From contig CAWEHK010000008.1 in NCBI GenBank assembly GCA_963808625.1, positions 96,001-160,000 of the forward strand: a DNA stretch of 64,000 bases, written 5' to 3'. Below, piece after piece: positions 1-64,000 of the stretch. Each line of letters starts with the position of its first letter. Positions within the stretch are counted from its first letter, which is position 1. The stretch comes from an uncultured delta proteobacterium (lineage in GTDB: Bacteria > Desulfobacterota > Syntrophobacteria > Syntrophobacterales > Syntrophobacteraceae). Both the position numbers and the translations under genes were made by a program. Under the pieces are notes generated by a model. The model was not told the origin of the DNA. It saw nothing but the letters and a program-made list of their open reading frames with translations, and did no database searches.

Positions 1-1
1 G

Positions 2-223
2 GAAGATCTGCAGACCAAAGCGACAACCGACCGTTATGTCGCCGATCAACTGATCATCTTTGCAGCATTGGCCGACGGTCAGACGGAATATCTTATGCCC
101 CGCGTAACCGAACATGTAGAATCGAACCTCTGGCTGATTGAGAAGGTCCTTGGAGCCAGGACGGAATTGCGCGAGAATCGTCTCAAGATTCATGGTGTGG
201 GGTTGAACCCAGACCGCAATTGA
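2..223 (+). CDS. rtcA: RNA 3'-terminal phosphate cyclase, C-terminal part (5' end outside window)
   Basis: Manual translation from nt 2 gives EDLQTKATTDRYVADQLIIFAALADGQTEYLMPRVTEHVESNLWLIEKVLG...*, matching the RtcA C-terminal DxxxADQL...H..xN motif with the adenylated His. Not in the ORF track. Confidence 0.8.
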   Translation, partial: EDLQTKATTDRYVADQLIIFAALADGQTEYLMPRVTEHVESNLWLIEKVLGARTELRENRLKIHGVGLNPDRN

Positions 224-255
224 TCCAACGTGTGCAGGAAGAAAAGGTTTGCGTT

Positions 256-1212
256 ATGAGCACCTGTATAAAGATCCGCGGTATTTACGCCACAGCCCTG
301 ACCAAGCTTATGCTGGACTCGGGTTACCATATCGCTGACCCCTCCAACAAGATCCGAGAACTCTTCGGATTGGACGAGACCCCCGTGGACTATGAAATTT
401 TGATCATTGACCGCGCTGATTTTCAGGGGGTGGACCTCACCGGCCCGCCGGAAAAGATGACCCAGTGCCTTACTTTCCTTCAGGAACGCCTGCTGGATGC
501 AACCTTGCTCGAATTTGTCGCGGTGGAAGAGGAGATCGGTTTGGTCCGGGCTTCACTCGAATTTCCAGGGTTCTCGAAAGAGCTCCTCGATGAAGTCCGC
601 CTCACGGTCACGCCCACGCTCCACAGGCATCACCGCTTGCGGAGCATTGCCGGCAAGGCTCTCGAGCAGGCGGAACACGCACTGGCGAAGCATCCGGAGA
701 AGAGAGAATCTCTGGAAAACGATCTCTTTCGGGACGAAATCCTGCTCCCTCTTGAAAATGCAGGTCTGGTCAGGGTCGAACATATCCGACCGGCAGGCAG
801 ACCCATGCGCCCCCGTGAGGGTGTCCTGGTCAGTGTGGATGCCCACGGATTTGTCTTCAGGCGGACCTTTTCAAAAGGCCGTTACGATGGACTGGATGTG
901 CCCATCCAGGAGGGGGATTACGGCCTGACCGAGGTCAGGGAGGGGGCCTGGCATATCAAGCATTCCTATTATACCAAAGAGCATAAACTCATCGGTGAAT
1001 ACTTCAATATCAACACCCCTGTTGAGCTCTACCCATACGGCGCCCGCTATCTGGACCTCGAAGCGGATGTGGTCTGTCGGACGGGCGAGAAACCGTTCCT
1101 CATCGACCGGGAAAAACTCGCCCTGCTGTCTCGCAATGGCTGCATTTCCAGTGATCTGGAAAAGCAGGCCGCCGCGGTCGCCGAGGATCTCCTGCAAACC
1201 TTACGCGCATGA
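256..1212 (+). CDS. FAU-1-like ribonuclease / DUF402 domain protein
   Basis: N-terminal IKIRGIYATALTKL resembles the archaeal FAU-1 start. C-terminal YFNINTPVELYP...YLDLEADVV is the DUF402 motif. ATG at 256 is preferred over TTG at 220. Confidence 0.75.
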   Translation: MSTCIKIRGIYATALTKLMLDSGYHIADPSNKIRELFGLDETPVDYEILIIDRADFQGVDLTGPPEKMTQCLTFLQERLLDATLLEFVAVEEEIGLVRASLEFPGFSKELLDEVRLTVTPTLHRHHRLRSIAGKALEQAEHALAKHPEKRESLENDLFRDEILLPLENAGLVRVEHIRPAGRPMRPREGVLVSVDAHGFVFRRTFSKGRYDGLDVPIQEGDYGLTEVREGAWHIKHSYYTKEHKLIGEYFNINTPVELYPYGARYLDLEADVVCRTGEKPFLIDREKLALLSRNGCISSDLEKQAAAVAEDLLQTLRA

Positions 1213-1340
1213 ATTCATGAGTGGACGGACGGAACAGAGTCATCGCTTGTCCAATGCGGATTTTTCGATTAAGGTGATGCGCGCAATTTTTCCATGATCG
1301 TGTTTGGCGTGTTGTATCGTGCATATCTGAGGAGCGGAGC

Positions 1341-2153
1341 ATGCAATCCAAGAAAGTCTGGGCCATACAATCTTTGCTTTCATGTCTGGTGGTGAATTCC
1401 ATATTCCTCGTCCTGTTCTTCATCATGGCAAAACAGGTCCTGGCGGCGTTTCGCCAGTGGGTGGGCCCGGTCTTAGCGGTTGAAAGTCCAAGTTTGCCGG
1501 CTGATGCCCGTTCGGCATTCACCGGATTGAACCAGCTTATCGGTGAAACCGACCAGTATCTGGCAGTCGTGGTCTTCGGCCTGGGACTGATGATCACCCT
1601 GCTGCTATGGCTGGTTCTTCAGGTCCAGGGCCGTCGCTTGTTGGTTCCCGCCGAACCGGAAATGATTTCGAGCAGCCCTGCCGTTTCTGCGAGCACTGTG
1701 GAACAAGTGACGGCAGCAGCCCCTCCTCAAGAGCCTCCGTCAGAGGTGCGAAAATCACTCCCGACATCCCCGCAGACGGCCGTACAGATGCTTGCTATCC
1801 TCCAGCGGGAAGGCCGATTGGTTGATTTTCTTCAAGAGGACCTCCGTCCCTATAGCGACGATCAGGTTGGGGCAGCGGTCCGGAGCATTCATCAGGGCTG
1901 CCGGGCAGCATTGCTGGAGCACGTTGACCTCAAGCCGATCGTGGAAGACGCTGAGGGTGCCGAGATCACCGTTCCTCCAGCTTTCGATCCCGAAGCGATC
2001 CGGCTGACCGGCAACGTTTCTGGAGATCCGCCTTTTAAAGGGATCCTGCGGCATCACGGATGGAGGGTCATGCGCCTTGACCTTCCCCAGGTGACGGCAC
2101 CCCGGCAGAAGGGCTGGGTCTTGGCTCCGGCCGAAGTGGAAATTCCTGAATAG
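1341..2153 (+). CDS. DUF2760 domain membrane protein
   Basis: Two N-terminal hydrophobic helices. LQREGRLVDFLQED...VGAAVRSIHQGC...IRLTGNVSGDPPFKGILRHHGW...APAEVE is the DUF2760 signature. Lies upstream of Hsp70-family genes, as is typical. Confidence 0.85.
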   Translation: MQSKKVWAIQSLLSCLVVNSIFLVLFFIMAKQVLAAFRQWVGPVLAVESPSLPADARSAFTGLNQLIGETDQYLAVVVFGLGLMITLLLWLVLQVQGRRLLVPAEPEMISSSPAVSASTVEQVTAAAPPQEPPSEVRKSLPTSPQTAVQMLAILQREGRLVDFLQEDLRPYSDDQVGAAVRSIHQGCRAALLEHVDLKPIVEDAEGAEITVPPAFDPEAIRLTGNVSGDPPFKGILRHHGWRVMRLDLPQVTAPRQKGWVLAPAEVEIPE

Positions 2154-2251
2154 ACCTGAACGGATGCTATACGGCCATTCATTCTATACCGAAGGTGTTC
2201 GCCTCGACTTAGCGCGAGGCGAGCCATACTATTAAAGCCGGGAGTTCCATT

Positions 2252-4079
2252 TTGAGTGACTCAAAATTCATTATCGGCATCGACCTGGGCACGACCCATT
2301 CGGTGCTTGCTTACACCGAGGCACGGACAGCCGAAGAAGCAGAACCGGCCATTCACATCTTGCCTCTTCCCCAGGTTGTAAGCCCTGGCGAAGTGAAGGC
2401 TCAGCCGTTACTGCCCTCCTTCATTTTTTTGCCCGGCCCCCACGATGTTCCCCCGGGGGGCCTTGCTTTGCCGTGGGATTCTCACCTCGATTTTGCGGTA
2501 GGAGAATTTGCCCGGAGGCGCGGCGCCGAACTGCCCCACCGCCTCGTTTCCTCCGCCAAGTCATGGCTTTGCCATAGCGGGGTCGACCGTATGGAGAGCA
2601 TCCTGCCCTGGGACAGCCCTCCCGACGCCAGGCGGATATCGCCGGTGGAAGCCGCTTCCCGTTTCTTGCAGCATCTGCGCCATGCGTGGAATGATGAAAT
2701 GGCAGCGGATGATCCGGAGGCGCGGTTTGAAGCCCAGGATATCTACCTGACCGTTCCTGCTTCCTTTGACGCAGTGGCCCGGGAACTGACGGTGAAAGCC
2801 GCGCAGTCTGCCGGGTTGGAAAACATTACCCTGCTCGAAGAACCGCAGGCCGCTTTCTATGCCTGGGTGGAGGCACAGAAGGAGCGCTGGCGCAAGGCGG
2901 TGCATGTGGGAGAATCCATCCTGGTTTGCGATGTCGGGGGCGGGACCACTGACTTCAGCCTGATTCAGGTGACCGAAGAACATGGTGACCTGACCCTGCG
3001 CCGCGTGGCCGTGGGTGACCACCTCCTGCTGGGGGGCGACAACATGGATCTGGCGTTGGCCTACGCGGTGCGGGCGCGGCTGGCGCAAAAGGGGGTGAAG
3101 CTTGACGCCTGGCAGTTTCGCGGCCTCTGGCACAGTGCCCGCACCGCCAAGGAACGCCTTCTTTCGGACCCCGAATTGCAGGCTGAACCCATCGTCGTCC
3201 TCGGCCGCGGATCGTCCCTGATCGGGGGTACCATCCGTGCGGAGTTGACCCGGGAAGAGGTGGAGGAGGCCCTGCTCGACGGTTTTTTCCCCCTCGGCGA
3301 GAGCTCTGATTATCCCGAAGAGAAGCCGAAGGTCGGGGTGCGGGAAATGGGTCTGCCCTATGAGGCGGACCCTGCGGTGACGAGGCATCTTGCACGCTTC
3401 CTCGGGCGCCAGGCGCAAGGGCGATCTGAGTCAGTCCGGGGTGCCGGTGGGCTACCCTGCGGCGGTCCTGTTCAACGGCGGTGTCATGAAGTCCGGCCTG
3501 CTCCGCGGGCGGGTGCTTTCGGTTCTCGATCGCTGGCACGGCCCGGGGGAAATCCGCGAGCTCGCCTCGGTGGATCTTGATCTTGCCGTGGCCCGTGGGG
3601 CCGCCTACTACGGATTGGCGCGCCGTGGCCAGGGGATTCGCATTCGCGGAGGCACTGCCCGGTCGTATTACATCGGCATCGAAAGCTCGCTGCCTTCTGT
3701 GCCCGGCATCCCCGCGCCAATGAAAGCTTTGTGCGTGGTGCCCTTCGGTATGGAGGAAGGAAGCGACGCCGAGATCCGCCAGCGGGAGTTCGGTCTGGTG
3801 GTAGGGGAGTCAGCGGTTTTCCACTTGCTCGATTCCACTGTCCGTAAGCAGGACCAGGCCGGAGAAATGATTGAGGAGTGGCAGGGTGATATTGAAGAAG
3901 TGACCACCATGGAAACCATTCTTCCCGCGACAGAAGAGGAAGAAGGAGGAAAAATCATTCCGGTCTGGCTGCAGAGCAAGGTGACGGAGGTCGGAACGCT
4001 GGAGCTCTGGTGTGTGGCGAGGGACGAGAATCGCCGGTGGAAACTGGAATTTAATCTTCGAGAACGGGAAAACGACTAG
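2252..4079 (+). CDS. Hsp70/DnaK-related protein (one frameshift near 3420)
   Basis: GIDLGTT, TVPASFD and DVGGGTTD actin-fold motifs in ORF 2252-3580. The sequence continues as VLFNGGV...AVARGAAYYG in ORF 3390-4079. Confidence 0.85.
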
Positions 4080-4121
4080 AACTTCGGACTTCACATTCCT
4101 CGCGGGATATGCTGTGCGACT

Positions 4122-7015
4122 ATGGATAATCAATTTGAGTCTGCGGATGCACCCTATCGATACATCGTCGGGATCGATCTTGGCACCACCAATTCGGCGC
4201 TGGCCTATGTCGATCTGACAACGGATGAGGCGGCACCCCGGCACATCCGTTTCTTAGAGATCCTGCAACTGACCGCCCCGGCTGAATTGCGGCGGCGGCC
4301 GATTCTGCCTTCCTTTTTGTATGCTCCCGGTCCTCACGAACTGCCGCCCGGGAGCACCGGACTTCCCTGGGACCCGGAGAGAGCATACGCGGTCGGAGAA
4401 TTTGCTCGGGAACAGGGCGCCCTGGTGCCTGGGCGCCTGGTGGCCTCAGCCAAGTCCTGGCTCTGCCACGGCGGCGTTGACCGCACCGCCGCGATCCTCC
4501 CGTGGGCCGTCGGACCTGATGTCAAGAAGATATCCCCGGTGGAAGCCAGTTCGCGCTACCTTCAACACCTCAGAGAAGCCTGGAATGATGCTGTTGCCAG
4601 GGGACGAGAAGGATACCGCCTGGAAGAACAGCTGGTCATCCTCACCGTTCCCGCCTCCTTCGATGAAGTTGCTCGGGAACTCACCGTGACCGCCGCACGT
4701 GACGCCGGCCTTCCTCGCGTCATCCTGGTGGAGGAACCCCTTGCCGCCTTTTATGCCTGGCTGTCAAGGCACGAAGCCGACTGGGAAGGTTGGATGCATG
4801 AAGGTCAGGTGATTTTGGTTTGTGACGTTGGGGGAGGCACGACGGATTTTACGATCATTGCCGTCAGACGAGGGGAGAAGGGCCTGCGCTTCGACCGCCT
4901 CGCCGTGGGGGAGCACCTGATGCTTGGCGGCGACAATATGGATCTGTCCCTGGCGCGCCATCTCGAGGCCCAAGTCGTCGGCAAGCCTGGTCAGCTCGAT
5001 TCGCGCCGCTGGCATCAACTCTGGCATCAATGCCGAAAAGCGAAAGAAGTTCTGCTGGGGCAGTCCGAGGGCCGGGACACACCCGGCAGCGACCGGACGG
5101 ATGCCATCACCGTTACCATCATGGGATCCGGCAGCAGACTCATTGGGGACACCCTGAAGGGGACCCTCACCCTGGACCTGGTGGAAGAACTGATTCTGGA
5201 CGGCTTCTTCCCTTCAGTTGCCATTGACGAGACGCCGCAGAGCAGTCGCCGGACCGGACTTACCGAATGGGGCCTCCCATACGTTCAGGACCCGGCGATA
5301 ACCCGCCACCTTGCTGCTTTCTGGCAGCGTTACCGGAGGCTGCTCGAAAATGAAACCGGGCGAACTTCGCTCTATCCGGACTTCATCCTTTTCAACGGCG
5401 GGGCCCTGACTCCCGGTTCCGTGCGCAATCGGGTCCTCGAGGTCGTGCACGAATGGTTCCAATTGAAAGCTGGGCCAGACTGGGCACCCGTCGAGCTGCA
5501 AAATCCACGCCCCGAACTCGCCGTCGCCATCGGGGCCGCCTACTACGGTCTGGTGCGATGCGGAGCGGGAATCCGCGTGGGGGCAGGCAGTCCGCGCGCC
5601 TACTACGTCGAAGTTGCTCCGCCTGCGGAGCGCAATGCCGATGCCGGTGACCTGAAGGCCGTTTGCCTCGTCCCGCGGGGCACTGAGGAAGGTTTCGAAG
5701 CGCATCTGCAGCAACCTGCCTTTGAAGTCCTCACCAACCAGCCTGCAACCTTCCGGCTCTTCACCTCCTTCACCCGCCTGGGAGATCATCTTGGCGACCT
5801 CGTCAGCCTCTCGGAAAATGAGATCACTCCCCTCCCCCCCATCCGCACCGTGCTCAGATACGGCAAAAGGAGCACCGCGCAAAGGCTTCCTGTGCACCTT
5901 GCCATTCGCCTCACCGAAATCGGCACCCTGGAGCTCTGGTGTGAATCGGTGCGGAGTCCTCACCGCTGGCAACTCCAATTCGATGTCCGCGAGCAGGGAT
6001 CACCCCAGGAGGCAGCCCTTCCTGCGGCTGGCGAAACCTTTGATGCCACCGTGATTGAGCGGGCTCGGGAGAGCATTCAAGAGGCCTTTTGTAGAGAAAA
6101 GATCGGGGCCAAAAATCTTCCGCAAAAGCTCACCAGGGAACTGGTCTCAATTTTCGAACTCGGCAAAGAAAAATGGCCCACATCACTCATCCGGAAGCTC
6201 GCCGACGCTTTATACGAATGCCGGCAGGGCCGGGACCTCACCTTTCACCATGAATCCCGGTGGTTGAATTTGCTCGGGTTTTGTATGAGACCCGGGTTTG
6301 GCGCCCCGCTTGATGACTGGCGCATGAAAGAGATCTGGAAAATCTATCCCTTGGGGCTTCAATTTCCGCGCCAGGCCCAATGCCGATCCGAGTGGTGGAT
6401 CTTTTGGAGGCGCGTGGCCGGAGGCTTAAGCGCCGGACAGCAATGGCACATCTATCAGAATCTCCTGCCCGTCTTACAGACCGTGGACAAAAGGAAGCCA
6501 AAACCGCCAGCGAAGAGTTCCGTCAGCCGAAGTGACCAGGAAGAGCTCGAAATCTGGATGGCTCTGGCTAACTTCGAGTATCTCCCCGCGATGAACAAGA
6601 TTGAACTCGGTCGGCGTATCCTGGAGCGCATCGAGAAGGGCCGACCGCGGGCCCAGGAGTTATGGGCGCTGGGCAGACTGGGGGCGAGGGTCCCCTTTTA
6701 CGGTCCACTGGACCAGGTTGTTTCAAGCGAGGAGGCCTCCCGGTGGCTCCGCCACATCCTTTCCCTGCCCTCGACGCCACGGACGCTCTTGCGCGGACCC
6801 TAGTGCAACTGGCACGACGGACGGGAGACCGCGCTCGCGATCTCCCCTCGGAGAACGTGGACCGACTCGCCGAGTGGTTGCAGCAGATTCCCCAGGCCGA
6901 CCGTTACCGGCAACTTCTTACTGATCCTGAAGTTGATCTGTTCTCCCAGGAAGAAGAATGGATTTTCGGCGAAGGTCTGCCCGCCGGGCTCACCGTATCG
7001 GATTCCGGCATGTGA
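4122..7015 (+). CDS. Hsp70-family protein with C-terminal DUF3731-like domain (one frameshift near 6770)
   Basis: GIDLGTTNS and DVGGGTTDF motifs, then WLNLLGFCMRPGFG..DDWR and EWWIFWRRVAGGL. Adding one C to the CCC run at ~6768 joins it to LDATDALARTLVQLARRTGDRARDL...IFGEGLPAGL. Confidence 0.85.
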
Positions 7016-7402
7016 CGAGATCTAACTGTGAATATGGTGACGAGTCTCGATTTTGAGAGAGTGTCCGTGAATTTAACCGGAAGAGCTCGCCAATGTCCTG
7101 AAGCGGCGTCCATGTCAACGAACATTTTATCTTGAAACGTCCTCCGCGCTCTCCCCGCGTGTTTCTGGCAAGAATTCGTGTTAAGTAAATTCTATGAGGT
7201 TCCCGCTAAGAGCATGCGGTTGACGACCGGGGTCCCATATTTGAGGAGGGTGCTTAGGTCGATGTGATGATGAAGTCACACTGTTCTCTCCCGAAGAAAT
7301 CGCCCTCTATGCGGCGACGATCTCGGCCTGCATCATGGCGCTCACGCTGTCGCTCCTGATCGACGCTACGAGTCGGAAGGTGAAACCAGCCCATGGCGGG
7401 AA

Positions 7403-8134
7403 GTGGATGACGGCTTGCTGCTCGGAGAGTTCCAGCCCCCGCAGTGTTTTGGCCTGACCGATACCAGGATTCTCATATTGAAAATCGATCCCCAAAAGTA
7501 CTCCTTCAAGCTGATGAGTGCCTCGGAGCATGGCGGCAGAAAAATGACTCTCAAGGAATGGTGCACGAAACATGGGCTTGTGGCGGCTTTTAACGCCGGA
7601 ATGTACCAGGAGGACGGTATTACCAGTGTCGGGTACATGAAAAACTTCAAACACATCAACAATGGCAGACTGAATACTAACAAGGCTGTTTTGGCCTTCA
7701 ACCCCGTTGATGCCAGTGTCCCGGAAATCCAGATCATCGACAGGGAATGTCAGGATTTTGAAAACCTCAAGGGAAAATACCGAACGTTTCTTCAAAGCAT
7801 CAGAATGGTCTCTTGTGAGCAGAAGAATGTCTGGAGCCCACAGACCACCGCGTGGAGCACCCTGGCGATAGGCATTGACAAGGCTCAGAAGGTCCTGATT
7901 GTCTTCAGTCAGCAACCGTATCCGGTGCATGACCTCATCGAGATTCTCCTCTCACTGCCGATCTCCCTCTACAACGCCATGTATCTGGAAGGCGGACCGC
8001 AGGCATCGGTCTATTTATCGAGCAACAACAGCACGATTGAAACCCAGGGGAGATGGGAGGGCAGTCCCGACAGTCCCAATCCGCTTCGGATTTCCTGGCC
8101 GATCCCGAACGTCCTCGGTATTGTCAAGAAATGA
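7403..8134 (+). CDS. Phosphodiester glycosidase (NAGPA/DUF2233) family protein
   Basis: AAFNAGMY, WSTLAIGID, AMYLEGG and PIPNVLG motifs. A hydrophobic signal-like stretch lies upstream (~7300-7365) in another frame, so the true start is probably earlier. Confidence 0.7.
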   Translation: MDDGLLLGEFQPPQCFGLTDTRILILKIDPQKYSFKLMSASEHGGRKMTLKEWCTKHGLVAAFNAGMYQEDGITSVGYMKNFKHINNGRLNTNKAVLAFNPVDASVPEIQIIDRECQDFENLKGKYRTFLQSIRMVSCEQKNVWSPQTTAWSTLAIGIDKAQKVLIVFSQQPYPVHDLIEILLSLPISLYNAMYLEGGPQASVYLSSNNSTIETQGRWEGSPDSPNPLRISWPIPNVLGIVKK

Positions 8135-8157
8135 AGGTCATCCAGACCCCTTCCTGG

Positions 8158-8263
8158 CCTTCGCCACGATCTTCCACAAACCATCACCTCTCAACCATCA
8201 ACCATCAACTATCAACTATCAACCATCAACCATCAACTATTTCACGACCTTCGCCACGATCTT
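8158..8263. repeat. Nine-unit heptamer tandem repeat (AACCATC/AACTATC, 8179-8241) flanked by a 16 bp direct repeat CCTTCGCCACGATCTT (8158-8173 and 8248-8263)
   Basis: Read directly from the sequence, between two convergent genes. Confidence 0.95.
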
Positions 8264-9343
8264 GCCAAGAACCGGCTGGTGGGTCCCAAGGGCGGCGTAA
8301 GGGCACACTTCGAGACAGCAATAGCAGCGGATACATTTCCCGTAATCGAAGCTGATCCTTTCATGTCGGCAGGATATCGCCCCGGCCGGACAATAGCGTT
8401 CGCAATCGCCGCAGGATTTGCACAGCGCTTCCCTGACCCGGGGCCGCTGAATGAGATGCCTTCGCAGGAAAGCATGGGCGAACCGAGGCCCGAAGATCAA
8501 CGGCGCCATTACCGGCAGCTTGAAGTCGCTTATTTCGACCCGGTCGCCGATCATTTCAACGGGATCATCCAACAAGCCGAGCGTTCTGCCAATCCTGTTG
8601 GTCAGCAACTCATCCTCGGCCAAGCCGAGCAGGCGGCAGACCGCCGCATCCAGAGCCGCGGCGTCGGCACTGCCCATCAGCAGCCCGACCTCTTTCGGCC
8701 GCCCGCCCCGTCCGGGGCCCTCTCCTTCCATGGCCAGAATCCCATCAAGGATGGTCAGTTTCGGCCGGATGGCCTGATAGGTCCTCACCAGGAGCGCCGC
8801 GAACACCTCTCGATCGACGCCCGCTCGCAGATGCCATTGCGGTTTCCTGAAACCCACGATACACCCGAAAAGGTTCTTTACGCCGAGGGTCAGCAGCATC
8901 TGGCCATGGGTCTTAAGCTTTGGGAGATTGATCAGCACGTCGGCTTCCAGAGCATCCCGGGCTATTTCAATCTTCTTGAACGGTTCGCCCACATCGACGG
9001 TCGTGGACTCTTCGAATTCCTTGAAAGTGACCTCGAAACCCTCAAGCGCTTCCTGGATGCCGCTTTTCTTCAGCACCTTGTGAAATGTCCCCATCGCGGG
9101 GCTGTCGGAAATCTGGACCTTGCCTCGTTTCTCAAGAACGTATTCGGCGACGCCTTTTACCACCATCGGGTGGGTGAGCACCGCCCGCCGGGGGGATGCG
9201 GGCGCAAGGAGATTCGGTTTGAGGACCACCCGGCTGTTCTTTTCGATCAGCAGTCCACCCCCGAGCGTTTCCAACATCTCGAATAATTGGTGTTTCAGGA
9301 TCTGGTAATCGTATGTTGCTCGTTTTGTGACAACTGTGCTCAT
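8237..9343 (-). CDS. DUF362 domain protein with C-terminal 2x[4Fe-4S] ferredoxin domain
   Basis: VVLKPNLL, THP, INLPKLKTH, LGVKNLFG and MEGEGP motifs, plus CKSCGDCERYCP and CIRCYCCLEVCP. Confidence 0.9.
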   Translation of the reverse strand: MSTVVTKRATYDYQILKHQLFEMLETLGGGLLIEKNSRVVLKPNLLAPASPRRAVLTHPMVVKGVAEYVLEKRGKVQISDSPAMGTFHKVLKKSGIQEALEGFEVTFKEFEESTTVDVGEPFKKIEIARDALEADVLINLPKLKTHGQMLLTLGVKNLFGCIVGFRKPQWHLRAGVDREVFAALLVRTYQAIRPKLTILDGILAMEGEGPGRGGRPKEVGLLMGSADAAALDAAVCRLLGLAEDELLTNRIGRTLGLLDDPVEMIGDRVEISDFKLPVMAPLIFGPRFAHAFLRRHLIQRPRVREALCKSCGDCERYCPAGAISCRHERISFDYGKCIRCYCCLEVCPYAALGTHQPVLGKIVAKVVK

Positions 9344-9373
9344 CGCCTCTCTCTTTCGGCACTAACAGGTTCG

Positions 9374-9694
9374 CTAAACGATGCTATACCTTGGATCTTC
9401 GATATGGCTCCCTTTGCAGCGCGGGCACCTGCCGGGTTTCGTCAGCCGCGCCCGGTCGGCAAAAACATACTGACATTCCAGGCATTGTGCCGGCTGGACA
9501 CGGAGTGCCATCTTCTGGGAAGCGAGGGATCGCTTGATATGGGAGAGGTGATCGTAGACCTCCTTCTCCCGGATTTTGAGGGCCGCAGACAGGTCCAGGG
9601 CACTATGCCGGGCTCTGGAAAGAAGGATGACCATCTCTTGCCGTATGGTCTTCGTACAACAAACGTGTTCAACGTGTGTGGAGTGTTTTCTCAT
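9374..9694 (-). CDS. Predicted transcriptional regulator, HTH plus Zn-ribbon (COG3357-like)
   Basis: EKEVYDHLSHIKRSL helix followed by CLECQYVF...KPGRCPRCKG. The true start may be downstream. Confidence 0.75.
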   Translation of the reverse strand: MRKHSTHVEHVCCTKTIRQEMVILLSRARHSALDLSAALKIREKEVYDHLSHIKRSLASQKMALRVQPAQCLECQYVFADRARLTKPGRCPRCKGSHIEDPRYSIV

Positions 9695-9997
9695 TCAGGA
9701 GTGTCCCCCTGCTGCTTCGAGCATAAAAGTCGTCCGGGTCTATCTCATTTGGTCCCTATTTAGAATAGCGGGAGGAGATTGTAAAGTTGCTTGGAGAGCG
9801 GCGCAGCGAGTATTCACAAGCGATTGCAATATTGCCAGTTGTTTGATATGCTTATTCAAACTGGCATCAGCCGGGATGTCCCAGCGGTCTTCGACTACAT
9901 TTTATCGTGAGATTCTTTTGCGATGTCAGTGTATTGAACTTTCACAAGATCACATAAACCTTAACACAGGCACGGTAAAATCGAAGAGGAGTTTGCA

Positions 9998-10327
9998 ATG
10001 TTGGAACTGATGAAGAAGGGTTTGATGGCGGGCATTGGCATCGTGGTTTTGACGACCGAAAAAGTGCAGGAAGCTGTGCGCAAGCTGGTGGACGAAGGGA
10101 AGATCAGCACGGAAGAAGGGGAAAAGCTGGCTCAGGAATTGGTCAAAACCGGTCAGCACCAATGGGAAGAGATTAGCTCCACAATAGCCGAGAAGACCAA
10201 GAAATGGACGGAAAATGTGGAAATCGTCAAGAGGAAGGAACTGGAGGAGCTTAGAGAGCGCGTTCAGAATCTGGAACAACGCATAGCGGAAATGGAAAAG
10301 GGGGAAACCCCAAAAGCCGGGGCTTGA
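9998..10327 (+). CDS. Phasin / PHA granule-associated family protein
   Basis: KKGLMAGIG...EKVQEAVRKLVDEGKISTEEGEK...ELEELRERVQNLE pattern, with a GAGGAG RBS. Confidence 0.7.
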   Translation: MLELMKKGLMAGIGIVVLTTEKVQEAVRKLVDEGKISTEEGEKLAQELVKTGQHQWEEISSTIAEKTKKWTENVEIVKRKELEELRERVQNLEQRIAEMEKGETPKAGA

Positions 10328-10409
10328 ATCGCGCTGATCCGAGGCCGCCGTTCGCAGGGACTGATGCGCAGGCCCTTGCTCGTTGCGTCGAAACCGCTGT
10401 GCAACCCCG

Positions 10410-11567
10410 TCAAGGGATTGCGCTGCGCCATCGATAAAGCACGAAAGCCGCCAGGAGGGCGCCCCCTGCCACCAGAAAAAGGGGTTGGAAGCCGGCAAAC
10501 TGCCCGATAAAACCGAGGATGATCGAGCCGGCAAAAGCCCCGGCGTCAATACTGCCGGTGAAGACCCCCGTGATTTTTCCCCTGATTGCCGTGGGAGCGT
10601 CGCGGATCGCCAGGACATTGAGACCGGGATAAAGAAAACCGTGACCGCAGCCGGCCATCAGCCCGGCAGCAACCAGAATCAGGCTGCCATCGAGGAAGAC
10701 GAGGCTGGCGAGTCCCACACCGGTCAGAATCATGGCGTAAGGAATGATGCGATCCTCCCCCAGACGATCGACCAGTCTGGCTCCAAAAACCCGGGTCAGG
10801 ACCGCAGACCCGGAATAAGCAATGTAATAGACGGAAACGAACAGGATTTGCCGCTCGCTGGCAAAGGGTGAAACAAAGCCGTTGGACGCCGCCAGGCCAA
10901 AACCGAAAAGAGCTGCCAGCACTGCCACCAGCGATATTTTCCTGATTCTGAGCACGGCAAAAAACGAGGTGACGTTATTCGATGAATCATGGACCAGGGT
11001 TTCGCTGAGGGGAAGATGGATGACCAGCGCAATCGTTGCCATCAGCCCTGCGGTGATGAACAGCGTCTGGAAACCGAATTCGGCGATGACCAGTTCGGCA
11101 ATGACCGGCCCGACAGCCGTGCCGATCAGCCCCGAAACTCCAAAAATACCGAACCCCTCATTCAGCCGCCCTTCGGGGATCATATCGGAAATATACGTAA
11201 AAGCGGCGGTAAGACAAATGGCAAACCCCATCCCGTGGACAATTCGAACGCCCAGGAGGGGGAGATAGAAGGCGGTCAGGTCACCCTGGAAGGAGAGGTA
11301 GGCCAGCGGCAGCACGCTCATTTTCAGGCAACCCACGGTGTAGCTCTTCTTGCGCCCAAACCGGTCAATCATCTCTGAAATCCACGGGCGGCACACGACC
11401 GATGCCAGCGTGAACGCTCCCATGATCACCCCGATATCAACCTCATTCCCCCCATGGTTCAAAACGAATAATGGAAAGAGGAAGAACATGCTGAAACTTG
11501 AGAGGATGAGGAAATTGGCCAGGGCCATGGCGAAGAAAGAGCGACTGTACAACACTTGAAGGTTCAC
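10410..11567 (-). CDS. MFS transporter
   Basis: About 12 hydrophobic segments with MFS motif A variants (MIDRFGRKK, LVDRLGEDR). GTG start at 11567 is assumed. Confidence 0.9.
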   Translation of the reverse strand: MNLQVLYSRSFFAMALANFLILSSFSMFFLFPLFVLNHGGNEVDIGVIMGAFTLASVVCRPWISEMIDRFGRKKSYTVGCLKMSVLPLAYLSFQGDLTAFYLPLLGVRIVHGMGFAICLTAAFTYISDMIPEGRLNEGFGIFGVSGLIGTAVGPVIAELVIAEFGFQTLFITAGLMATIALVIHLPLSETLVHDSSNNVTSFFAVLRIRKISLVAVLAALFGFGLAASNGFVSPFASERQILFVSVYYIAYSGSAVLTRVFGARLVDRLGEDRIIPYAMILTGVGLASLVFLDGSLILVAAGLMAGCGHGFLYPGLNVLAIRDAPTAIRGKITGVFTGSIDAGAFAGSIILGFIGQFAGFQPLFLVAGGALLAAFVLYRWRSAIP

Positions 11568-11670
11568 AGCAGGTTCACGCACGTCAGGCCTCACCGGACA
11601 ATCCCCGATGATTCTTGCCCGGTGAAAATCGGGCACTGCTCACAAAATGGTCTCAAGAGAGCTCGGTGAT

Positions 11671-12321
11671 CTAGCTGTCAAGTGAAGTCAGTCCTTCCCT
11701 TATGGCGTACTTGATCAATTCCGCCACACTGTGGATATTCAGTTTACCCATGATCTGCTGCCGGTGCGTCTCGACCGTCTTGATACTCACGCAAAGGACC
11801 GCTGCGACTTCTTTGGTGCTCTTTCCCTCGGCAAGGAGCTGCAGCACTTCTCGCTCTCTCGGCGAAAGGGCGCTAAATTCGCCGTTGGCAGTCGCAAGGT
11901 GGTGAATGTAGCCTTCCATAACCGGTCCAGCCACAGCCGGGCTCAAGTAAGTTTGGTTCTTCAGGACGGCATGAACCGCCCTGGCGAGTTCTTCAAAAGC
12001 ACAATCCTTTAGCAGATATCCCGAGGCTCCAGCGCGGAACATCTGGACCACAAAGCGTCGGTCCGAGTGCATGGAAAGCGCGATTACCTTGACGCGGGGG
12101 AGCTCGGTAATGATCTGACGGGTCGCATCGATGCCGTTCAGGTCAGGCATGCCGATGTCCATGATCACCAGATCAGGCAGCAACTCGCGAGCCAGCTGCA
12201 CCGTCGCCCGGCCGTTGTCGGCTTCAGCGATGACGGACATCTCCGGCTGGTTTTCGAGCAGCGCCCGCAAACCGTCCCGGACAATCTTGTGGTCATCCGC
12301 CAGAAGGATTTTAATGGCCAT
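11671..12321 (-). CDS. NarL/LuxR-family DNA-binding response regulator
   Basis: LADDH, MDIGMP and GASGYLLK receiver motifs, plus an LSPREREVLQLLAEGKSTKEVA HTH. Confidence 0.95.
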   Translation of the reverse strand: MAIKILLADDHKIVRDGLRALLENQPEMSVIAEADNGRATVQLARELLPDLVIMDIGMPDLNGIDATRQIITELPRVKVIALSMHSDRRFVVQMFRAGASGYLLKDCAFEELARAVHAVLKNQTYLSPAVAGPVMEGYIHHLATANGEFSALSPREREVLQLLAEGKSTKEVAAVLCVSIKTVETHRQQIMGKLNIHSVAELIKYAIREGLTSLDS

Positions 12322-12562
12322 TCAGTTCACCGCCAGGTTTGACTCTAATAAAGTGCTCAGCCCACGCTGCTCGGTGCCGGGCGCAGACGCCGGTCTGCAA
12401 CATCCCAGGTTCGCACATGGCAGGCTCATTCCGGGAGGAACATGCTTAAAAGCTGCAGACTGCTTCGCCGTGCTTGGTTTCTTCAGGCCCTTAACTATAC
12501 TATGAGGCAACTTCTCGCAAGAGATTTGGGTGGCTGGTTGGCTGAGGTCGGCGTGATTCGGG

Positions 12563-12883
12563 TCACCTGCTTCTCTTAACCTCTTCTATCTTTGTCACTT
12601 CAAGCACCCGACCCTTTTCGGTACGAGTCATGGTACCGGTCACTTTCACTTTCTTGCCAACCCATGGGGAAAGGTCCCGGCCAATAATACGGTAAGTAGT
12701 CCTGCCGCTCTGGATGACAAATTGAGAATCTATCTGCTTGAGTATTCCCAGGCGGATGGTTGTTGCTTTGGCTTTGGACTTGGACTGATCGGCGAATGTC
12801 GAATTGACATCGGTCATGGGGATTAGCAGCCCAACAAAAAGAGCCAAGACAAACGATGCCACAATCCTTTTCCCGCTTCTCAC
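12563..12883 (-). CDS. Small secreted OB-fold-like protein (DUF5818-like)
   Basis: Signal peptide, then ...LSPWVGKKVKVTGT...LEVTKIEE. GTG start with a GGGAG RBS. Confidence 0.55.
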   Translation of the reverse strand: MRSGKRIVASFVLALFVGLLIPMTDVNSTFADQSKSKAKATTIRLGILKQIDSQFVIQSGRTTYRIIGRDLSPWVGKKVKVTGTMTRTEKGRVLEVTKIEEVKRSR

Positions 12884-13008
12884 AATTATCTCCCTTCCAG
12901 GCGATTTCATGAGCTCTGTCCCCCAGCTCCTTCGAAACACTCGCAACCATGAAAGGCAATCTTGCGCCTCGTACAGCTCCACAGAATAAAGCAGCCATAA
13001 GCCAAAAC

Positions 13009-13088
13009 CGTCATTCCCGCATGCTTTTGGCGGGAATCCATGTGCTTTTGGACACCCTCACCCCTGCCAAAAACATGCGGGAGTGACG
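13009..13088. repeat. GTCATTCCCG...GGGAATCC palindromic element, copy 1 of 3
   Basis: CGTCATTCCCGCATGCTTTTGGC pairs with GCCAAAAACATGCGGGAGTGACG, and there is an internal ATTCCCG/CGGGAAT hairpin. Confidence 0.85.
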
Positions 13089-13204
13089 ACGTGCGTCAGC
13101 GACTCAGGCTTAAGTACCTGAAAGTAAGCATCGCTCAGCTTCCGAATCCTCTGGTACACGAGGTGAATGCTCGCGAACATCAGGAAATACCTGAATGCAA
13201 GGGG

Positions 13205-15391
13205 CTATTTTCCTGATTCAGGGCGGGAAATACCCTGATCGCCGGGACCTCTCAGGGGGGCGATGAGCGTAATCCGGGTACCCTTTCCAGGCTGCGAGTC
13301 AACGTTGAGAGAGCCGCCAACGTATTTCAAACGTTCCCTGATGCTGAAGAGGCCAAAACCCTGATTCTTGCCCCACCATGAGGACATCTGCGCCGGCTCG
13401 AACCCGATGCCGTCATCCTCAACAACCACCAGGATCTTGTCGCCATCGCGTTTGGTCGAAATCTCCACATGCCTGGCCCGAGCGTGTTTGACGACGTTGA
13501 CCAGGAGTTCGTTGGCGGCTTGAAACAGCAGCACACGGATGTCGTCATCGAGGAGCTTGGGATGTCCGTCATCCCGGTAGCGGGACGACAGGGAATGCTG
13601 CTTTTCCATCTTTTCGGCAAGCCATTCGAGGGCAGCCTCCAGACCGAGTTCATAGAGAAGGGGAGAGCTGATCTCAAAAATCAGGGACCGTGTTTCCTGA
13701 ATCGCCTGTTCGAGGAGATGGCGTATGTCGTCAATACACTGGTCCTGACCCGCCGCTGACAGCGTCTCCTTGAGCACACCCAACTTCACTTTCGAAACCG
13801 CCAGCGTCTGGCCAACCCGGTCGTGCAAATCCGTCGCAATGCGCCGCCGTTCTCGTTCTTCGGCCAGAGATAAGGAGGAAGCCAATGAGCGGAGCTGTTC
13901 CTGATAGCCAAGCAACTGAACCTGAGCCTGTTTCTGTTCCGTGACGTCCCTCATCACCCCATGCAGAGATCGCCTGCCGCCTCCCTCTTCGTGCACCATC
14001 AGCGCCTCGTCATGGATGTGGAGCATGCGGCCATCGCTGGAAAAAATACGGTACTCAGCCTGAAATCCACCGGCCCCTCGGTCGGGACCGCTCTTGAGAA
14101 ACCCATCGAGTGCCCGCAGACGATCTTCGGGATGGATCTGTCTTAGCCAGAGCAGCGGGTCGGCGATCCATGCTTCGGGCGAGAAACCGAGAATGGATTG
14201 GACTTGGGGGCTGATATAGAGGGTGCTCCTCGCCTCATCGGGCCTGGCAATGTAGGCGATTACGGGAAGTTGTTCTACGAGGGTGCGGTATTTGGTCTCT
14301 GCCTGAGACAGTTGCGTGGCCTGCTGTTCCAAGGCTTCGGCCATCTCGTCAAAGGTGCGGGCCAGTTGGTCCAACTCACCCGCGCCCGCGTTCAGGCCCG
14401 TTCGCGCCTTCATGTCACCGCTTGACAGGCGCCTGGCAGCATTCACCAGGGCCCTCACCCGGCGCAAAATGAGGACATCGCCCCCGAACCAGACGGCCAG
14501 CAGCGCCAGGACCGTGATCAGAGCCAGGCCTGCCAGGTGCCGCGCCAGGGTCAGGTTCGCCTCACTGTAGGCAATGGTGGTAGGAATTCCAATACCAACG
14601 TAAAGGCCCGTTTCCACAGTGCTCCGCAGCGGTGTGAAGGCGTAGAGGCGCTCCCGCCCATCAAGCCCCGGAAGCTCGACGATATCCTGGCCTTTGTTCA
14701 GGATCGTGCTGACCAGGGGCGGTTCCCGCAGGGTTTTTCCAACCCATTTCTCCGGATCGGGCAGATAGGCCAGAACGTTTCCTTTGGTGTCAATCATGAT
14801 GAATTCGGTTTCGTCGGGCATCTGGACTTCGCCGGTGAGCTGGTTGAGCTGCTCCAAATCCAGGGCCGCAAAGGCTACTGCGCCAATCTTTCCCGATCCA
14901 TCCATCACCGGATAGCTCAGGTTGAGTGCCGCCCTGCCCGCGGTATACTCGTCATGACCCGCAGCGATCACGAGAGCGCGACTTTCGATGGTCTGTTGAA
15001 ACCATGGCAGATCTTTGAAGCTCGCCGACTCTGGTATGGGCGAAGCAAGACAAATGGGCTCACCGTCCAGACGAACCACACCCATGTTGGCATATCGCGA
15101 ATATTCCCTGAACATTTCGGCAAAATGCCGGCTGCAAAGGAGAGGGTCCTGGTCCTGGACACCGGGATGCCTGGCCAAAGCTACCAGGAGCTGTCTGGTC
15201 CCTTCGATCAGCTGTTCCTGAAATGCTGAAGCAGACCCGGCAAACTGCTGCACGTCTCCTTCCACCATGGAGATCGCGAAATTCCTCTCTTCCATGTAGC
15301 TGTAGAGCGTCAACCCGAACATCGGCAGGATGGCAAGGACGATCAAAAGGCCTAAGCGGACGCGCAGGCTCGACAATCTCATATATCTCAT
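13205..15391 (-). CDS. Sensor histidine kinase (Cache-HAMP-PAS-HisKA_3-HATPase)
   Basis: Two TM helices around a periplasmic domain, HAMP (ELDQLARTFDEMA), PAS (IHPEDR), H-box ERRRIATDLHD, and DDGIGF / GFGLFSIRER. Confidence 0.95.
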   Translation of the reverse strand: MRYMRLSSLRVRLGLLIVLAILPMFGLTLYSYMEERNFAISMVEGDVQQFAGSASAFQEQLIEGTRQLLVALARHPGVQDQDPLLCSRHFAEMFREYSRYANMGVVRLDGEPICLASPIPESASFKDLPWFQQTIESRALVIAAGHDEYTAGRAALNLSYPVMDGSGKIGAVAFAALDLEQLNQLTGEVQMPDETEFIMIDTKGNVLAYLPDPEKWVGKTLREPPLVSTILNKGQDIVELPGLDGRERLYAFTPLRSTVETGLYVGIGIPTTIAYSEANLTLARHLAGLALITVLALLAVWFGGDVLILRRVRALVNAARRLSSGDMKARTGLNAGAGELDQLARTFDEMAEALEQQATQLSQAETKYRTLVEQLPVIAYIARPDEARSTLYISPQVQSILGFSPEAWIADPLLWLRQIHPEDRLRALDGFLKSGPDRGAGGFQAEYRIFSSDGRMLHIHDEALMVHEEGGGRRSLHGVMRDVTEQKQAQVQLLGYQEQLRSLASSLSLAEERERRRIATDLHDRVGQTLAVSKVKLGVLKETLSAAGQDQCIDDIRHLLEQAIQETRSLIFEISSPLLYELGLEAALEWLAEKMEKQHSLSSRYRDDGHPKLLDDDIRVLLFQAANELLVNVVKHARARHVEISTKRDGDKILVVVEDDGIGFEPAQMSSWWGKNQGFGLFSIRERLKYVGGSLNVDSQPGKGTRITLIAPLRGPGDQGISRPESGK

Positions 15392-15575
15392 AATCCTCCT
15401 CTCTTCTCTTCACTCCCCCCGCGCCGCCCTCTCAGAGCCGCCATTCATTTCAGGTTTTGAATTAAAGGGATGAATTGGAGTATAGTGCATCGTTTCCAAA
15501 AGTGCCAGATGGCCGCCGAGACGGCCAGACTCGCTGACAATTTTTACCGCCAGGTCAAGGAAGGGAGAAGAGCAG

Positions 15576-16151
15576 ATGAAGGTCATCGCCTTTAACGGCA
15601 GCGCCCGCAAAGACGGCAACACCGCGGTCCTCATCCGAACGGTTTTCAATGAGCTGGAAAAGGAAGGGATTGAAACCGAGCTTTTCCAGTTCGCCGGGAA
15701 AAAGATTCAGGGCTGCATAGCCTGCTTCAAATGCTTCCAGAATAAGGACCGGCGGTGTTCCCAAAAGAAGGATGTGGTGAATGAATGCATCGAAAAGATG
15801 ATGGAGGCGGAAGGGATTATCCTCGGATCGCCCACCTACTTCGCGGACGTTTCCTCAGAGCTGAAAGCCCTGATCGATCGCGCCGGGCTGGTGGCCAAAG
15901 CGAACGCTGACATGTTCCGGCGCAAAGTCGGCGCCGCGGTCGTGGCGGTGCGCCGCGGCGGTGCCATCCACGCCTTCGATTCCATCAACCACTTCTTCTT
16001 CATTGGTCAGATGATCGTGCCGGGCTCAAGCTATTGGAACATGGGAATCGGCCTGGATAAAGGCGCGGTTGAACAGGACGCCGAAGGCCTGCAGACCATG
16101 CAGATCCTCGGCCAGAATATGGCCTGGCTGCTCAAGAAAATTCACGCGTAG
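15576..16151 (+). CDS. Iron-sulfur flavoprotein / multimeric flavodoxin (WrbA family)
   Basis: GSARKDGNT, the compact Cys motif CIACFKC-x7-C, GSPTYF and RRGGA. Confidence 0.9.
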   Translation: MKVIAFNGSARKDGNTAVLIRTVFNELEKEGIETELFQFAGKKIQGCIACFKCFQNKDRRCSQKKDVVNECIEKMMEAEGIILGSPTYFADVSSELKALIDRAGLVAKANADMFRRKVGAAVVAVRRGGAIHAFDSINHFFFIGQMIVPGSSYWNMGIGLDKGAVEQDAEGLQTMQILGQNMAWLLKKIHA

Positions 16152-16330
16152 GCACCAGTTCGCCCCCGACCGCACACGGTGCTCAAAACCACGCCGCATG
16201 CGCAGTCGTTCGCATGCCTTCGTGGGAGAAACCGCACCGTTGTCGGTGAGAACCGCCGGTGCTAAGACATTCGTATGCCCTCGTCGGAGAAACAAGTTGA
16301 GAATGAGTGCAGCGGTTTTTGAAGTGACTC

Positions 16331-19300
16331 TTAATCATTGTCAGCAATCGTGACCACCGCACTGGCCGTCGATCCCACGATGTACGTTGTGGTGTCGGAC
16401 AGTTTGATGATAACGGTTTCTGCTCCCTCAGTGACGGCGTCATCAATGGGGGTAATGAAGACATTTACGGAAGCGGCTCCGGCGGCGATGGTGGCCGCTG
16501 CAGTCCGTTTCACGTAGTCTACACCGTTGGTCGCCGTACCTCCGAGTGTGTATTCGATCCTGAGAGCCAGATCCAGTAGCACCCGTTCGGGTAATGGTGA
16601 ACTTACCGGCTTTGGGACCCGTTTCCGAGGCCTTGGGGATCGCTGCCTTGACGGTTACGGTCGGAAGGTTGTTGCCCAGAATGGTAACCGTCTTACTGCT
16701 GCCTGCCCCGATCCGGTAGGCGCTATCCTCGTCAAGGGCAAGAACGACGGTCTTGTTGTCCAGCCTTTCCGTGTTTGCCAGAGCGGTTATCACGATATCG
16801 ACAGTGGATGATCCCTTGGGAATCACCGCGGTGCCGGAGAGTGGCGTATAATCGAGGCCGGATTGGGCCGTACCGCTGTCGGAGCTGTACCGAACCGTCA
16901 GCGCGGTACTGGTGGCTCCGTCCCGTTTGATCCTGATCCTTCCCGTATTATCCGGCGCTGCGGCAATGGCATCCGGAACGGACATCGTTACCACCGGTAA
17001 GTCATCATCCTTGATCGCTATCGTAGCATTATCGGGCGAACCCAGTTTGTACTGGCTGCTGCTCTGGAGCGTAGCCCTGACCGTCCGGCTCCCCTTGTAG
17101 GTCCCGTCATCGATGGGTATCACCTCGATGCTTGCCGAAGATGAGCCCGCCTCGATCGCTACGGAACCGGAAAGGGTCTGATAATCGGTACCGTTTTTCG
17201 CCGTTCCACCGAGCGCATAATTGGCGGTGAGGGGTGGAGAGGTTGTCCCCATGCGCGTGACAATGAATTGCCCGGTGGTAGTGCCCGCCTCAGTAATGCT
17301 GGCAGTGCTGGATTTGATCGTAAGAACAGGCAAATCATTGTCGACAATGGTAACCCTGGCAATGTTCGACTCACCAATACTATACGCGGCGGCATTGGGA
17401 GTAAGCGTGAGCTCCACCGTCTCATCATTTTCGGTTTCACTGTCGTCGATGGCTGTCACCTTGATCAGTTGCCGAAGATGCTCCGATCGGGATAGTCACG
17501 GACCCGAGAAGGGTTTTGTAATCCTTACCGGCTGTTGCCGTGCCCCCGATGCTGTACTTGACAATGAGCGCGGCTTTGGTGATCCCCGTCCGGGAGACCG
17601 TGAAGGTGGCCGTGTCCGTGCCGGGTTCGGAAGCCGTATCGTCTGTTGCAGCAACGGTAACCGTAGGCAAGTCATTATCGCCAATAACGATGGTGGCACT
17701 CTTTGCCGTTCCCAAGGTATACGCAGTGTCAGGGGAAAGCGTGATGATAACGCTTTCATCCCCTTCGTACTCGGCATCGTCGATCGGATTCACATCGATC
17801 GTGATCGATGCCTGGCCTGCAGGGATAGTTATCGTTCCGGGCAAGACCTCATAATCAATCTCATTGGTTGCGGTACCGGTTACCGTGTATGCTACGATCA
17901 AATCCGAATGGGTATTGCCTGCTCGCGAGACCCTGAACTGTCCCACCGTTCCCGGTTCAGCGGCGTTACGGCCGAGATAAACGGATACCACCGGGTATTC
18001 GTCATCTACAATGATGACAGCCGCCTCATTTGGTGATCCAACGTAATAGGATGCACTCTCTGCAAGAGTCAAGACAACCGATTTGTCGGCATCCACGGTT
18101 TTATTGTCCAATGGCACGACCGGAACATCCACGGAAGATGCATCGGCCGGGATAATCACAGTCCCGGAGAGAGCCACGTAATTCGAACCGGGAACTGCGG
18201 TGCCGCTCATGCCATACTTCACGGTCAGCGGCGCACCGGTTTCTCCAGTCCGGAAAATGGTGAAGGTGCCCGTATCGGTTCCAGGCTCGGAAGCGAAATC
18301 ATCCGTTGCAACGACACTGACCTTTGGCCATTCGTCGTCGCGAATGCTGATGGCAGCATTGCCGGGAGGTGCGATATTGATGAAGGAATCAGGCGTCAGG
18401 TTCAGGATCACCGTTCTGGTTCCTTTCGCCAATTGATCATTGATGGGAGCAACTGGAATATCTATGGAAGCAGCGCCCGTTGGTAGGGTTACTGTGCCGT
18501 TGAGCGTTGCGTCATAGTCGACACCAGTGACGGCCGTACCGGTAACGCTGTAAGCCACCGTTAACGGCAAGGCCGTACTCCCCAGGCGACTGATCGTGAA
18601 AACACCGACATCGGTGCCGTTTTCATCGATGATACTTGGCAAGGCCGAGATGCTGATCGTGGGAAGATCATTATCATGAATGGTGACTGTTCCACTGCCA
18701 GGTGAACCGACCGTGTAGAGGCTGTTTGCCGAGATCGCCACTTTAACCGTTTCATCCCCTTCATATATGCTGTCATCGTAGGGTACGACGTTGATCTTTG
18801 CCGATGCGGAACCGGCGGAGATGGTCACGCTACCGTTAAGTTTCTGATATCTCACCCCGTTACTGGCTGAACCGCCGATTGCATAACGCACAAGCAATGA
18901 CCCACTGGTCGTGCCGTTTCGGAAAATCGTGAAGGTCCCGTTCTTGGGGCCGGTCTCAGAGGCATTATCATCGGTTGCTTCAATCGTAATGGTTGGCAAA
19001 TCATTATCGTTAATGAGTATACTGGCACTGTATGGGGCACCGACTTTGTACCAATCGTTGGGCAGAATGGTCAGGAGAACGGTTTCTCGATCTTCAGGCA
19101 GAGCATCATCGATAGGCGTAATTTGAATGAGCGCTGAAGATGAACCGCTCGGGATCGTCACACTGCCGGAAAGCAAGTTGTAATCATCGCCATTGGCAGC
19201 GGTCCCGGTTGCCTTGTAGTATACGGTCAGCGGGCCGGTGATGTCTCCCACCCGGGAGACCTTAAATTCGCCAGGGTCCGAGTCGGTCTCGGACGCTCGG

Positions 19301-22300
19301 TTGTCAGTGTAGACGATAGTCACCGTGGGCAGGTCGTCATCCGTAATGGTGACGGTGGCGCTGCTGGACGAACCGATGGTATAAGACTCACTTGGCGAAA
19401 TCGTGAGGACGACCGTCTCCGGGCCCTCCAGTTTCATGTCATCGATGGGTTTGACCAGGATGTCTGCGGAAGAGGCACCGGCGGCGATGGTCACCGTCCC
19501 GGAAAGCGTGGCATAATCGGTACCGTTCGTCGCCGTACCACCAATGCTGTAGGAGATGGTCAGCAACGCGGTCGTGACTCCCGTTCGAGAGACAGTAAAC
19601 TGGCCCTGGTCTGCTGGTTCAGCGGCCTTGGGGTCACTGGCGGTGATCGTGACTACCGAACGATCATCATCAGCAATGGTTACGGTCGCTGTGTTTTGCG
19701 CGCCGATCTTGTAGGCGGCATCAGCGGAAAGGGTAAAAATAACTATTTCCTGGCCCTCATATTCTTCGTCCTGAAGCGGAGTGATCACGACATTGAAACT
19801 GGAAGAACCAGCGGGAATCGTCACCGGGCTGGTTATCAGCGAATAATCGGTCCCATTCGTTGCGGTCCCGCTGAGAGCGTAGCCCACAGCTAATGGCTTT
19901 GTCGTGCTTCCCGAACGATACACCGTGAGCAGGCCTGTGTCAGGCCCCTTTTCAGAGGCGTTAGGATCGGTTGCGATAATCGTCACGATCGGACGCGTGT
20001 CGTCGGCAATGGTAACCGTAGCGCTCGCGGGAGTTCCCGCATTGTACGCAGCAGTGCCGAAAACACTAAGGACAACCGTTTCATCTCCCTCCAGAAGATC
20101 ATCATCGATCGGCGTCAGACTGACAGTTGCCGAAGGTGAGCCGGCCGGGATGACAAGAGACCCTGGAAGGGCGATATAATCGGTCCCGCTTGTTGCGGTA
20201 CCACTGAGAGTGTAGGTTACGGTCAATGCGGAGGTCGTAATTCCGCTTCGAGAGACCGTGAATTCCCCTGAATTTGGTCCCATTTCAGAAGCACTGGGAT
20301 TGGTAGCAGCAATCGTCACCACAGGCAGATCATTGTCTTTGATCGTGACCGTTGCGCTGCTGGCTGACCCCGTTTGATATGAGGGGTTACTCACCAGACT
20401 TAGTATTACCGTCTCGTCCCCCTCATATTCCATGTCTTCGATTGGCTGCACCGTGACCGTTACCGAGGAAAAACCGGCAGGAATAGTGACGGGACTGAGG
20501 GAAGCACTATAATCGACGCCATTAGTCGCCGTACCGCTGAAGGAAAAATAAACCGTGAGCGGTGAACTGGTCGACCCGGTACGAGAGAGCGTAAATTGGC
20601 CGATATCGGGGCTCGTTTCTGAGGCGTTCGCATCGTTTGCGGCAACGCTCACGACAGGCAGATCGTTGTCAGTAATGGTGACGGTTGCGGTGCCTGGCGA
20701 ACCAATATTGTACAGACTACTGGCCGCAAGGCTGAGAATAACCGTCTCATTACCATCAAACACCGTGTCATCAACAGGCGTTACCGTGATCACTGCCGCA
20801 GAGGCACCAGTCGCAATGGTTACACTGCCCGAAAGGAGCGAATAGTCAGCACCATTGGTGGCTGTGCCGCTTACGGTGTAGTTCACCACCAAGGTAGAAC
20901 TGGTAATGCCGCTACGGGTGAGTTGAAATTCCCCCTTTTGCGCTCCCGATTCCGAGATGATGGGCTTGGTCGCCGCTACTGTGACGGTTGGCAGGTCATT
21001 GTCGGTAATGGTAACGGTTGCACTGGCGGGAGAACCTACGGTGTAAGAGGGGCTTGGCGAGAGGGTCAGCACCACCGTTTCCGCCCCCTCATATTCGTCA
21101 TCATCAACGGGTGTCACGGTAATTACCGTAGAAGATGCACCAGCCGGTATCGTGACCGAACCTGGAAGTCTCGCACAGTCAGTGCCATTGGTGGCAGTGC
21201 CACTGATGGCATAATTCACGGTGAGTGGATTCGCGGTGTTCTCTGTCCGGTAGATGGTAAATCGACCGGGATCCCGCTCGGATTCATAAGCGGTGGAGTC
21301 GGTAGCTGCTATCGTTACCACCGGCAAATCGTTGTCCACAATGGTAATGGTGGCACTGCCGAAGGGACCGACGGTGTATGAGGCATCCGAGGCAAGGGTA
21401 AAGACAACGGTTTCATCCCCCTCGTATTGCGTGTCATTCATGGGGGTTACAAAAATGTTGGCAGTCGCGGTCCCGGCCGGAATGGTCAAGGTGCCCGAGA
21501 GCAGTCCGTAATCGACGCCGTTCGTGGCGTTACCACCAACGGTATAATTCACCGTCAGTGCCAAATTGGTTGGACCGCTACGGGAGATGGCAAACTGAGC
21601 CGATCCCGGGCCTGCTTCGGGAACACTGGCAACGATTGCGGTAACATTCACGGTAGGCAAGTCGTCGTCGACAATGGTGGCGGTCGCACTCACTGCGGAG
21701 CCGAGCGTGTAGGGAGCTCCGGAAGAAAGTGTCACGATGACGGTCTCGTCTCCTTCACATTGCAGATCATCGACGGGTACAATCGAAATGTCAGCAAGAG
21801 CAGCGCCTGCAGGGATCGTAATCGTGCCCGGAAGCAATCCATAATCGACGCCATTTGTGGCGGTGCCACCAACGGTATAGTTTACCGTCAGGTCCGAGGT
21901 GGTAATTCCGGTGCGTGAGACGGTCAGTCGAGCTGATCCCGGGTTTTTTTCCGGGACCGTCGCGGCCGACGTGGCAATCGTCACGGTAGGCAAATCGTTG
22001 TCGACAATTAACGCAGAAGCAGCGATTGCACCGCCAAGGTTATACGAAGAAGAGGATTTGAGCGTCAAGACGACCCACTCGTAGCCCTCATATTCAGAAT
22101 CATCGATAGGCTGTACCAGGATCACGGCCGAAGATGCGGCAGCGGGAATGGTCACCGAACCGGTGAGTGTCTGGTAATCTGTGCTGTTGGTGGCGGTCCC
22201 GCCGATCGTGTAGTCGATGATCAAGGGAGAAGTGGTTATCCCCGTGCGGGAAACGAGGAATTGAGCCGACCCCGAGCTCTGTTCAGGAACACTCGGAACC

Positions 22301-25150
22301 AAAGTCGTGATACTCACAGTCGGCAAATCATCATCAAGCAGGGCAACCACCGCGGTGCTCGGAGAGCCAATATCGTAGAGTGCGCCAGGGGCGAGCGTCA
22401 GCTGGATAGTCTCCAGACCTTCATAGTCCCCATCGTCGGTGGGCGTGATGGAAATCACTGCCGAGGTAGCACCCGACGGGATCGTAACCGTTCCCGGCAG
22501 CGTCGTGTAATCGAGTCCATTCGCCGCGGTCCCGCTGATTGTGTATTCAACGGTAAGAGGAACATCTCTGGCAGTGGAGGAATAAACCGTGAATTGTCCC
22601 TTATCCACACCCGTTTCGGAGGCCGTCGCATCGGTCGCGACGATGGTCATGAGAGGTCTTGTCACCGTGATGTAGGCATTCCTGGTCAGAGTGTCGGTCC
22701 CGCCGGGTCCTCCCACGGTTAGAGCCACACTGTAGCTGCCGGGGGTAGTGTAGGTATGGCTTGGATTGCGGACCGTACTCGAATTTCCGTCTCCATAGTC
22801 CCAAGTCCAGCTGGAAATGGTCCCTTCGGAAGTGTCGGTAAACTTGACTGCCAGGGGAAACACCCCGCTGGTTGGACTGGCGCTGAAATTTGCCAGCAGG
22901 GTATTGATCTTTAATACGAAGGCGTCTGAGCCTCCGGCGTTAGAGCCCATGAATGCGCTTGCGGTGAACGGAAAGTCCAGGGATGACGTCTTCCCGGTCA
23001 CGAACACATTACCGTTGGTCCCGGTGGCAATGCCGTAGCCGAAGTCGGCTCCACTGCCCCCAAGATAGGAAGAATAACCCAGTTTGTCTCCGGCAGCATT
23101 GATCCTCACCGCAAAGGCATCCGAACTTCCTCCGCCAAAGCCCGTTTGGACCGCCTTCAGGGTGGGGAAATTCCCCGAGGTCCTGCCGGTGACGTAAATA
23201 TTACCGCTGCCGTCCAAGGCAAGACCATAACCCACGTCACTGCCGCCGCCCCCAAGAAAGGTGGAATACGACAGGGTATCGCCCTGGGGCCCGAGCTTTG
23301 TGATGAAGACATCCGCATCACCACCGCCATAGGTGCTCTGCAGAGCATTGGCGACAGGAAAGTTGGAAGAGGAGGTCTTGCCGGTCAGGTAGGCATTGAA
23401 AGCGCTGTCGACGGTTATGCCGCGACCAAAATCGGCACCACTTCCGCCCAGATAGGTAGAGTAACTCGCATAACCGGATGCACTGTCAATTTTGACGACA
23501 AATGCGTCGAGGTCCCCACCGCGATAGGTAGTTTGAAATCCACCGACAATGGGAAAGTCCGTAGAAGCGGTTTCTCCGACTACGTAGATGTTTCCGCTGC
23601 TATCCAGGGCAATCCCATAACCGGCGTCATCGTTGCTTCCCCCAATAAAAGTCGAATAAGCAATGGTATTTCCGACCGTCCCCAAGTGCACGACGAAAGC
23701 GTCAGAATATCCGCCGCCATACTTGTTCTGAAAAGCGCTCCCTACGATTGGAAAGTCGGAAGATGAAGTCTCTCCGGTGATATAAGCCTGACCATTTCGG
23801 TCTACCGCGATACCCAGGCCAAGGTCATTCTGGCTTCCCCCGAGATAGGTCGAGTAAACCAGGGCAGTCCCTGCAGCATTGAGCTTGAGCACGAAAGCAT
23901 CGGTTAAACCGACGCTGCTGAGAGCCACCGAGTAGGCGCTGACGGTGGGGAAGTTGGGGGAGGTGGTCTCACCGGTCACGTAGGCGCAGCCAGACGTATC
24001 GACAGCGATGCCGTAAGCGGCCTCGCTGTCATTGCCGCCAACGTAGGTGGAATAAATGAGGGCTGTTCCATCAGCGTTGATTTTTGTAATGAAGACGTCC
24101 GAATCCCCACCCGCATAGAAGCTGCCTGACACGGGCTTGGTCGGAAAACTTGTGGAGGAGGTCCTGCCGGTGACGTAAGCATTGCTTTGGGCGTCAACCG
24201 CAATGGCGTTGCCGGTATCGCTTCCAAGGCCACCCAGATAGGTGGAATAACTCAGCACCGGGTCGATAATGATGGGATAGTTCTTGTCATAGGCCGCCAC
24301 TTCAAAGCCAAAGACAAACTCCTGCTCCTCCCGTGAAGCGTGCTGAGGCCAGGTTTCAATCCTAAACTTTCCTTCGATGTCGAAGCGTTTTCCATTGATC
24401 TCCTGATAGACGATCGGCTTCTTATGAATGAGTGTACCGCCGTCAGGCAACTGCAGAAGCAGATCGCCCTCTTTGCTGATTTCAAGACCCGCAACGCCTT
24501 TGTAGCCGAACTTGACCGGGGAAAGATCGGCGCCGGGTTTGACGATAATGTCGTATTCGAGTCTCCGATCGGAGCCGTAAAACTTGAGATCAACTCCGGG
24601 ATAAGCTTCGGAATACAGGACCGAACGGTAAGTCGGAATATCGGTGCGCCATTTCCCGGGATCCTTTCCAATAAGGTAATTTACCTTACCCTGCTGTTGC
24701 TCCTGAGCAATGACCCTGGCACCTTTTTGAATGCCGACCGGGAAGAGTCGCACCACTGAAATTTCGGCGCTTTCCTTATGGTGTCTCGTCTTGAAATCCG
24801 CGGCGGGTCCTCTGCTGGAGTCGAACTTCGTGGATACCGGCAAGGCCGCTTGCAGCTTTTTCAAAGCTGAACACTATTTCTTCTTCCGCAAAGAAGATGG
24901 TATGTCCTGAGGCCTTTTCGTAATACTTCACCCTTTCGTCGAATTGTCCTTCATTCTTGACAAAGTACAGCGGAAGCTGGCCGTGGGTTTTGATTTGCGG
25001 TGTCTTCTCAACCTCATTGGGCATCGCCATACTCAGCCGCAGGAACACGAAAATGCAGAAAATGGCAACTGCCAGCGCCATGAGAGATCTGCATGGTGAC
25101 TGTCTTCGCAATGAATCAACCTCCAACAGGCATTTCCTGGACGCTTTCAT
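16331..25150 (-). CDS. Giant surface protein: N-terminal domain, 7 SBBP propeller repeats, PKD domain and 19 Calx-beta-like repeats (frameshifts near 24850, 17465 and 16575)
   Basis: ORFs 24776-25213, 17437-24864, 16443-17459 and 16331-16582 join into one repeat-continuous protein. Seen: PLYFVKNEGQ, 7x YSTYLGG-like, WTWDYGDG..NPSHTY, and repeats ending in I.DND/DDLP with GTATNG.DY. Confidence 0.9.
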
Positions 25151-25444
25151 TTTGCCCGTCTCCTCTGATTGTGATTTGCATGAATCGGAGCTGCCCAAAT
25201 AGACGTCTATCATAGATTGATGGATCTTAATTTCCGGGAATAGGTATCATATCTGCGGGACTTCTGTCCATCCCTGATTGAATTAAGCCGCAGGCAACAG
25301 ATTTGGTTATTGAAATATGTCTGACCCGACCTCCTGCCGGGTATTGTTCCGCAAACTCCGAGCTTCCTCTCTCCCTTATCTTTCAGAACATCATCCATAG
25401 CCCTTTACACAGCTCCGTAGAATAAAGTCACCATTATCCTCGGT

Positions 25445-25514
25445 CGTCACTCCCGCATTTGAGCGGTGGGAATCCAGAGAAAAAGCCTGGATGTCCGCCT
25501 TCGCGGGTATGACG
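25445..25514. repeat. GTCATTCCCG...GGGAATCC palindromic element, copy 2
   Basis: CGTCACTCCCGC...GGGAATCCAG...CTGGATGTCC...GCGGGTATGACG. Confidence 0.8.
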
Positions 25515-25589
25515 CGAGGAGACCGGACAATCATTTACGCGGCACGGTAATCATTGTGCTTGAAAGTGATGGAAAGGTGGTTTCCGTCT

Positions 25590-26234
25590 TTACTTCTTTG
25601 GATATCCCACCGACTGGGCAAGGATGATCTTTTGCTCCGGCTTTAATTTCATCTCTTTTGCCAGGGCGTCGCGGTCGATATTCGCCCGCACCACCGTTGC
25701 CAGGCCTTCCGATGCGCAGTAGAGGTAGACATTCTGGCCGATGAAGCCGGTGTCGGCGCCCACCAGAAGGTTCTGGTCCGTTCCCCCACCGCTGACTTTG
25801 GAATAATCGGCCACATACACGAGATTGACCGCGGCATCCTTGACATAAGCCTGACCGCCGGTCATGGCCCGGACGTCCTTCGTCAAAATCGGGCTCAGCG
25901 TATTCTTCTGGGCGTCCCAAAGGAAAAGGCCGTCAGGCGTTGCGACATAGATATCAATCTCCTGCCAGTTTTTTGCCGATGGGGCGGTTCTCCTGCCGTC
26001 CGGTCGATTGATGCCAAAGGCCGCCCAGAGGAGATTCGAAAGGGTTTGCGGCGAAAGCTTTTCGTCGCTGAACGAGCGGTTGGTCATGCGCTCCTTCAAG
26101 GCCTGCATCAGGGGTTTTCCCCCTTCCATCCGGGGGCTTGGAAGTTGAATGGGATCAGCGGCATAGCTGGGCAGGGTGCAAAGAGAAACAACCGCCACGA
26201 CGAGGCTGACGCATACCATTGACTTCACCTTCAT
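25590..26234 (-). CDS. Nitroreductase-family (SagB/ThcOx-like) protein with signal peptide
   Basis: LMQALKER..RSF, LSNLLWAA.GINR..RRTAPSA, and GQNVYLYCASEGL. Sec-type signal ending PSYA. Confidence 0.9.
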   Translation of the reverse strand: MKVKSMVCVSLVVAVVSLCTLPSYAADPIQLPSPRMEGGKPLMQALKERMTNRSFSDEKLSPQTLSNLLWAAFGINRPDGRRTAPSAKNWQEIDIYVATPDGLFLWDAQKNTLSPILTKDVRAMTGGQAYVKDAAVNLVYVADYSKVSGGGTDQNLLVGADTGFIGQNVYLYCASEGLATVVRANIDRDALAKEMKLKPEQKIILAQSVGYPKK

Positions 26235-26466
26235 GGGAGTCCTCCGATCACTAAATCATGAAAAGTCTTGGAGCCGGAATCATCTACTTGCCGCAGAAGC
26301 GGGCCTTCTCCTCCACGTGCTTCTTAAGCAATGCAACGGAGTCGACTATGCGCAGGGAACGGCCGATCCGGATGCCACACACCTCCCGCACGATCAGCCG
26401 ACGCACCGCAGCACCCTCTCCGCTGCAGGCCCCGAACTGCACCCTGGCGATCATCTCCATCCGGGC

Positions 26467-27480
26467 TCAGGGCACGTAGTCGTCACCCAGGGGATAGAAG
26501 TTGGCGTAAACTTTACCCGTGTAATCTTTTACCTGGCACCGCAACTGTTTAGTATTCAGATGCCAGCCACAGACAATCATCTCTTGTGTCTTCGCGTTGT
26601 TGTCGTAATTATCCCGATCCCAGCCATCCACATAGTATTCAGGTCCAAGGAAGGAAATGGTTCGAATCAGGCCGCCGTTATTGAGCCGCCTCATCTCGCA
26701 TACGAACTGGCCGGTAAGGCGACTGCGAGCACAGGTGGTCAGCTCGGTTCTGTTGTTCCCATCCATGTCGGTGAAATTGGGGTATAGCGACACCTCATAC
26801 GTACGATCCAGCATCTTGATGGTCACCAGTTCCTTATCTTTGAAGGGGTTTACGAGGCGAAAATAGGCCTGTTGCGTGGCGGCATCGACATAGGTAAAAC
26901 CAAATTCGGGCGTGGTGGAGTCATCGTCGGTATCAAACCCATATCCCATGAACCAATCGAATCCGGCATACGGGTCTGCACCAGGGAGAACAGCCAGGAA
27001 CTGGCCCTTGAGAGTTCCGGTGGCCATGTCAAAATACTGGCACTCTAAAGCATCGTCTGCAAGCCTTACCCCGCAACCAACAAGGTAACGTTGAGACTCT
27101 GCAAACCATACGTCCTGCATGTACAATCCGGTATCGTATGCTGGCGTAAGCACATCAAACCTATAAAGAGATGCTTTTCCGTGGACATTCTGGACCCGGC
27201 AGGAAACCTGGCCCGTCTTCTGGTCTTCACCGCACGTCATCACATCATTGTAACTGTCACCATTGGTGTTGATATAAAAATTGAAGCGGGGCTCGTACCG
27301 TTTGACATTGGCAGCAAAGGTTTCCAACCCACGATGCTTTGCGTAATGGACCACCTTTTTCCCCGCTTCGAGCCTGGTGGCCTGGACCTCCAGCCGGGCC
27401 CAGCCGGGCGCCGCCCAAGCCAGGCAAACAAGGCAGGCAAGCGGCAGGAGAAGAACGCTTTGTTTCCATCGTATCATCAT
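26467..27480 (-). CDS. Secreted hypothetical protein with FG-GAP/DxDGxG-like and paired-Cys repeats (paralog A)
   Basis: Signal peptide (LACLVCLAWAAPGWA) and repeated D-x-D-G...E...C-x10-C units. Colinear with the adjacent paralog. Confidence 0.75.
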   Translation of the reverse strand: MMIRWKQSVLLLPLACLVCLAWAAPGWARLEVQATRLEAGKKVVHYAKHRGLETFAANVKRYEPRFNFYINTNGDSYNDVMTCGEDQKTGQVSCRVQNVHGKASLYRFDVLTPAYDTGLYMQDVWFAESQRYLVGCGVRLADDALECQYFDMATGTLKGQFLAVLPGADPYAGFDWFMGYGFDTDDDSTTPEFGFTYVDAATQQAYFRLVNPFKDKELVTIKMLDRTYEVSLYPNFTDMDGNNRTELTTCARSRLTGQFVCEMRRLNNGGLIRTISFLGPEYYVDGWDRDNYDNNAKTQEMIVCGWHLNTKQLRCQVKDYTGKVYANFYPLGDDYVP

Positions 27481-27580
27481 GACAATTCCTTTCTTTGCTC
27501 ATCTGTACTGAAGGGTTCGCGAGCTTCTATGGCAATCTTCTTTTTATTTTGCCCTCTTGAGGCTGATGGTGCCAAGGACC

Positions 27581-28594
27581 TCAAGGGACAAAATGATTAC
27601 CCAGGGGGAGGAAGCTGGTGTAAATCTTCCCGTCATTCTTCCTGACCTCGCATTTCAACTGCTTGGTACCGAGATGCCAACCGCAGGCGATTATTTCCAC
27701 GCTATTGGAATTGTTATCATAATTTAAAAAAGAAACGGAATTTACAGAATGCTTGGGTGTCAGCAGGGGAATAGTCTTCAACAACTTGCCGTTCGTCATC
27801 TTTCTGATCTCACAGGCATACTGGCCGGTGACGCGGTTGCGTCCGCAGCCGACGATCTCTTTTACGCCGTCGCCATCCATGTCGTACTGGTTAGTGCTGC
27901 CTGGATTAAACGCGTAATTGGGATTCATAACCTTTGTCTCCATCATTTTGACGCCGGTCAACGGATTGACGACCCGGAAATAGACCTGCTCAGTGGCGGC
28001 TTTGCGATAAGCGAAGCCCCACTCGGGCGTGGTCGAGTTACCGTCGGTGTCAAGGTTGTACCGATAGAGACTAAAACCTGAATTGACATCCATTCCCGGA
28101 GGGACGACCAGAAAATGCCCCTGAAGAACGCCGGTGGAAAAATCAAACAACTGGCATTCCGAGGCGTTGTCCGCCAGCCTTCTGCCGCAGGCGTAAGCAT
28201 AGAGAGGCAAACCTGGGAATTCCACATGATCGACCCACTTCACGATCTCATAATCAGCATTCAAGACATCAAAGGAACAGATCTCCGCCTTGCCGCGAAT
28301 ATCCTTGACCTGGCATGATACCTGACCATTTGTCTGGTTTTCTCCACACACGATCAAATCATTGCGTCCGTCACCAGAGACGTCCGGATAAAACGAGAAA
28401 TCCGGAGAATACCGCTTTACCACACCAACATGACCGTCGGCCGCAGCGCGCAGGTCGAAGTGAAGAACTTTTTGATCTGTTTCATCCTCGACGACCGCAA
28501 CCTTCGGCTGCGCCCAGCCTGCTCCCGCCCAGGCCAGGCAAAGGATGGCTGCCACCAAGGTGAGAAAACGAACACTCCTGTTTGCCTTATTCAT
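27581..28594 (-). CDS. Secreted hypothetical protein with FG-GAP/DxDGxG-like and paired-Cys repeats (paralog B)
   Basis: ATG at 28594 behind AAGGAGG, signal peptide, and DVSGDGRNDLIVC / DMDGDGVKEIVGC motifs. Confidence 0.75.
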   Translation of the reverse strand: MNKANRSVRFLTLVAAILCLAWAGAGWAQPKVAVVEDETDQKVLHFDLRAAADGHVGVVKRYSPDFSFYPDVSGDGRNDLIVCGENQTNGQVSCQVKDIRGKAEICSFDVLNADYEIVKWVDHVEFPGLPLYAYACGRRLADNASECQLFDFSTGVLQGHFLVVPPGMDVNSGFSLYRYNLDTDGNSTTPEWGFAYRKAATEQVYFRVVNPLTGVKMMETKVMNPNYAFNPGSTNQYDMDGDGVKEIVGCGRNRVTGQYACEIRKMTNGKLLKTIPLLTPKHSVNSVSFLNYDNNSNSVEIIACGWHLGTKQLKCEVRKNDGKIYTSFLPLGNHFVP

Positions 28595-28754
28595 ACCGAA
28601 TGCCTCCTTTCTGACAAGCAAGCCTAAATACCCCATGCCATCTCCGTCCCGATCCCATGTCACCTCCTTTTCCATGGAAAGCGGGCTGTCACGCCCGGAA
28701 AAACGCTGAGGCGCAAGCGGGCGCCACCTTTATATCAGAGAAGCGCCACCACTA

Positions 28755-28887
28755 AGAGTCTGTCTCAGAAATCCCCTGCATCGATGGGAGGGACCGGGGG
28801 AGAGTAAAGGTACGCTTTGAACTGCCCTCCCATCCAGCTTCCCCCATGAAGCGTGAGGAGATGCAAGGAATCTTGAGATAGTTACTC
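28755..28887. repeat. Degenerate palindromic MITE/REP-like element
   Basis: Imperfect terminal inverted repeats (CTGTCTCA / TGAGATAG) and internal GATGGGAGGG / CCCTCCCATC arms. Confidence 0.5.
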
Positions 28888-29154
28888 AATGACCGGGGCA
28901 ATGGAACCGGAGAAGGCACGGCATGCTTCGGGGCAAAATCGCTGGATGAGGACAATGGGAACACTGGCACGGTCGTGTGAACCAGGAGAAGCGGCGGCTT
29001 TCAGCAAAGCACTGAGTGATCGGGCGACTCCATTGGCGCTGCCCTCGGTTTAAAACACCTCAACACAGACTTACTGAAATTATCGTGGATGAAAGAACGA
29101 TAGTCAAAGGAAAACCCGATTAGTGCCGAGCTTCAGCCATGAATGCAATCAACC

Positions 29155-29238
29155 GTCATTCCCGAAAGCTTCTGTCGGGAATCCAGGTTTTGAGCGTTTG
29201 AAAGCTGGATTCCCGCCCAAAAACCCTGCGGGAATGAC
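29155..29238. repeat. GTCATTCCCG...GGGAATCC palindromic element, copy 3
   Basis: GTCATTCCCG...CGGGAATCCAG...CTGGATTCCCG...CGGGAATGAC. Confidence 0.85.
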
Positions 29239-29640
29239 AGAATTGAGGGGTTTGGCTTCGGCATAAACCAGCCTTGGGTTCGCCTGGCTGAACAATAGCG
29301 CTAATCGGCAAGGAAAATGGCGAGCCGGGTGTGATCAGAAATAGGAGTTGGAAAACGCACGTGGTAATGGCGAAGGATGAGAGTGTATTGCCGATCCAGG
29401 TGCTTCCTGAGCTCAATCAACTGAATGATCGCCGTGATCAATTCTGGAAAAGCCGGCACGAAGGACGTTTTCGAAAAAATCATCGGGCTGCCACCATCCA
29501 TGCTATATGGTTTTTAGCGACACGGAGAGGAGGACCATGGCATGCAAAGGATTCTTGAGGTCATTACAACCCGTCCGCTGCTTAATGGCTTTTCGCATAT
29601 CTTTTGATCCGCCGGTCCCATCCCATTACGGAGATGCCTC

Positions 29641-30843
29641 ATGCCCTTCGAAAAGCGCCTGTTTCATCTTCAACAAGCCCTCCGGGACCGTGACTTAACC
29701 GGAGCCATCCTGTTTTATTCCCGAGACATCTATTACTACACGGGTACGGCTCAGCCTTCTTCCCTGGTCGTGCTGCCGGATGATTACCGGTTGTTTGTGC
29801 GCAGAGGGTATGAATTCGCACGCCGCGAGTCCGGTTTGGAAGCCGGGCGCATCGTCCCGGAAGGCAGCATCAAGGCCATTTGCCAACGGATGTTCCCCGG
29901 CACTGGTGGCGGCAGGAAGGTGGGGACCGAACTGGATGTGCTTACCGTGGCGCAATCTCACAGTATGCTTCGAGCCTTGGGAGATCGAGAACTGGTGGAT
30001 GTTTCCGGCATCATCTTGGAACAGCGCATGATCAAAGACGCGGGGGAAATTGAGAGCGTTAGAAAAGCTTGCTATGCCCTTCATGGCGGCCATTTGGCGG
30101 TGGTCTCATGCCTCCGGGCGGGTATGACCGAACTGGAGTTGGCCGCCCATGTCGAGAATGCTCACCGTTTGGCCGGACATGAAGGTGTTTTCTTTATACG
30201 AGTGCCCGATTTTGTGATGAGCCGAGGTCCCCTGGCTTCAGGACCGAATCTGCGTGAGACAAGCGGCACCGTTTACACGATTACCGGCATGGGATTGAGC
30301 AGTGCGGTACCGGCCGGCCCATCCCGCCGCGTAATGGAGCGCGGGGACCTGGTGCTGGTAGATATCCCCGTCTGTGTCGAGGGCTACCATGGTGACCAGA
30401 GTCGGACCTACGCGGTGGGCCAGATGCCGGAAGGAGCCGAGGACCTGTTTTGCCGTCTGCGGGATGTGGCGGATTCTTTAGTCAAGAACATCTCGCCCGG
30501 CATGAAAACGGGCGAAGCCTTCGCTCTGGCCGAGGCCCGTGCCACCGAACTCGGCATCGGGGATTTTTTCATGGCTTTCGAGTCCCGGGCAAAGGCGCAT
30601 TTCGTAGGACACGGCATCGGCCTGGAAGTCAACGAACCTCCTCTTCTGGTTCGGAATGGCGAGGTGGTGCTCAAGGCCGGGATGGTGCTGGCGCTTGAAA
30701 TGCACGTCATGGTTCCCGGCGGCTTGACCATCAAGCTCGAAGACATGGTGCACCTTACGGAAAAGGGGATTGAGCTGCTCACTATCAGTCCCCGGGAACT
30801 CACCCTGGTAACCGCAGAAACAATTTTAAGCCCTCATAATTAG
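29641..30843 (+). CDS. Xaa-Pro peptidase (M24) family protein
   Basis: Creatinase-like N-terminus, RMIKDAGEI, VLVD...GYHGDQSRT, GHGIGLEVNEPP, LALE and KLED metal ligands. Confidence 0.9.
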   Translation: MPFEKRLFHLQQALRDRDLTGAILFYSRDIYYYTGTAQPSSLVVLPDDYRLFVRRGYEFARRESGLEAGRIVPEGSIKAICQRMFPGTGGGRKVGTELDVLTVAQSHSMLRALGDRELVDVSGIILEQRMIKDAGEIESVRKACYALHGGHLAVVSCLRAGMTELELAAHVENAHRLAGHEGVFFIRVPDFVMSRGPLASGPNLRETSGTVYTITGMGLSSAVPAGPSRRVMERGDLVLVDIPVCVEGYHGDQSRTYAVGQMPEGAEDLFCRLRDVADSLVKNISPGMKTGEAFALAEARATELGIGDFFMAFESRAKAHFVGHGIGLEVNEPPLLVRNGEVVLKAGMVLALEMHVMVPGGLTIKLEDMVHLTEKGIELLTISPRELTLVTAETILSPHN

Positions 30844-31035
30844 AAGACGCGCGCCAAAGGCGTCGACAGCTGCAATCACACCAACCTGAGGCGGAACAGC
30901 GGATGGGATAAGTCTTGAGCCTACTGCCTTTTTACAGCTTCGTCGATCGCCCCGGTTCTCTCCTCGCCCTGTTGCCGCGCTGTGCGAGCTTTGTCGACAG
31001 GCTTCTTGCCATATTCCTCTTTCAACCCTTTTTTG

Positions 31036-31117
31036 AACCACGAAGAACATGAAGAGCTCGAAGAGCATGAAGAAATCACTTCGTGTCCTTCGTGTTCTTC
31101 GTGGTAAAAGAAGGCCT
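31036..31117. repeat. AACCACGAAGAAC...GTTCTTCGTGGT hairpin element with 9-mer units, copy 1 of 2
   Basis: Inverted arms built from (C/T)GAAGA(A/G)CA 9-mers. Shares GAAGAAATCACTTCGTGT and the tail GTAAAAGAAGGCCT with 56947-57008. Confidence 0.85.
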
Positions 31118-31338
31118 TCTATTTTTGACGCCCACTTACCGAACCGAAAAGGTTCCCAAATGTCATTTTGACCCCGTTGCGGAGACGCGGAGAGGGAGCG
31201 AGACGGGGGATGGAAAGACCTGGGGCGTCAGGTGCGGCAATAGGAAAAGGCGCCATGAACTTTCAGTGGGAACACTCCGCAAGCTTATCAGACCAAAAGA
31301 ACCAAAGTGTCAGCGGCGGCAAAGACCGGTGGAATTGA

Positions 31339-32604
31339 TCAGATCTTGATCCCGGCTTTTCGAATAAAGAGATCGACCACGATCCCGATGCCGAATGCCC
31401 ACGCCATATTTGGCACCGCCAGGGAAATGCCGCTGATCAAGAGCGCCACGAAGTATTCTTCATTGGTCTTGAGGCTCCTTATCAAAGGGCAGAGCTCAAG
31501 GCCGGCGAAGATGAGCAGCACTCCCAGAACGGCGTTGGGGATGAGGGCAAGGACCCTGAAGCCGAGTTCTCCGAAGGCCAGCGCCATGACCACGAAAAGC
31601 GCACCGATCATCACCGGCGCCCCGCCGGTCCGGGCGCCAAACCGGTAGTGAGCCGCCAGCCCGCCGGTGCCGTGGCACATGGGGACCGCTCCGAAAAAAC
31701 CCGCCGGCAAATTGGCTATCCCCATGGTCAGCGCAAATCTTCCGGCATTGGTTTTGGCCAGGAGCGGGTTATCGGGAAACAAAGTAGAGCAGGTGTCCGC
31801 GGTCCCTACACAAGCATTGCCGATGGTCAGTGGAATCTGAGGGAGGATGAGCATGATGAACGCGATCCAGAAATCGTGTAGCGTTGGCGACACGATACGG
31901 ACCTCGGTGGGGCCGAAAGCAAAGCGCAGCCCATCCTGACCGCCCAGGGCCAGGCCGGCTGCAATCCCCACGGCCACCGCAGCGAGGGCGGCAGGGAGCT
32001 TCTTGTTGTCGAGCAGGGCCAGCACCATGGTGAAAACGACCAGCCCCAGGATGAGATTGATCTGGTATTCGGTGAACCTTCCTGCGGCCCCCGAAAGGAA
32101 GAGATTCTTGTCAACAATCAGTTCTATCCCTTTTCTCAGGAAGACCAATCCGAGAGCGAGCTGGATCCCGCGAACAACCGGCTGGGTGAAGAGCTTGGCA
32201 AGCGTATCCACCATCCGGGTAACGGAGAGGATGAGGAGAATGGCACCGAAAATGATACCCGACGCGCCAATGACCGGTTCGGTAATCTGGGCCGGATAGG
32301 CAATGGCAATGGCTCCTACCGCCTTGAGCGGCTGCACGGGCACGGGCAGACGGTAGTATAGACCGGTAATCAGATAAAATAGCCCGAAGGAGAGGAAGAC
32401 GGTCGTCGGGCTCAACTTGTTGATGAGGATCATGCCCACCACGATGGGAAGCAGCGTGCCCAAATCTCCGAAAGAACCGGCCAGCTCCACCCGATCAAAG
32501 CGGAGGCCGTTAACCATCGCCGGGTCCGGTGGTTCGACGACAGCACCATCCGCAGGCTTCGCAGCTGTTTCGACTCCAACCACTGCTCCCACCGTTTTGT
32601 CCAT
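31339..32604 (-). CDS. Putative molybdate/sulfate transporter (MOT1 family)
   Basis: ELAGSFGDLGTLLP, PVPVQPLKA, VVRGIQLALGL and PMCHGTGGLAAHYRFGARTGG motifs. Confidence 0.9.
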   Translation of the reverse strand: MDKTVGAVVGVETAAKPADGAVVEPPDPAMVNGLRFDRVELAGSFGDLGTLLPIVVGMILINKLSPTTVFLSFGLFYLITGLYYRLPVPVQPLKAVGAIAIAYPAQITEPVIGASGIIFGAILLILSVTRMVDTLAKLFTQPVVRGIQLALGLVFLRKGIELIVDKNLFLSGAAGRFTEYQINLILGLVVFTMVLALLDNKKLPAALAAVAVGIAAGLALGGQDGLRFAFGPTEVRIVSPTLHDFWIAFIMLILPQIPLTIGNACVGTADTCSTLFPDNPLLAKTNAGRFALTMGIANLPAGFFGAVPMCHGTGGLAAHYRFGARTGGAPVMIGALFVVMALAFGELGFRVLALIPNAVLGVLLIFAGLELCPLIRSLKTNEEYFVALLISGISLAVPNMAWAFGIGIVVDLFIRKAGIKI

Positions 32605-32649
32605 GAGGCGCCTCCCCTTATGAAAATGCGGAACATTCCCATTCTCTTG

Positions 32650-32720
32650 TTGACAGGCTTATATAACACGAATAATCTAATATTCGTGTTACTTGTATCG
32701 CCTGATTATGAAGATGTCAA
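32650..32720. promoter_or_regulatory. Divergent promoter region with perfect 11-6-11 palindrome TAACACGAATA-ATCTAA-TATTCGTGTTA (32664-32691), probable TunR-type operator
   Basis: Palindrome read directly. TTGACA at 32650-32655 is followed after 17 nt by TAATCT on the + strand, and there is a TTGACA on the - strand at 32715-32720. Confidence 0.75.
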
Positions 32721-32753
32721 GAGACTTTTCGCGAGAATTGGAGGCTACTTTCC

Positions 32754-33833
32754 ATGAATCAGCCGCACTGTAGCATACCCACTCCTGCCAACCACTCCCG
32801 AATCTTGGCGGGATCGGGCCCCTCCCGGTGTCTCGATGCGCTCCAGCTTCAGCGTCTCGAGGAATCGTTTCGGCGGTGGGCACAATCGTCACGGAACCCC
32901 AACCTGCGATGGTCCAGAAAACGAATTCTTCTGATCTTCCTCCTGATCCGGTACACGGGCGCCAGATTGAATGAAGTTCTGAATCTTGACCCCGTGCTCG
33001 AGATCGACTGCGATCATCACATCGTTCGGCTTCGCAAGACGGGCCCCGACGGCGACGCTTCGAGCCGCGAAATCCAGATCCCGGAGCTCTTGTCGGCAGA
33101 GATCCGGGAGACGCTCCGGGAGCTGCAGCTCAAAGACCCTCAGGGAAAGCTTTTCAAGGTGGACCCGGCACATGTTCGCCGCAAGTTCTACGCCATGGCG
33201 GAAGCGGCCGGTATGCCACGGGAGTCGGGAACCCCTGAAGTCATCAGAAGATCCAGGGCGGTGGAACTGATGCAGAGCAACGTGCCTCTCCCCGTGGTGC
33301 AAAAGATCCTCGGCCACTCCACACCGAGTCTCGCCGCTTCTTACGTGGAGTTTTCCGATGATGACATTCGCGACGTGGCAAGGCACTTTGCCGACAAGGA
33401 GGATCAGCGCAGGACCAGTGCGCGGAATACTTTTTTCGGCAAAATCGATACTGTCCGCGTAGGCGATGTACAGACCATCGTGGAAATGGTGTCGCTCGGC
33501 GGGGCCCGGGTTTGTGCGGTGATCACCAATTACAGTCACGCCCGCCTCGGCCTGAAACCCGGCACGCTCGCCACAGCGGAAGTGAAGGCACCATGGGTGA
33601 TGCTTTTCAAAGGCGAGCAGGAACCGCATAGTACTGCTGAAAACAGGTTTTGTGGAAAAGTCAGCCGCGTTCTCAGGGGAAAGGTGACGACGGAAATCGT
33701 CGTGCGCATCCCGGACGGCACCGAACTATGCTCCATCATTACCGAGAAGAGCAAACAAACGCTCGCTATCAAAGAGAACGATACCATGTGGGTGGCATTC
33801 AGCGCCTTTGCCGTGGTCATTCATACCGACTGA
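32754..33833 (+). CDS. tunR: TunR-like tungstate/molybdate-responsive regulator (tyrosine-recombinase fold plus two TOBE/Mop domains)
   Basis: YTGARLNE and VQKILGHS...SY integrase fold, followed by TSARNTFFGKI and STAENRFCGKV Mop repeats. Located in a Mo/W gene cluster. Confidence 0.75.
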   Translation: MNQPHCSIPTPANHSRILAGSGPSRCLDALQLQRLEESFRRWAQSSRNPNLRWSRKRILLIFLLIRYTGARLNEVLNLDPVLEIDCDHHIVRLRKTGPDGDASSREIQIPELLSAEIRETLRELQLKDPQGKLFKVDPAHVRRKFYAMAEAAGMPRESGTPEVIRRSRAVELMQSNVPLPVVQKILGHSTPSLAASYVEFSDDDIRDVARHFADKEDQRRTSARNTFFGKIDTVRVGDVQTIVEMVSLGGARVCAVITNYSHARLGLKPGTLATAEVKAPWVMLFKGEQEPHSTAENRFCGKVSRVLRGKVTTEIVVRIPDGTELCSIITEKSKQTLAIKENDTMWVAFSAFAVVIHTD

Positions 33834-34057
33834 AAGGGTCCGCTGTTTTTGACAGGTGCGCGTCATCCTTTAAACGCCCCATCCGTGCCCGCCTTTCCAA
33901 AGCAGATTTTTTCCTGTTGCCCGTTTCTCGCCAGGGTGATAAAAGCGTCTATGTCAAAATTGGCACAGAAGCGATATTCTCAAGCCGCTACGATACCCTT
34001 TGGGTGAGGCGGCTTTGTTGCTTCCGGTAATTCAGGTGATGGCGGGGAGACGGTGCG

Positions 34058-34787
34058 ATGCGGGTTTTCATTGGCTTTGATGATACGGACCATATTGATG
34101 CGGATCGGGGTACGGGAAAACTTGCCCGCTGGTTTGAACGGGAACTGCCCGAGGGTTGTCGTATTTGGGGTGTAGTGCGCCAGCAACTCCTGGTTCACGA
34201 GGACATTCCTTACACCTCCCACAATAGCAGCGCGTGTGCGGTGGTCGAGGTGGAGGATGATTCCCTGGTTGAGGACCTTATTTCGAGGGCCGCCAAACAT
34301 ATCGAACATTATTCTCTTGATGGCAGCGACCCGGGGCTTTGCGTGGCATCCGGTAACGGCCCCACAATGTCACGGTTGATTGCTTTCGGCCGTAAATGCA
34401 CGAGCCGGGTTGTCACGCAGAAAGAAGCCCTGGAAGCTTCCTCCGGGGTGCACCTTTCAGGTCATGGCGGAACCAATCAGGGGATCATCGGCGCCGCGGC
34501 GGCGGTGGGATTGACGGCTGACGGCTGGTGTGGGCGATTTATCGAGTTTCAAAAGCTGCGCAGTGTCCCGGACACGGGTGAGGGTATCAGAGCTTGAGAG
34601 TCGAAACATCTTCACGGTTTCTCTCGACCGGGACAGCAGGGTCCCAGCGCCCGAGGACGTTGTTGTCACCAAAGGTTGGCTGCGTCCGCGTCTTTGGGGC
34701 AGCAGAGCGGTTTTAGCGGTAATGCCGAGGGAAAATGGCGTGTGGGAGTCGCTCGGGGGGAAAAGGCAAAAAGCTGATACAGCCTAA
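34058..34787 (+). CDS. DUF1743/TiaS-N-terminal-like protein (frameshift near 34577)
   Basis: IGFDDTD...GTGKLAR, IPYTSHNSSAC, SDPGLCV and GGTNQGIIGA motifs. Removing one G at ACGGGTG joins the two ORFs. Confidence 0.7.
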
Positions 34788-34810
34788 GGCTTCTGCCGCA
34801 TCAGGGACCA

Positions 34811-35197
34811 TCACGGTCCCTGATGATCTTTTTCTTTGGCTTCGTAGTATTCTTTGATCAGATCGCTGAGGTTCTTGGCCTGTTTCTCCATGTATCCTAT
34901 CCAAATGGCGAGCATGTGCTTGCCCTCGTCCGTTAAGTGGTAAATTCGCTTTGCCGGACCAGCCCCCTCAGTCTCCCATTGCGAGATAACCAGCCCGTCT
35001 TCCTCCAATTGGCGGAGGTGACGATAGATCATTCCCGGCGGCGCCTGTCCCTCCACAAACCCAAACCGCTGGATCGTTTGAATCAACTCATAGCCGTATG
35101 ATGGCTTGGTATAAAGGCCCATCAAGATCGACGGCTGCATGTAGCGATCTTTCTTCCCCTGCTGCGGACGGCGTTGTGATTTTTTTTGCTCTGCCAT
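34811..35197 (-). CDS. PadR-family transcriptional regulator
   Basis: YGYELIQ...PGMIYRHLRQLEEDGLV..W....GPAKRIYHLTDEG. Confidence 0.9.
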   Translation of the reverse strand: MAEQKKSQRRPQQGKKDRYMQPSILMGLYTKPSYGYELIQTIQRFGFVEGQAPPGMIYRHLRQLEEDGLVISQWETEGAGPAKRIYHLTDEGKHMLAIWIGYMEKQAKNLSDLIKEYYEAKEKDHQGP

Positions 35198-35204
35198 ATT
35201 TTTA

Positions 35205-35233
35205 TTGACCTATATCTTTAAAGGATATATTCT
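35205..35233 (+). promoter_or_regulatory. Sigma70-like promoter TTGACC-N17-TATTCT with palindrome TATATCTTTAAAGGATATA in the spacer (probable PadR operator)
   Basis: Read directly, between divergent padR and the 67 aa gene. Confidence 0.55.
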
Positions 35234-35295
35234 CATATCGAAAGTTAACCCAGGAGTCCCGGTACGGAACCTTCAAACCATGAAAGGAGACACAC

Positions 35296-35499
35296 ATGGC
35301 AACAATCTTCGTCCGTGAGCGGCGTAAAATTGAAAAAGGCGAAAAGAAACCTCGCTTTCGGGTGGTTGGCGTCCACGGCAACGACCTGAAAATTTATGTC
35401 GAGCATATCCGCAAAAAGGAACTCGACCAGATTGTCGAAGCATCGGCAGCCAAGGTGGTCTATCTCAAGGCCGGGAAGGAAGAAGGGGGAGAAGAGTAG
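35296..35499 (+). CDS. Small hypothetical protein (67 aa)
   Basis: Strong AAGGAG RBS, protein-like composition, and an upstream promoter. Confidence 0.7.
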   Translation: MATIFVRERRKIEKGEKKPRFRVVGVHGNDLKIYVEHIRKKELDQIVEASAAKVVYLKAGKEEGGEE

Positions 35500-35569
35500 A
35501 AGCCGGACAGCCCCCTCGGCTTGGCTCGAGGAAGTGGTCAACCCTGGAGGTCGTCATCCTTCTCCGGGG

Positions 35570-36430
35570 CTACTCTTCTTTGTAGATGATAGTCCCCACG
35601 TGCTTCCCCTCGAGCGCTGCAAGAATATGTTCCGGATGATGCAGGGCATCCACGATCTGGAGCTCCTTGAGGCATTTGGCTCGCTGCAAAAGGGTGAGGA
35701 TAGGTCGCTCGATAATGAGATCGTCCAGGTCCAACTCAAGGAGCTCCTTCGCGGAAACCCTTCCGAAAAACTTTAGGCTGTCCCGTTTGGATGCTTCGAC
35801 CTTTTTCGGATCGCGATCGAACAGTCCCTTTTCGTCCTTCAAAAAAATCAGCGAGCGGGCGCCGATATTCTCCGCCAGCAGGAAGGCTCCGCAGTCGGTA
35901 CGATGGGGAGGGATGGAACCGATTTCCGCAGGATGTTCAAAAAAGCCGTAAGGTGGTATGCCATAAGTGATGGGCAGATACCCCAAGCGACAGAACATGG
36001 TGAGCTGCTCCAGGTTGTCTCCATGCCCGATCTTTACCCCTCCGTGCTTTGAGAGGAGCACGCTGAGCATCTCCGCATTCTGCCACGAAACCTTGTCTCC
36101 CAGTTTGGAAAGCACCCCGGTGGGCATCCCCAAATCAACCCCAATGTTGTAAACGTGCCTGGCCCGGGTGCCGCCTCCGGTCATCAGAAGGATTTTGTGC
36201 TTTTCTTTAGCCTCAATGAGCACGTCCAGGATTGGAAGGATCGCCTTGCGTCCGCGGTCGATGATACTCTGTCCCCCGATTTTGATGACGTTGATGTCCG
36301 GGTGCATGCGGAAGTAATCCACGGCCTCGGTCCGTTTGAGGAACTCTTTGCTCACCAGGGATTCACCCATCAGGGGGGACTCGATGTGGAGCCTCCCGGT
36401 ATCACTCTCTTCCTTGATCAATTTTGCCAT
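35570..36430 (-). CDS. Molybdenum storage protein-like (amino-acid kinase fold)
   Basis: IESPLMGESL, VIKIGGQSIIDRG, GGGTRARH, IPPHRTD.GAFLLAE and HVGTII motifs typical of MosA/MosB. Confidence 0.85.
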   Translation of the reverse strand: MAKLIKEESDTGRLHIESPLMGESLVSKEFLKRTEAVDYFRMHPDINVIKIGGQSIIDRGRKAILPILDVLIEAKEKHKILLMTGGGTRARHVYNIGVDLGMPTGVLSKLGDKVSWQNAEMLSVLLSKHGGVKIGHGDNLEQLTMFCRLGYLPITYGIPPYGFFEHPAEIGSIPPHRTDCGAFLLAENIGARSLIFLKDEKGLFDRDPKKVEASKRDSLKFFGRVSAKELLELDLDDLIIERPILTLLQRAKCLKELQIVDALHHPEHILAALEGKHVGTIIYKEE

Positions 36431-36580
36431 CTTGTTGCCGACCTCGCAGATATTTGTGCGTTAAAGCCCATCCCCATCGTTCCCTTCCACCCAAAACACG
36501 CATGATGAAATAGCACGCATTCGATGATATGGCGAGCATCAGACCAAGTCAAGCGCGCCTAAACACCACGACTGTGAAAA

Positions 36581-37441
36581 TCAGTCATCATACTGCTTTG
36601 CATAAACTGCATCATTATAGAGTCCCTCGCCGTAGCGATCCTTCCCGTAATCCCGGATGATTTGTTGACCCTCATCGGAGGCCACAAAATCGATGAACTT
36701 GATTGCCCATGCCGCTCCCGGGGTAGCGCCTTCAGGCTGGCTCAGCGTATGGTAGGTATTGATCAGGAATTTATCGCCTTTGAAGAGGATTTTCAGGTTC
36801 GGCATGTTCTTCTGTTCGGCTGCCCAGGTGCTGCTGTCGGTCATAAAGTAGCCTTTCTCGTCGTTTGCCCGTTTCAGAGTGGCAGTCATGAAATCCTTGG
36901 TGACGATGTACCAGTCACCGGAGGGAGTGATGTCGGCCTTCTGCCAAACATCGAGCTCCTTTTTGTGGGTCCCCGAATTATCACCTCTCGAGAAGAACTT
37001 TGCCTTGGCATTGGCGATGCGAATATAGGCGTCAGCAGCGCTCTTCGCCTCGGAAATCTTTGCTGGATCGTCAGGAGGCCCAACGATGAAGAATTCGTTT
37101 GAGCCGATGAGGACCCGCTTTACCGCCCAACCCTCCTCGACGGCCTTCTTTTCAGCCGCAGGAGCATGCACCATGATCATGTCCGCGGTTTTTTCTTTCA
37201 ACGCGGTGAGTGACTCTCCCGATCCCGCTTTCTTCCAGAGGAGGGTAGCATTCACCTTAGTATTGAAAGCCTTTGCCAACGCTTCAAGCAAGCCCAGCTC
37301 CCCCGGGCTTCCCGTGGCAACAGAGAATTTGTTGGAGCCGTCCCCATACACCCCGTCATACTTCTCTTCAGCCATTGACCGAGCCGCTGCCATTAACAGT
37401 ACAGCCAGGATTATTACGGCAAGAGTAACACGCATCTTCAT
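36581..37441 (-). CDS. tupA: Tungstate ABC transporter substrate-binding protein (TupA-like)
   Basis: Signal peptide, VHAPAAEKK, N.F.IVGP.DDPA, FFSRGDNSGTHKKE and LINTY motifs. ATG at 37441 with RBS. Confidence 0.75.
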   Translation of the reverse strand: MKMRVTLAVIILAVLLMAAARSMAEEKYDGVYGDGSNKFSVATGSPGELGLLEALAKAFNTKVNATLLWKKAGSGESLTALKEKTADMIMVHAPAAEKKAVEEGWAVKRVLIGSNEFFIVGPPDDPAKISEAKSAADAYIRIANAKAKFFSRGDNSGTHKKELDVWQKADITPSGDWYIVTKDFMTATLKRANDEKGYFMTDSSTWAAEQKNMPNLKILFKGDKFLINTYHTLSQPEGATPGAAWAIKFIDFVASDEGQQIIRDYGKDRYGEGLYNDAVYAKQYDD

Positions 37442-37642
37442 GATTTCCCTCCTTCCGTTGATGGAGCAGAACCGATCGGATCGCCATCTCCCAAACCGGC
37501 AATCCTCAGGAGGAGAACCCATACATCCTCCCTGAGACGATGAACAAGCAAAAAGATGGGGACGGTATAAGAGGCTCTCCCCGGACTCTCTATTTTGATC
37601 TGTTTCGGAACCGTCCGTTCTGGAAGAATAATCGCGCAGATG

Positions 37643-37671
37643 AGGGTATCAATGTCTTGATAGCATGTCAA
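37643..37671 (-). promoter_or_regulatory. Candidate sigma70 promoter for the tupA-like gene
   Basis: Minus strand TTGACA-N17-TACCCT with an extended -10 TG. Confidence 0.4.
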
Positions 37672-37757
37672 CATTGGCATAATTCCCTTCTCGTACCGTG
37701 ATCAAGAGTCACAGACAACCCTCCAGTACAACCCGGCAGAAGTCCTCACCTCGTTCT

Positions 37758-37843
37758 GGTGGGCACGGTAAAGCGCTGTGCCCACCCTACACCGTTGCTC
37801 GCAGAAATCCGAGGTAGGGTGGGCACGTCTTTTTGTGCCCACC
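37758..37843. repeat. GTAG-type REP doublet (REPIN), copy 1 of 2
   Basis: GGTGGGCAC..GTGCCCACCCTAC, spacer, then GTAGGGTGGGCAC..GTGCCCACC. Confidence 0.9.
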
Positions 37844-38113
37844 GGAACTGGTTACGGACCTTCGCCCAGCAGTACTGGAGCGAAGCCACGCATAGGGGGC
37901 GATGGGTGGTGAGGAAGGAAGGCCAAAAAGGCGGTGCGGTATGAAAGGAAATCACTGCTGGAGCTTTCCCGGCAGGAATCACCAGATCACTCTCACGCCG
38001 CCCAGGTCTTGCAGGGAAAAATCCAGGGTATGAGTCAGGGAACCCATAAACATCATGTTCTTGGGATGAGGAAATAGATCCGAAGAAGATTGTTCGCAAC
38101 CAGCAAGGTTCAT

Positions 38114-41100
38114 CTATTCTTGTGGTTCCGGCAACTCCGGGCAGGTCTTGCGGTACGGTTCATCACCCAGGAACTGCCGCCACTCGGAGCGGGTCAGGTT
38201 GCGATTTGCCATGCGGCAAGCTCTTGCTTTCCATGACTCAAGGTCAAGATCCCAGAGGATGACGGTAGCATCCTGACTTCCCGAGGCCAGGGTCTTGCCG
38301 TCGGGGCTGAAAGCGACGCTAAACACGCCATCCTTGTGGCCTCTTAGCGGGTCGCCCATGGGTTGGCGAGTGGTTACCTCCCAGAGGATGACGGTCTGAT
38401 CCCAACTCCCCGAGGCCAGGGTCTTGCCGTCGGGGCTGAAGGCGACGCTTGACACGCCATACTTGTGGCCTCTTAGCGGCTCGCCCATGGGTTGGCGGGT
38501 GGTCACATCCCAGAGGATGACGGTTTTATCCTCACTCCCCGAGGCCAGGGTCTTGCCGTCGGGGCTGAAGGCAACGCTGCGCACGGCTCTTCGTGGCCTC
38601 TTAGCGGCTCGCCCATGGGTTGGCGGGTGGCCACATCCCAGAGGATGACGGTTTTATCCCCACTCCCCGAGGCCAGGGTCTTGCCGTCGGGGCTGAAGGC
38701 GACGCTATCCACGTAATCCTTGTGGCCTGTTAGAGGTTCGCCCATGGGCTGGCGGGTGGTCACATCCCAGAGGATGACGGTTTTATCCCCACTCCCCGAG
38801 GCCAGGGTCTTGCCGTCGGGGCTGAAGGCGACGCTACGACACGCCATCCTTATGGCCTCTTAGCGGCTCGCCCATGGGCTGGCGGGTGGTCACATCCCAG
38901 AGGATGACGGTTTTGTCCTCACTCCCCGAGGCGAGGGTCTTGCCGTCGGGGCTGAAGGCGACGCTGTCACCGCGGTCTTTGTGGCCTCTCAGCGGCTCGC
39001 CTATGGGTTGGCGGGTGGCCACATCCCAGAGGATGACGGTTTTATCCCCACTCCCCGAGGCGAGGGTCTTGCCGTCGGGGCTGAAGGCGACGCTATACAC
39101 AGAATCCTTGTGGCCTGTTAGCGGTTCGCCTATGGGTTGGCGGGTGGTCACATCCCAGAGGATGACGGTTTTATCCCTACTCCCCGAGGCCAGGGTCTTG
39201 CCGTCGGGGCTGAAGGCGACGCTATCACAGGTAACCTTGTGGCCTGTCAGCGGCTCGCCCATGGGTTGGCGGGTGGCCACATCCCAGAGGATGACGGTTT
39301 CATCCCAACTCCCCGAGGCCAGGGTCTTGCCGTCGGGGCTGAAGGCGACGCTTATCACGTAACTCCTTGTGGCCTGTTAGCGGCTCGCCCATGGGTTGGC
39401 GGGTGGTCACATCCCAGAGGATGACGGTTTTATCCCAACTCCCCGAGGCCAGGGTCTTGCCGTCGGGGCTGAAGGCGACGCTCGACACGCCATCCTTGTG
39501 GCCTCTTAGCGGCTCGCCCATGGGCTGGCGGGTGGTCACATCCCAGAGGATGACGGTTTTATCCTCACTCCCCGAGGCGAGGGTCTTGCCGTCGGGGCTG
39601 AAGGCGACGCTCGTCACCGGATCCTTGTGGCCTCTTAGCGGCTCGCCCATGGGTTGGCGGGTGGTCACATCCCAGAGGATGACGGTTTTGTCCCCACTCC
39701 CCGAGGCGAGGGTCTTGCCGTCGGGGCTGAAGGCGACGCTATCCACACGGTCTTCGTGGCCTCTTAGCGGCTCGCCCATGGGTTGGCGGGTGGTCACATC
39801 CCAGAGGATGACGGTATTATCCCCACTTCCCGAGGCGAGGGTCTTGCCGTCGGGGCTGAAGGCGACGCTCAACACGAAATTCTTATGGCCTCTTAGCGGC
39901 TCGCCTATGGGTTGGCGGGTGGTCACATCCCAGAGGATGACGGTTTTATCCCCACTCCCCGAGGCCAGGGTCTTGCCGTCGGGGCTGAAGGCGACGCTCG
40001 TCACGGATTTCCTTGTGGCCAGAGAAAAAGGTGCCAAGGTAAGGGTTATGGAGAAGGGCATTCATAAGACTGCTTTTCGCTTCAAAGGTGTCATGGGCAC
40101 GCCATGATTCCACCCCCAACAACAGGGCCTGGTCCAGCTGAGTGTCCAACCGGTTTAGCGCTTGGGCAGCCAATTGGCGGGACAAGGCTATCCTGCGTTG
40201 CTCATCCGCCTTCTTCTCATTAGAAATTGCGATCTGAGTCTGAGAACGTGCGAACTCAGCCTGTTCTTCGGCTCGCCGGGCTTCGTTCCCCGCTCGCCGC
40301 CACTGCATCCCGGCAAGTCCTGCCAGAACCAGGAAGACGAGGGCTGCCGCAAGCGCACCGATGGTTATCCGCCGCCTCGAGCGCTCCCTGGCTGCCCGCT
40401 CACGTTCCCTCGCAGCCATGCTCTCCCTGATGAAGTCCTGTTCACCGGGTGGCAGGTCTTGAGGCCTTTCCGCAAGCCAACGCTCCGCCTCCGTGAGCGG
40501 CGCCCCGCGCAGGAGGGTCTCCGCATCATGATCGGTGCGCTCCCACTCTTCCAGAGCGACTTTCAACCGCTGGGACCACAGCAGGAACTCCCGGTCTTCG
40601 TCCACCCAGCCCCGCAGCCGCCCCCAGTTCCGGATGAGGGCCTCATGGGCCACTTCAACGCTTTGCACCCCGGTGGCCCGGTCCTGCCCCGTCACCAGGA
40701 GTCGTGCGTCTGCCAGGTTCTTCACCAGCGGTTGGGCTGATTCGGGCACTTCGGTTATGGCGGCGCGCCGCCGGGTATCTTCCACCCCCTCTCCGGGTTT
40801 TACCAACTGCATGAACACGCTTCGCACCATCTTCTGCTCGCGGGTCCGTCAGCCGTGCGAACAGTTCCTCCGCGCGGCAGGCGATGGCGCCCTGGACTCC
40901 TCCCATGGCCTCGTAGGCTTCGTGGAGCAGTTGGCCTCCATGGCGCTTTTCCCAGAGCTCCGTCAGGACGAACTCGAGCAGAGGAAGGTTTCCGGGCTCT
41001 TCCCTCACATCGTTCAAGATCCGCTTGACCAGGCCCGGTTCGAAGTTCAAACAGACCTTCTCCGCAGGACCCACAACCGCCCGCTCCAGTTCCTCCCCGG

Positions 41101-42182
41101 TCATGGGACCGAGATTGACCACGGCGTCCTGCAGGCGATCGGCCAGGGGGCGGTAGCTCAAAGCATGGCCGAAGAAATCCCCCCGAAGGGTGAGCACAAC
41201 GGTGAGGGAACCCGCCGCCGCGGCCTCGAGCAGTTGGTCGATGAACCGGGCGCGGATGGGTTCATCCTGGCAGAGGGTGTAAAGCTCCTCCCACTGGTCG
41301 GCCAAAAGGAGGAGGCGGTCCGTTCCGGGTTGTTTCTCGAGAGCTCGGGTCACCACGTCCCGCAGAGCCACCTCCCCTTCGGCAAAAGCCCTCCCCAGTT
41401 TCCCTATCTCGCGCAGACGCTCCGTTTCCGTCATCGCCGGCTCGAGGAGCGGGATCAGGGCAGCAGCCAGAGCATGCAGAGGGCGGTCACCGGGAACGAG
41501 GGTGGCCACGTCCCAAACCTTTCCCCCGCCTTCCCGCCTGAGGCGTGGCACCAGCCCTGCCCGAGCCACGGAGGACTTGCCGCAGCCCGAAGCCCCGACG
41601 AGTGCCACCAGGCTCTGCCGCCTGGCAGCTTGCAGCAGCTTGTCGGTGAAGGTTTCCCGTGCCGAAAAAGAAGGAAGCGTCTTCCTCCCGGAAAGGGCGC
41701 AGTCCACGGTAGGGGCAGACGGCGGCGAGGGTCGCCTGAATTCTTTCCTGGAAGGCGGGGCCCGGAGCTTCTCCGCGTATCGCTGCCGCGAGGATCTCCA
41801 GGGCCAGGGGGCTTTCCTGCCGGCTGCTCAAGTCCACCCAGGTGTTCAGGGAAAGAAATCCCAGGGCCGGTTCCGCCGCGGCAAGCAGCACGGGAATGAC
41901 CGGGAAGCGGGGATCACGAGCCTGGCGGTCCAATGCCAGATCTTTCTCCCGCTGCTGCCAGCGGCCCATTCCCTGGGGTCCGAGGAAGACCGCCACGGCG
42001 CGGCAGGAGTTCAGAGCCTCTTCCAGCGCCTGGGGCCACGGACGCCCGGCAACCAGATACCATCGGTCCAGAAAGACCTTCAGATCTCGTTCGCGCAAGG
42101 CCCAGGCAACATTTTCCACCGCCTCGCGATCCCGCCAGTTGTAGCTGAAAAAAACGTCGTATTTTTCGGGAGCAGGATTCAT
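38114..42182 (-). CDS. NLR-like protein: TIR - nSTAND1-type NTPase - TM helix - 14 WD40 repeats (about six frameshifts)
   Basis: TIR YDVFFSYNWRD...VFLDRW...WQQRE, then CPYRGLRPFREED..FFG, Walker A GASGCGKSS, LADQWEELYT, PGNLPLLE, VAHEALIRNW and LLRGAPL. A hydrophobic helix precedes SVAFSPDGKTLASGS.D.TVILWD repeats. Stitched from seven ORFs. Confidence 0.9.
38245..40020 (-). repeat. 14 near-identical 129 bp coding tandem repeats (WD40)
   Basis: GTCTTGCCGTCGGGGCTGAA recurs 14 times from ~38292 to ~39970 at 128-130 bp spacing. Confidence 0.95.
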
Positions 42183-42203
42183 CGGATCACCCCTGTATCG
42201 AGG

Positions 42204-42422
42204 TTATCGTTGAATAATTTCCAGTGTGTTGAAATAAGAAACTGTCCAAGAATAACTTGCGCCCATTTCATCTTGAACAATGAGTTTGATAAACGCATCG
42301 CCCAGAGGCTTCAGCGCCTGCGCCGTCGCGGGAAACAGGGACCCGACCGCCACGCCAATGACGATGCCGCAGATGACGCGGAAATAGAGCGTCCGATGGA
42401 ACGTATGTTTTTGCCCGGACAT
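42204..42422 (-). pseudogene. dctA: Truncated C4-dicarboxylate transporter (first ~50 aa only)
   Basis: TLYFRVICGIVIGVAVGSLFPATAQALKPLGDAFIKLI matches the DctA N-terminus. Similarity stops at ~42275. The AGGAGG RBS is retained. Confidence 0.8.
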
Positions 42423-42573
42423 CTATTCCTCCTATAGCAATCGACGGCATACGGGTGGCCAAGGTGAGATGATAAGAAATGGCTCTTTGAAAGTCTTTGG
42501 ATAGCACCTGTCGTGGATACTGTCAAAGACATTCAGGTGCCGATTTCTTGGTAGGCGATAAGGAAAACCATCT

Positions 42574-42790
42574 TTAGGAAAAACGGGTGCGGGCTCGGAA
42601 AACCGCATGGGGTTTCCGCGATTGGTCTCTGAAGTGGCCCTCGGCAAGGGAGGGGCCATTCTGGGCTTGGAGGTCAGCCGGTTGGCAAGATCGTGCTCGG
42701 ACTGGTACCGCCTCCTGGAGGCAGCCGCCCTGGCCGGGGCGCTGATCGTCGATGAGGAAGGGATCTACGATCCGAACGAGCACAATGCTC
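42574..42790 (+). pseudogene. Internal fragment of a large serine recombinase
   Basis: LGKTGAGSENRMGFPRLVSEVALG...LEVSRLARSCSDWYRLLE...LIVDEEGIYDP is a resolvase catalytic-domain segment. It is cut where the CHAT gene ends. Confidence 0.8.
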
Positions 42791-45682
42791 TAAAGAGCTG
42801 GTCAGGCATGGCATTGGGATCGCCATACAGGATGAACGCCAGGCGATCCATCCGGTTTGTCTCCAGCGGAATATCTCGCTTGGCCTCCCGCAGGCACTGG
42901 CCCATGGTGTAGGTTCCCTTGAGCAAAGACTCATAGAACTTTTTGACGAATTTCCTGGCGGAAGCGGAGTCAATGTTCCACAGCGTTCCGACGTAAGCCT
43001 CGACGCCAGCCCGCAGGAAGGCGCTGGGCAAGTCATAGGTTTGGTTCTCGTAGATCGCGGGCCGTGGATCGGCAGGGGTCGCGCTCTCGCACGATGAGCT
43101 GAACACCAGGACCGGCGGGGCCCCCTGGAGCGCGCTGGTCAAGAGATCGGTGGTAATTCGGCCGTCCTTCAAGGCCCATCCGCTGTCCTCGCCGTCGAAA
43201 CCACTGTGGCCAGAGTAGTGGATCAAGCCGTACTGTCCGCTGCTCAGGCGCTCCAACAGCGCCATCCACTCGCATTGCTTCGAGCCCATCAAGACGTCTT
43301 CATCTTTGATCTCAAAACGGCCGTCGCCCAGCAGCATCGTGCGCAGGTCTTCGATCTCCTCACGAGACGCCGACAGGTCATCGGTCGGGTCGCCAATCAG
43401 CAGGGTCCTAACCTTGGCGCCACCTCGCACGGGCGGCCGGATATTATGCGCTTCCGGTCCGACGATACTACGCCCGACCATGAATGGAAGGTCCTTGCCG
43501 GCATAGGCCGCCTCCAACATCAACTCCCATGGGATATGCTGCAAGCCTTCGTCGATGGTAAACAAGATCGTCGCATCGTCCGGCGGGTTGTCGAGATACC
43601 TCTTGATGGCGTCGGTCGTAAAGTAGGTCCGGATAAAATCTGCAACTTGCTCCAGGTTCTGCTCCAGGTTCTCCTTCGCCGTAGAGGCGTCGGACGGGGC
43701 CGGGTGCAGCAAATGGTTGACACGTTCTCGATAGCCTGCCAGGAACCGAGCCTTGGTGTCTGCTGTCATTCGCTTCTGGGCCGAGACGAGATGCGCACCG
43801 CGTCGGCCAAACAAGGTAGTGACAACGTTCGGATGAGGCTGGAGAAAGCGCGATGACCACGTCTCGTGGCTTGTCCTCGCGGCGATCCAGCAGGCCGAAA
43901 TAGCCCAGGAGCCATTCGGCAAAGGAGTCTACCATGAACTGGGCCGTTCTGGGGTCCGCCGTGTCGGTGAGATAGCCATGCCGGTCAAGCCAAACAAGCC
44001 ATTTCTGTTGCAAGTCGAGCCTGGGATCATCCTGTACCAACAGAGCCTGGTACTTCTCGCCAGCGTCCTTTTCTTTGTCGAGGACCCCGATCAACTGCGC
44101 GAGCTTCGCTCGCGGTTAACGGCCGCTGCCAGCGTCTTCAGGGTGTGCTTCTCCTCTTCGTTCAGCGGGCGGAGCAGGGCTTCAAAGAACTCGCGGCGTG
44201 GGCGCTCAATGTCTTGGATGGCACGATCATGGGCTTTTGTTGACCCATTTGCTTCCTTTTCATGGCGGATGAGCGCCGATGACGCCAGGGCAATGAGATA
44301 GGGGTGTCGCCCAGCCTCTGTGCTGACAAAGTCGGTGCTCCGCCTTCAGCCGGTTCCCGCATCAGGTAGGTCTTAAAGAGCTGTCACCCACTGTGTTCGC
44401 TCGTCTTCGGTGAGGCATGACAACCATACCAGCTTGATGGCGCTGTCGAAGCAAGCGCTCACCGCTTCCTCGATCATTTCTGTGGAACTGGCACTCACCT
44501 TATCTCGCATGTCCCTGTATCGGCGCTGGTCATTCACCGCAATGATGAATTGCGCCCCGGCTTTCTCCACGTCGTCCAGCACCTGCCAGAACATACGATG
44601 TTCTTGACTGGCTTCTTGGCTTACGGCCTCCGACAGAGGCACCCGCGCTATCCTGCCTCATCTTCCATGCTGGCTCGTCGACCAGGAACAGGAATCGCCG
44701 GTTGCGATCGCTTTCGGTTTTCAGGAAGTCCTTCAGCGATTTCTCCGGATCATCGCCGTCAAAAGCCTTGCGGAGCTCTTCCTTCTTGTCTTCCTCTTCG
44801 ATAGCCTCCAGGCTCAACAGGAACTTGCGATAGACGAAGTCTTCGGCCGTGTTCTTGTGCAACCGCCCGAAACTCACCTTGCCTACTTGCCAGTCCCGAA
44901 ACAGCCGCTCGGCATCAGGATCGTGGGCACGATAAAACAAGTGCTCCAGCAGCGCCGTCTTGCCCATATTCGGGCTGCCAAGGACCAGGACCCGGCGCCC
45001 ATCGCCGACTGCGCTTTCGATCTCCTTGATCTCAGCCTCACGGGCGCCGAAATCGCGGGCCTGCAGGCCATACAATGCTGCATCATGAGGCGTGCCCAGG
45101 ATACGCTCCGCCTCCTTAACGTATTTCTCGTTGTTTTCACGTTGCGTTTCGTAGCCTGCGTCCGCTTCTGGAGGAAGAAAGAGGAGGATATAGATCGACT
45201 TCAGCCCGCGCGGGGATGCCAGGAAAACCTTGAGGGCCGTGCACATCTGGCGAGCACATGAGCCGAATCCAACTCTTACCCGGCCTGTGGCAAAGGCAGG
45301 CAGCGCCAGGCTAGCTATCGAGAGCTTCTCCGCCTCACGCAGGCAATTGATGGTGACCTCGTAGACCAGTTGCTCTAAAGTATAGTTGTCCGGTGTCGTA
45401 GTCGATCACGGCGCCATGCAGGACGTGTTTCACGTTCAGACCCTGGCTTGGCAAATCGCCAGGTCCAGTGACCACAACCGTGCCGGCTTCCAGGGGACAT
45501 TGGCGATGGGCCTCTTCAACGTATGCCGGACCGGCTTTTTTGGCCAGCTGGAGAGAGACACCGGCCCCCATCGTGAGGTAGTTGTCGTCGCTGCTCGCCA
45601 CAGCGTCGACCGACGCGGGCGGATTCAGGATGTTACCCTCACAGATCTCGACCGTCGTGTTGCCGAATTGAAACTTAGCCAT
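42765..45682 (-). CDS. Macro domain - STAND-type P-loop NTPase - CHAT (caspase/HetF-like) protease fusion, ~970 aa, about six frameshifts
   Basis: Macro: VEICEGNI...VDAVASSDDNYLTMGAGVS...VLHGAV, continuing in another frame as SLALPAFATG. NTPase: Walker A GSPNMGKT, Walker B FLFLVDE, and AGRHPYLIAL. CHAT: IPWELM, LIHYSGH, VFSSSC, AFLRAGVEAYVGTLW and AFILYGDP. Confidence 0.75.
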
Positions 45683-45790
45683 CGGTGCTCCTCATTTTCA
45701 GCTTGCGCTCGGTCTAATCGCCAGCGTCCGCCCCCTGGTGGAAAATGCACTCGGATAGGGGGCGGACAATTTCCATACTACGCCATCAGC

Positions 45791-46713
45791 TCAGAGCGTC
45801 GAAAAGACTTGCAGGGTCCGCAGCTTCGGTCGGAGCATTCGAGCTGTGGCTTCTGCTCGTAACTCTTGAGGTTGGCCGCGGCTAGCTGGATCAGCGGCCT
45901 GTAGGTCAGATCGCCTGTCGGCCCCGTTGATTGCCTCGCCCAAAGCCCAGGTGAACGCCCCGCGCCACGTCGCTGCCGATCCTGGCATCGGCCGCAGTCT
46001 CACGGTCTTCGTACAGGCCGCCAGCAGGACGTGGCGGTCGAAGTCCACGATGCCGAACTTGTTCTGGCGGAAGCGATGGCGCAGTTCTTTCATGAACTCC
46101 TGCATCTTCGACGTCCCACTCCTCAGGTGGAACGCTTTGCAGCATCTTCGACAACTCTGTGCCGACCAGGTGTCGAACTCGGCGTCGCGTTTGCCTGCAT
46201 CGCTTCGATGCGCTCCTGTCGATCTCCTGCGGCGGTATCAGGTAGCGTGGAATGAACTCGACGGTGCTTCCTGGAGGGGCCTCTGGATGCTGCCGCTGTG
46301 ACAGCAATCGGCAATGAAGGTGAAATTGACCTCTGCCGGGAAAATCTCGAAGATGGCGCGCAGGTCGTCGTCACGGAACGGCTTGTCCCAGTCGTGGTCG
46401 TAGGGGACGATGACCTCGTCGAAGCCTTCCCACTCCTCGTTGTTCTGGTCCGTCACCTGCGTGCCGTGGCTGCGAGAAGTGGAAGACCCGAACGTCCTGC
46501 CGCTCTGCTAGTCGTCCAGCAGCCAGCCAGGCCGTCACATATGCCCTGGTTCGTGGCATCCTTGTCGTGTAGGAGCTTGATGTCATTATCTTGAAATCCG
46601 AAGTAGGTAGTCAAGAGGCTGTTCATCTCGATGGTATCGTTGATACAGCCTCGCAGCGCCCAATCAGGGCGGACAAAGTTGTTGATCCCGACCAGCAGTG
46701 CTCGTTTGACCAT
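45791..46713 (-). CDS. Metacaspase (peptidase C14 family), heavily frameshifted
   Basis: KRALLVGIN...LRGCIND, VFHFS/SHGTQ (catalytic His), DEVIVPYD, IADCCHSGS (catalytic Cys), LLAAC/ETAADA, GAFTWAL and YEQKPQL, spread over three frames. GGAGG RBS. Confidence 0.85.
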
Positions 46714-47186
46714 GGTTCATCCTCCTGTCAGATATTTGGTTTGGTGTGATTGATGCCGAAAGATCACGGATGTCTCCGATGCTATCACCTCCTTCTCCAC
46801 ACGTTAAACGTAAAACGGACAGCGTTTCTGCTTCCGACAGAGATCGGAGCGTCACGTCAAGACAAGCTCCGGGTATCCGCTCAGCGTGTGGAGCGACCAG
46901 GTCACGTCATCTTCACCCCTGTCCATCAAGCGAGCGTGGTGAAGCCTTAGGGACAAAATCCGGTCGGCGAGATTCTCGTATCGGTAGCGTTCCAAAGCCC
47001 ACGGGTAACGCTTAAAAAAGGAGCCGCGCAAAGATCCAGGATGCTGGATCAGCATGCTGCAGAGATCGTCATGTTCCAATGGGCTTGCAGCGCCAACACT
47101 GATGACATTCGGAAGATTCTTCCCATTGTGAAATGACCCTCAAAGGAGTCCTACGGGAGAGGTTCAGTCCAAAAAGCTGGTCCGCG

Positions 47187-48125
47187 TTAGGGAGACTCTT
47201 TGACGTTGAGCAGATGCTGGATCACCGGGACCAGTTGTCTGAGAATTTCTTCTCCCTGCTCATTTTCCACCATGGCCGCCAGGATGTATTTCCCTCCCGT
47301 TTCATCCCACACGAGGACCGAATCGGAATACCATACCTGCCAGGTTCCTGATTTCCGGTAGAGATGCGCGAGCGGGATACTTCTTTCCATGACGCTGACG
47401 AACTTGTCATGAATGTCCGGGAAGGACAGGATGTGCAGCATCTGTCGGGAACGCTCCGCGCTGATGAGCTTTCCCGTGGCCAGCAGGTAGTAGAACCGGC
47501 AAACCTGGGTGACGGTTGCCCCGTGGACCAGACCCTTGAGCGGATCGCGATCGACCTCCCCGCTATTGGCGAAGCGCCGGCCCAGCCAGATTCCTCCGCC
47601 CTGGTCCGGATCATAGAAACGATAATTCGGGTCGACGACCACCGCTTCGATCCTGCGCAGACCGATGCGATCAATCATGCGGTTGGTTGCGGCGTTGTCG
47701 GAACGACGCATCATCTCTATCATATCCCGATAAATCTCCGGGGTTTCCACCAGCGTCCCATCCTCGAAACCGCAATGGGCGGAAAAAAGAATGGCGAGCT
47801 TGGCGAGACTGCCCGCATACATCATGGTGCTGCCATTAACCTGGGCGAAACGCGGCGCCGCCGGGTCGGTTAAATCCACCACCCCCACGGCCATTTTCTC
47901 TTCGCTGATCAACGCTTGCCACAACGAGCTCCGCTTCAGGGCTTGCGCCAGCCGGTCCTCGAGGCTGCCGTCTTCATGCGCGGACAGGGGACGCCACGCA
48001 CCCTCGCTGATCGGCACCGGGAGCGGAGGAAGCTCAGCGAGGACAAGATTCGCGGCAAAGAGAAGCGGCGAAAGCAGGGCAAGAAGGCCCGCGACCATAA
48101 ATTTCATGATTTTCCGCCGCATCAT
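47187..48125 (-). CDS. Serine hydrolase, class A beta-lactamase-like fold
   Basis: Signal peptide, SxxK (GSLAK), SDN and KSG motifs. Confidence 0.85.
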   Translation of the reverse strand: MMRRKIMKFMVAGLLALLSPLLFAANLVLAELPPLPVPISEGAWRPLSAHEDGSLEDRLAQALKRSSLWQALISEEKMAVGVVDLTDPAAPRFAQVNGSTMMYAGSLAKLAILFSAHCGFEDGTLVETPEIYRDMIEMMRRSDNAATNRMIDRIGLRRIEAVVVDPNYRFYDPDQGGGIWLGRRFANSGEVDRDPLKGLVHGATVTQVCRFYYLLATGKLISAERSRQMLHILSFPDIHDKFVSVMERSIPLAHLYRKSGTWQVWYSDSVLVWDETGGKYILAAMVENEQGEEILRQLVPVIQHLLNVKESP

Positions 48126-48173
48126 TTGGAGTCGCCGGGAGGAGGCGTTTTCTTCCTCGTTGCCAGCAGCAGG

Positions 48174-49378
48174 TTAGCCGTTCCCGGCCGATGATGGTAC
48201 CCGACCCCGAAAGAAATGAGGGCGTATGTTCTTCGTCTTTTGATAGAGCTCGGCAAGGTCCTTTTGATACCGATAACTAAAGACCGGTAAGGGTTTCTGG
48301 TAGGTGCCGAAGAGTTTCAGGTTCCATATCGACGGGTCGAAGTACTTTATGGGGATTCCTGAATCGGTTTGCAGAATATGCATGCTGCGGTCAAGGATGA
48401 ACTGTCTTATCGCGGCAAAATCCGGGTCGAACATCAGGTAGGATGAAGCTTTTTCGAAGGTGACAAGGGGGCCGAAGCTCTTCAGGAAAGAGACGAACTT
48501 GTCGTTTTGGTCAAAGGAACCTCGAGCTAAATCGAAACGAAAATAATAAAGGGTCTGGGTTCGTTCCTGACCCTCCCGCTGAAAAACGATGCGCACTCCC
48601 GGAATGCTCCCTCTTTCGGAGGTGATTCGCTCCAGTGCGGGCATCTCCACGATGGTCCTGTTCGGATTCATGAACCAGTGCTGCACATCTGATCACCCGC
48701 ACCTTCTCTCTGGCCATGAACAGCAGGAGGAGCGGGAGAACGCCCTGCATGCCCTTCTCCTGCAGGGCGCTTCCCAGGTTGTTGGTGATGAAATAGTCGA
48801 GATCGAGCAGATCTTTATTGGCGCGCTGAAGGCCGGTAAAGAAAGCCTCGAGGTCGGGCTTTACTCATCGCCGGAAAATCGGGGATTCGGCCGACACGCT
48901 CCAGAGAAATCATGACGTAGGTCCCGGCGTCGGGAAAGAAATTGTACATGTTGGCAAAATCCGCCCCGCTGAAGGGATAAAACACGGTGTAGCGGGAAGC
49001 GTCAACGGCGCTAAGCTCCCGGGCGGCCCATTCCCTCATCGGCGTAAGTCGCCTCACCTCGAGGCCCTTCCAGCTCGCGTTGAAGGATTTGGCAAACTGG
49101 CCCCATGCCGGGCTGCTTTCCAAGGCAGCAAGGGAACCTTTCGGGTTGCTGATGCCGGCAATAAAGAGGGCGTAATCATGGTATGGATGGGTAGGCCGGT
49201 CGGCCTGCTCCTTTTGGGAAACGGTGCTCGTCTCGGTTCCGGGCGTCCCTTCCGCAGCATGGCTCCAGGATGCAAAAAGGCCGAGGGTGAACAGCAGAAA
49301 AACCGCTAAACTGAGCCGTACTTTGACGTCATTGAGCCGCGTCTTCAAGGGGTTCCTCCCTGCGTGCGATGTTCTCAT
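48174..49378 (-). CDS. Conserved exported hypothetical protein (FYPFSGADF motif), two frameshifts near 48850 and 48690
   Basis: Signal/TM segment, VFYPFSGADF, GVLPLLLLFMAR, KASSYLM, ILQTDSGIP and LFGTYQKP across three consecutive frames. Confidence 0.65.
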
Positions 49379-49383
49379 CAAGG

Positions 49384-49764
49384 TCAGCCTCCTGTCTTCG
49401 TGAATTGCCTGGTGGCAAAGAGCCGGTAAAACAGTAGCCCGCATGCCACGGTGATCAACCCTCCAAGGGACGGGAGCGGTCTCTCGATCACCAGGTAGCA
49501 GAGCATCCACCCATTGAGCAACAGAAAAACCGCCGGGGTCACCGGGTACCCCCACGTCTTGAAAGGTCTCTTCGCGTGAGGTTCTTTGACGCGCATAACA
49601 AACACTCCCAGCACCGTCATCAAGGCAAAGAGGGCCAGCAAAAACCCGACATAGGTGAGCACGACCTCGAAGGTTGAGGTGACGACCAGGAAAAGCGCAA
49701 TCGAGGATTGCAGAACGATGGCCCGAACCGGAACTCCTCGGGCATTCCGTTTGGCAATGACCAT
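49384..49764 (-). pseudogene. C-terminal fragment of an APC-family amino acid permease
   Basis: RNARGVPVRAI...RPFKTWGYPVTP covers the last ~4 TM helices. No upstream portion is present. Confidence 0.75.
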
Positions 49765-50449
49765 TGGCGGAAAAAAGGGTGACAGGCTTGTGGTCTTCGG
49801 AAATCCCGTTCATCCTCTCTTTCTCATGACAGGGTGATAAAGTGATGAGAAGTTGCTTCTTCGAGAGTGTTGAGTAGCAGATATTGCGGGGTGACGTCAA
49901 TGGCATGAATGGATGCCGTTCCGATCATAACGCCTCCATGGGAAACGGTCCTGAATTTCTGCTACGGGCTATCGGGTTTCAGTCTTTTCTTCCATCAGAA
50001 GCACGTCACCCAGCGAGCTTGACTCGGGCCAAGGTCACCTGCCTCAAATGGCCAACCTCAGGAGATGGTGGGAGGCCCTGGCTTGCGCAAGGTCCCAACT
50101 CAAATATTCAGATCATATGGAAACAATTGGAGGATTTTAAGATGGGCAAGAAAGGCTAGCTTCTTTGGGAACCGGAAAGAGATGAAGTCGTTAATCAGGT
50201 TGGAGTCATTCAATGTTGGAATCGTGAACAGTCTATTTTTGAATTCAAAGAGCTTTGAGACGGTCAGCAACAGAGTAGGCCCTTATTTGATGCTTCGATT
50301 TCCGGGCGAATCTTTTTGGTGGTAATTTTGCCAGTGGACTATTATGCTTACATAACTGTTCGGCGGACTCTTTATGGCCTAGGGACAGAGCCCATTCGGT
50401 CCAGACGGGGGCTTTGGTGAGGGTTGAGCAAATACCCGATGGAGAATCC

Positions 50450-50899
50450 ATGAGAACCAAGATCTTAGCGGCACTCGTGCTGCTCTTTCTGATGCTTGGC
50501 TGTGCTGATGAGGCCCGGACTTCGGATGAGGTATCAAGGCCGGATGTCGCAGCTTCCGAAGCGATAGCCGGAATACCCACTCTAGCAGTCCCTGAGGCAG
50601 AATTCAATTTCGGAGAGGTGAGTGAAGGCAAAGAATACGTGCACGACTTCGTGATCATGAACAGGGGTACAGGGGTTCTGGAGATAAAGAAAGTCAATCC
50701 CGGCTGAGGGACCTCCATAGCCGGTTTCGATCGGTCCATCCCTTCGGGGTCCGAGGGGAAAATATCGATAAGGCTTCATCCCGGAGCCTGTGCGAGCGGA
50801 AGCAGGAAAGTTACCGAGGTATTCTGCAATGACCCCCAATATCCCCGCTTTACACTGGTCGTTCAGGGGAAATTGAAACCAACGGGCACCGAACCCTGA
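50450..50899 (+). CDS. DUF1573-domain lipoprotein with in-frame TGA at 50705-50707 (probable selenocysteine)
   Basis: Lipobox LMLGC, then FNFGEV...HDFVIMNRGTGVLEIKKVNPG-(TGA)-GTSIAGFDRSIPSGSEGKISIRL...VFCNDP...LVVQGK. The domain continues in frame, and the TGA falls at the family's first Cys position. Confidence 0.75.
50708..50742 (+). promoter_or_regulatory. Candidate bacterial SECIS stem-loop
   Basis: Lower stem GGGA/TCCC and upper stem GCCGGT-TTCG-ATCGGT starting 12 nt after the TGA. Confidence 0.55.
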
Positions 50900-51396
50900 C
50901 GGGGTCGGTCGTCTGGGGCCGGACTAAAAGAAGAAGCATGAAAAATGGGGATCTTCGGGAAAAGCTCGATCCCCGGAGATCCGGGAGAGTGTTAGCTGAT
51001 TTTCTCAAGAGAGATACCCGCGGGGACTGAATCACAGGCTTGCCGAAATCAGCAGCCAGACGACAGGATTTTATTTTTCCGCTAGAACCGGCACAAAAGA
51101 AATCGACTTTTTACTGAAGTAGCCCATACCCAGAGGACCAATTTCTCTCCACAGGGTTCGATGTAGAGCATGGATGTTTCGACCCTGATAAGCCCCTTCC
51201 TCCTCCCTTGCTCTGGGCTTGTGCTTGTGGATGCTCAACGGCATTCCGAAGACCTTCGCAGAGCTAATCCAGTCCTTGATCGCATTGATTTTGACCGGGC
51301 ACGGTCCATGGGCAGCCACGTATGAAGTCGACCTTTGTGCCATCGAGTCCGGTTTGGAGATACTCGCACACGTGGGCCGAAATAAGTAGCCGGTTC

Positions 51397-51472
51397 CGGT
51401 GGGCACGGTGAAGCTGTGCCCACCCTACAGTGTTCCCGGACCCGTAGGGTGGGCAGGTTTTTTTGCCCACCG
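51397..51472. repeat. GTAG-type REP doublet (REPIN), copy 2
   Basis: CGGTGGGCACGGTGAAGCTGTGCCCACCCTAC, spacer, then GTAGGGTGGGCAGG..TGCCCACCG. Confidence 0.9.
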
Positions 51473-51599
51473 CAAACATGCACGAACTTATGCCCATGTG
51501 CAGTAGACGATTTAGAAGGGAGGAGAGTCAGTTCTCCTGATCCGTTCTGATTCGGTCAAAGAACTGCGGGTATCTTGCTGCCGTTTGGAATTTGAGTTG

Positions 51600-51925
51600 G
51601 TGGCATCGTTGTCGGAACGACGGATCATCTCTACCATGCGCGGACAGGGGATACCGCGCACCTTCGCTGATCGGAATTGGGAGCGGAAGAAGCTCAGCGA
51701 GGACCGGATTCGCGGCAAAGAGAAGCGGCAAAAGCAGGGTAAGAAGGCCCGCGACCATAAATTTCATGATTCTCCGCAGAGCTTCAGGTTCCATATCGAC
51801 GGATCGAAGTACTTTGTGGGGATTCCTGAATCGGACTGCAGAATATGCATGCTGTGGTCAAGGATGAACTGTCTTATCGCGGCAAAATCCGGGTCGGACA
51901 TCAGCCAGGATGAAGCTTTGGTGAC
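51600..51925 (-). pseudogene. Degenerate, internally deleted duplicate of the 47.7-48.5 kb serine hydrolase/hypothetical gene region
   Basis: Three colinear blocks match ~47690-47722, ~47976-48118 and ~48312-48464. Confidence 0.9.
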
Positions 51926-52426
51926 TCGTGGTCCCACCATGACCATGAAACCTAAACTGGAGAGCAGAGTGAGGCAGATAAGAAGGGTCATGGCAGTGCT
52001 CCTTCTCACGCCGAAGATAGACTTCGCCGATGCAAGACGAACGCGTTTATTCTTGCGGTCGCTGCCTGAATCATCTATAATGAACGGGATGGCTGTTTTA
52101 CTTTGCATGCTAGCGTGTAATTGAGCCCGGGGAATCCGAATCCTGGCAGCATAGTGCTCCTGAGGCTCCAACCAAAGGATACAATGCTGCCATCTCCATA
52201 TCAGGAGACTCGAATAGCAGCAAAGATCAAGATCCTCGCACCAGGAGATTTTCTCGAATTCACTCCCAGCGGTGCCATTTTTTGTGATAGATTTGAGTGC
52301 TCTTCAAAACAGTTTTAAAGATGCCGATGTTTGGTCTGTGGAGAGATTGTTGGCCTGGTCATTCTGGAGGGTCGGCAATGGTAGAGAGTGGGTTGCTTAC
52401 AAAACAAACTAATGAGGAGGTGCACT

Positions 52427-52607
52427 ATGAAAAGATTTGGGCTCGTATTATTGGTTTTCTTCTTTGCTTTATCTTTGGGTGGTTGCGCATGTGTGCAGAA
52501 GCAAGTAAAGGAGGGAGACCCCTGCTCCTGTGCAGGTAGTCCAAAAGGCCCCTGCGCCTGAGCCGGTCAAACCGCTTCCACCGCCGCCCAAAAAGGACCG
52601 CAATTAA
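52427..52607 (+). CDS. Small Pro-rich lipoprotein (one frameshift near 52513)
   Basis: GAGGAGG RBS, MKRFGLVLLVFFFALSLGGC lipobox. Removing one G gives ...ETPAPVQVVQKAPAPEPVKPLPPPPKKDRN*. Not in the ORF track. Confidence 0.6.
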
Positions 52608-52634
52608 ACTGCCACCGGAGCCCTGCCCCGCTCA

Positions 52635-53543
52635 TTGCTAAAACGCGAGGCAGGGCTGCTTACGATTATTGCTGGACGAGAGAAACATGCCGATTCGGCA
52701 CGCGACAAGCATATGGCGACAAGTGGAAAGAAGATTGGGCTGTGCGTTTTGGCGACATTGCTAGGCATGAAGCGCTCAGCAAGCATACGCTCGCTTGCGG
52801 CGACCATCACCAAAGGGCTTTGTCTTGGCTTGCTGGTCGTCAGTTTTACCCCCCACCAGGTTGCCGCTTCGGACAATGCTGCGCCATTGTCCAACCCGAG
52901 CCACTCATTGCCTGCCCATGAAGGTGCAACAGCCCTCCTGACGATTCAGACACCACCCGCGGTGGCGCCTCATCCCAGACGGGCGAACTTCGAACGCGAA
53001 CCCAAGTCGCGGAACGCCCAACGTGTGGCAGACTGGGTCGTCGATTCAGGTGACAATGGCGGCATGCCATTCGTGATTGTCGACAAGATGGACGCCAGAG
53101 TCTTTGTATTCGATGCCGATGGGCGAATTCGCGGCGCAGCCCCTGCCCTGCTGGGCCTGGCGCTGGGTGATGACTCCATTCCCGATATCGGCAACCAGAA
53201 GTTGTCGGACATTCGTCCTGAGCAGCGCACCACACCGGCGGGGCGCTTCGTGGCTTCGCTGGGCTACAATTTCAGCGGCAAGGACATCCTCTGGGTCGAC
53301 TACGACCTTGCCCTTTCCCTGCATCGCGTGATTACGTCCAATCCCACGGAGCGCCGCTTGCAGCGCCTGGCCACTGCAACGTCTCGCGACAACCGTATTT
53401 CCTTTGGTTGCATCAATGTTCCGGCGGAGTTCTACGATAACGTCGTGAGCCCTGCTTTTACCGGGACGTATGGCATCGTCTATGTGCTGCCGGAAACCCG
53501 GTCGAACAGCGAAATCTTCGCATCGTATTATGATGTCGAGTAA
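52635..53543 (+). CDS. L,D-transpeptidase-like (YkuD fold) exported protein
   Basis: FVIVDK..ARVFVF, TTPAGRF, and SLHRV...NRISFGCINV with His/Cys. The true start is probably downstream (2 ATG candidates). Confidence 0.7.
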   Translation: MLKREAGLLTIIAGREKHADSARDKHMATSGKKIGLCVLATLLGMKRSASIRSLAATITKGLCLGLLVVSFTPHQVAASDNAAPLSNPSHSLPAHEGATALLTIQTPPAVAPHPRRANFEREPKSRNAQRVADWVVDSGDNGGMPFVIVDKMDARVFVFDADGRIRGAAPALLGLALGDDSIPDIGNQKLSDIRPEQRTTPAGRFVASLGYNFSGKDILWVDYDLALSLHRVITSNPTERRLQRLATATSRDNRISFGCINVPAEFYDNVVSPAFTGTYGIVYVLPETRSNSEIFASYYDVE

Positions 53544-53707
53544 CCTTGGCCATGTCGCACCCGGCCTGCAAGTTTTGACAGCATTCTACTATCAGGAATC
53601 CTCATTGCGATGAATAACGTAACCCCCGTGGCTTAAAAGCAAGCCTGCGATCGGGTTCGACCTCAACGTCCCGCGACTGCTCGTCAGTCCGCATCTTGGC
53701 AGCTGGA

Positions 53708-56026
53708 TTAAAGGCGTGCTGCGAAGAATTTAAACCCGTTTTTGCCGCCCTCCGGGAGTTGCAGGCGTTCCGTGCCTTTACCCCGGGAATCCACCGGCCA
53801 CTGCAGGCCTTCGATGGGGATCTGTTCCGGGGTGACGCCGTTCAGTTCGCTAATGAACCGGGTGGCTTCGACAAAGGCCGCTTCTGGGGATGGCACCTGG
53901 AACTGCGGGCTGAGATACCCGAGCAAGGTGTTGATCACGTCAAAATCGGAAGGAGCTTCCTGCGGCGTGGCAAGGACCTTGTCGAGCCTCTGTAAGCGCC
54001 GTTCACAGTTGGTGGCGGTCCCGGTCTTTTCGACAAAAGTCGCAGCCGGCAGCACCACCTGAGCGTAATCGCAGGCTTTGGTTCGGTTGCAGTGCTGAAC
54101 GATCAAGAGTTCGAGGCGAGCGAGGAGCCCTTCAACCTTGAGCCTGCTCAGGCCCAGTTCAAACGGATCGATGCCTATCAGATAAAGGGCTTTGATCTCG
54201 CCTTTTTCGATCGCGCCAAACATTTCAGGCCAACTCATTCCGGCTTTTTTCGGAAACTCCGTCCCCCAGACCGTTGCCGCCAGTTTTCGGGATGCCGCGG
54301 CGGTTACCGGGCGGTAGCCAGGCAGGTACCCGGGGAGAGCGCCAAAATCAGCAGCCCCCTGGGAGTTGCCCGTCAGGCCCATGGCATTCACCCCGCCTCC
54401 CGGCACACCCACCGCTCCCAGGAGCATCTGCAGCGAGGCGCACATCTTGAAAAAGCCGTCGGACGCCGGCGAGTTTTGAAGATCAACGCCGTAGACCAGA
54501 CAGGCCGGGCGGCGGGAACCATAGAGACGTGCTGCCGACCGGATCTCGTCCTCGGGGAGACCCGTCTTCTCCACGATCTCGGCCATGTTCACTTTCTGCA
54601 GGCTGCGCTCGAGCTTGGCGAAATCCTGGGTGTATTCCTCGATGAATTTCCGGTCGTGGAGCCCTTCATCCACGATCACCTTCATCAGACCAAGGAGCAA
54701 TGCCGCATCGCCGCCTTCCTTGAGGGGCAGGTAGAGGTTCGCGGTCTTGGCCAACAACACGCGCGCCGCATTGGCGACGATCAGCGGAGCGCCGTCCCGC
54801 GCCGCCTTCCTCGCTCGAATGGCGGCGATGGCATGGTTTTCGAGGGTATTCGACCCCAGCGCCAGAATCGAACCTGCCTTGGCAATGTCATCGAGGCTAT
54901 TGGTCATGGCTCCCAGACCGAGGCTGTTCCCGAGCCCCTCGTAAATGGCCTGCTGCCAGGGGCCCCCAACGTTATCGATATGGTTGCTGAAAAGCGCGCA
55001 GCGGGCCAATTTCTGAGCAAGGTAGTATTCCTCGTTGGTGAGCATGCCCCCACAGATTACGGCAATGGCATCACCGCCGGCCTCGTCGCGGATCTTTCTC
55101 AGTGCGGACGCGGCGGTTTCCAGGGCGGTCTCTACGGAACATCCACCCAGTTCTCCCTTGTCGTTTCGGACTGCCGCTTCTTTGAGCCGGTCCGGGGAGT
55201 TGATGAAATCGAAGTTGAAACGGCCTCTTTTGCAGAGGGCCCCCCGGTTGGCCGGCGAACGAAAATCGCCGAGGACCCTGACGATCTTATTCTCGAAGCT
55301 GTCGTACTCCGCCCGGCAGCCGGATGGGCACTGCAAACAGATGGTGGAGGCCCGGTGCAGTTGCCAGGAGCGAGCCTCCCCGCGCCCTTTGCGGAAGCCG
55401 ATGGCATCCACGGGGCAAAAGTCGGCACAGTGGCCGCACATTTCGCAGCCCGCCTCCAGCAAGGGGAGATCGAAAGCCGTCGCAATGCGCTGATCAAATC
55501 CCCGACCGACTTTCGTCCAGATGTCGGCCCCCTGGATGTCGTGGCACGCCCGGATGCACCGCCGGCACAGGATGCACTTGTTCATATCGATGTGGAGGTT
55601 CGGGTTGGGATCGGAATCGACTTCGCGTTGGTGACGGGCACCCGCGTATTTTGTGGCCTTAACGGCGCAGAGGTGGGCCAGGTCCTGAAGTTCACACTCA
55701 CCGGTGGCGTAGCAGGTCATGCAGTCGTTGGGATGGTCGGAAAGCAGCAGGTCCATGATCGTGCGGCGCGCTTCGAGCACCTTCGGCGAATCGGTCTCGA
55801 TCACCATGCCGCTGCGGACCGGATAGACGCAGGCAGCCGCCAGCGACGACCAGTCCCCGCGCACTTCTTCCACCACGCAGATGCGACAGGCCTCTTCCAG
55901 CGGCAACCAGGGATGGTAGCACAGGGTGGGAATGTAGGTCCCGGCCTGCCTGGCGGCTTCCAGGATGGTGGTCCCCTTTTCGACCGTGACTTCCTGACCG
56001 TTGATCTTGAGTGTAACGTTTGCCAT
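53708..56026 (-). CDS. NuoG/FdhA-like Fe-S subunit with molybdopterin-oxidoreductase fold
   Basis: IPTLCYH...CRICVVE, HPNDCMTC...C, CILCRRCIRAC, CEMCGHCADFCP, CLQCPSGC...LCKRG and VLPAATFVEKTGT.N.ERRLQ. No C-terminal molybdopterin dinucleotide-binding domain. Confidence 0.85.
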   Translation of the reverse strand: MANVTLKINGQEVTVEKGTTILEAARQAGTYIPTLCYHPWLPLEEACRICVVEEVRGDWSSLAAACVYPVRSGMVIETDSPKVLEARRTIMDLLLSDHPNDCMTCYATGECELQDLAHLCAVKATKYAGARHQREVDSDPNPNLHIDMNKCILCRRCIRACHDIQGADIWTKVGRGFDQRIATAFDLPLLEAGCEMCGHCADFCPVDAIGFRKGRGEARSWQLHRASTICLQCPSGCRAEYDSFENKIVRVLGDFRSPANRGALCKRGRFNFDFINSPDRLKEAAVRNDKGELGGCSVETALETAASALRKIRDEAGGDAIAVICGGMLTNEEYYLAQKLARCALFSNHIDNVGGPWQQAIYEGLGNSLGLGAMTNSLDDIAKAGSILALGSNTLENHAIAAIRARKAARDGAPLIVANAARVLLAKTANLYLPLKEGGDAALLLGLMKVIVDEGLHDRKFIEEYTQDFAKLERSLQKVNMAEIVEKTGLPEDEIRSAARLYGSRRPACLVYGVDLQNSPASDGFFKMCASLQMLLGAVGVPGGGVNAMGLTGNSQGAADFGALPGYLPGYRPVTAAASRKLAATVWGTEFPKKAGMSWPEMFGAIEKGEIKALYLIGIDPFELGLSRLKVEGLLARLELLIVQHCNRTKACDYAQVVLPAATFVEKTGTATNCERRLQRLDKVLATPQEAPSDFDVINTLLGYLSPQFQVPSPEAAFVEATRFISELNGVTPEQIPIEGLQWPVDSRGKGTERLQLPEGGKNGFKFFAARL

Positions 56027-56041
56027 AGTGAATCTTCCTTT

Positions 56042-56896
56042 TTATTTCCTCTTTCGGCGCTGCCTCAGGGCCAGTTTTCGCTGGTGTTCAACCAGTGCTT
56101 TGCACACCCCGGCAGGGCATTCCCGCCGTTCAATGTGGGCCAGGAATTCATCTTCAAAATAGGTGATGGCGCTGAGGGCCGGACGCGAGCTGTGCATGGC
56201 GAACTCACAGTGAGGGAGAGTGATCATCGTCTGGCACAAAGCGCGAACCTGCTCCAGATCATCCAACTCCCCTTGACCGGCGACAATCCGGTCCATGCTT
56301 TCATACATCCGCTGCATGCCCAACCTGCAGGGAACGCATTTCCCGCAGGAAAGCCCCTTTTCGAAGTCGAGGAAATACTTGGCCACCTCGACCATGCACA
56401 CCTGGTCGTCAATCGCGGCCAGGAATCCGGTATCCCTTTCGTAATAGATATCGCTCCGGTAGGCCCGCTCCGGATTAATGGACAAATAGGGGAACAGGAT
56501 CCGCCCGTGGATGATCGTCTCATGAAGGATATCGGGAACATTTTCCGGGCTCACCCCGAGATAGAAGAACCCCTTCTGAGGAAAACCAAGGAAGGGTCCC
56601 GCCTGGCACCTTTCAGAACAGCCCGCTTTCGCGTTCCCCAAGGTGACCTCGAGTTGCAGCCTCGCAATCCCCTTGAGCAGGGCTTCACGGACGGCCTGGC
56701 AGCCGCATTCACAACCGGGCTTGGGACTGCAGACGGTGATGCAGGGCTTTTTCGACGCCGCGTCGCAGAAGCTTAGGATCTTCTTTTGCGCAGGTGCCTT
56801 CCCCGGACTGTCAAGCGGCGGCTCGGGACTCTTCTTCTCACCGGGAAACCACGGCTTCTTCGGCAATTCTCGCGTCAGGATTTTCAACAATCCCAT
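56042..56896 (-). CDS. Short NuoF-like protein: thioredoxin-like [2Fe-2S] domain plus NuoF C-terminal [4Fe-4S] domain
   Basis: GCSERCQAGP...YLGVSPENVPDI, then SCGKCVPCRLG...C and FEDEFLAHI...CPAGVC. Confidence 0.8.
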   Translation of the reverse strand: MGLLKILTRELPKKPWFPGEKKSPEPPLDSPGKAPAQKKILSFCDAASKKPCITVCSPKPGCECGCQAVREALLKGIARLQLEVTLGNAKAGCSERCQAGPFLGFPQKGFFYLGVSPENVPDILHETIIHGRILFPYLSINPERAYRSDIYYERDTGFLAAIDDQVCMVEVAKYFLDFEKGLSCGKCVPCRLGMQRMYESMDRIVAGQGELDDLEQVRALCQTMITLPHCEFAMHSSRPALSAITYFEDEFLAHIERRECPAGVCKALVEHQRKLALRQRRKRK

Positions 56897-56946
56897 GATA
56901 CCAGCCTTTCAGGTTTATCCTTTTGCACTCACTGCAGCCCCTTTTC

Positions 56947-57008
56947 AACCACGAAGAACACGATAGCAGAAGAAATCACTTCGTGTTCTTCGTGGTAAAA
57001 GAAGGCCT
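56947..57008. repeat. AACCACGAAGAAC...GTTCTTCGTGGT hairpin element, copy 2
   Basis: Matches 31036-31117 and sits inside the nuo operon. Confidence 0.85.
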
Positions 57009-57027
57009 ATCGTTATTGGACGCTTCC

Positions 57028-58449
57028 CTACGGCAAACTCCTTGCTGCAGCTTCGGTCAAAGCCACGAACTGATCGGGAAAGACTCCCAGATACACCATG
57101 GCAAGCACGAGGATGATACTGAGAGTGCGCGTCCAGGAATCCACAACAACCGGGGGATAGGGGTGGACCGGCTCCATGAGGTAAGCGGCCTTGATGACGA
57201 TCAAATAGTAGTAGAGGGAGATGGTCGCGTTGATCATGCCGATGATGACCAGAGCAAGATATCCCTTTTGGAGAGCGGCGGCGAAGACCAGAAATTTTCC
57301 GGTAAAACCGACCGTCGGCGGTATTCCCGCAAGCCCGAAGAGCCCCAGCATGAGGGTCATGGCCAGCAGGGGCGAGCGTTTGTGCAGGCCCGCCAGTTCC
57401 TTGATCTGAACATTGCGTCCATCTTCGGCAATTCTCATGATCACCATAAAACAGGCGTAGGTCATCACCAGGTAAGCGATGGCATAGTAGATGGCGCTGG
57501 CAAAACCACGCTGCGTCATGCTCAGAATGCCGATCATCATGTATCCGGCATGAGCGATACTCGAATAGGCCAGGAGGCGCTTGATGTCCTTTTGAATGAT
57601 GGCGACCAGGTTGCCGAAGGTCATCGAAAGGACGGAAAGGGCGACCAGCAGTTTGATCAGCACGTCGCTCTCGCCTCCTGAAAACCCCACAAACCGAATC
57701 ACCATCGCCGCCGCCGCCATTTTTGAAGCGGTCCCGATGAACGTGGTGACCTGGTTGGCGGCGCCCTGATAAACATCGGGGGCCCAGATGTGAAACGGGA
57801 AGAGGGCCTGCTTGAAAAAGAAACCCGAAAGCGCCAGGATCAGCCCGACAATGGCGGCCGGCTGGGTGATGACCGTGGGGAGCACCCTTACCACATCAAC
57901 GACATAGGTGCTCTTCACCATCCCAAAAAGAAGGCTGATGCCAAAAATCATGAAGGCGGAAGCGGTGACTCCGATCATGAAGTACTTGATACCGGTCTCG
58001 ACGTACTCGACGGCTCGCTGGCGCATGGGAACCAGCAGGTACAGAGAGTAGGAGGACAGCTCGATGGCAACATAGATGGTGAGGAGCTCGACCGCGCTGA
58101 CCAGCATCATCATCGCCAGGGTGCTGACCGACATCAGAAAATAGAATTCGGCATGCTGTTTTTCATCGATGCCTTTCAGCTCACTGCAGGAAAAGATGAC
58201 CCAGAAGGTCCCGAGAGCGAGAAGGATTTTGAAAAGCTGGCTGAAGAGGTCCACCCGGTAGGCATCGAAGAAGAGCATCCCTTCCTGGCGGGCGAAGAGC
58301 ACCGAAACCAGCAGACCCATCCCGGAGAGCGCCAGGGCCCAAATATAAAGGCGTCGCGGGTCGGCTCTATGGGACAGCGAAGCGCCGAAGAAGACGAGCG
58401 CCATCAATGCATAGAAAAGTTCAGGAACAAAAAGGACCCATGTCATCAT
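57028..58449 (-). CDS. nuoN: NADH-quinone oxidoreductase subunit N
   Basis: [43 protein letters not shown] and [14 protein letters not shown]. Confidence 0.92.
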
Positions 58450-58468
58450 CGTCGCGTCATCTCCTGAT

Positions 58469-59953
58469 TCAGGCGGTCAGGCTGGCTACAAAGGGAATCA
58501 CGGCGCTCTGGATCACATCCAGCATCACCCTGGGAAACATTCCGAAGAAAAGAATCACACCCACCAGAATGATCCGCGGCGTAGCCAGGAACAGGGGGAC
58601 ATCCGGAATGTGCTCCCACCGCTCGTTCTTTTCGCCGTAAAAAGTCTTCTGCACGACCCGCAGCATGAACAGGGCACTCACAACCAGCCCCATAACCGCC
58701 AGGATGCCCCGCACCGGGTAGGTCTTCACGGCTGAAATGAAGACCAGCAGCTCCGCCCAGAAACTCGCCATGAAGGGAACGCCAATGCCGGCAAACGCGG
58801 CAATGATAAAGAAGGCTGAAGCCACGGGCATGGTTTTGGACAGTCCGCCGAGCTCCGGGATCATCTTGGTGTGGGTCCGGTCGTAAATGTAGCCGACGGC
58901 CGAGAAGAGGAGGGCCGTCATGACGCCATGGGCGAACATCTGAAACACGGCCCCGTTGATGCCGTTAACGGTCATGGTGGAGAGCCCCAGTCCGACAATC
59001 CCCATGTGGGAGACGCTCGAGTAGCCGATGACGTACTTCAGGTCCGTTTGCGCGAGTCCGACGAACGCTCCGTAGACAATGCCAATGGTTGCCAGCAGGG
59101 CCATCAAGTCGGACCAGTACTGGAGCCCTTCCGGACAAAGGGTCATGCCCAGGCGCAGGATCCCGTAGGCTCCCAGCTTCATCAGCACCCCCGCGTGGAT
59201 CATACTCACCGCCGTGGGCGCCGCCACGTGGCCGACCGGGGACCATGTGTGGAACGGCCAGACACCGGCCAGGATCCCGAACCCCAGGTAGAGCATCACG
59301 AAAGCGATCCGCTGGACCTCAGGGGAAAACCCGATCCTTGCAGCTCAAACAGGTCGAAAGTGCTCGTCCGCCCTGGACCCACAGGTAAAAATTGCCGGCA
59401 GGATCAGCGCGCTGCCCGCGAGCAGGTACAGGGTGAGCTTCATGCCGCCGTATTCCTTGCGCGTGCCGCCCCAGATGGCAATGAGCGGGTACATGGGGAA
59501 CAGCGACACGTCGTACCAGACGAAGATCCAGAAGAGGTCCATCGACATGAAGACGCCGTAAACCCCCGCCACCAGCAGAAACATGAAGGCGAAGAATTCT
59601 TTGACCCGGTGTTCCAGCTCCCACATGGTGAGCACGCCGGTAAAGAGCACCACTGAGGTGAGCAGCAGCATCGGGGCGTTGATGCCGTCGAGGGCGTTGA
59701 ACCAGTAAATCCCCAGGCTTTTCACCCAAAGAGAGCGCTCGACAAATTGCAGGCCGCCCTTCTGCGCGTCAAAGGCGCAGTAGACCCAGATGGCCAGGAC
59801 CAACCCAACACCGGCAAACCCGAGACTGACCTGTTTGACCAGTTTGGGGCGGTCATCCGGGATGAAAAGGATGGTCACCAGGCCGAGGATCGTCGACATC
59901 AAGATCGCTGTCAGGAAGGGAAAGTGTGCCATTTCCATCGAAGTCATAAGCAA
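58469..59953 (-). CDS. nuoM: NADH-quinone oxidoreductase subunit M (frameshifts at ~59320-59395)
   Basis: [47 protein letters not shown] and QMFAHG. Confidence 0.9.
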
Positions 59954-60012
59954 GCCCGTCCGCTCTATTTATGTGGTTTTGTTCTTTCTCGACCCTCGTA
60001 ACGCTTCCTTCC

Positions 60013-62009
60013 TCATCTGGTAGGACCCAGTGCCCGCTCGATCCAGCGTATCCTTAGACACAAGAAATAGAGCACCACCAATCCGACTGCCGCAATCATC
60101 ACGAGCAGGTTGTACTGGAGCATTCCGGACTGCAGGAAGCTGAACAGGCGCCCGCTCTCGATGGTAAAATTGCAGATGCCGTCGATGCCGCCGTCGATGA
60201 TGCGCCGGTCGTTTCGCGTGAAGAGACTGGTGAGCCCGAGTAGATCGCGGTATCGAGGAACTTGCGCAGGAAGTCGTCCATGTACCAGCGACTGGCGAAA
60301 AGTTCCTCAACCTTCGGGAGCCACCGCAGGAAGCCCTCCTGCGTGGCCCTCTTTCGCCCAAACTCCATCCACGCCCAGACGATACCGCCAACCGCCATGC
60401 TCACCGCCCAGATCAGCACCATGTAGTGGCCGCGCCGTGACCTTCCGCGCCGCATGGCCGGCACCGCCCTCGGTGGCTAGTGCATGGGCCCCGGCGCAGC
60501 CTTTCCCATCAGGAAGTGCTCGAGAGGCTTTGGGAAAAACCGAGAACCAGCGTCATGCCTGCCAGAATCATCACGGGAACCGCCATGCACCAGAAATCGT
60601 AGCCATGATGCTCGCTTCGTGACTCCCATGGCCGTGTCGTTGGCGTCATGATGCGCGCCATGGGCTTCGATTCCGCCCTTGGGGAAGAGCATGAAGAAAA
60701 TCAGCCGGAAGCTGTAGTACGCGGTCATCAGGGCCCCGAGCAGCCCCGCCAGCAGCCAGATTTTGTTGGGATGCGCGGCCAGCACCCCGAGGATCGCTTC
60801 CTTGCTGAAGAATCCCGAGAAGGGGAAAATCCCGGAGAGCGCCAGGGCGCCGATGGTCATGCAGACCATGGGGATGGCGAGCTTTCGCCCGCCTTGCCTG
60901 CCGATCACCCGGAAGTCGTTGGTGTGGTATTCGTGGATGAAGATGCCGGAGCAGAGGAAGAGCAGGGCCTTGAACCCGGCATGGGTGGTCAGGTGGAAGA
61001 CCCCGGCGAAGTAGCCGCCGGCGGCCAGGGCCATGACCATGAAACCGAGCTGACTGACGGTCGAATAGGCCCAGACCTGTTTCAGATCGTAGGTCGCCAT
61101 GGCCATCGTCGAGGAGAGGAGCATGGTGATCGTCCCGATGGCCAGGGCCATGGCCATGGCTTCCGGCGATGCGGAATAGAAGGGAAAAATGCGGCTGAAC
61201 ATGTACACGCCGGCGGCCACCATGGTCGCCGAATGGAGCAGCGCGCTGACCGGGGTGGGGCCTTCCATGGCGTCGGGCAACCAGGTGAGCAGCGGAAACT
61301 GGGCGCTCTTGCCCATCACGCCGCCGAAAATGAGCAGGGCGGAGAGGGTGAGGAGGTACGGGGAAATGGCATGAGCCTGGGCGGCCTCGTTCATTTTGAG
61401 GATGCTCAGATTGCCGAAGCCGAGCAGCAGAATGATCAGTCCCAGGAAGAAGCCGATATCCCCGAGGCGGGTCATCACGAAGGCTTTCTTGCCCGCCTGC
61501 GAGGCGCTCCATTTTTCGTAGTAGAATCCGATCAGGAGATAGGATGCCAGACCGACCAACTCCCAGAAAATGAAGAGCTGGATCATACTGGGAGAGATCA
61601 CCATGCTCATCATGGCCCAGGCAAACAGCGACTGAAAGGCGTAATACCTGCTGTAGCCGGGATCACCCGCCATGTAGCCCAGCGAGTACACCTGCACGAG
61701 GAAACTGATGGCCGCCACGATGGTGAGCATGAGCAGGCTGAGCGGATCCAGGAGATACCCGAAAGGGATCAACAGCTTGTCGGCCAGCAGCCAGGGGAAC
61801 TGGTACTGCAGCGGGACGCCGGCGTCGTGCAAAGTGAGCAGGAGGTAGAGGGCACAGAGCAGGGAGGTCGTCACCGCCCCGATGGAAATGCCCGCAGAGA
61901 GCCGTTGATGGTGGCGCGTAAAGACCAGGATCGCAGCCATGGAGAGGAAAGGCAGACTGGTCGCCAGGGCTGCTGCCAACAAGACCGGATCTTTGAAGAA
62001 TGCTGTCAT
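60013..62009 (-). CDS. nuoL: NADH-quinone oxidoreductase subunit L (frameshifts in the C-terminal ~600 bp)
   Basis: FWELVGLASYLLIGF, GKSAQFPL.TWLPDAMEGPTPVSALLHSATMV and HAGFKALLFL. The tail (WYMDD...IIDGGIDG...LQSGMLQYNL) is in shifted frames, so the 3' end is approximate. Confidence 0.9.
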
Positions 62010-62015
62010 AAAATG

Positions 62016-62324
62016 CTATCCCCTCAACTGCTGCGCCCGTTCCACGTTGATCGAATGGATCCTGCGGAACAGGGCCAGGATGATGCTCAGGCCGATGGCC
62101 GCTTCCGCCGCCGCCAGGCCCATCACGAACAAGGTGATGATCTGCCCCACCGCCGGTTCCGGCGCAAGGAAGCGATTGAAAGCCATAAAGTTGAGATTGG
62201 CCCCGTTCAGCATCAGTTCGACGGAAATCAGCATGCCGATAAGGTTCCGGCGCTGGAGGACTCCGAGGAGGCCCAGGCTGAACAGCGCCGCCGCGATAAC
62301 CAGATACGTGCCCAGCGAATTCAC
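62016..62324 (-). CDS. nuoK: NADH-quinone oxidoreductase subunit K
   Basis: RRNLIGMLISVELMLNGANLNF and AAAEAAIGLSI. Confidence 0.95.
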   Translation of the reverse strand: MNSLGTYLVIAAALFSLGLLGVLQRRNLIGMLISVELMLNGANLNFMAFNRFLAPEPAVGQIITLFVMGLAAAEAAIGLSIILALFRRIHSINVERAQQLRG

Positions 62325-62836
62325 GAGCTCAACCTCCGCGTGAATCCGGCCGTCACAATCGAGCCGATGATGGCCACCAGCAAGACCAGCGAGATGACTT
62401 CGAACACCAGGTCGTAGCGGGTCAGCAGCAGGTGGCCGATGGTTTCAACCGACCAGTCGGTGCCGCGTTCGGCCGCCGGTGTCCATGCCGTTCGGAAGAC
62501 CACCCCAAGAATTGCCGCGAAGAAAAGGAAACTGGCGCATGCCGCCATGGCCACCTTCGGCACCGCTCTCTTGGGCACCTCCAGATGCAAGGGACGGGAC
62601 AACATGATGGCGAACACGATGGCGATGGTGATCGCTCCCACATAGATCAGCAACTGCATCAGGGCGATGAAGAAGCTTCCGAGGTAGAGGTAGAACCCCC
62701 CCACGCCGGCCAGAGCCAGGGCCAGCCCGAGGACGTTATAGAGAATGTTGCGCGGAAAGACCGCGATGGCCGCGCCCCCAAAGGTGAGGCCGACAAGCAT
62801 CCAAAAGGCCATCTGAGCAAAAGCTTCGGTGTTCAT
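62321..62836 (-). CDS. nuoJ: NADH-quinone oxidoreductase subunit J
   Basis: QLLIYVGAITI and FEVISLVLLVAIIG. Confidence 0.92.
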   Translation of the reverse strand: MNTEAFAQMAFWMLVGLTFGGAAIAVFPRNILYNVLGLALALAGVGGFYLYLGSFFIALMQLLIYVGAITIAIVFAIMLSRPLHLEVPKRAVPKVAMAACASFLFFAAILGVVFRTAWTPAAERGTDWSVETIGHLLLTRYDLVFEVISLVLLVAIIGSIVTAGFTRRLSS

Positions 62837-62843
62837 GAGTAAG

Positions 62844-63284
62844 CTAGGACTCCTTTTCTTCGAGTCTGGCGATGAGGTCGATTACGCCGTCCCACCGGTT
62901 CTCACTCGCCAGTTGGTATTCGGTCGAATATTTCAGGGTCTGCGTGGGACAGATTTCCACACAAAGTCCGCAGAGGCTGCAGCGGGAAAAATCGATAAAA
63001 TAATGCGTGGCCACTTTGTCGCTCTTGGCGCGCGGCTTAATTCCCTGGACCTTGATGACCCCCGAGGGACACTCCCGTTCGCACGCTCCGCAGGCGATGC
63101 AGCTGTGGGTCCCGGTGTCCTCGAAGCGCTTGAGCTCCGTATGACCGCGGTAAGCCGCCGAGAGCGGCAGGTGCCTGCGCGGGTACTGCACCGTAACCAC
63201 CGGGCGCCACAGGCGCTTCACGGTTACTCCCATGCCTTCGATCAGGCTCAAACCCCCGTCTACGATGTCTTTCCAGTAGCCCAT
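62844..63284 (-). CDS. nuoI: NADH-quinone oxidoreductase subunit I
   Basis: VTVQYP, CIACGACERECP and CSLCGLCVEICP. Confidence 0.92.
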   Translation of the reverse strand: MGYWKDIVDGGLSLIEGMGVTVKRLWRPVVTVQYPRRHLPLSAAYRGHTELKRFEDTGTHSCIACGACERECPSGVIKVQGIKPRAKSDKVATHYFIDFSRCSLCGLCVEICPTQTLKYSTEYQLASENRWDGVIDLIARLEEKES

Positions 63285-63412
63285 AAATCCTCTACTTTTG
63301 TTGAACGGACCCGCATGACCCGGGATGGGTCACCGCGGGCCATGAAAATGGCGTCAGCTCCCCAGTTTCGCCTTCTTTCTGTCCACTGACCACCGTTCCC
63401 TGACCACTGCCT

Positions 63413-64000
63413 TCATACGAGCTTCAAAACTGCCGCCGTCACCAGCAAATTGACCAGCGCCAGGGGAATCATGACCTTCCAGGAAAAATTCATCAGTTGA
63501 TCGAAACGCAGCCGGGGAAAGGTCCATCGCACCCACATGATCACGAAGATCAGGATATAGGTTTTGACCAAAAACCAGACGACACCGGGAATTCCCAGCG
63601 AAAAGCCAAAAGGCCCTTGCCAGCCGCCGAAGAACAGGCTGGTTGCCACCGCGCTCACAATGAACATATTGGTGTATTCGGCAAGGAAGAATAAACCGAA
63701 GCGCATGCCGGTGTACTCGGTATGGAACCCCGCCACCAGTTCCGATTCGGCCTCCGGAATATCGAACGGGGCCCGGTTGGTTTCCGCCGTCGCGCAGATG
63801 AGGTAGATCAGCCCCGCGACAGGCTGCAGAAAAATGAACCAGACTCTTCCCTGGGCTTGAACGATATCGGAAAAGCGCAAGGAGTTGACCATCAGCACGA
63901 CGCTCAGAACCGCAAGGAGCAGGGGAATTTCGTAGGCTACATTTTGAGCCACCGAGCGGATCGCCCCGAGGAGAGCATACTTGTTGTTGGCGGCCCAGCC
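63413..64000 (-). CDS. nuoH: NADH-quinone oxidoreductase subunit H (5' part outside window)
   Basis: [49 protein letters not shown] and PRLRFDQLM. Confidence 0.95.

Follow-up and report, generated by a model that had tools for sequence, protein, structure and literature searches.

On the reading that we prefer, at a probability of about 0.5, the window (the whole 64,000-nucleotide stretch of DNA analysed here, from an uncultured delta proteobacterium) carries, in damaged form, a mobile conflict module of two genes that is rarely encountered, in which a metacaspase and a Macro-STAND NTPase-CHAT fusion protein would form a ligand-triggered protease cascade. A first-pass annotation, made from the letters alone, had proposed two co-oriented minus-strand genes about 110 bp apart, hidden in short open reading frames (ORFs); both genes could be rebuilt, with a gap of about 108 nt. 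The pair and its parts are laid out as follows.

45794..46713, minus strand: gene 1, C14 metacaspase, about 306 codons with about 11 frame changes.
45683..45790, minus strand: intergenic spacer of about 108 nt, with a GAGGAG Shine-Dalgarno sequence before the ATG at 45682.
45682-42768, minus strand: gene 2, Macro, STAND-like NTPase and CHAT, about 970 aa with 6 robust frame changes.
45174..45682, minus strand: Macro domain of gene 2, with DDNYLTMGAGVS at 45589-45554, LPAFATG at 45303-45283 and a frame change near 45388 inside it.
44459..45030, minus strand: P-loop NTPase core with Walker A and Walker B and a frame change near 44656.
43899..44447, minus strand: helical or winged-helix region that follows the NTPase and contains GRHPYL at 44312-44295, as well as frame changes (DP) near 44384, 44340 and 44096.
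42768..43863, minus strand: CHAT protease domain, with IHYSGH at 43223-43206, SSSCES at 43100-43083 and a frame change near 43847.

Gene 1 starts with an ATG at 46713, preceded 8 nt upstream by AGGAGG, and ends with a TGA at about 45793-45791; its pieces are shared among three reading frames of the minus strand. The SHG and DCCHSG motifs on which the metacaspase assignment had been based were placed at 46471-46457 (SHGTQ, with the catalytic His) and at 46309-46292 (DCCHSG, with the catalytic Cys). Gene 1 fragments matched Pfam Peptidase_C14 (PF00656) at E 9.5e-6 and E 0.002, the first scoring 25.9 bits against the curated cut-off of 21.4, and intact orthologs matched the same family at E 1e-29 to 1e-35. 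Frameshift-aware alignment gave 61-68% identity to six intact orthologs, with 9-12 frame changes (modal 11). H83 and C137/C138 were invariant in the orthologs (12/12 sequences), and the linker residues F154, R157, L159 and P161 were kept among the metacaspase sequences. The 306-aa protein consists of p20 and p10 only and lacks a sensor or adaptor domain. Among PDB sequences, one ortholog (L014) matched best to AtMC4, yeast Mca1, AtMC9 and T. brucei MCA2 (E 2e-26 to 2e-15), and by sequence the gene 1 protein is closer to metacaspases than to caspases or paracaspases. The metacaspase of another locus (L017) carries a fused MBL-fold domain, with matches to the LmuA (2e-57) and Avs1a (2e-37) defence models.

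Gene 2 is likewise dispersed over three frames, between the ATG at 45682, with GAGGAG upstream, and a TAG at 42767-42765. Tblastn searches with intact homologs of 954-971 aa matched their residues 11-969 within the window, so the whole gene is present. Its identity to intact relatives was 48% in frameshift-aware alignment and the best homolog of the CHAT piece alone was found at E 1e-131; judged by sequence, the homology is far beyond chance. The Macro, P-loop NTPase and CHAT domains named in the first-pass annotation were all recovered with their motifs. The Macro domain reached 28 bits (PF01661; cut-off 22) and the CHAT domain 84 bits (PF12770; cut-off 24, E 1.6e-23). Walker A (GSPNMGKT) lies at 44979-44956 and Walker B (FLFLVDE) at 44694-44674; the Pfam scores of the NTPase were all below cut-off, with AAA_16 at 27.5 bits (cut-off 32.6, E 5e-6), ATPase_2 at 23.1 (33.2) and nSTAND3 at 17.1 (27.2), and PF13191 is a precomputed annotation of 15 of 59 fusion homologs.

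An AlphaFold model of a fusion homolog (pLDDT 87.1) placed helices at residues 414-600. Model residues 210-600 matched PAB2304 at Z 20.0 with 312 aligned, followed by SSO1545 (Z 18.2), ORC/Cdc6 (Z 16-16.6) and the NB-ARC of plant NLRs (Z 16-16.5); in the model, helical or winged-helix domains come after the NTPase, an arrangement shared with NLR, ORC and Cdc6 proteins. The CHAT part showed no sequence-level PDB match; its structural matches were separase (Z 22.2), gingipain (Z 20.3), Csx29 (Z 19.7; Foldseek E 4e-12) and the SAVED-CHAT filament 8tl0 (Z 18.2). A C-terminal repeat sensor is typical of STAND NTPases but not universal. Neither Pfam nor the model revealed TPR, WD40 or LRR repeats in gene 2, in which CHAT forms the C-terminus, and no gasdermin family was found by Pfam in 105 neighbour ORFs or 49 window ORFs, in keeping with the earlier remark that neither a TPR sensor nor a gasdermin was visible.

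The search for intact relatives returned 59 fusion homologs with 40-59% identity, 53 of them annotated with both Macro and CHAT (Pfam); the three domains occur in a single gene and not as separate unlinked genes, and on this sequence evidence the Macro-NTPase-CHAT fusion is a real single-gene family. Walker A, the CHAT His and Cys and the Macro loop residues were invariant or nearly so across 54-66 sequences: G253, G257 and K258 belong to this class, and H822/H826 and C865 of CHAT were invariant. The Macro pocket loops kept in the alignment are what we take to be the ligand-binding residues. The family carries the JGI name 'O-acetyl-ADP-ribose deacetylase' and, elsewhere, the label 'CHAT domain-containing protein'. 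A metacaspase gene stands directly upstream of the fusion, on the same strand, at 15 of the 17 evaluable loci, some of which are not independent (L055 is identical with L014, and L060 nearly so with L015), in line with the adjacency that the first-pass annotation had proposed to check; it is missing at L018 and L057. The spacing of the two genes at related loci is 13-280 nt. Further evidence of pairing came from a comparison by eye of fusion homologs (59) with the metacaspase homologs among the matches listed (120), which gave 14 exact agreements in the length of the longest contig. The module is rare, since two clade samples of 401 genomes yielded it in 1 genome each, and its named carriers are all filamentous-type Chloroflexota (Anaerolineae, Caldilineaceae and 'Chloroflexia' MAGs).

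Two further features adjoin the pair in the window.

38117..42182, minus strand: gene for a TIR_2, nSTAND1 NTPase and WD40 protein, directly downstream of gene 2, with at least 6 frame changes.
42607..42790, plus strand: resolvase-like (serine recombinase) N-terminal fragment, a weak match (PF00239 E 0.001, 19.6 bits, below the cut-off of 23.3).

The broken TIR gene, which the first-pass annotation had overlooked, matched TIR_2 (E 5e-25), nSTAND1 (E 2.5e-80) and WD40 in Pfam; its TIR part also gave weak matches to the PDC-S66, SAVED_TIR and bSEFIR models. Its frame changes were counted by DP against the homologs at L015 and L054, and nSTAND1-repeat homologs were found adjoining the pair at L015, L016, L018 and L054. 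A Pfam scan of 105 of the 141 neighbour ORFs at 16 loci placed SIR2, TIR or NUDIX defence-type genes at nine of them, in addition to the window. SIR2_2 or TIR_2 was present at 8/16 loci, with SIR2 rather than TIR at most loci; the SIR2 domains resemble the ThsA, pAgo-SIR2 and Dsr2 models. NUDIX had a Pfam match at 3/16 loci and, with BLAST clustering, occurred at seven. At L057 a TIR gene adjoins and a SIR2-trypsin protease stands beside the fusion in place of the metacaspase. Because four loci (L017, L056, L065 and L073), out of the 12 that extend 1.3 kb or more downstream, have no SIR2 or TIR, the link to NADases may reflect only the clustering of defence islands. In the window, GC content is 0.58-0.64 within the island, compared with about 0.55 in its surroundings. 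A search of 40 related genomes turned up no relative of the region, and the island looks horizontally acquired; the resolvase-like fragment, which abuts the 3' end of gene 2, is a possible scar of a mobile element.

The frame changes bear on whether this copy is broken in the cell or only in the assembly. In gene 2 they number 6-8 depending on the homolog, robustly near 45388, 44656, 44384, 44340, 44096 and 43847, and the copy of the module in the window (genes 1 and 2) has about 17. Together with the TIR gene, about 8.6 kb contain 23 or more frame changes but no more than one nonsense codon, itself doubtful: after frame correction, none was seen with the closest homologs of genes 1 and 2, while two more distant homologs each gave a single matched stop. 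Related Illumina-type contigs have two extra bases at 44381/44383, and where the window shifts frame, related short-read contigs stay in frame. Outside the island, a genus-conserved HSP70-like gene has a +1 frameshift at 3419. We favour local indel errors of the assembly over real decay, since frame changes are many and nonsense codons almost absent, short-read relatives are in frame and the HSP70-like gene is frameshifted elsewhere; the copy may nevertheless be non-functional. A somewhat unlikely reading is that the island is a genuine decaying pseudogene region, acquired horizontally and inactivated by small indels, with nothing functional left. The frame changes cluster in 38-47 kb, about 20-40 times denser than in the flanks, and their positions are not clearly in homopolymers; the flanking genes are open, as is a 2478-codon ORF of the window, and 387 codons of gene 2 are open after the frame change at 43847. 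A uniform error model fails on this island-only density and on the two long intact stretches, which real decay could fit. Decay would also suit the abutting resolvase-like fragment, the deviating GC content with no relative in the 40 genomes, and the genome of locus L018 (G433), which carries a broken fusion and no metacaspase. Against decay stand the near absence of nonsense codons, the corrected proteins, which are as near to their orthologs as the orthologs are to one another, and the frameshift in a genus-conserved gene of the same genome; an assembly of 84.6% completeness in just 54 contigs would fit an indel-rich consensus.

By analogy with described systems, the module preferred here probably serves cell defence through a protease cascade of two steps that a signal sets off. 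The N-terminal Macro domain would bind ADP-ribose or an ADPR-derived molecule, whose likely source would be the NAD-consuming SIR2 or TIR enzymes beside the pair, usually carried on STAND-repeat sensors of their own. Bound ligand would release the NTPase switch and let the fusion protein oligomerise; the clustered CHAT domains would turn active and cleave the metacaspase zymogen, probably in the conserved p20-p10 linker, and the active, Arg/Lys-specific metacaspase would degrade cell proteins, so that the infected cell becomes dormant or dies. The NUDIX-like neighbours would hold basal ADPR at a low level. The SIR2, TIR and NUDIX genes that recur near the pair lend the proposed sensing, oligomerisation and cleavage some indirect backing. 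The window and four other loci have nSTAND1-WD40/TPR sensors with a SIR2 or TIR NADase next to the pair, and a wider network can be imagined, doubtful as it is, in which first-tier SIR2/TIR-STAND sensors recognise an invader and release an ADPR-type messenger, the Macro-STAND-CHAT protein acts as a second-tier helper that reads the messenger, assembles and fires a CHAT-then-metacaspase cascade, and NUDIX-like proteins serve as the off-switch.

The Macro domain could instead be a catalytic output or regulator, an ADP-ribosyl hydrolase that strips the ADP-ribose marks of phage or toxin ADP-ribosyltransferases or destroys an ADPR signal, with the trigger sensed by the NTPase-helical region or the metacaspase. 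The Macro domain of the homolog model matched PARP14, AF1521 and macroH2A (Z 20.7-22.7, rmsd 2.0-2.5), and its closest folds at equal Z include both hydrolases (AF1521, MacroD) and binders (macroH2A1.1, PARP9). True hydrolases thus rank among the best (AF1521 at Z 22.5, Oceanobacillus MacroD at Z 22.3), canonical STAND proteins carry their effector at the N-terminus, and the JGI name points the same way. The fusion would then be left with no recognisable sensor, given the lack of repeats in Pfam or the model, and the family consensus GSGVSxxLR does not keep the Asp and His that, we presume, MacroD-type enzymes have after the glycine loop, which counts against catalysis; we consider this alternative unlikely.

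The order of the two proteases can also be questioned. The metacaspase comes first in gene order, the fusion does without it at two of 17 loci, and at one of these the SIR2-trypsin protease stands beside the fusion, as might be seen if the metacaspase processed the fusion, for example by freeing an autoinhibited CHAT, or if the two were parallel proteases that are only co-regulated. This seems quite unlikely to us: the metacaspase has no sensor or adaptor of its own, and the sole characterised pair of CHAT and caspase, in passages of Steens et al. (10.1101/2023.06.23.546230), is CHAT-first. There, in the type III-B CRISPR-CBASS hybrid of Haliangium ochraceum, ligand binding leads to oligomerisation and active CHAT, and SAVED-CHAT cleaves and activates PCaspase, which degrades many proteins.

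As in SAVED-CHAT/PCaspase, a sensor-CHAT fusion gene adjoins a small caspase-family gene (15/17 loci here). Unlike it, the sensor is Macro plus a STAND-like NTPase rather than SAVED for cyclic oligoadenylate, the neighbouring protease is a canonical metacaspase akin to those of plants and yeast, and CRISPR/cas, CD-NTase, PCi, PCc-sigma and kinase genes were not seen among the 105 neighbour ORFs of 16 loci. Passages on Thoeris describe a Macro-domain effector that senses TIR-made His-ADPR (type II; 10.64898/2025.12.03.692087) and a caspase-like protease activated by TIR-made N7-cADPR (type IV; 10.1101/2024.10.24.620036). The pair would resemble these in passing a NAD-derived signal to a Macro or caspase-like effector, with a TIR gene adjoining in the window and at L057. 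It differs in its added NTPase switch and second protease, in having mostly SIR2 instead of TIR, and in a window TIR fused to nSTAND1-WD40 rather than a stand-alone ThsB; neither protein of the pair had a match among the PADLOC Thoeris models (ThsA-E, ThsB). Craspase (type III-E gRAMP with the TPR-CHAT Csx29) and separase provided the best structural matches of CHAT, but TPR repeats, an RNA-guided partner, Csx30/31 and sigma factor genes are absent here, and activation is proposed to proceed via a small molecule and the NTPase. With Avs/AVAST, bNACHT and caspase-STAND conflict systems the fusion shares a STAND-type NTPase coupled to death-type effectors, but it lacks a C-terminal repeat sensor; PADLOC Avs models did not match it, the Avs1a match being confined to the MBL domain of the L017 metacaspase.

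Passages of Kaur, Burroughs, Iyer and Aravind (PMC7159879, PMC8195603) tie caspase/STAND conflict systems to bacteria of multicellular habit. With all named carriers filamentous-type, the pair might be a self-proteolysis module for developmental or stress-induced cell death in filamentous bacteria and not directed at invaders. We think this improbable in view of the very patchy spread, the defence-type neighbours (SIR2, TIR and Avs1a/LmuA-like domains) and the signs of horizontal transfer in the window's genome. Those passages mention caspase proteins with Macro fusions among EACC2-caspase genes (PMC8195603); they contain neither a Macro-NTPase-CHAT protein nor its pairing with a metacaspase, and the word 'CHAT' does not occur in PMC7159879. 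The claim of an undescribed system held in part: the models of PADLOC v2.0.0 include none for the fusion and our literature search returned no description of the architecture, so the pair did not match a described system, while its two principles, a sensor-CHAT that activates a neighbouring caspase and a Macro receiver of a TIR-made ADPR signal, are already known from the SAVED-CHAT and type II Thoeris passages.

For annotation, the fusion family and its metacaspase form one unit, and genes of this kind can be hidden by indel-rich assemblies. If the proposal is right, prokaryotes would have a second known initiator-executioner protease cascade, and for the first time one run by a Macro domain with a STAND NTPase in place of a cyclic-oligonucleotide sensor; the module would connect defence enzymes that consume NAD (SIR2, TIR) with cell death of the caspase type, in a simple two-gene system open to testing. 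The recurrent NADase-STAND neighbours raise the question of whether bacteria, like plants, have NLR-like sensor/helper pairs that communicate via a small molecule. The wider network, if true, would parallel the animal initiator and executioner caspases and, within one prokaryotic gene cluster, the plant route from TIR-NLR through a small molecule to a helper NLR.

The window carries two genes on the same strand, both with repeatedly broken frames.

46713 to 42768, minus strand: two co-oriented genes, frames repeatedly broken
ATG 46713 to near 45791, minus strand: gene 1, metacaspase; AGGAGG precedes the start; fragments match Peptidase_C14
ATG 45682 to TAG 42767-42765, minus strand: gene 2, Macro-NTPase-CHAT; GAGGAG precedes the start

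The first-pass annotation had assembled two co-oriented broken genes here, and the Pfam matches of the fragments, their motifs and the spacer of ~108 nt confirmed this arrangement. Gene 1 contains SHGTQ and DCCHSG. Pfam analysis of the gene 2 fragments gave a Macro match of 28 bits (above cut-off), AAA_16 and ATPase_2 matches that were both under cut-off, and a CHAT match (E 1.6e-23) together with a weaker Peptidase_C25 match. Every motif read earlier in gene 2 (Walker A, Walker B, GRHPYL, IHYSGH and SSSCES) was found there. The window's own genome contains no paralog of the region.

The Macro-NTPase-CHAT fusion proposed for gene 2 belongs to a real protein family. With the CHAT piece (387 aa) as the query, 76 longer proteins were retrieved, 59 of which were 40-59% identical over ~90% of the query; the NTPase fragment as a word-indexed query for longer proteins gave no match. 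Fifty-three of the 59 homologs are 936-1036 aa long and annotated as Macro plus CHAT, 15 of them also as AAA_16. The other six comprise five shorter proteins (694-852 aa, on short contigs) and P0042, which has a weak Macro match (E 5e-5). An exhaustive HMMER scan with the Macro C-terminal/NTPase fragment yielded only 41 cluster representatives at E<=1e-3, of which 23 reached E<=1e-10, indicating that the fusion family is small. Across aligned sets of 54 and 66 members, little or no variation was seen in the glycines and lysine of Walker A, in GRHPY, in the His and Cys of CHAT or in the loops of the Macro domain. The AlphaFold2 model of one homolog, P0004 (pLDDT 87.1, pTM 0.65), is composed of a Macro part (residues 10-180), an NTPase (228-410), a helical region (414-600) and a CHAT part (612-960). 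Structure comparison revealed that the Macro part resembles PARP14, AF1521, MacroD and macroH2A (Z ~21-23), that the NTPase with the helices resembles PAB2304 (Z 20.0), SSO1545, ORC/Cdc6 and plant NLRs (Z ~16), and that the CHAT part resembles separase (Z 22.2), gingipain, Csx29, the anti-sigma factor DdvA and the SAVED-CHAT filament (Z 18.2). Searching PDB sequences with the profile of the family retrieved Macro chains only; no chain matched the NTPase or the CHAT part.

Thirty-nine loci from scans of genome and metagenome collections were examined, 18 of which include the N-terminus of the fusion. Seventeen could be evaluated upstream; L058, with only 469 bp of upstream sequence, was excluded. 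Of these, 15 have a metacaspase (43-100% identity) immediately upstream in the same orientation, the adjacency that the first-pass annotation had proposed to test; the exceptions are L018, in which the fusion itself is frameshifted, and L057. Because L055 is a duplicate of L014, and L060 almost one of L015, ~13 of the 15 pairings are independent. Further support comes from largest-contig sizes: for 14 of the 59 fusion homologs this size is identical to that of one of at least 120 metacaspase homologs listed, as compared by eye. The mean column identity of twelve aligned metacaspases was 70%; their His and Cys do not vary and their linker motif is conserved. By sequence they are nearest to plant, yeast and trypanosome metacaspases. 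Complex prediction for the helical and CHAT regions of the L014 protein (residues 415-977) with the metacaspase gave a score of 0.26 (mark 0.32), which counts neither way. At L017, the gene at 5869-7962 encodes a metacaspase whose N-terminus carries an MBL-fold domain matched by the PADLOC models LmuA (2e-57), RTasMBL and Avs1a (2e-37); this makes it a variant of the module with a swapped effector.

Intact homologs of 954-971 aa were covered on the window in three frames over their residues 11-969 by tblastn. The breaks were placed with a purpose-written frameshift-aware protein-to-DNA alignment by dynamic programming, HMM three-frame read-through being too coarse. Both genes could be rebuilt by this alignment, the check that the first-pass annotation had called for. 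Gene 2 required 6-8 frame changes depending on the homolog, 6 of them common to four homologs, along a path without a stop at 48% identity. Gene 1 required 9-12 by ortholog (11 with the two closest) at 61-68% identity; its corrected path is stop-free with four of six orthologs, and each of the remaining two gives one stop, at differing places. The neighbouring TIR-nSTAND1-WD40 gene adds at least 6 further frame changes with at most one doubtful stop. Only two public metagenome runs have words in common with the region, in small fractions (0.09 and 0.06); they yielded short contigs of relatives, 85-99% alike, that differ from the window by 1-2-base indels. These fall at 44381/44383, 45971, 46012, 46473, 46526 and 45807-45834, which are places of frame change in the alignment; close relatives therefore keep the frame.

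We consider an assembly artefact the probable source of the window's frame changes (roughly 0.65-0.7). Nonsense codons are practically absent among some 23 frame changes, the proteins after correction are conserved like true orthologs, and genome completeness is modest (84.6%) for only 54 contigs. A +1 frameshift is also present outside the island, the high-GC stretch of ~38-47 kb that holds the pair and the TIR-nSTAND1-WD40 gene:

2237-4074, plus strand: genus-conserved HSP70-like gene; one +1 frameshift at ~3419 leaves pieces of 455 and 232 codons

This gene is unbroken in four same-genus genomes (613-635 aa, 82-88% identical). The rival explanation is real decay, in which the window copy would be a dead island. 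It draws on the clustering of the breaks within 38-47 kb while the flanking genes and a 2478-codon ORF are open, on the unbroken final 387 codons of gene 2, and on the higher GC of the island with a weak resolvase-like fragment at its centre:

42607-42790, plus strand: short resolvase-like (serine recombinase) fragment overlapping the 3' end of the CHAT gene; Pfam E 0.001, under cut-off

A second genome, G433 (locus L018), is a further point for decay: the fusion there is broken over three frames between a SIR2-nSTAND1-WD40 gene and a NUDIX gene, and no close metacaspase ortholog was found genome-wide (best E 7e-12). The sites of frame change do not clearly coincide with homopolymers. Genome-wide long-ORF coverage was uninformative as a metric, because gaps are filled by spurious GC-rich frames.

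Three other features of the window were recorded.

17440-24873, minus strand: 2478-codon open frame with 13 Calx-beta, SBBP and PKD repeats; its DUF7948 N-terminal part is in a separate upstream frame (24779-25246, minus strand)
32712-33830, plus strand: Phage_integrase (E 6e-10) followed by two TOBE domains in one ORF, an unusual combination, ~4 kb from the island
1278-6800, plus strand: DUF2760, two HSP70-like proteins and a DUF3731 ('DnaK-related') domain, a cluster conserved in the genus

The split DUF7948 suggests one more frameshift.

At the DNA level, none of 40 related genomes contained a relative of the region. A sample of 400 other genomes from the window's phylum gave no full-length match, and neither, beyond the starting genome, did 400 genomes from the class of one carrier (G429). 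Chloroflexota-type MAGs are the source of all five full-length genome matches and of the named NCBI proteins; given these carriers and the lack of a full-length match elsewhere in the sampled phylum, the window copy of the pair looks horizontally acquired. Twenty other genomes of the phylum match by the CHAT part only, and all four such matches scanned are cyclase-CHAT proteins, three with TPR repeats. The cyclase-CHAT proteins at L112-L119 are ~1070-1200 aa long; three of the four scanned have a CsgG-like match and one has an N-terminal protein kinase domain. A FadL-like outer-membrane gene adjoins the cyclase-CHAT gene in all four, and a sigma-70-family gene lies upstream in two of three loci scanned (L113 and L119; zf-HC2 match in one). 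This is a different CHAT system, the protease domain of which is the closest in-phylum relative.

Pfam was run on 105 of the 141 neighbour ORFs at 16 loci. SIR2_2 or TIR_2 was found at 8 of the 16 (L014, L015, L016, L018, L054, L057, L058 and L060), NUDIX at 3 (L018, L058 and L065) and any of these at 9. Where at least 1.3 kb of downstream sequence is available (12 loci), SIR2 or TIR occurs at 8. By BLAST clustering, 6 loci carry a gene for a SIR2-trypsin fusion, 7 carry members of a NUDIX-like family, and 4 carry nSTAND1-repeat homologs of the window's TIR-nSTAND1-WD40 gene. The SIR2/TIR/NUDIX/nSTAND1 neighbours are mostly downstream on the same strand.

38117-42182, minus strand, window: TIR_2 + nSTAND1 + WD40 gene, the next gene downstream from the pair; 6 or more frame changes
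L015:11161-12555, L057:5659-7059, L060:5904-7268, L014:16175-17551: recurrent SIR2_2 + Trypsin_2 fusion, ~460 aa
L014:17566-18381, L015:12750-13481, L016:17997-18695: NUDIX-like gene, ~250 aa, often next after SIR2_2 + Trypsin_2

The window's TIR_2 + nSTAND1 + WD40 gene is an Avs-like NADase sensor that the first-pass annotation had left out of this finding, and the neighbour SIR2 domains resemble those of the defence proteins ThsA, pAgo-associated SIR2, Dsr2 and PDC-S65. PADLOC has no model for the SIR2_2 + Trypsin_2/NUDIX-like pair as such.

PADLOC v2.0.0 likewise contains no model for the Macro-NTPase-CHAT fusion (best match PDC-S27, E 0.008) and recognizes the metacaspase partner only by its generic 'caspase' model. 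A full-text literature search found neither the fusion protein nor its metacaspase pairing. Both are absent from the portions consulted of the Kaur et al. catalogues (2020, 2021; PMC7159879, PMC8195603) and the 2026 STAND survey, the supplements of which may list such proteins. These results agree with the impression that this is not a named system.

The analysis documents four domains whose catalytic and nucleotide-binding motifs are intact, a dedicated metacaspase partner, NAD/ADPR-related neighbours and a patchy, island-like distribution. We propose a model based on the one characterised CHAT-plus-caspase pair, SAVED-CHAT/PCaspase, and on type II and type IV Thoeris signalling. According to the respective reports, SAVED-CHAT with bound cA3 forms filaments and then specifically cleaves and activates PCaspase (10.1101/2023.06.23.546230), a TIR product is sensed by a Macro domain in type II Thoeris, and caspase-like proteases are TIR-activated in type IV (10.64898/2025.12.03.692087, 10.1101/2024.10.24.620036). 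By analogy, the Macro domain would bind an ADPR-type molecule from the neighbouring NADases, or might itself be catalytic. The NTPase switch would then oligomerise and CHAT would cut the metacaspase linker, with the site predicted at residues ~145-225 and the two proteases possibly acting in the reverse order or in parallel. The metacaspase would finally carry out broad proteolysis; a developmental role of the pair is an alternative. We read the pair as a probable cascade from a sensor-fused CHAT protease to a caspase, combined with signalling of the ADPR type; this would not be categorically new.
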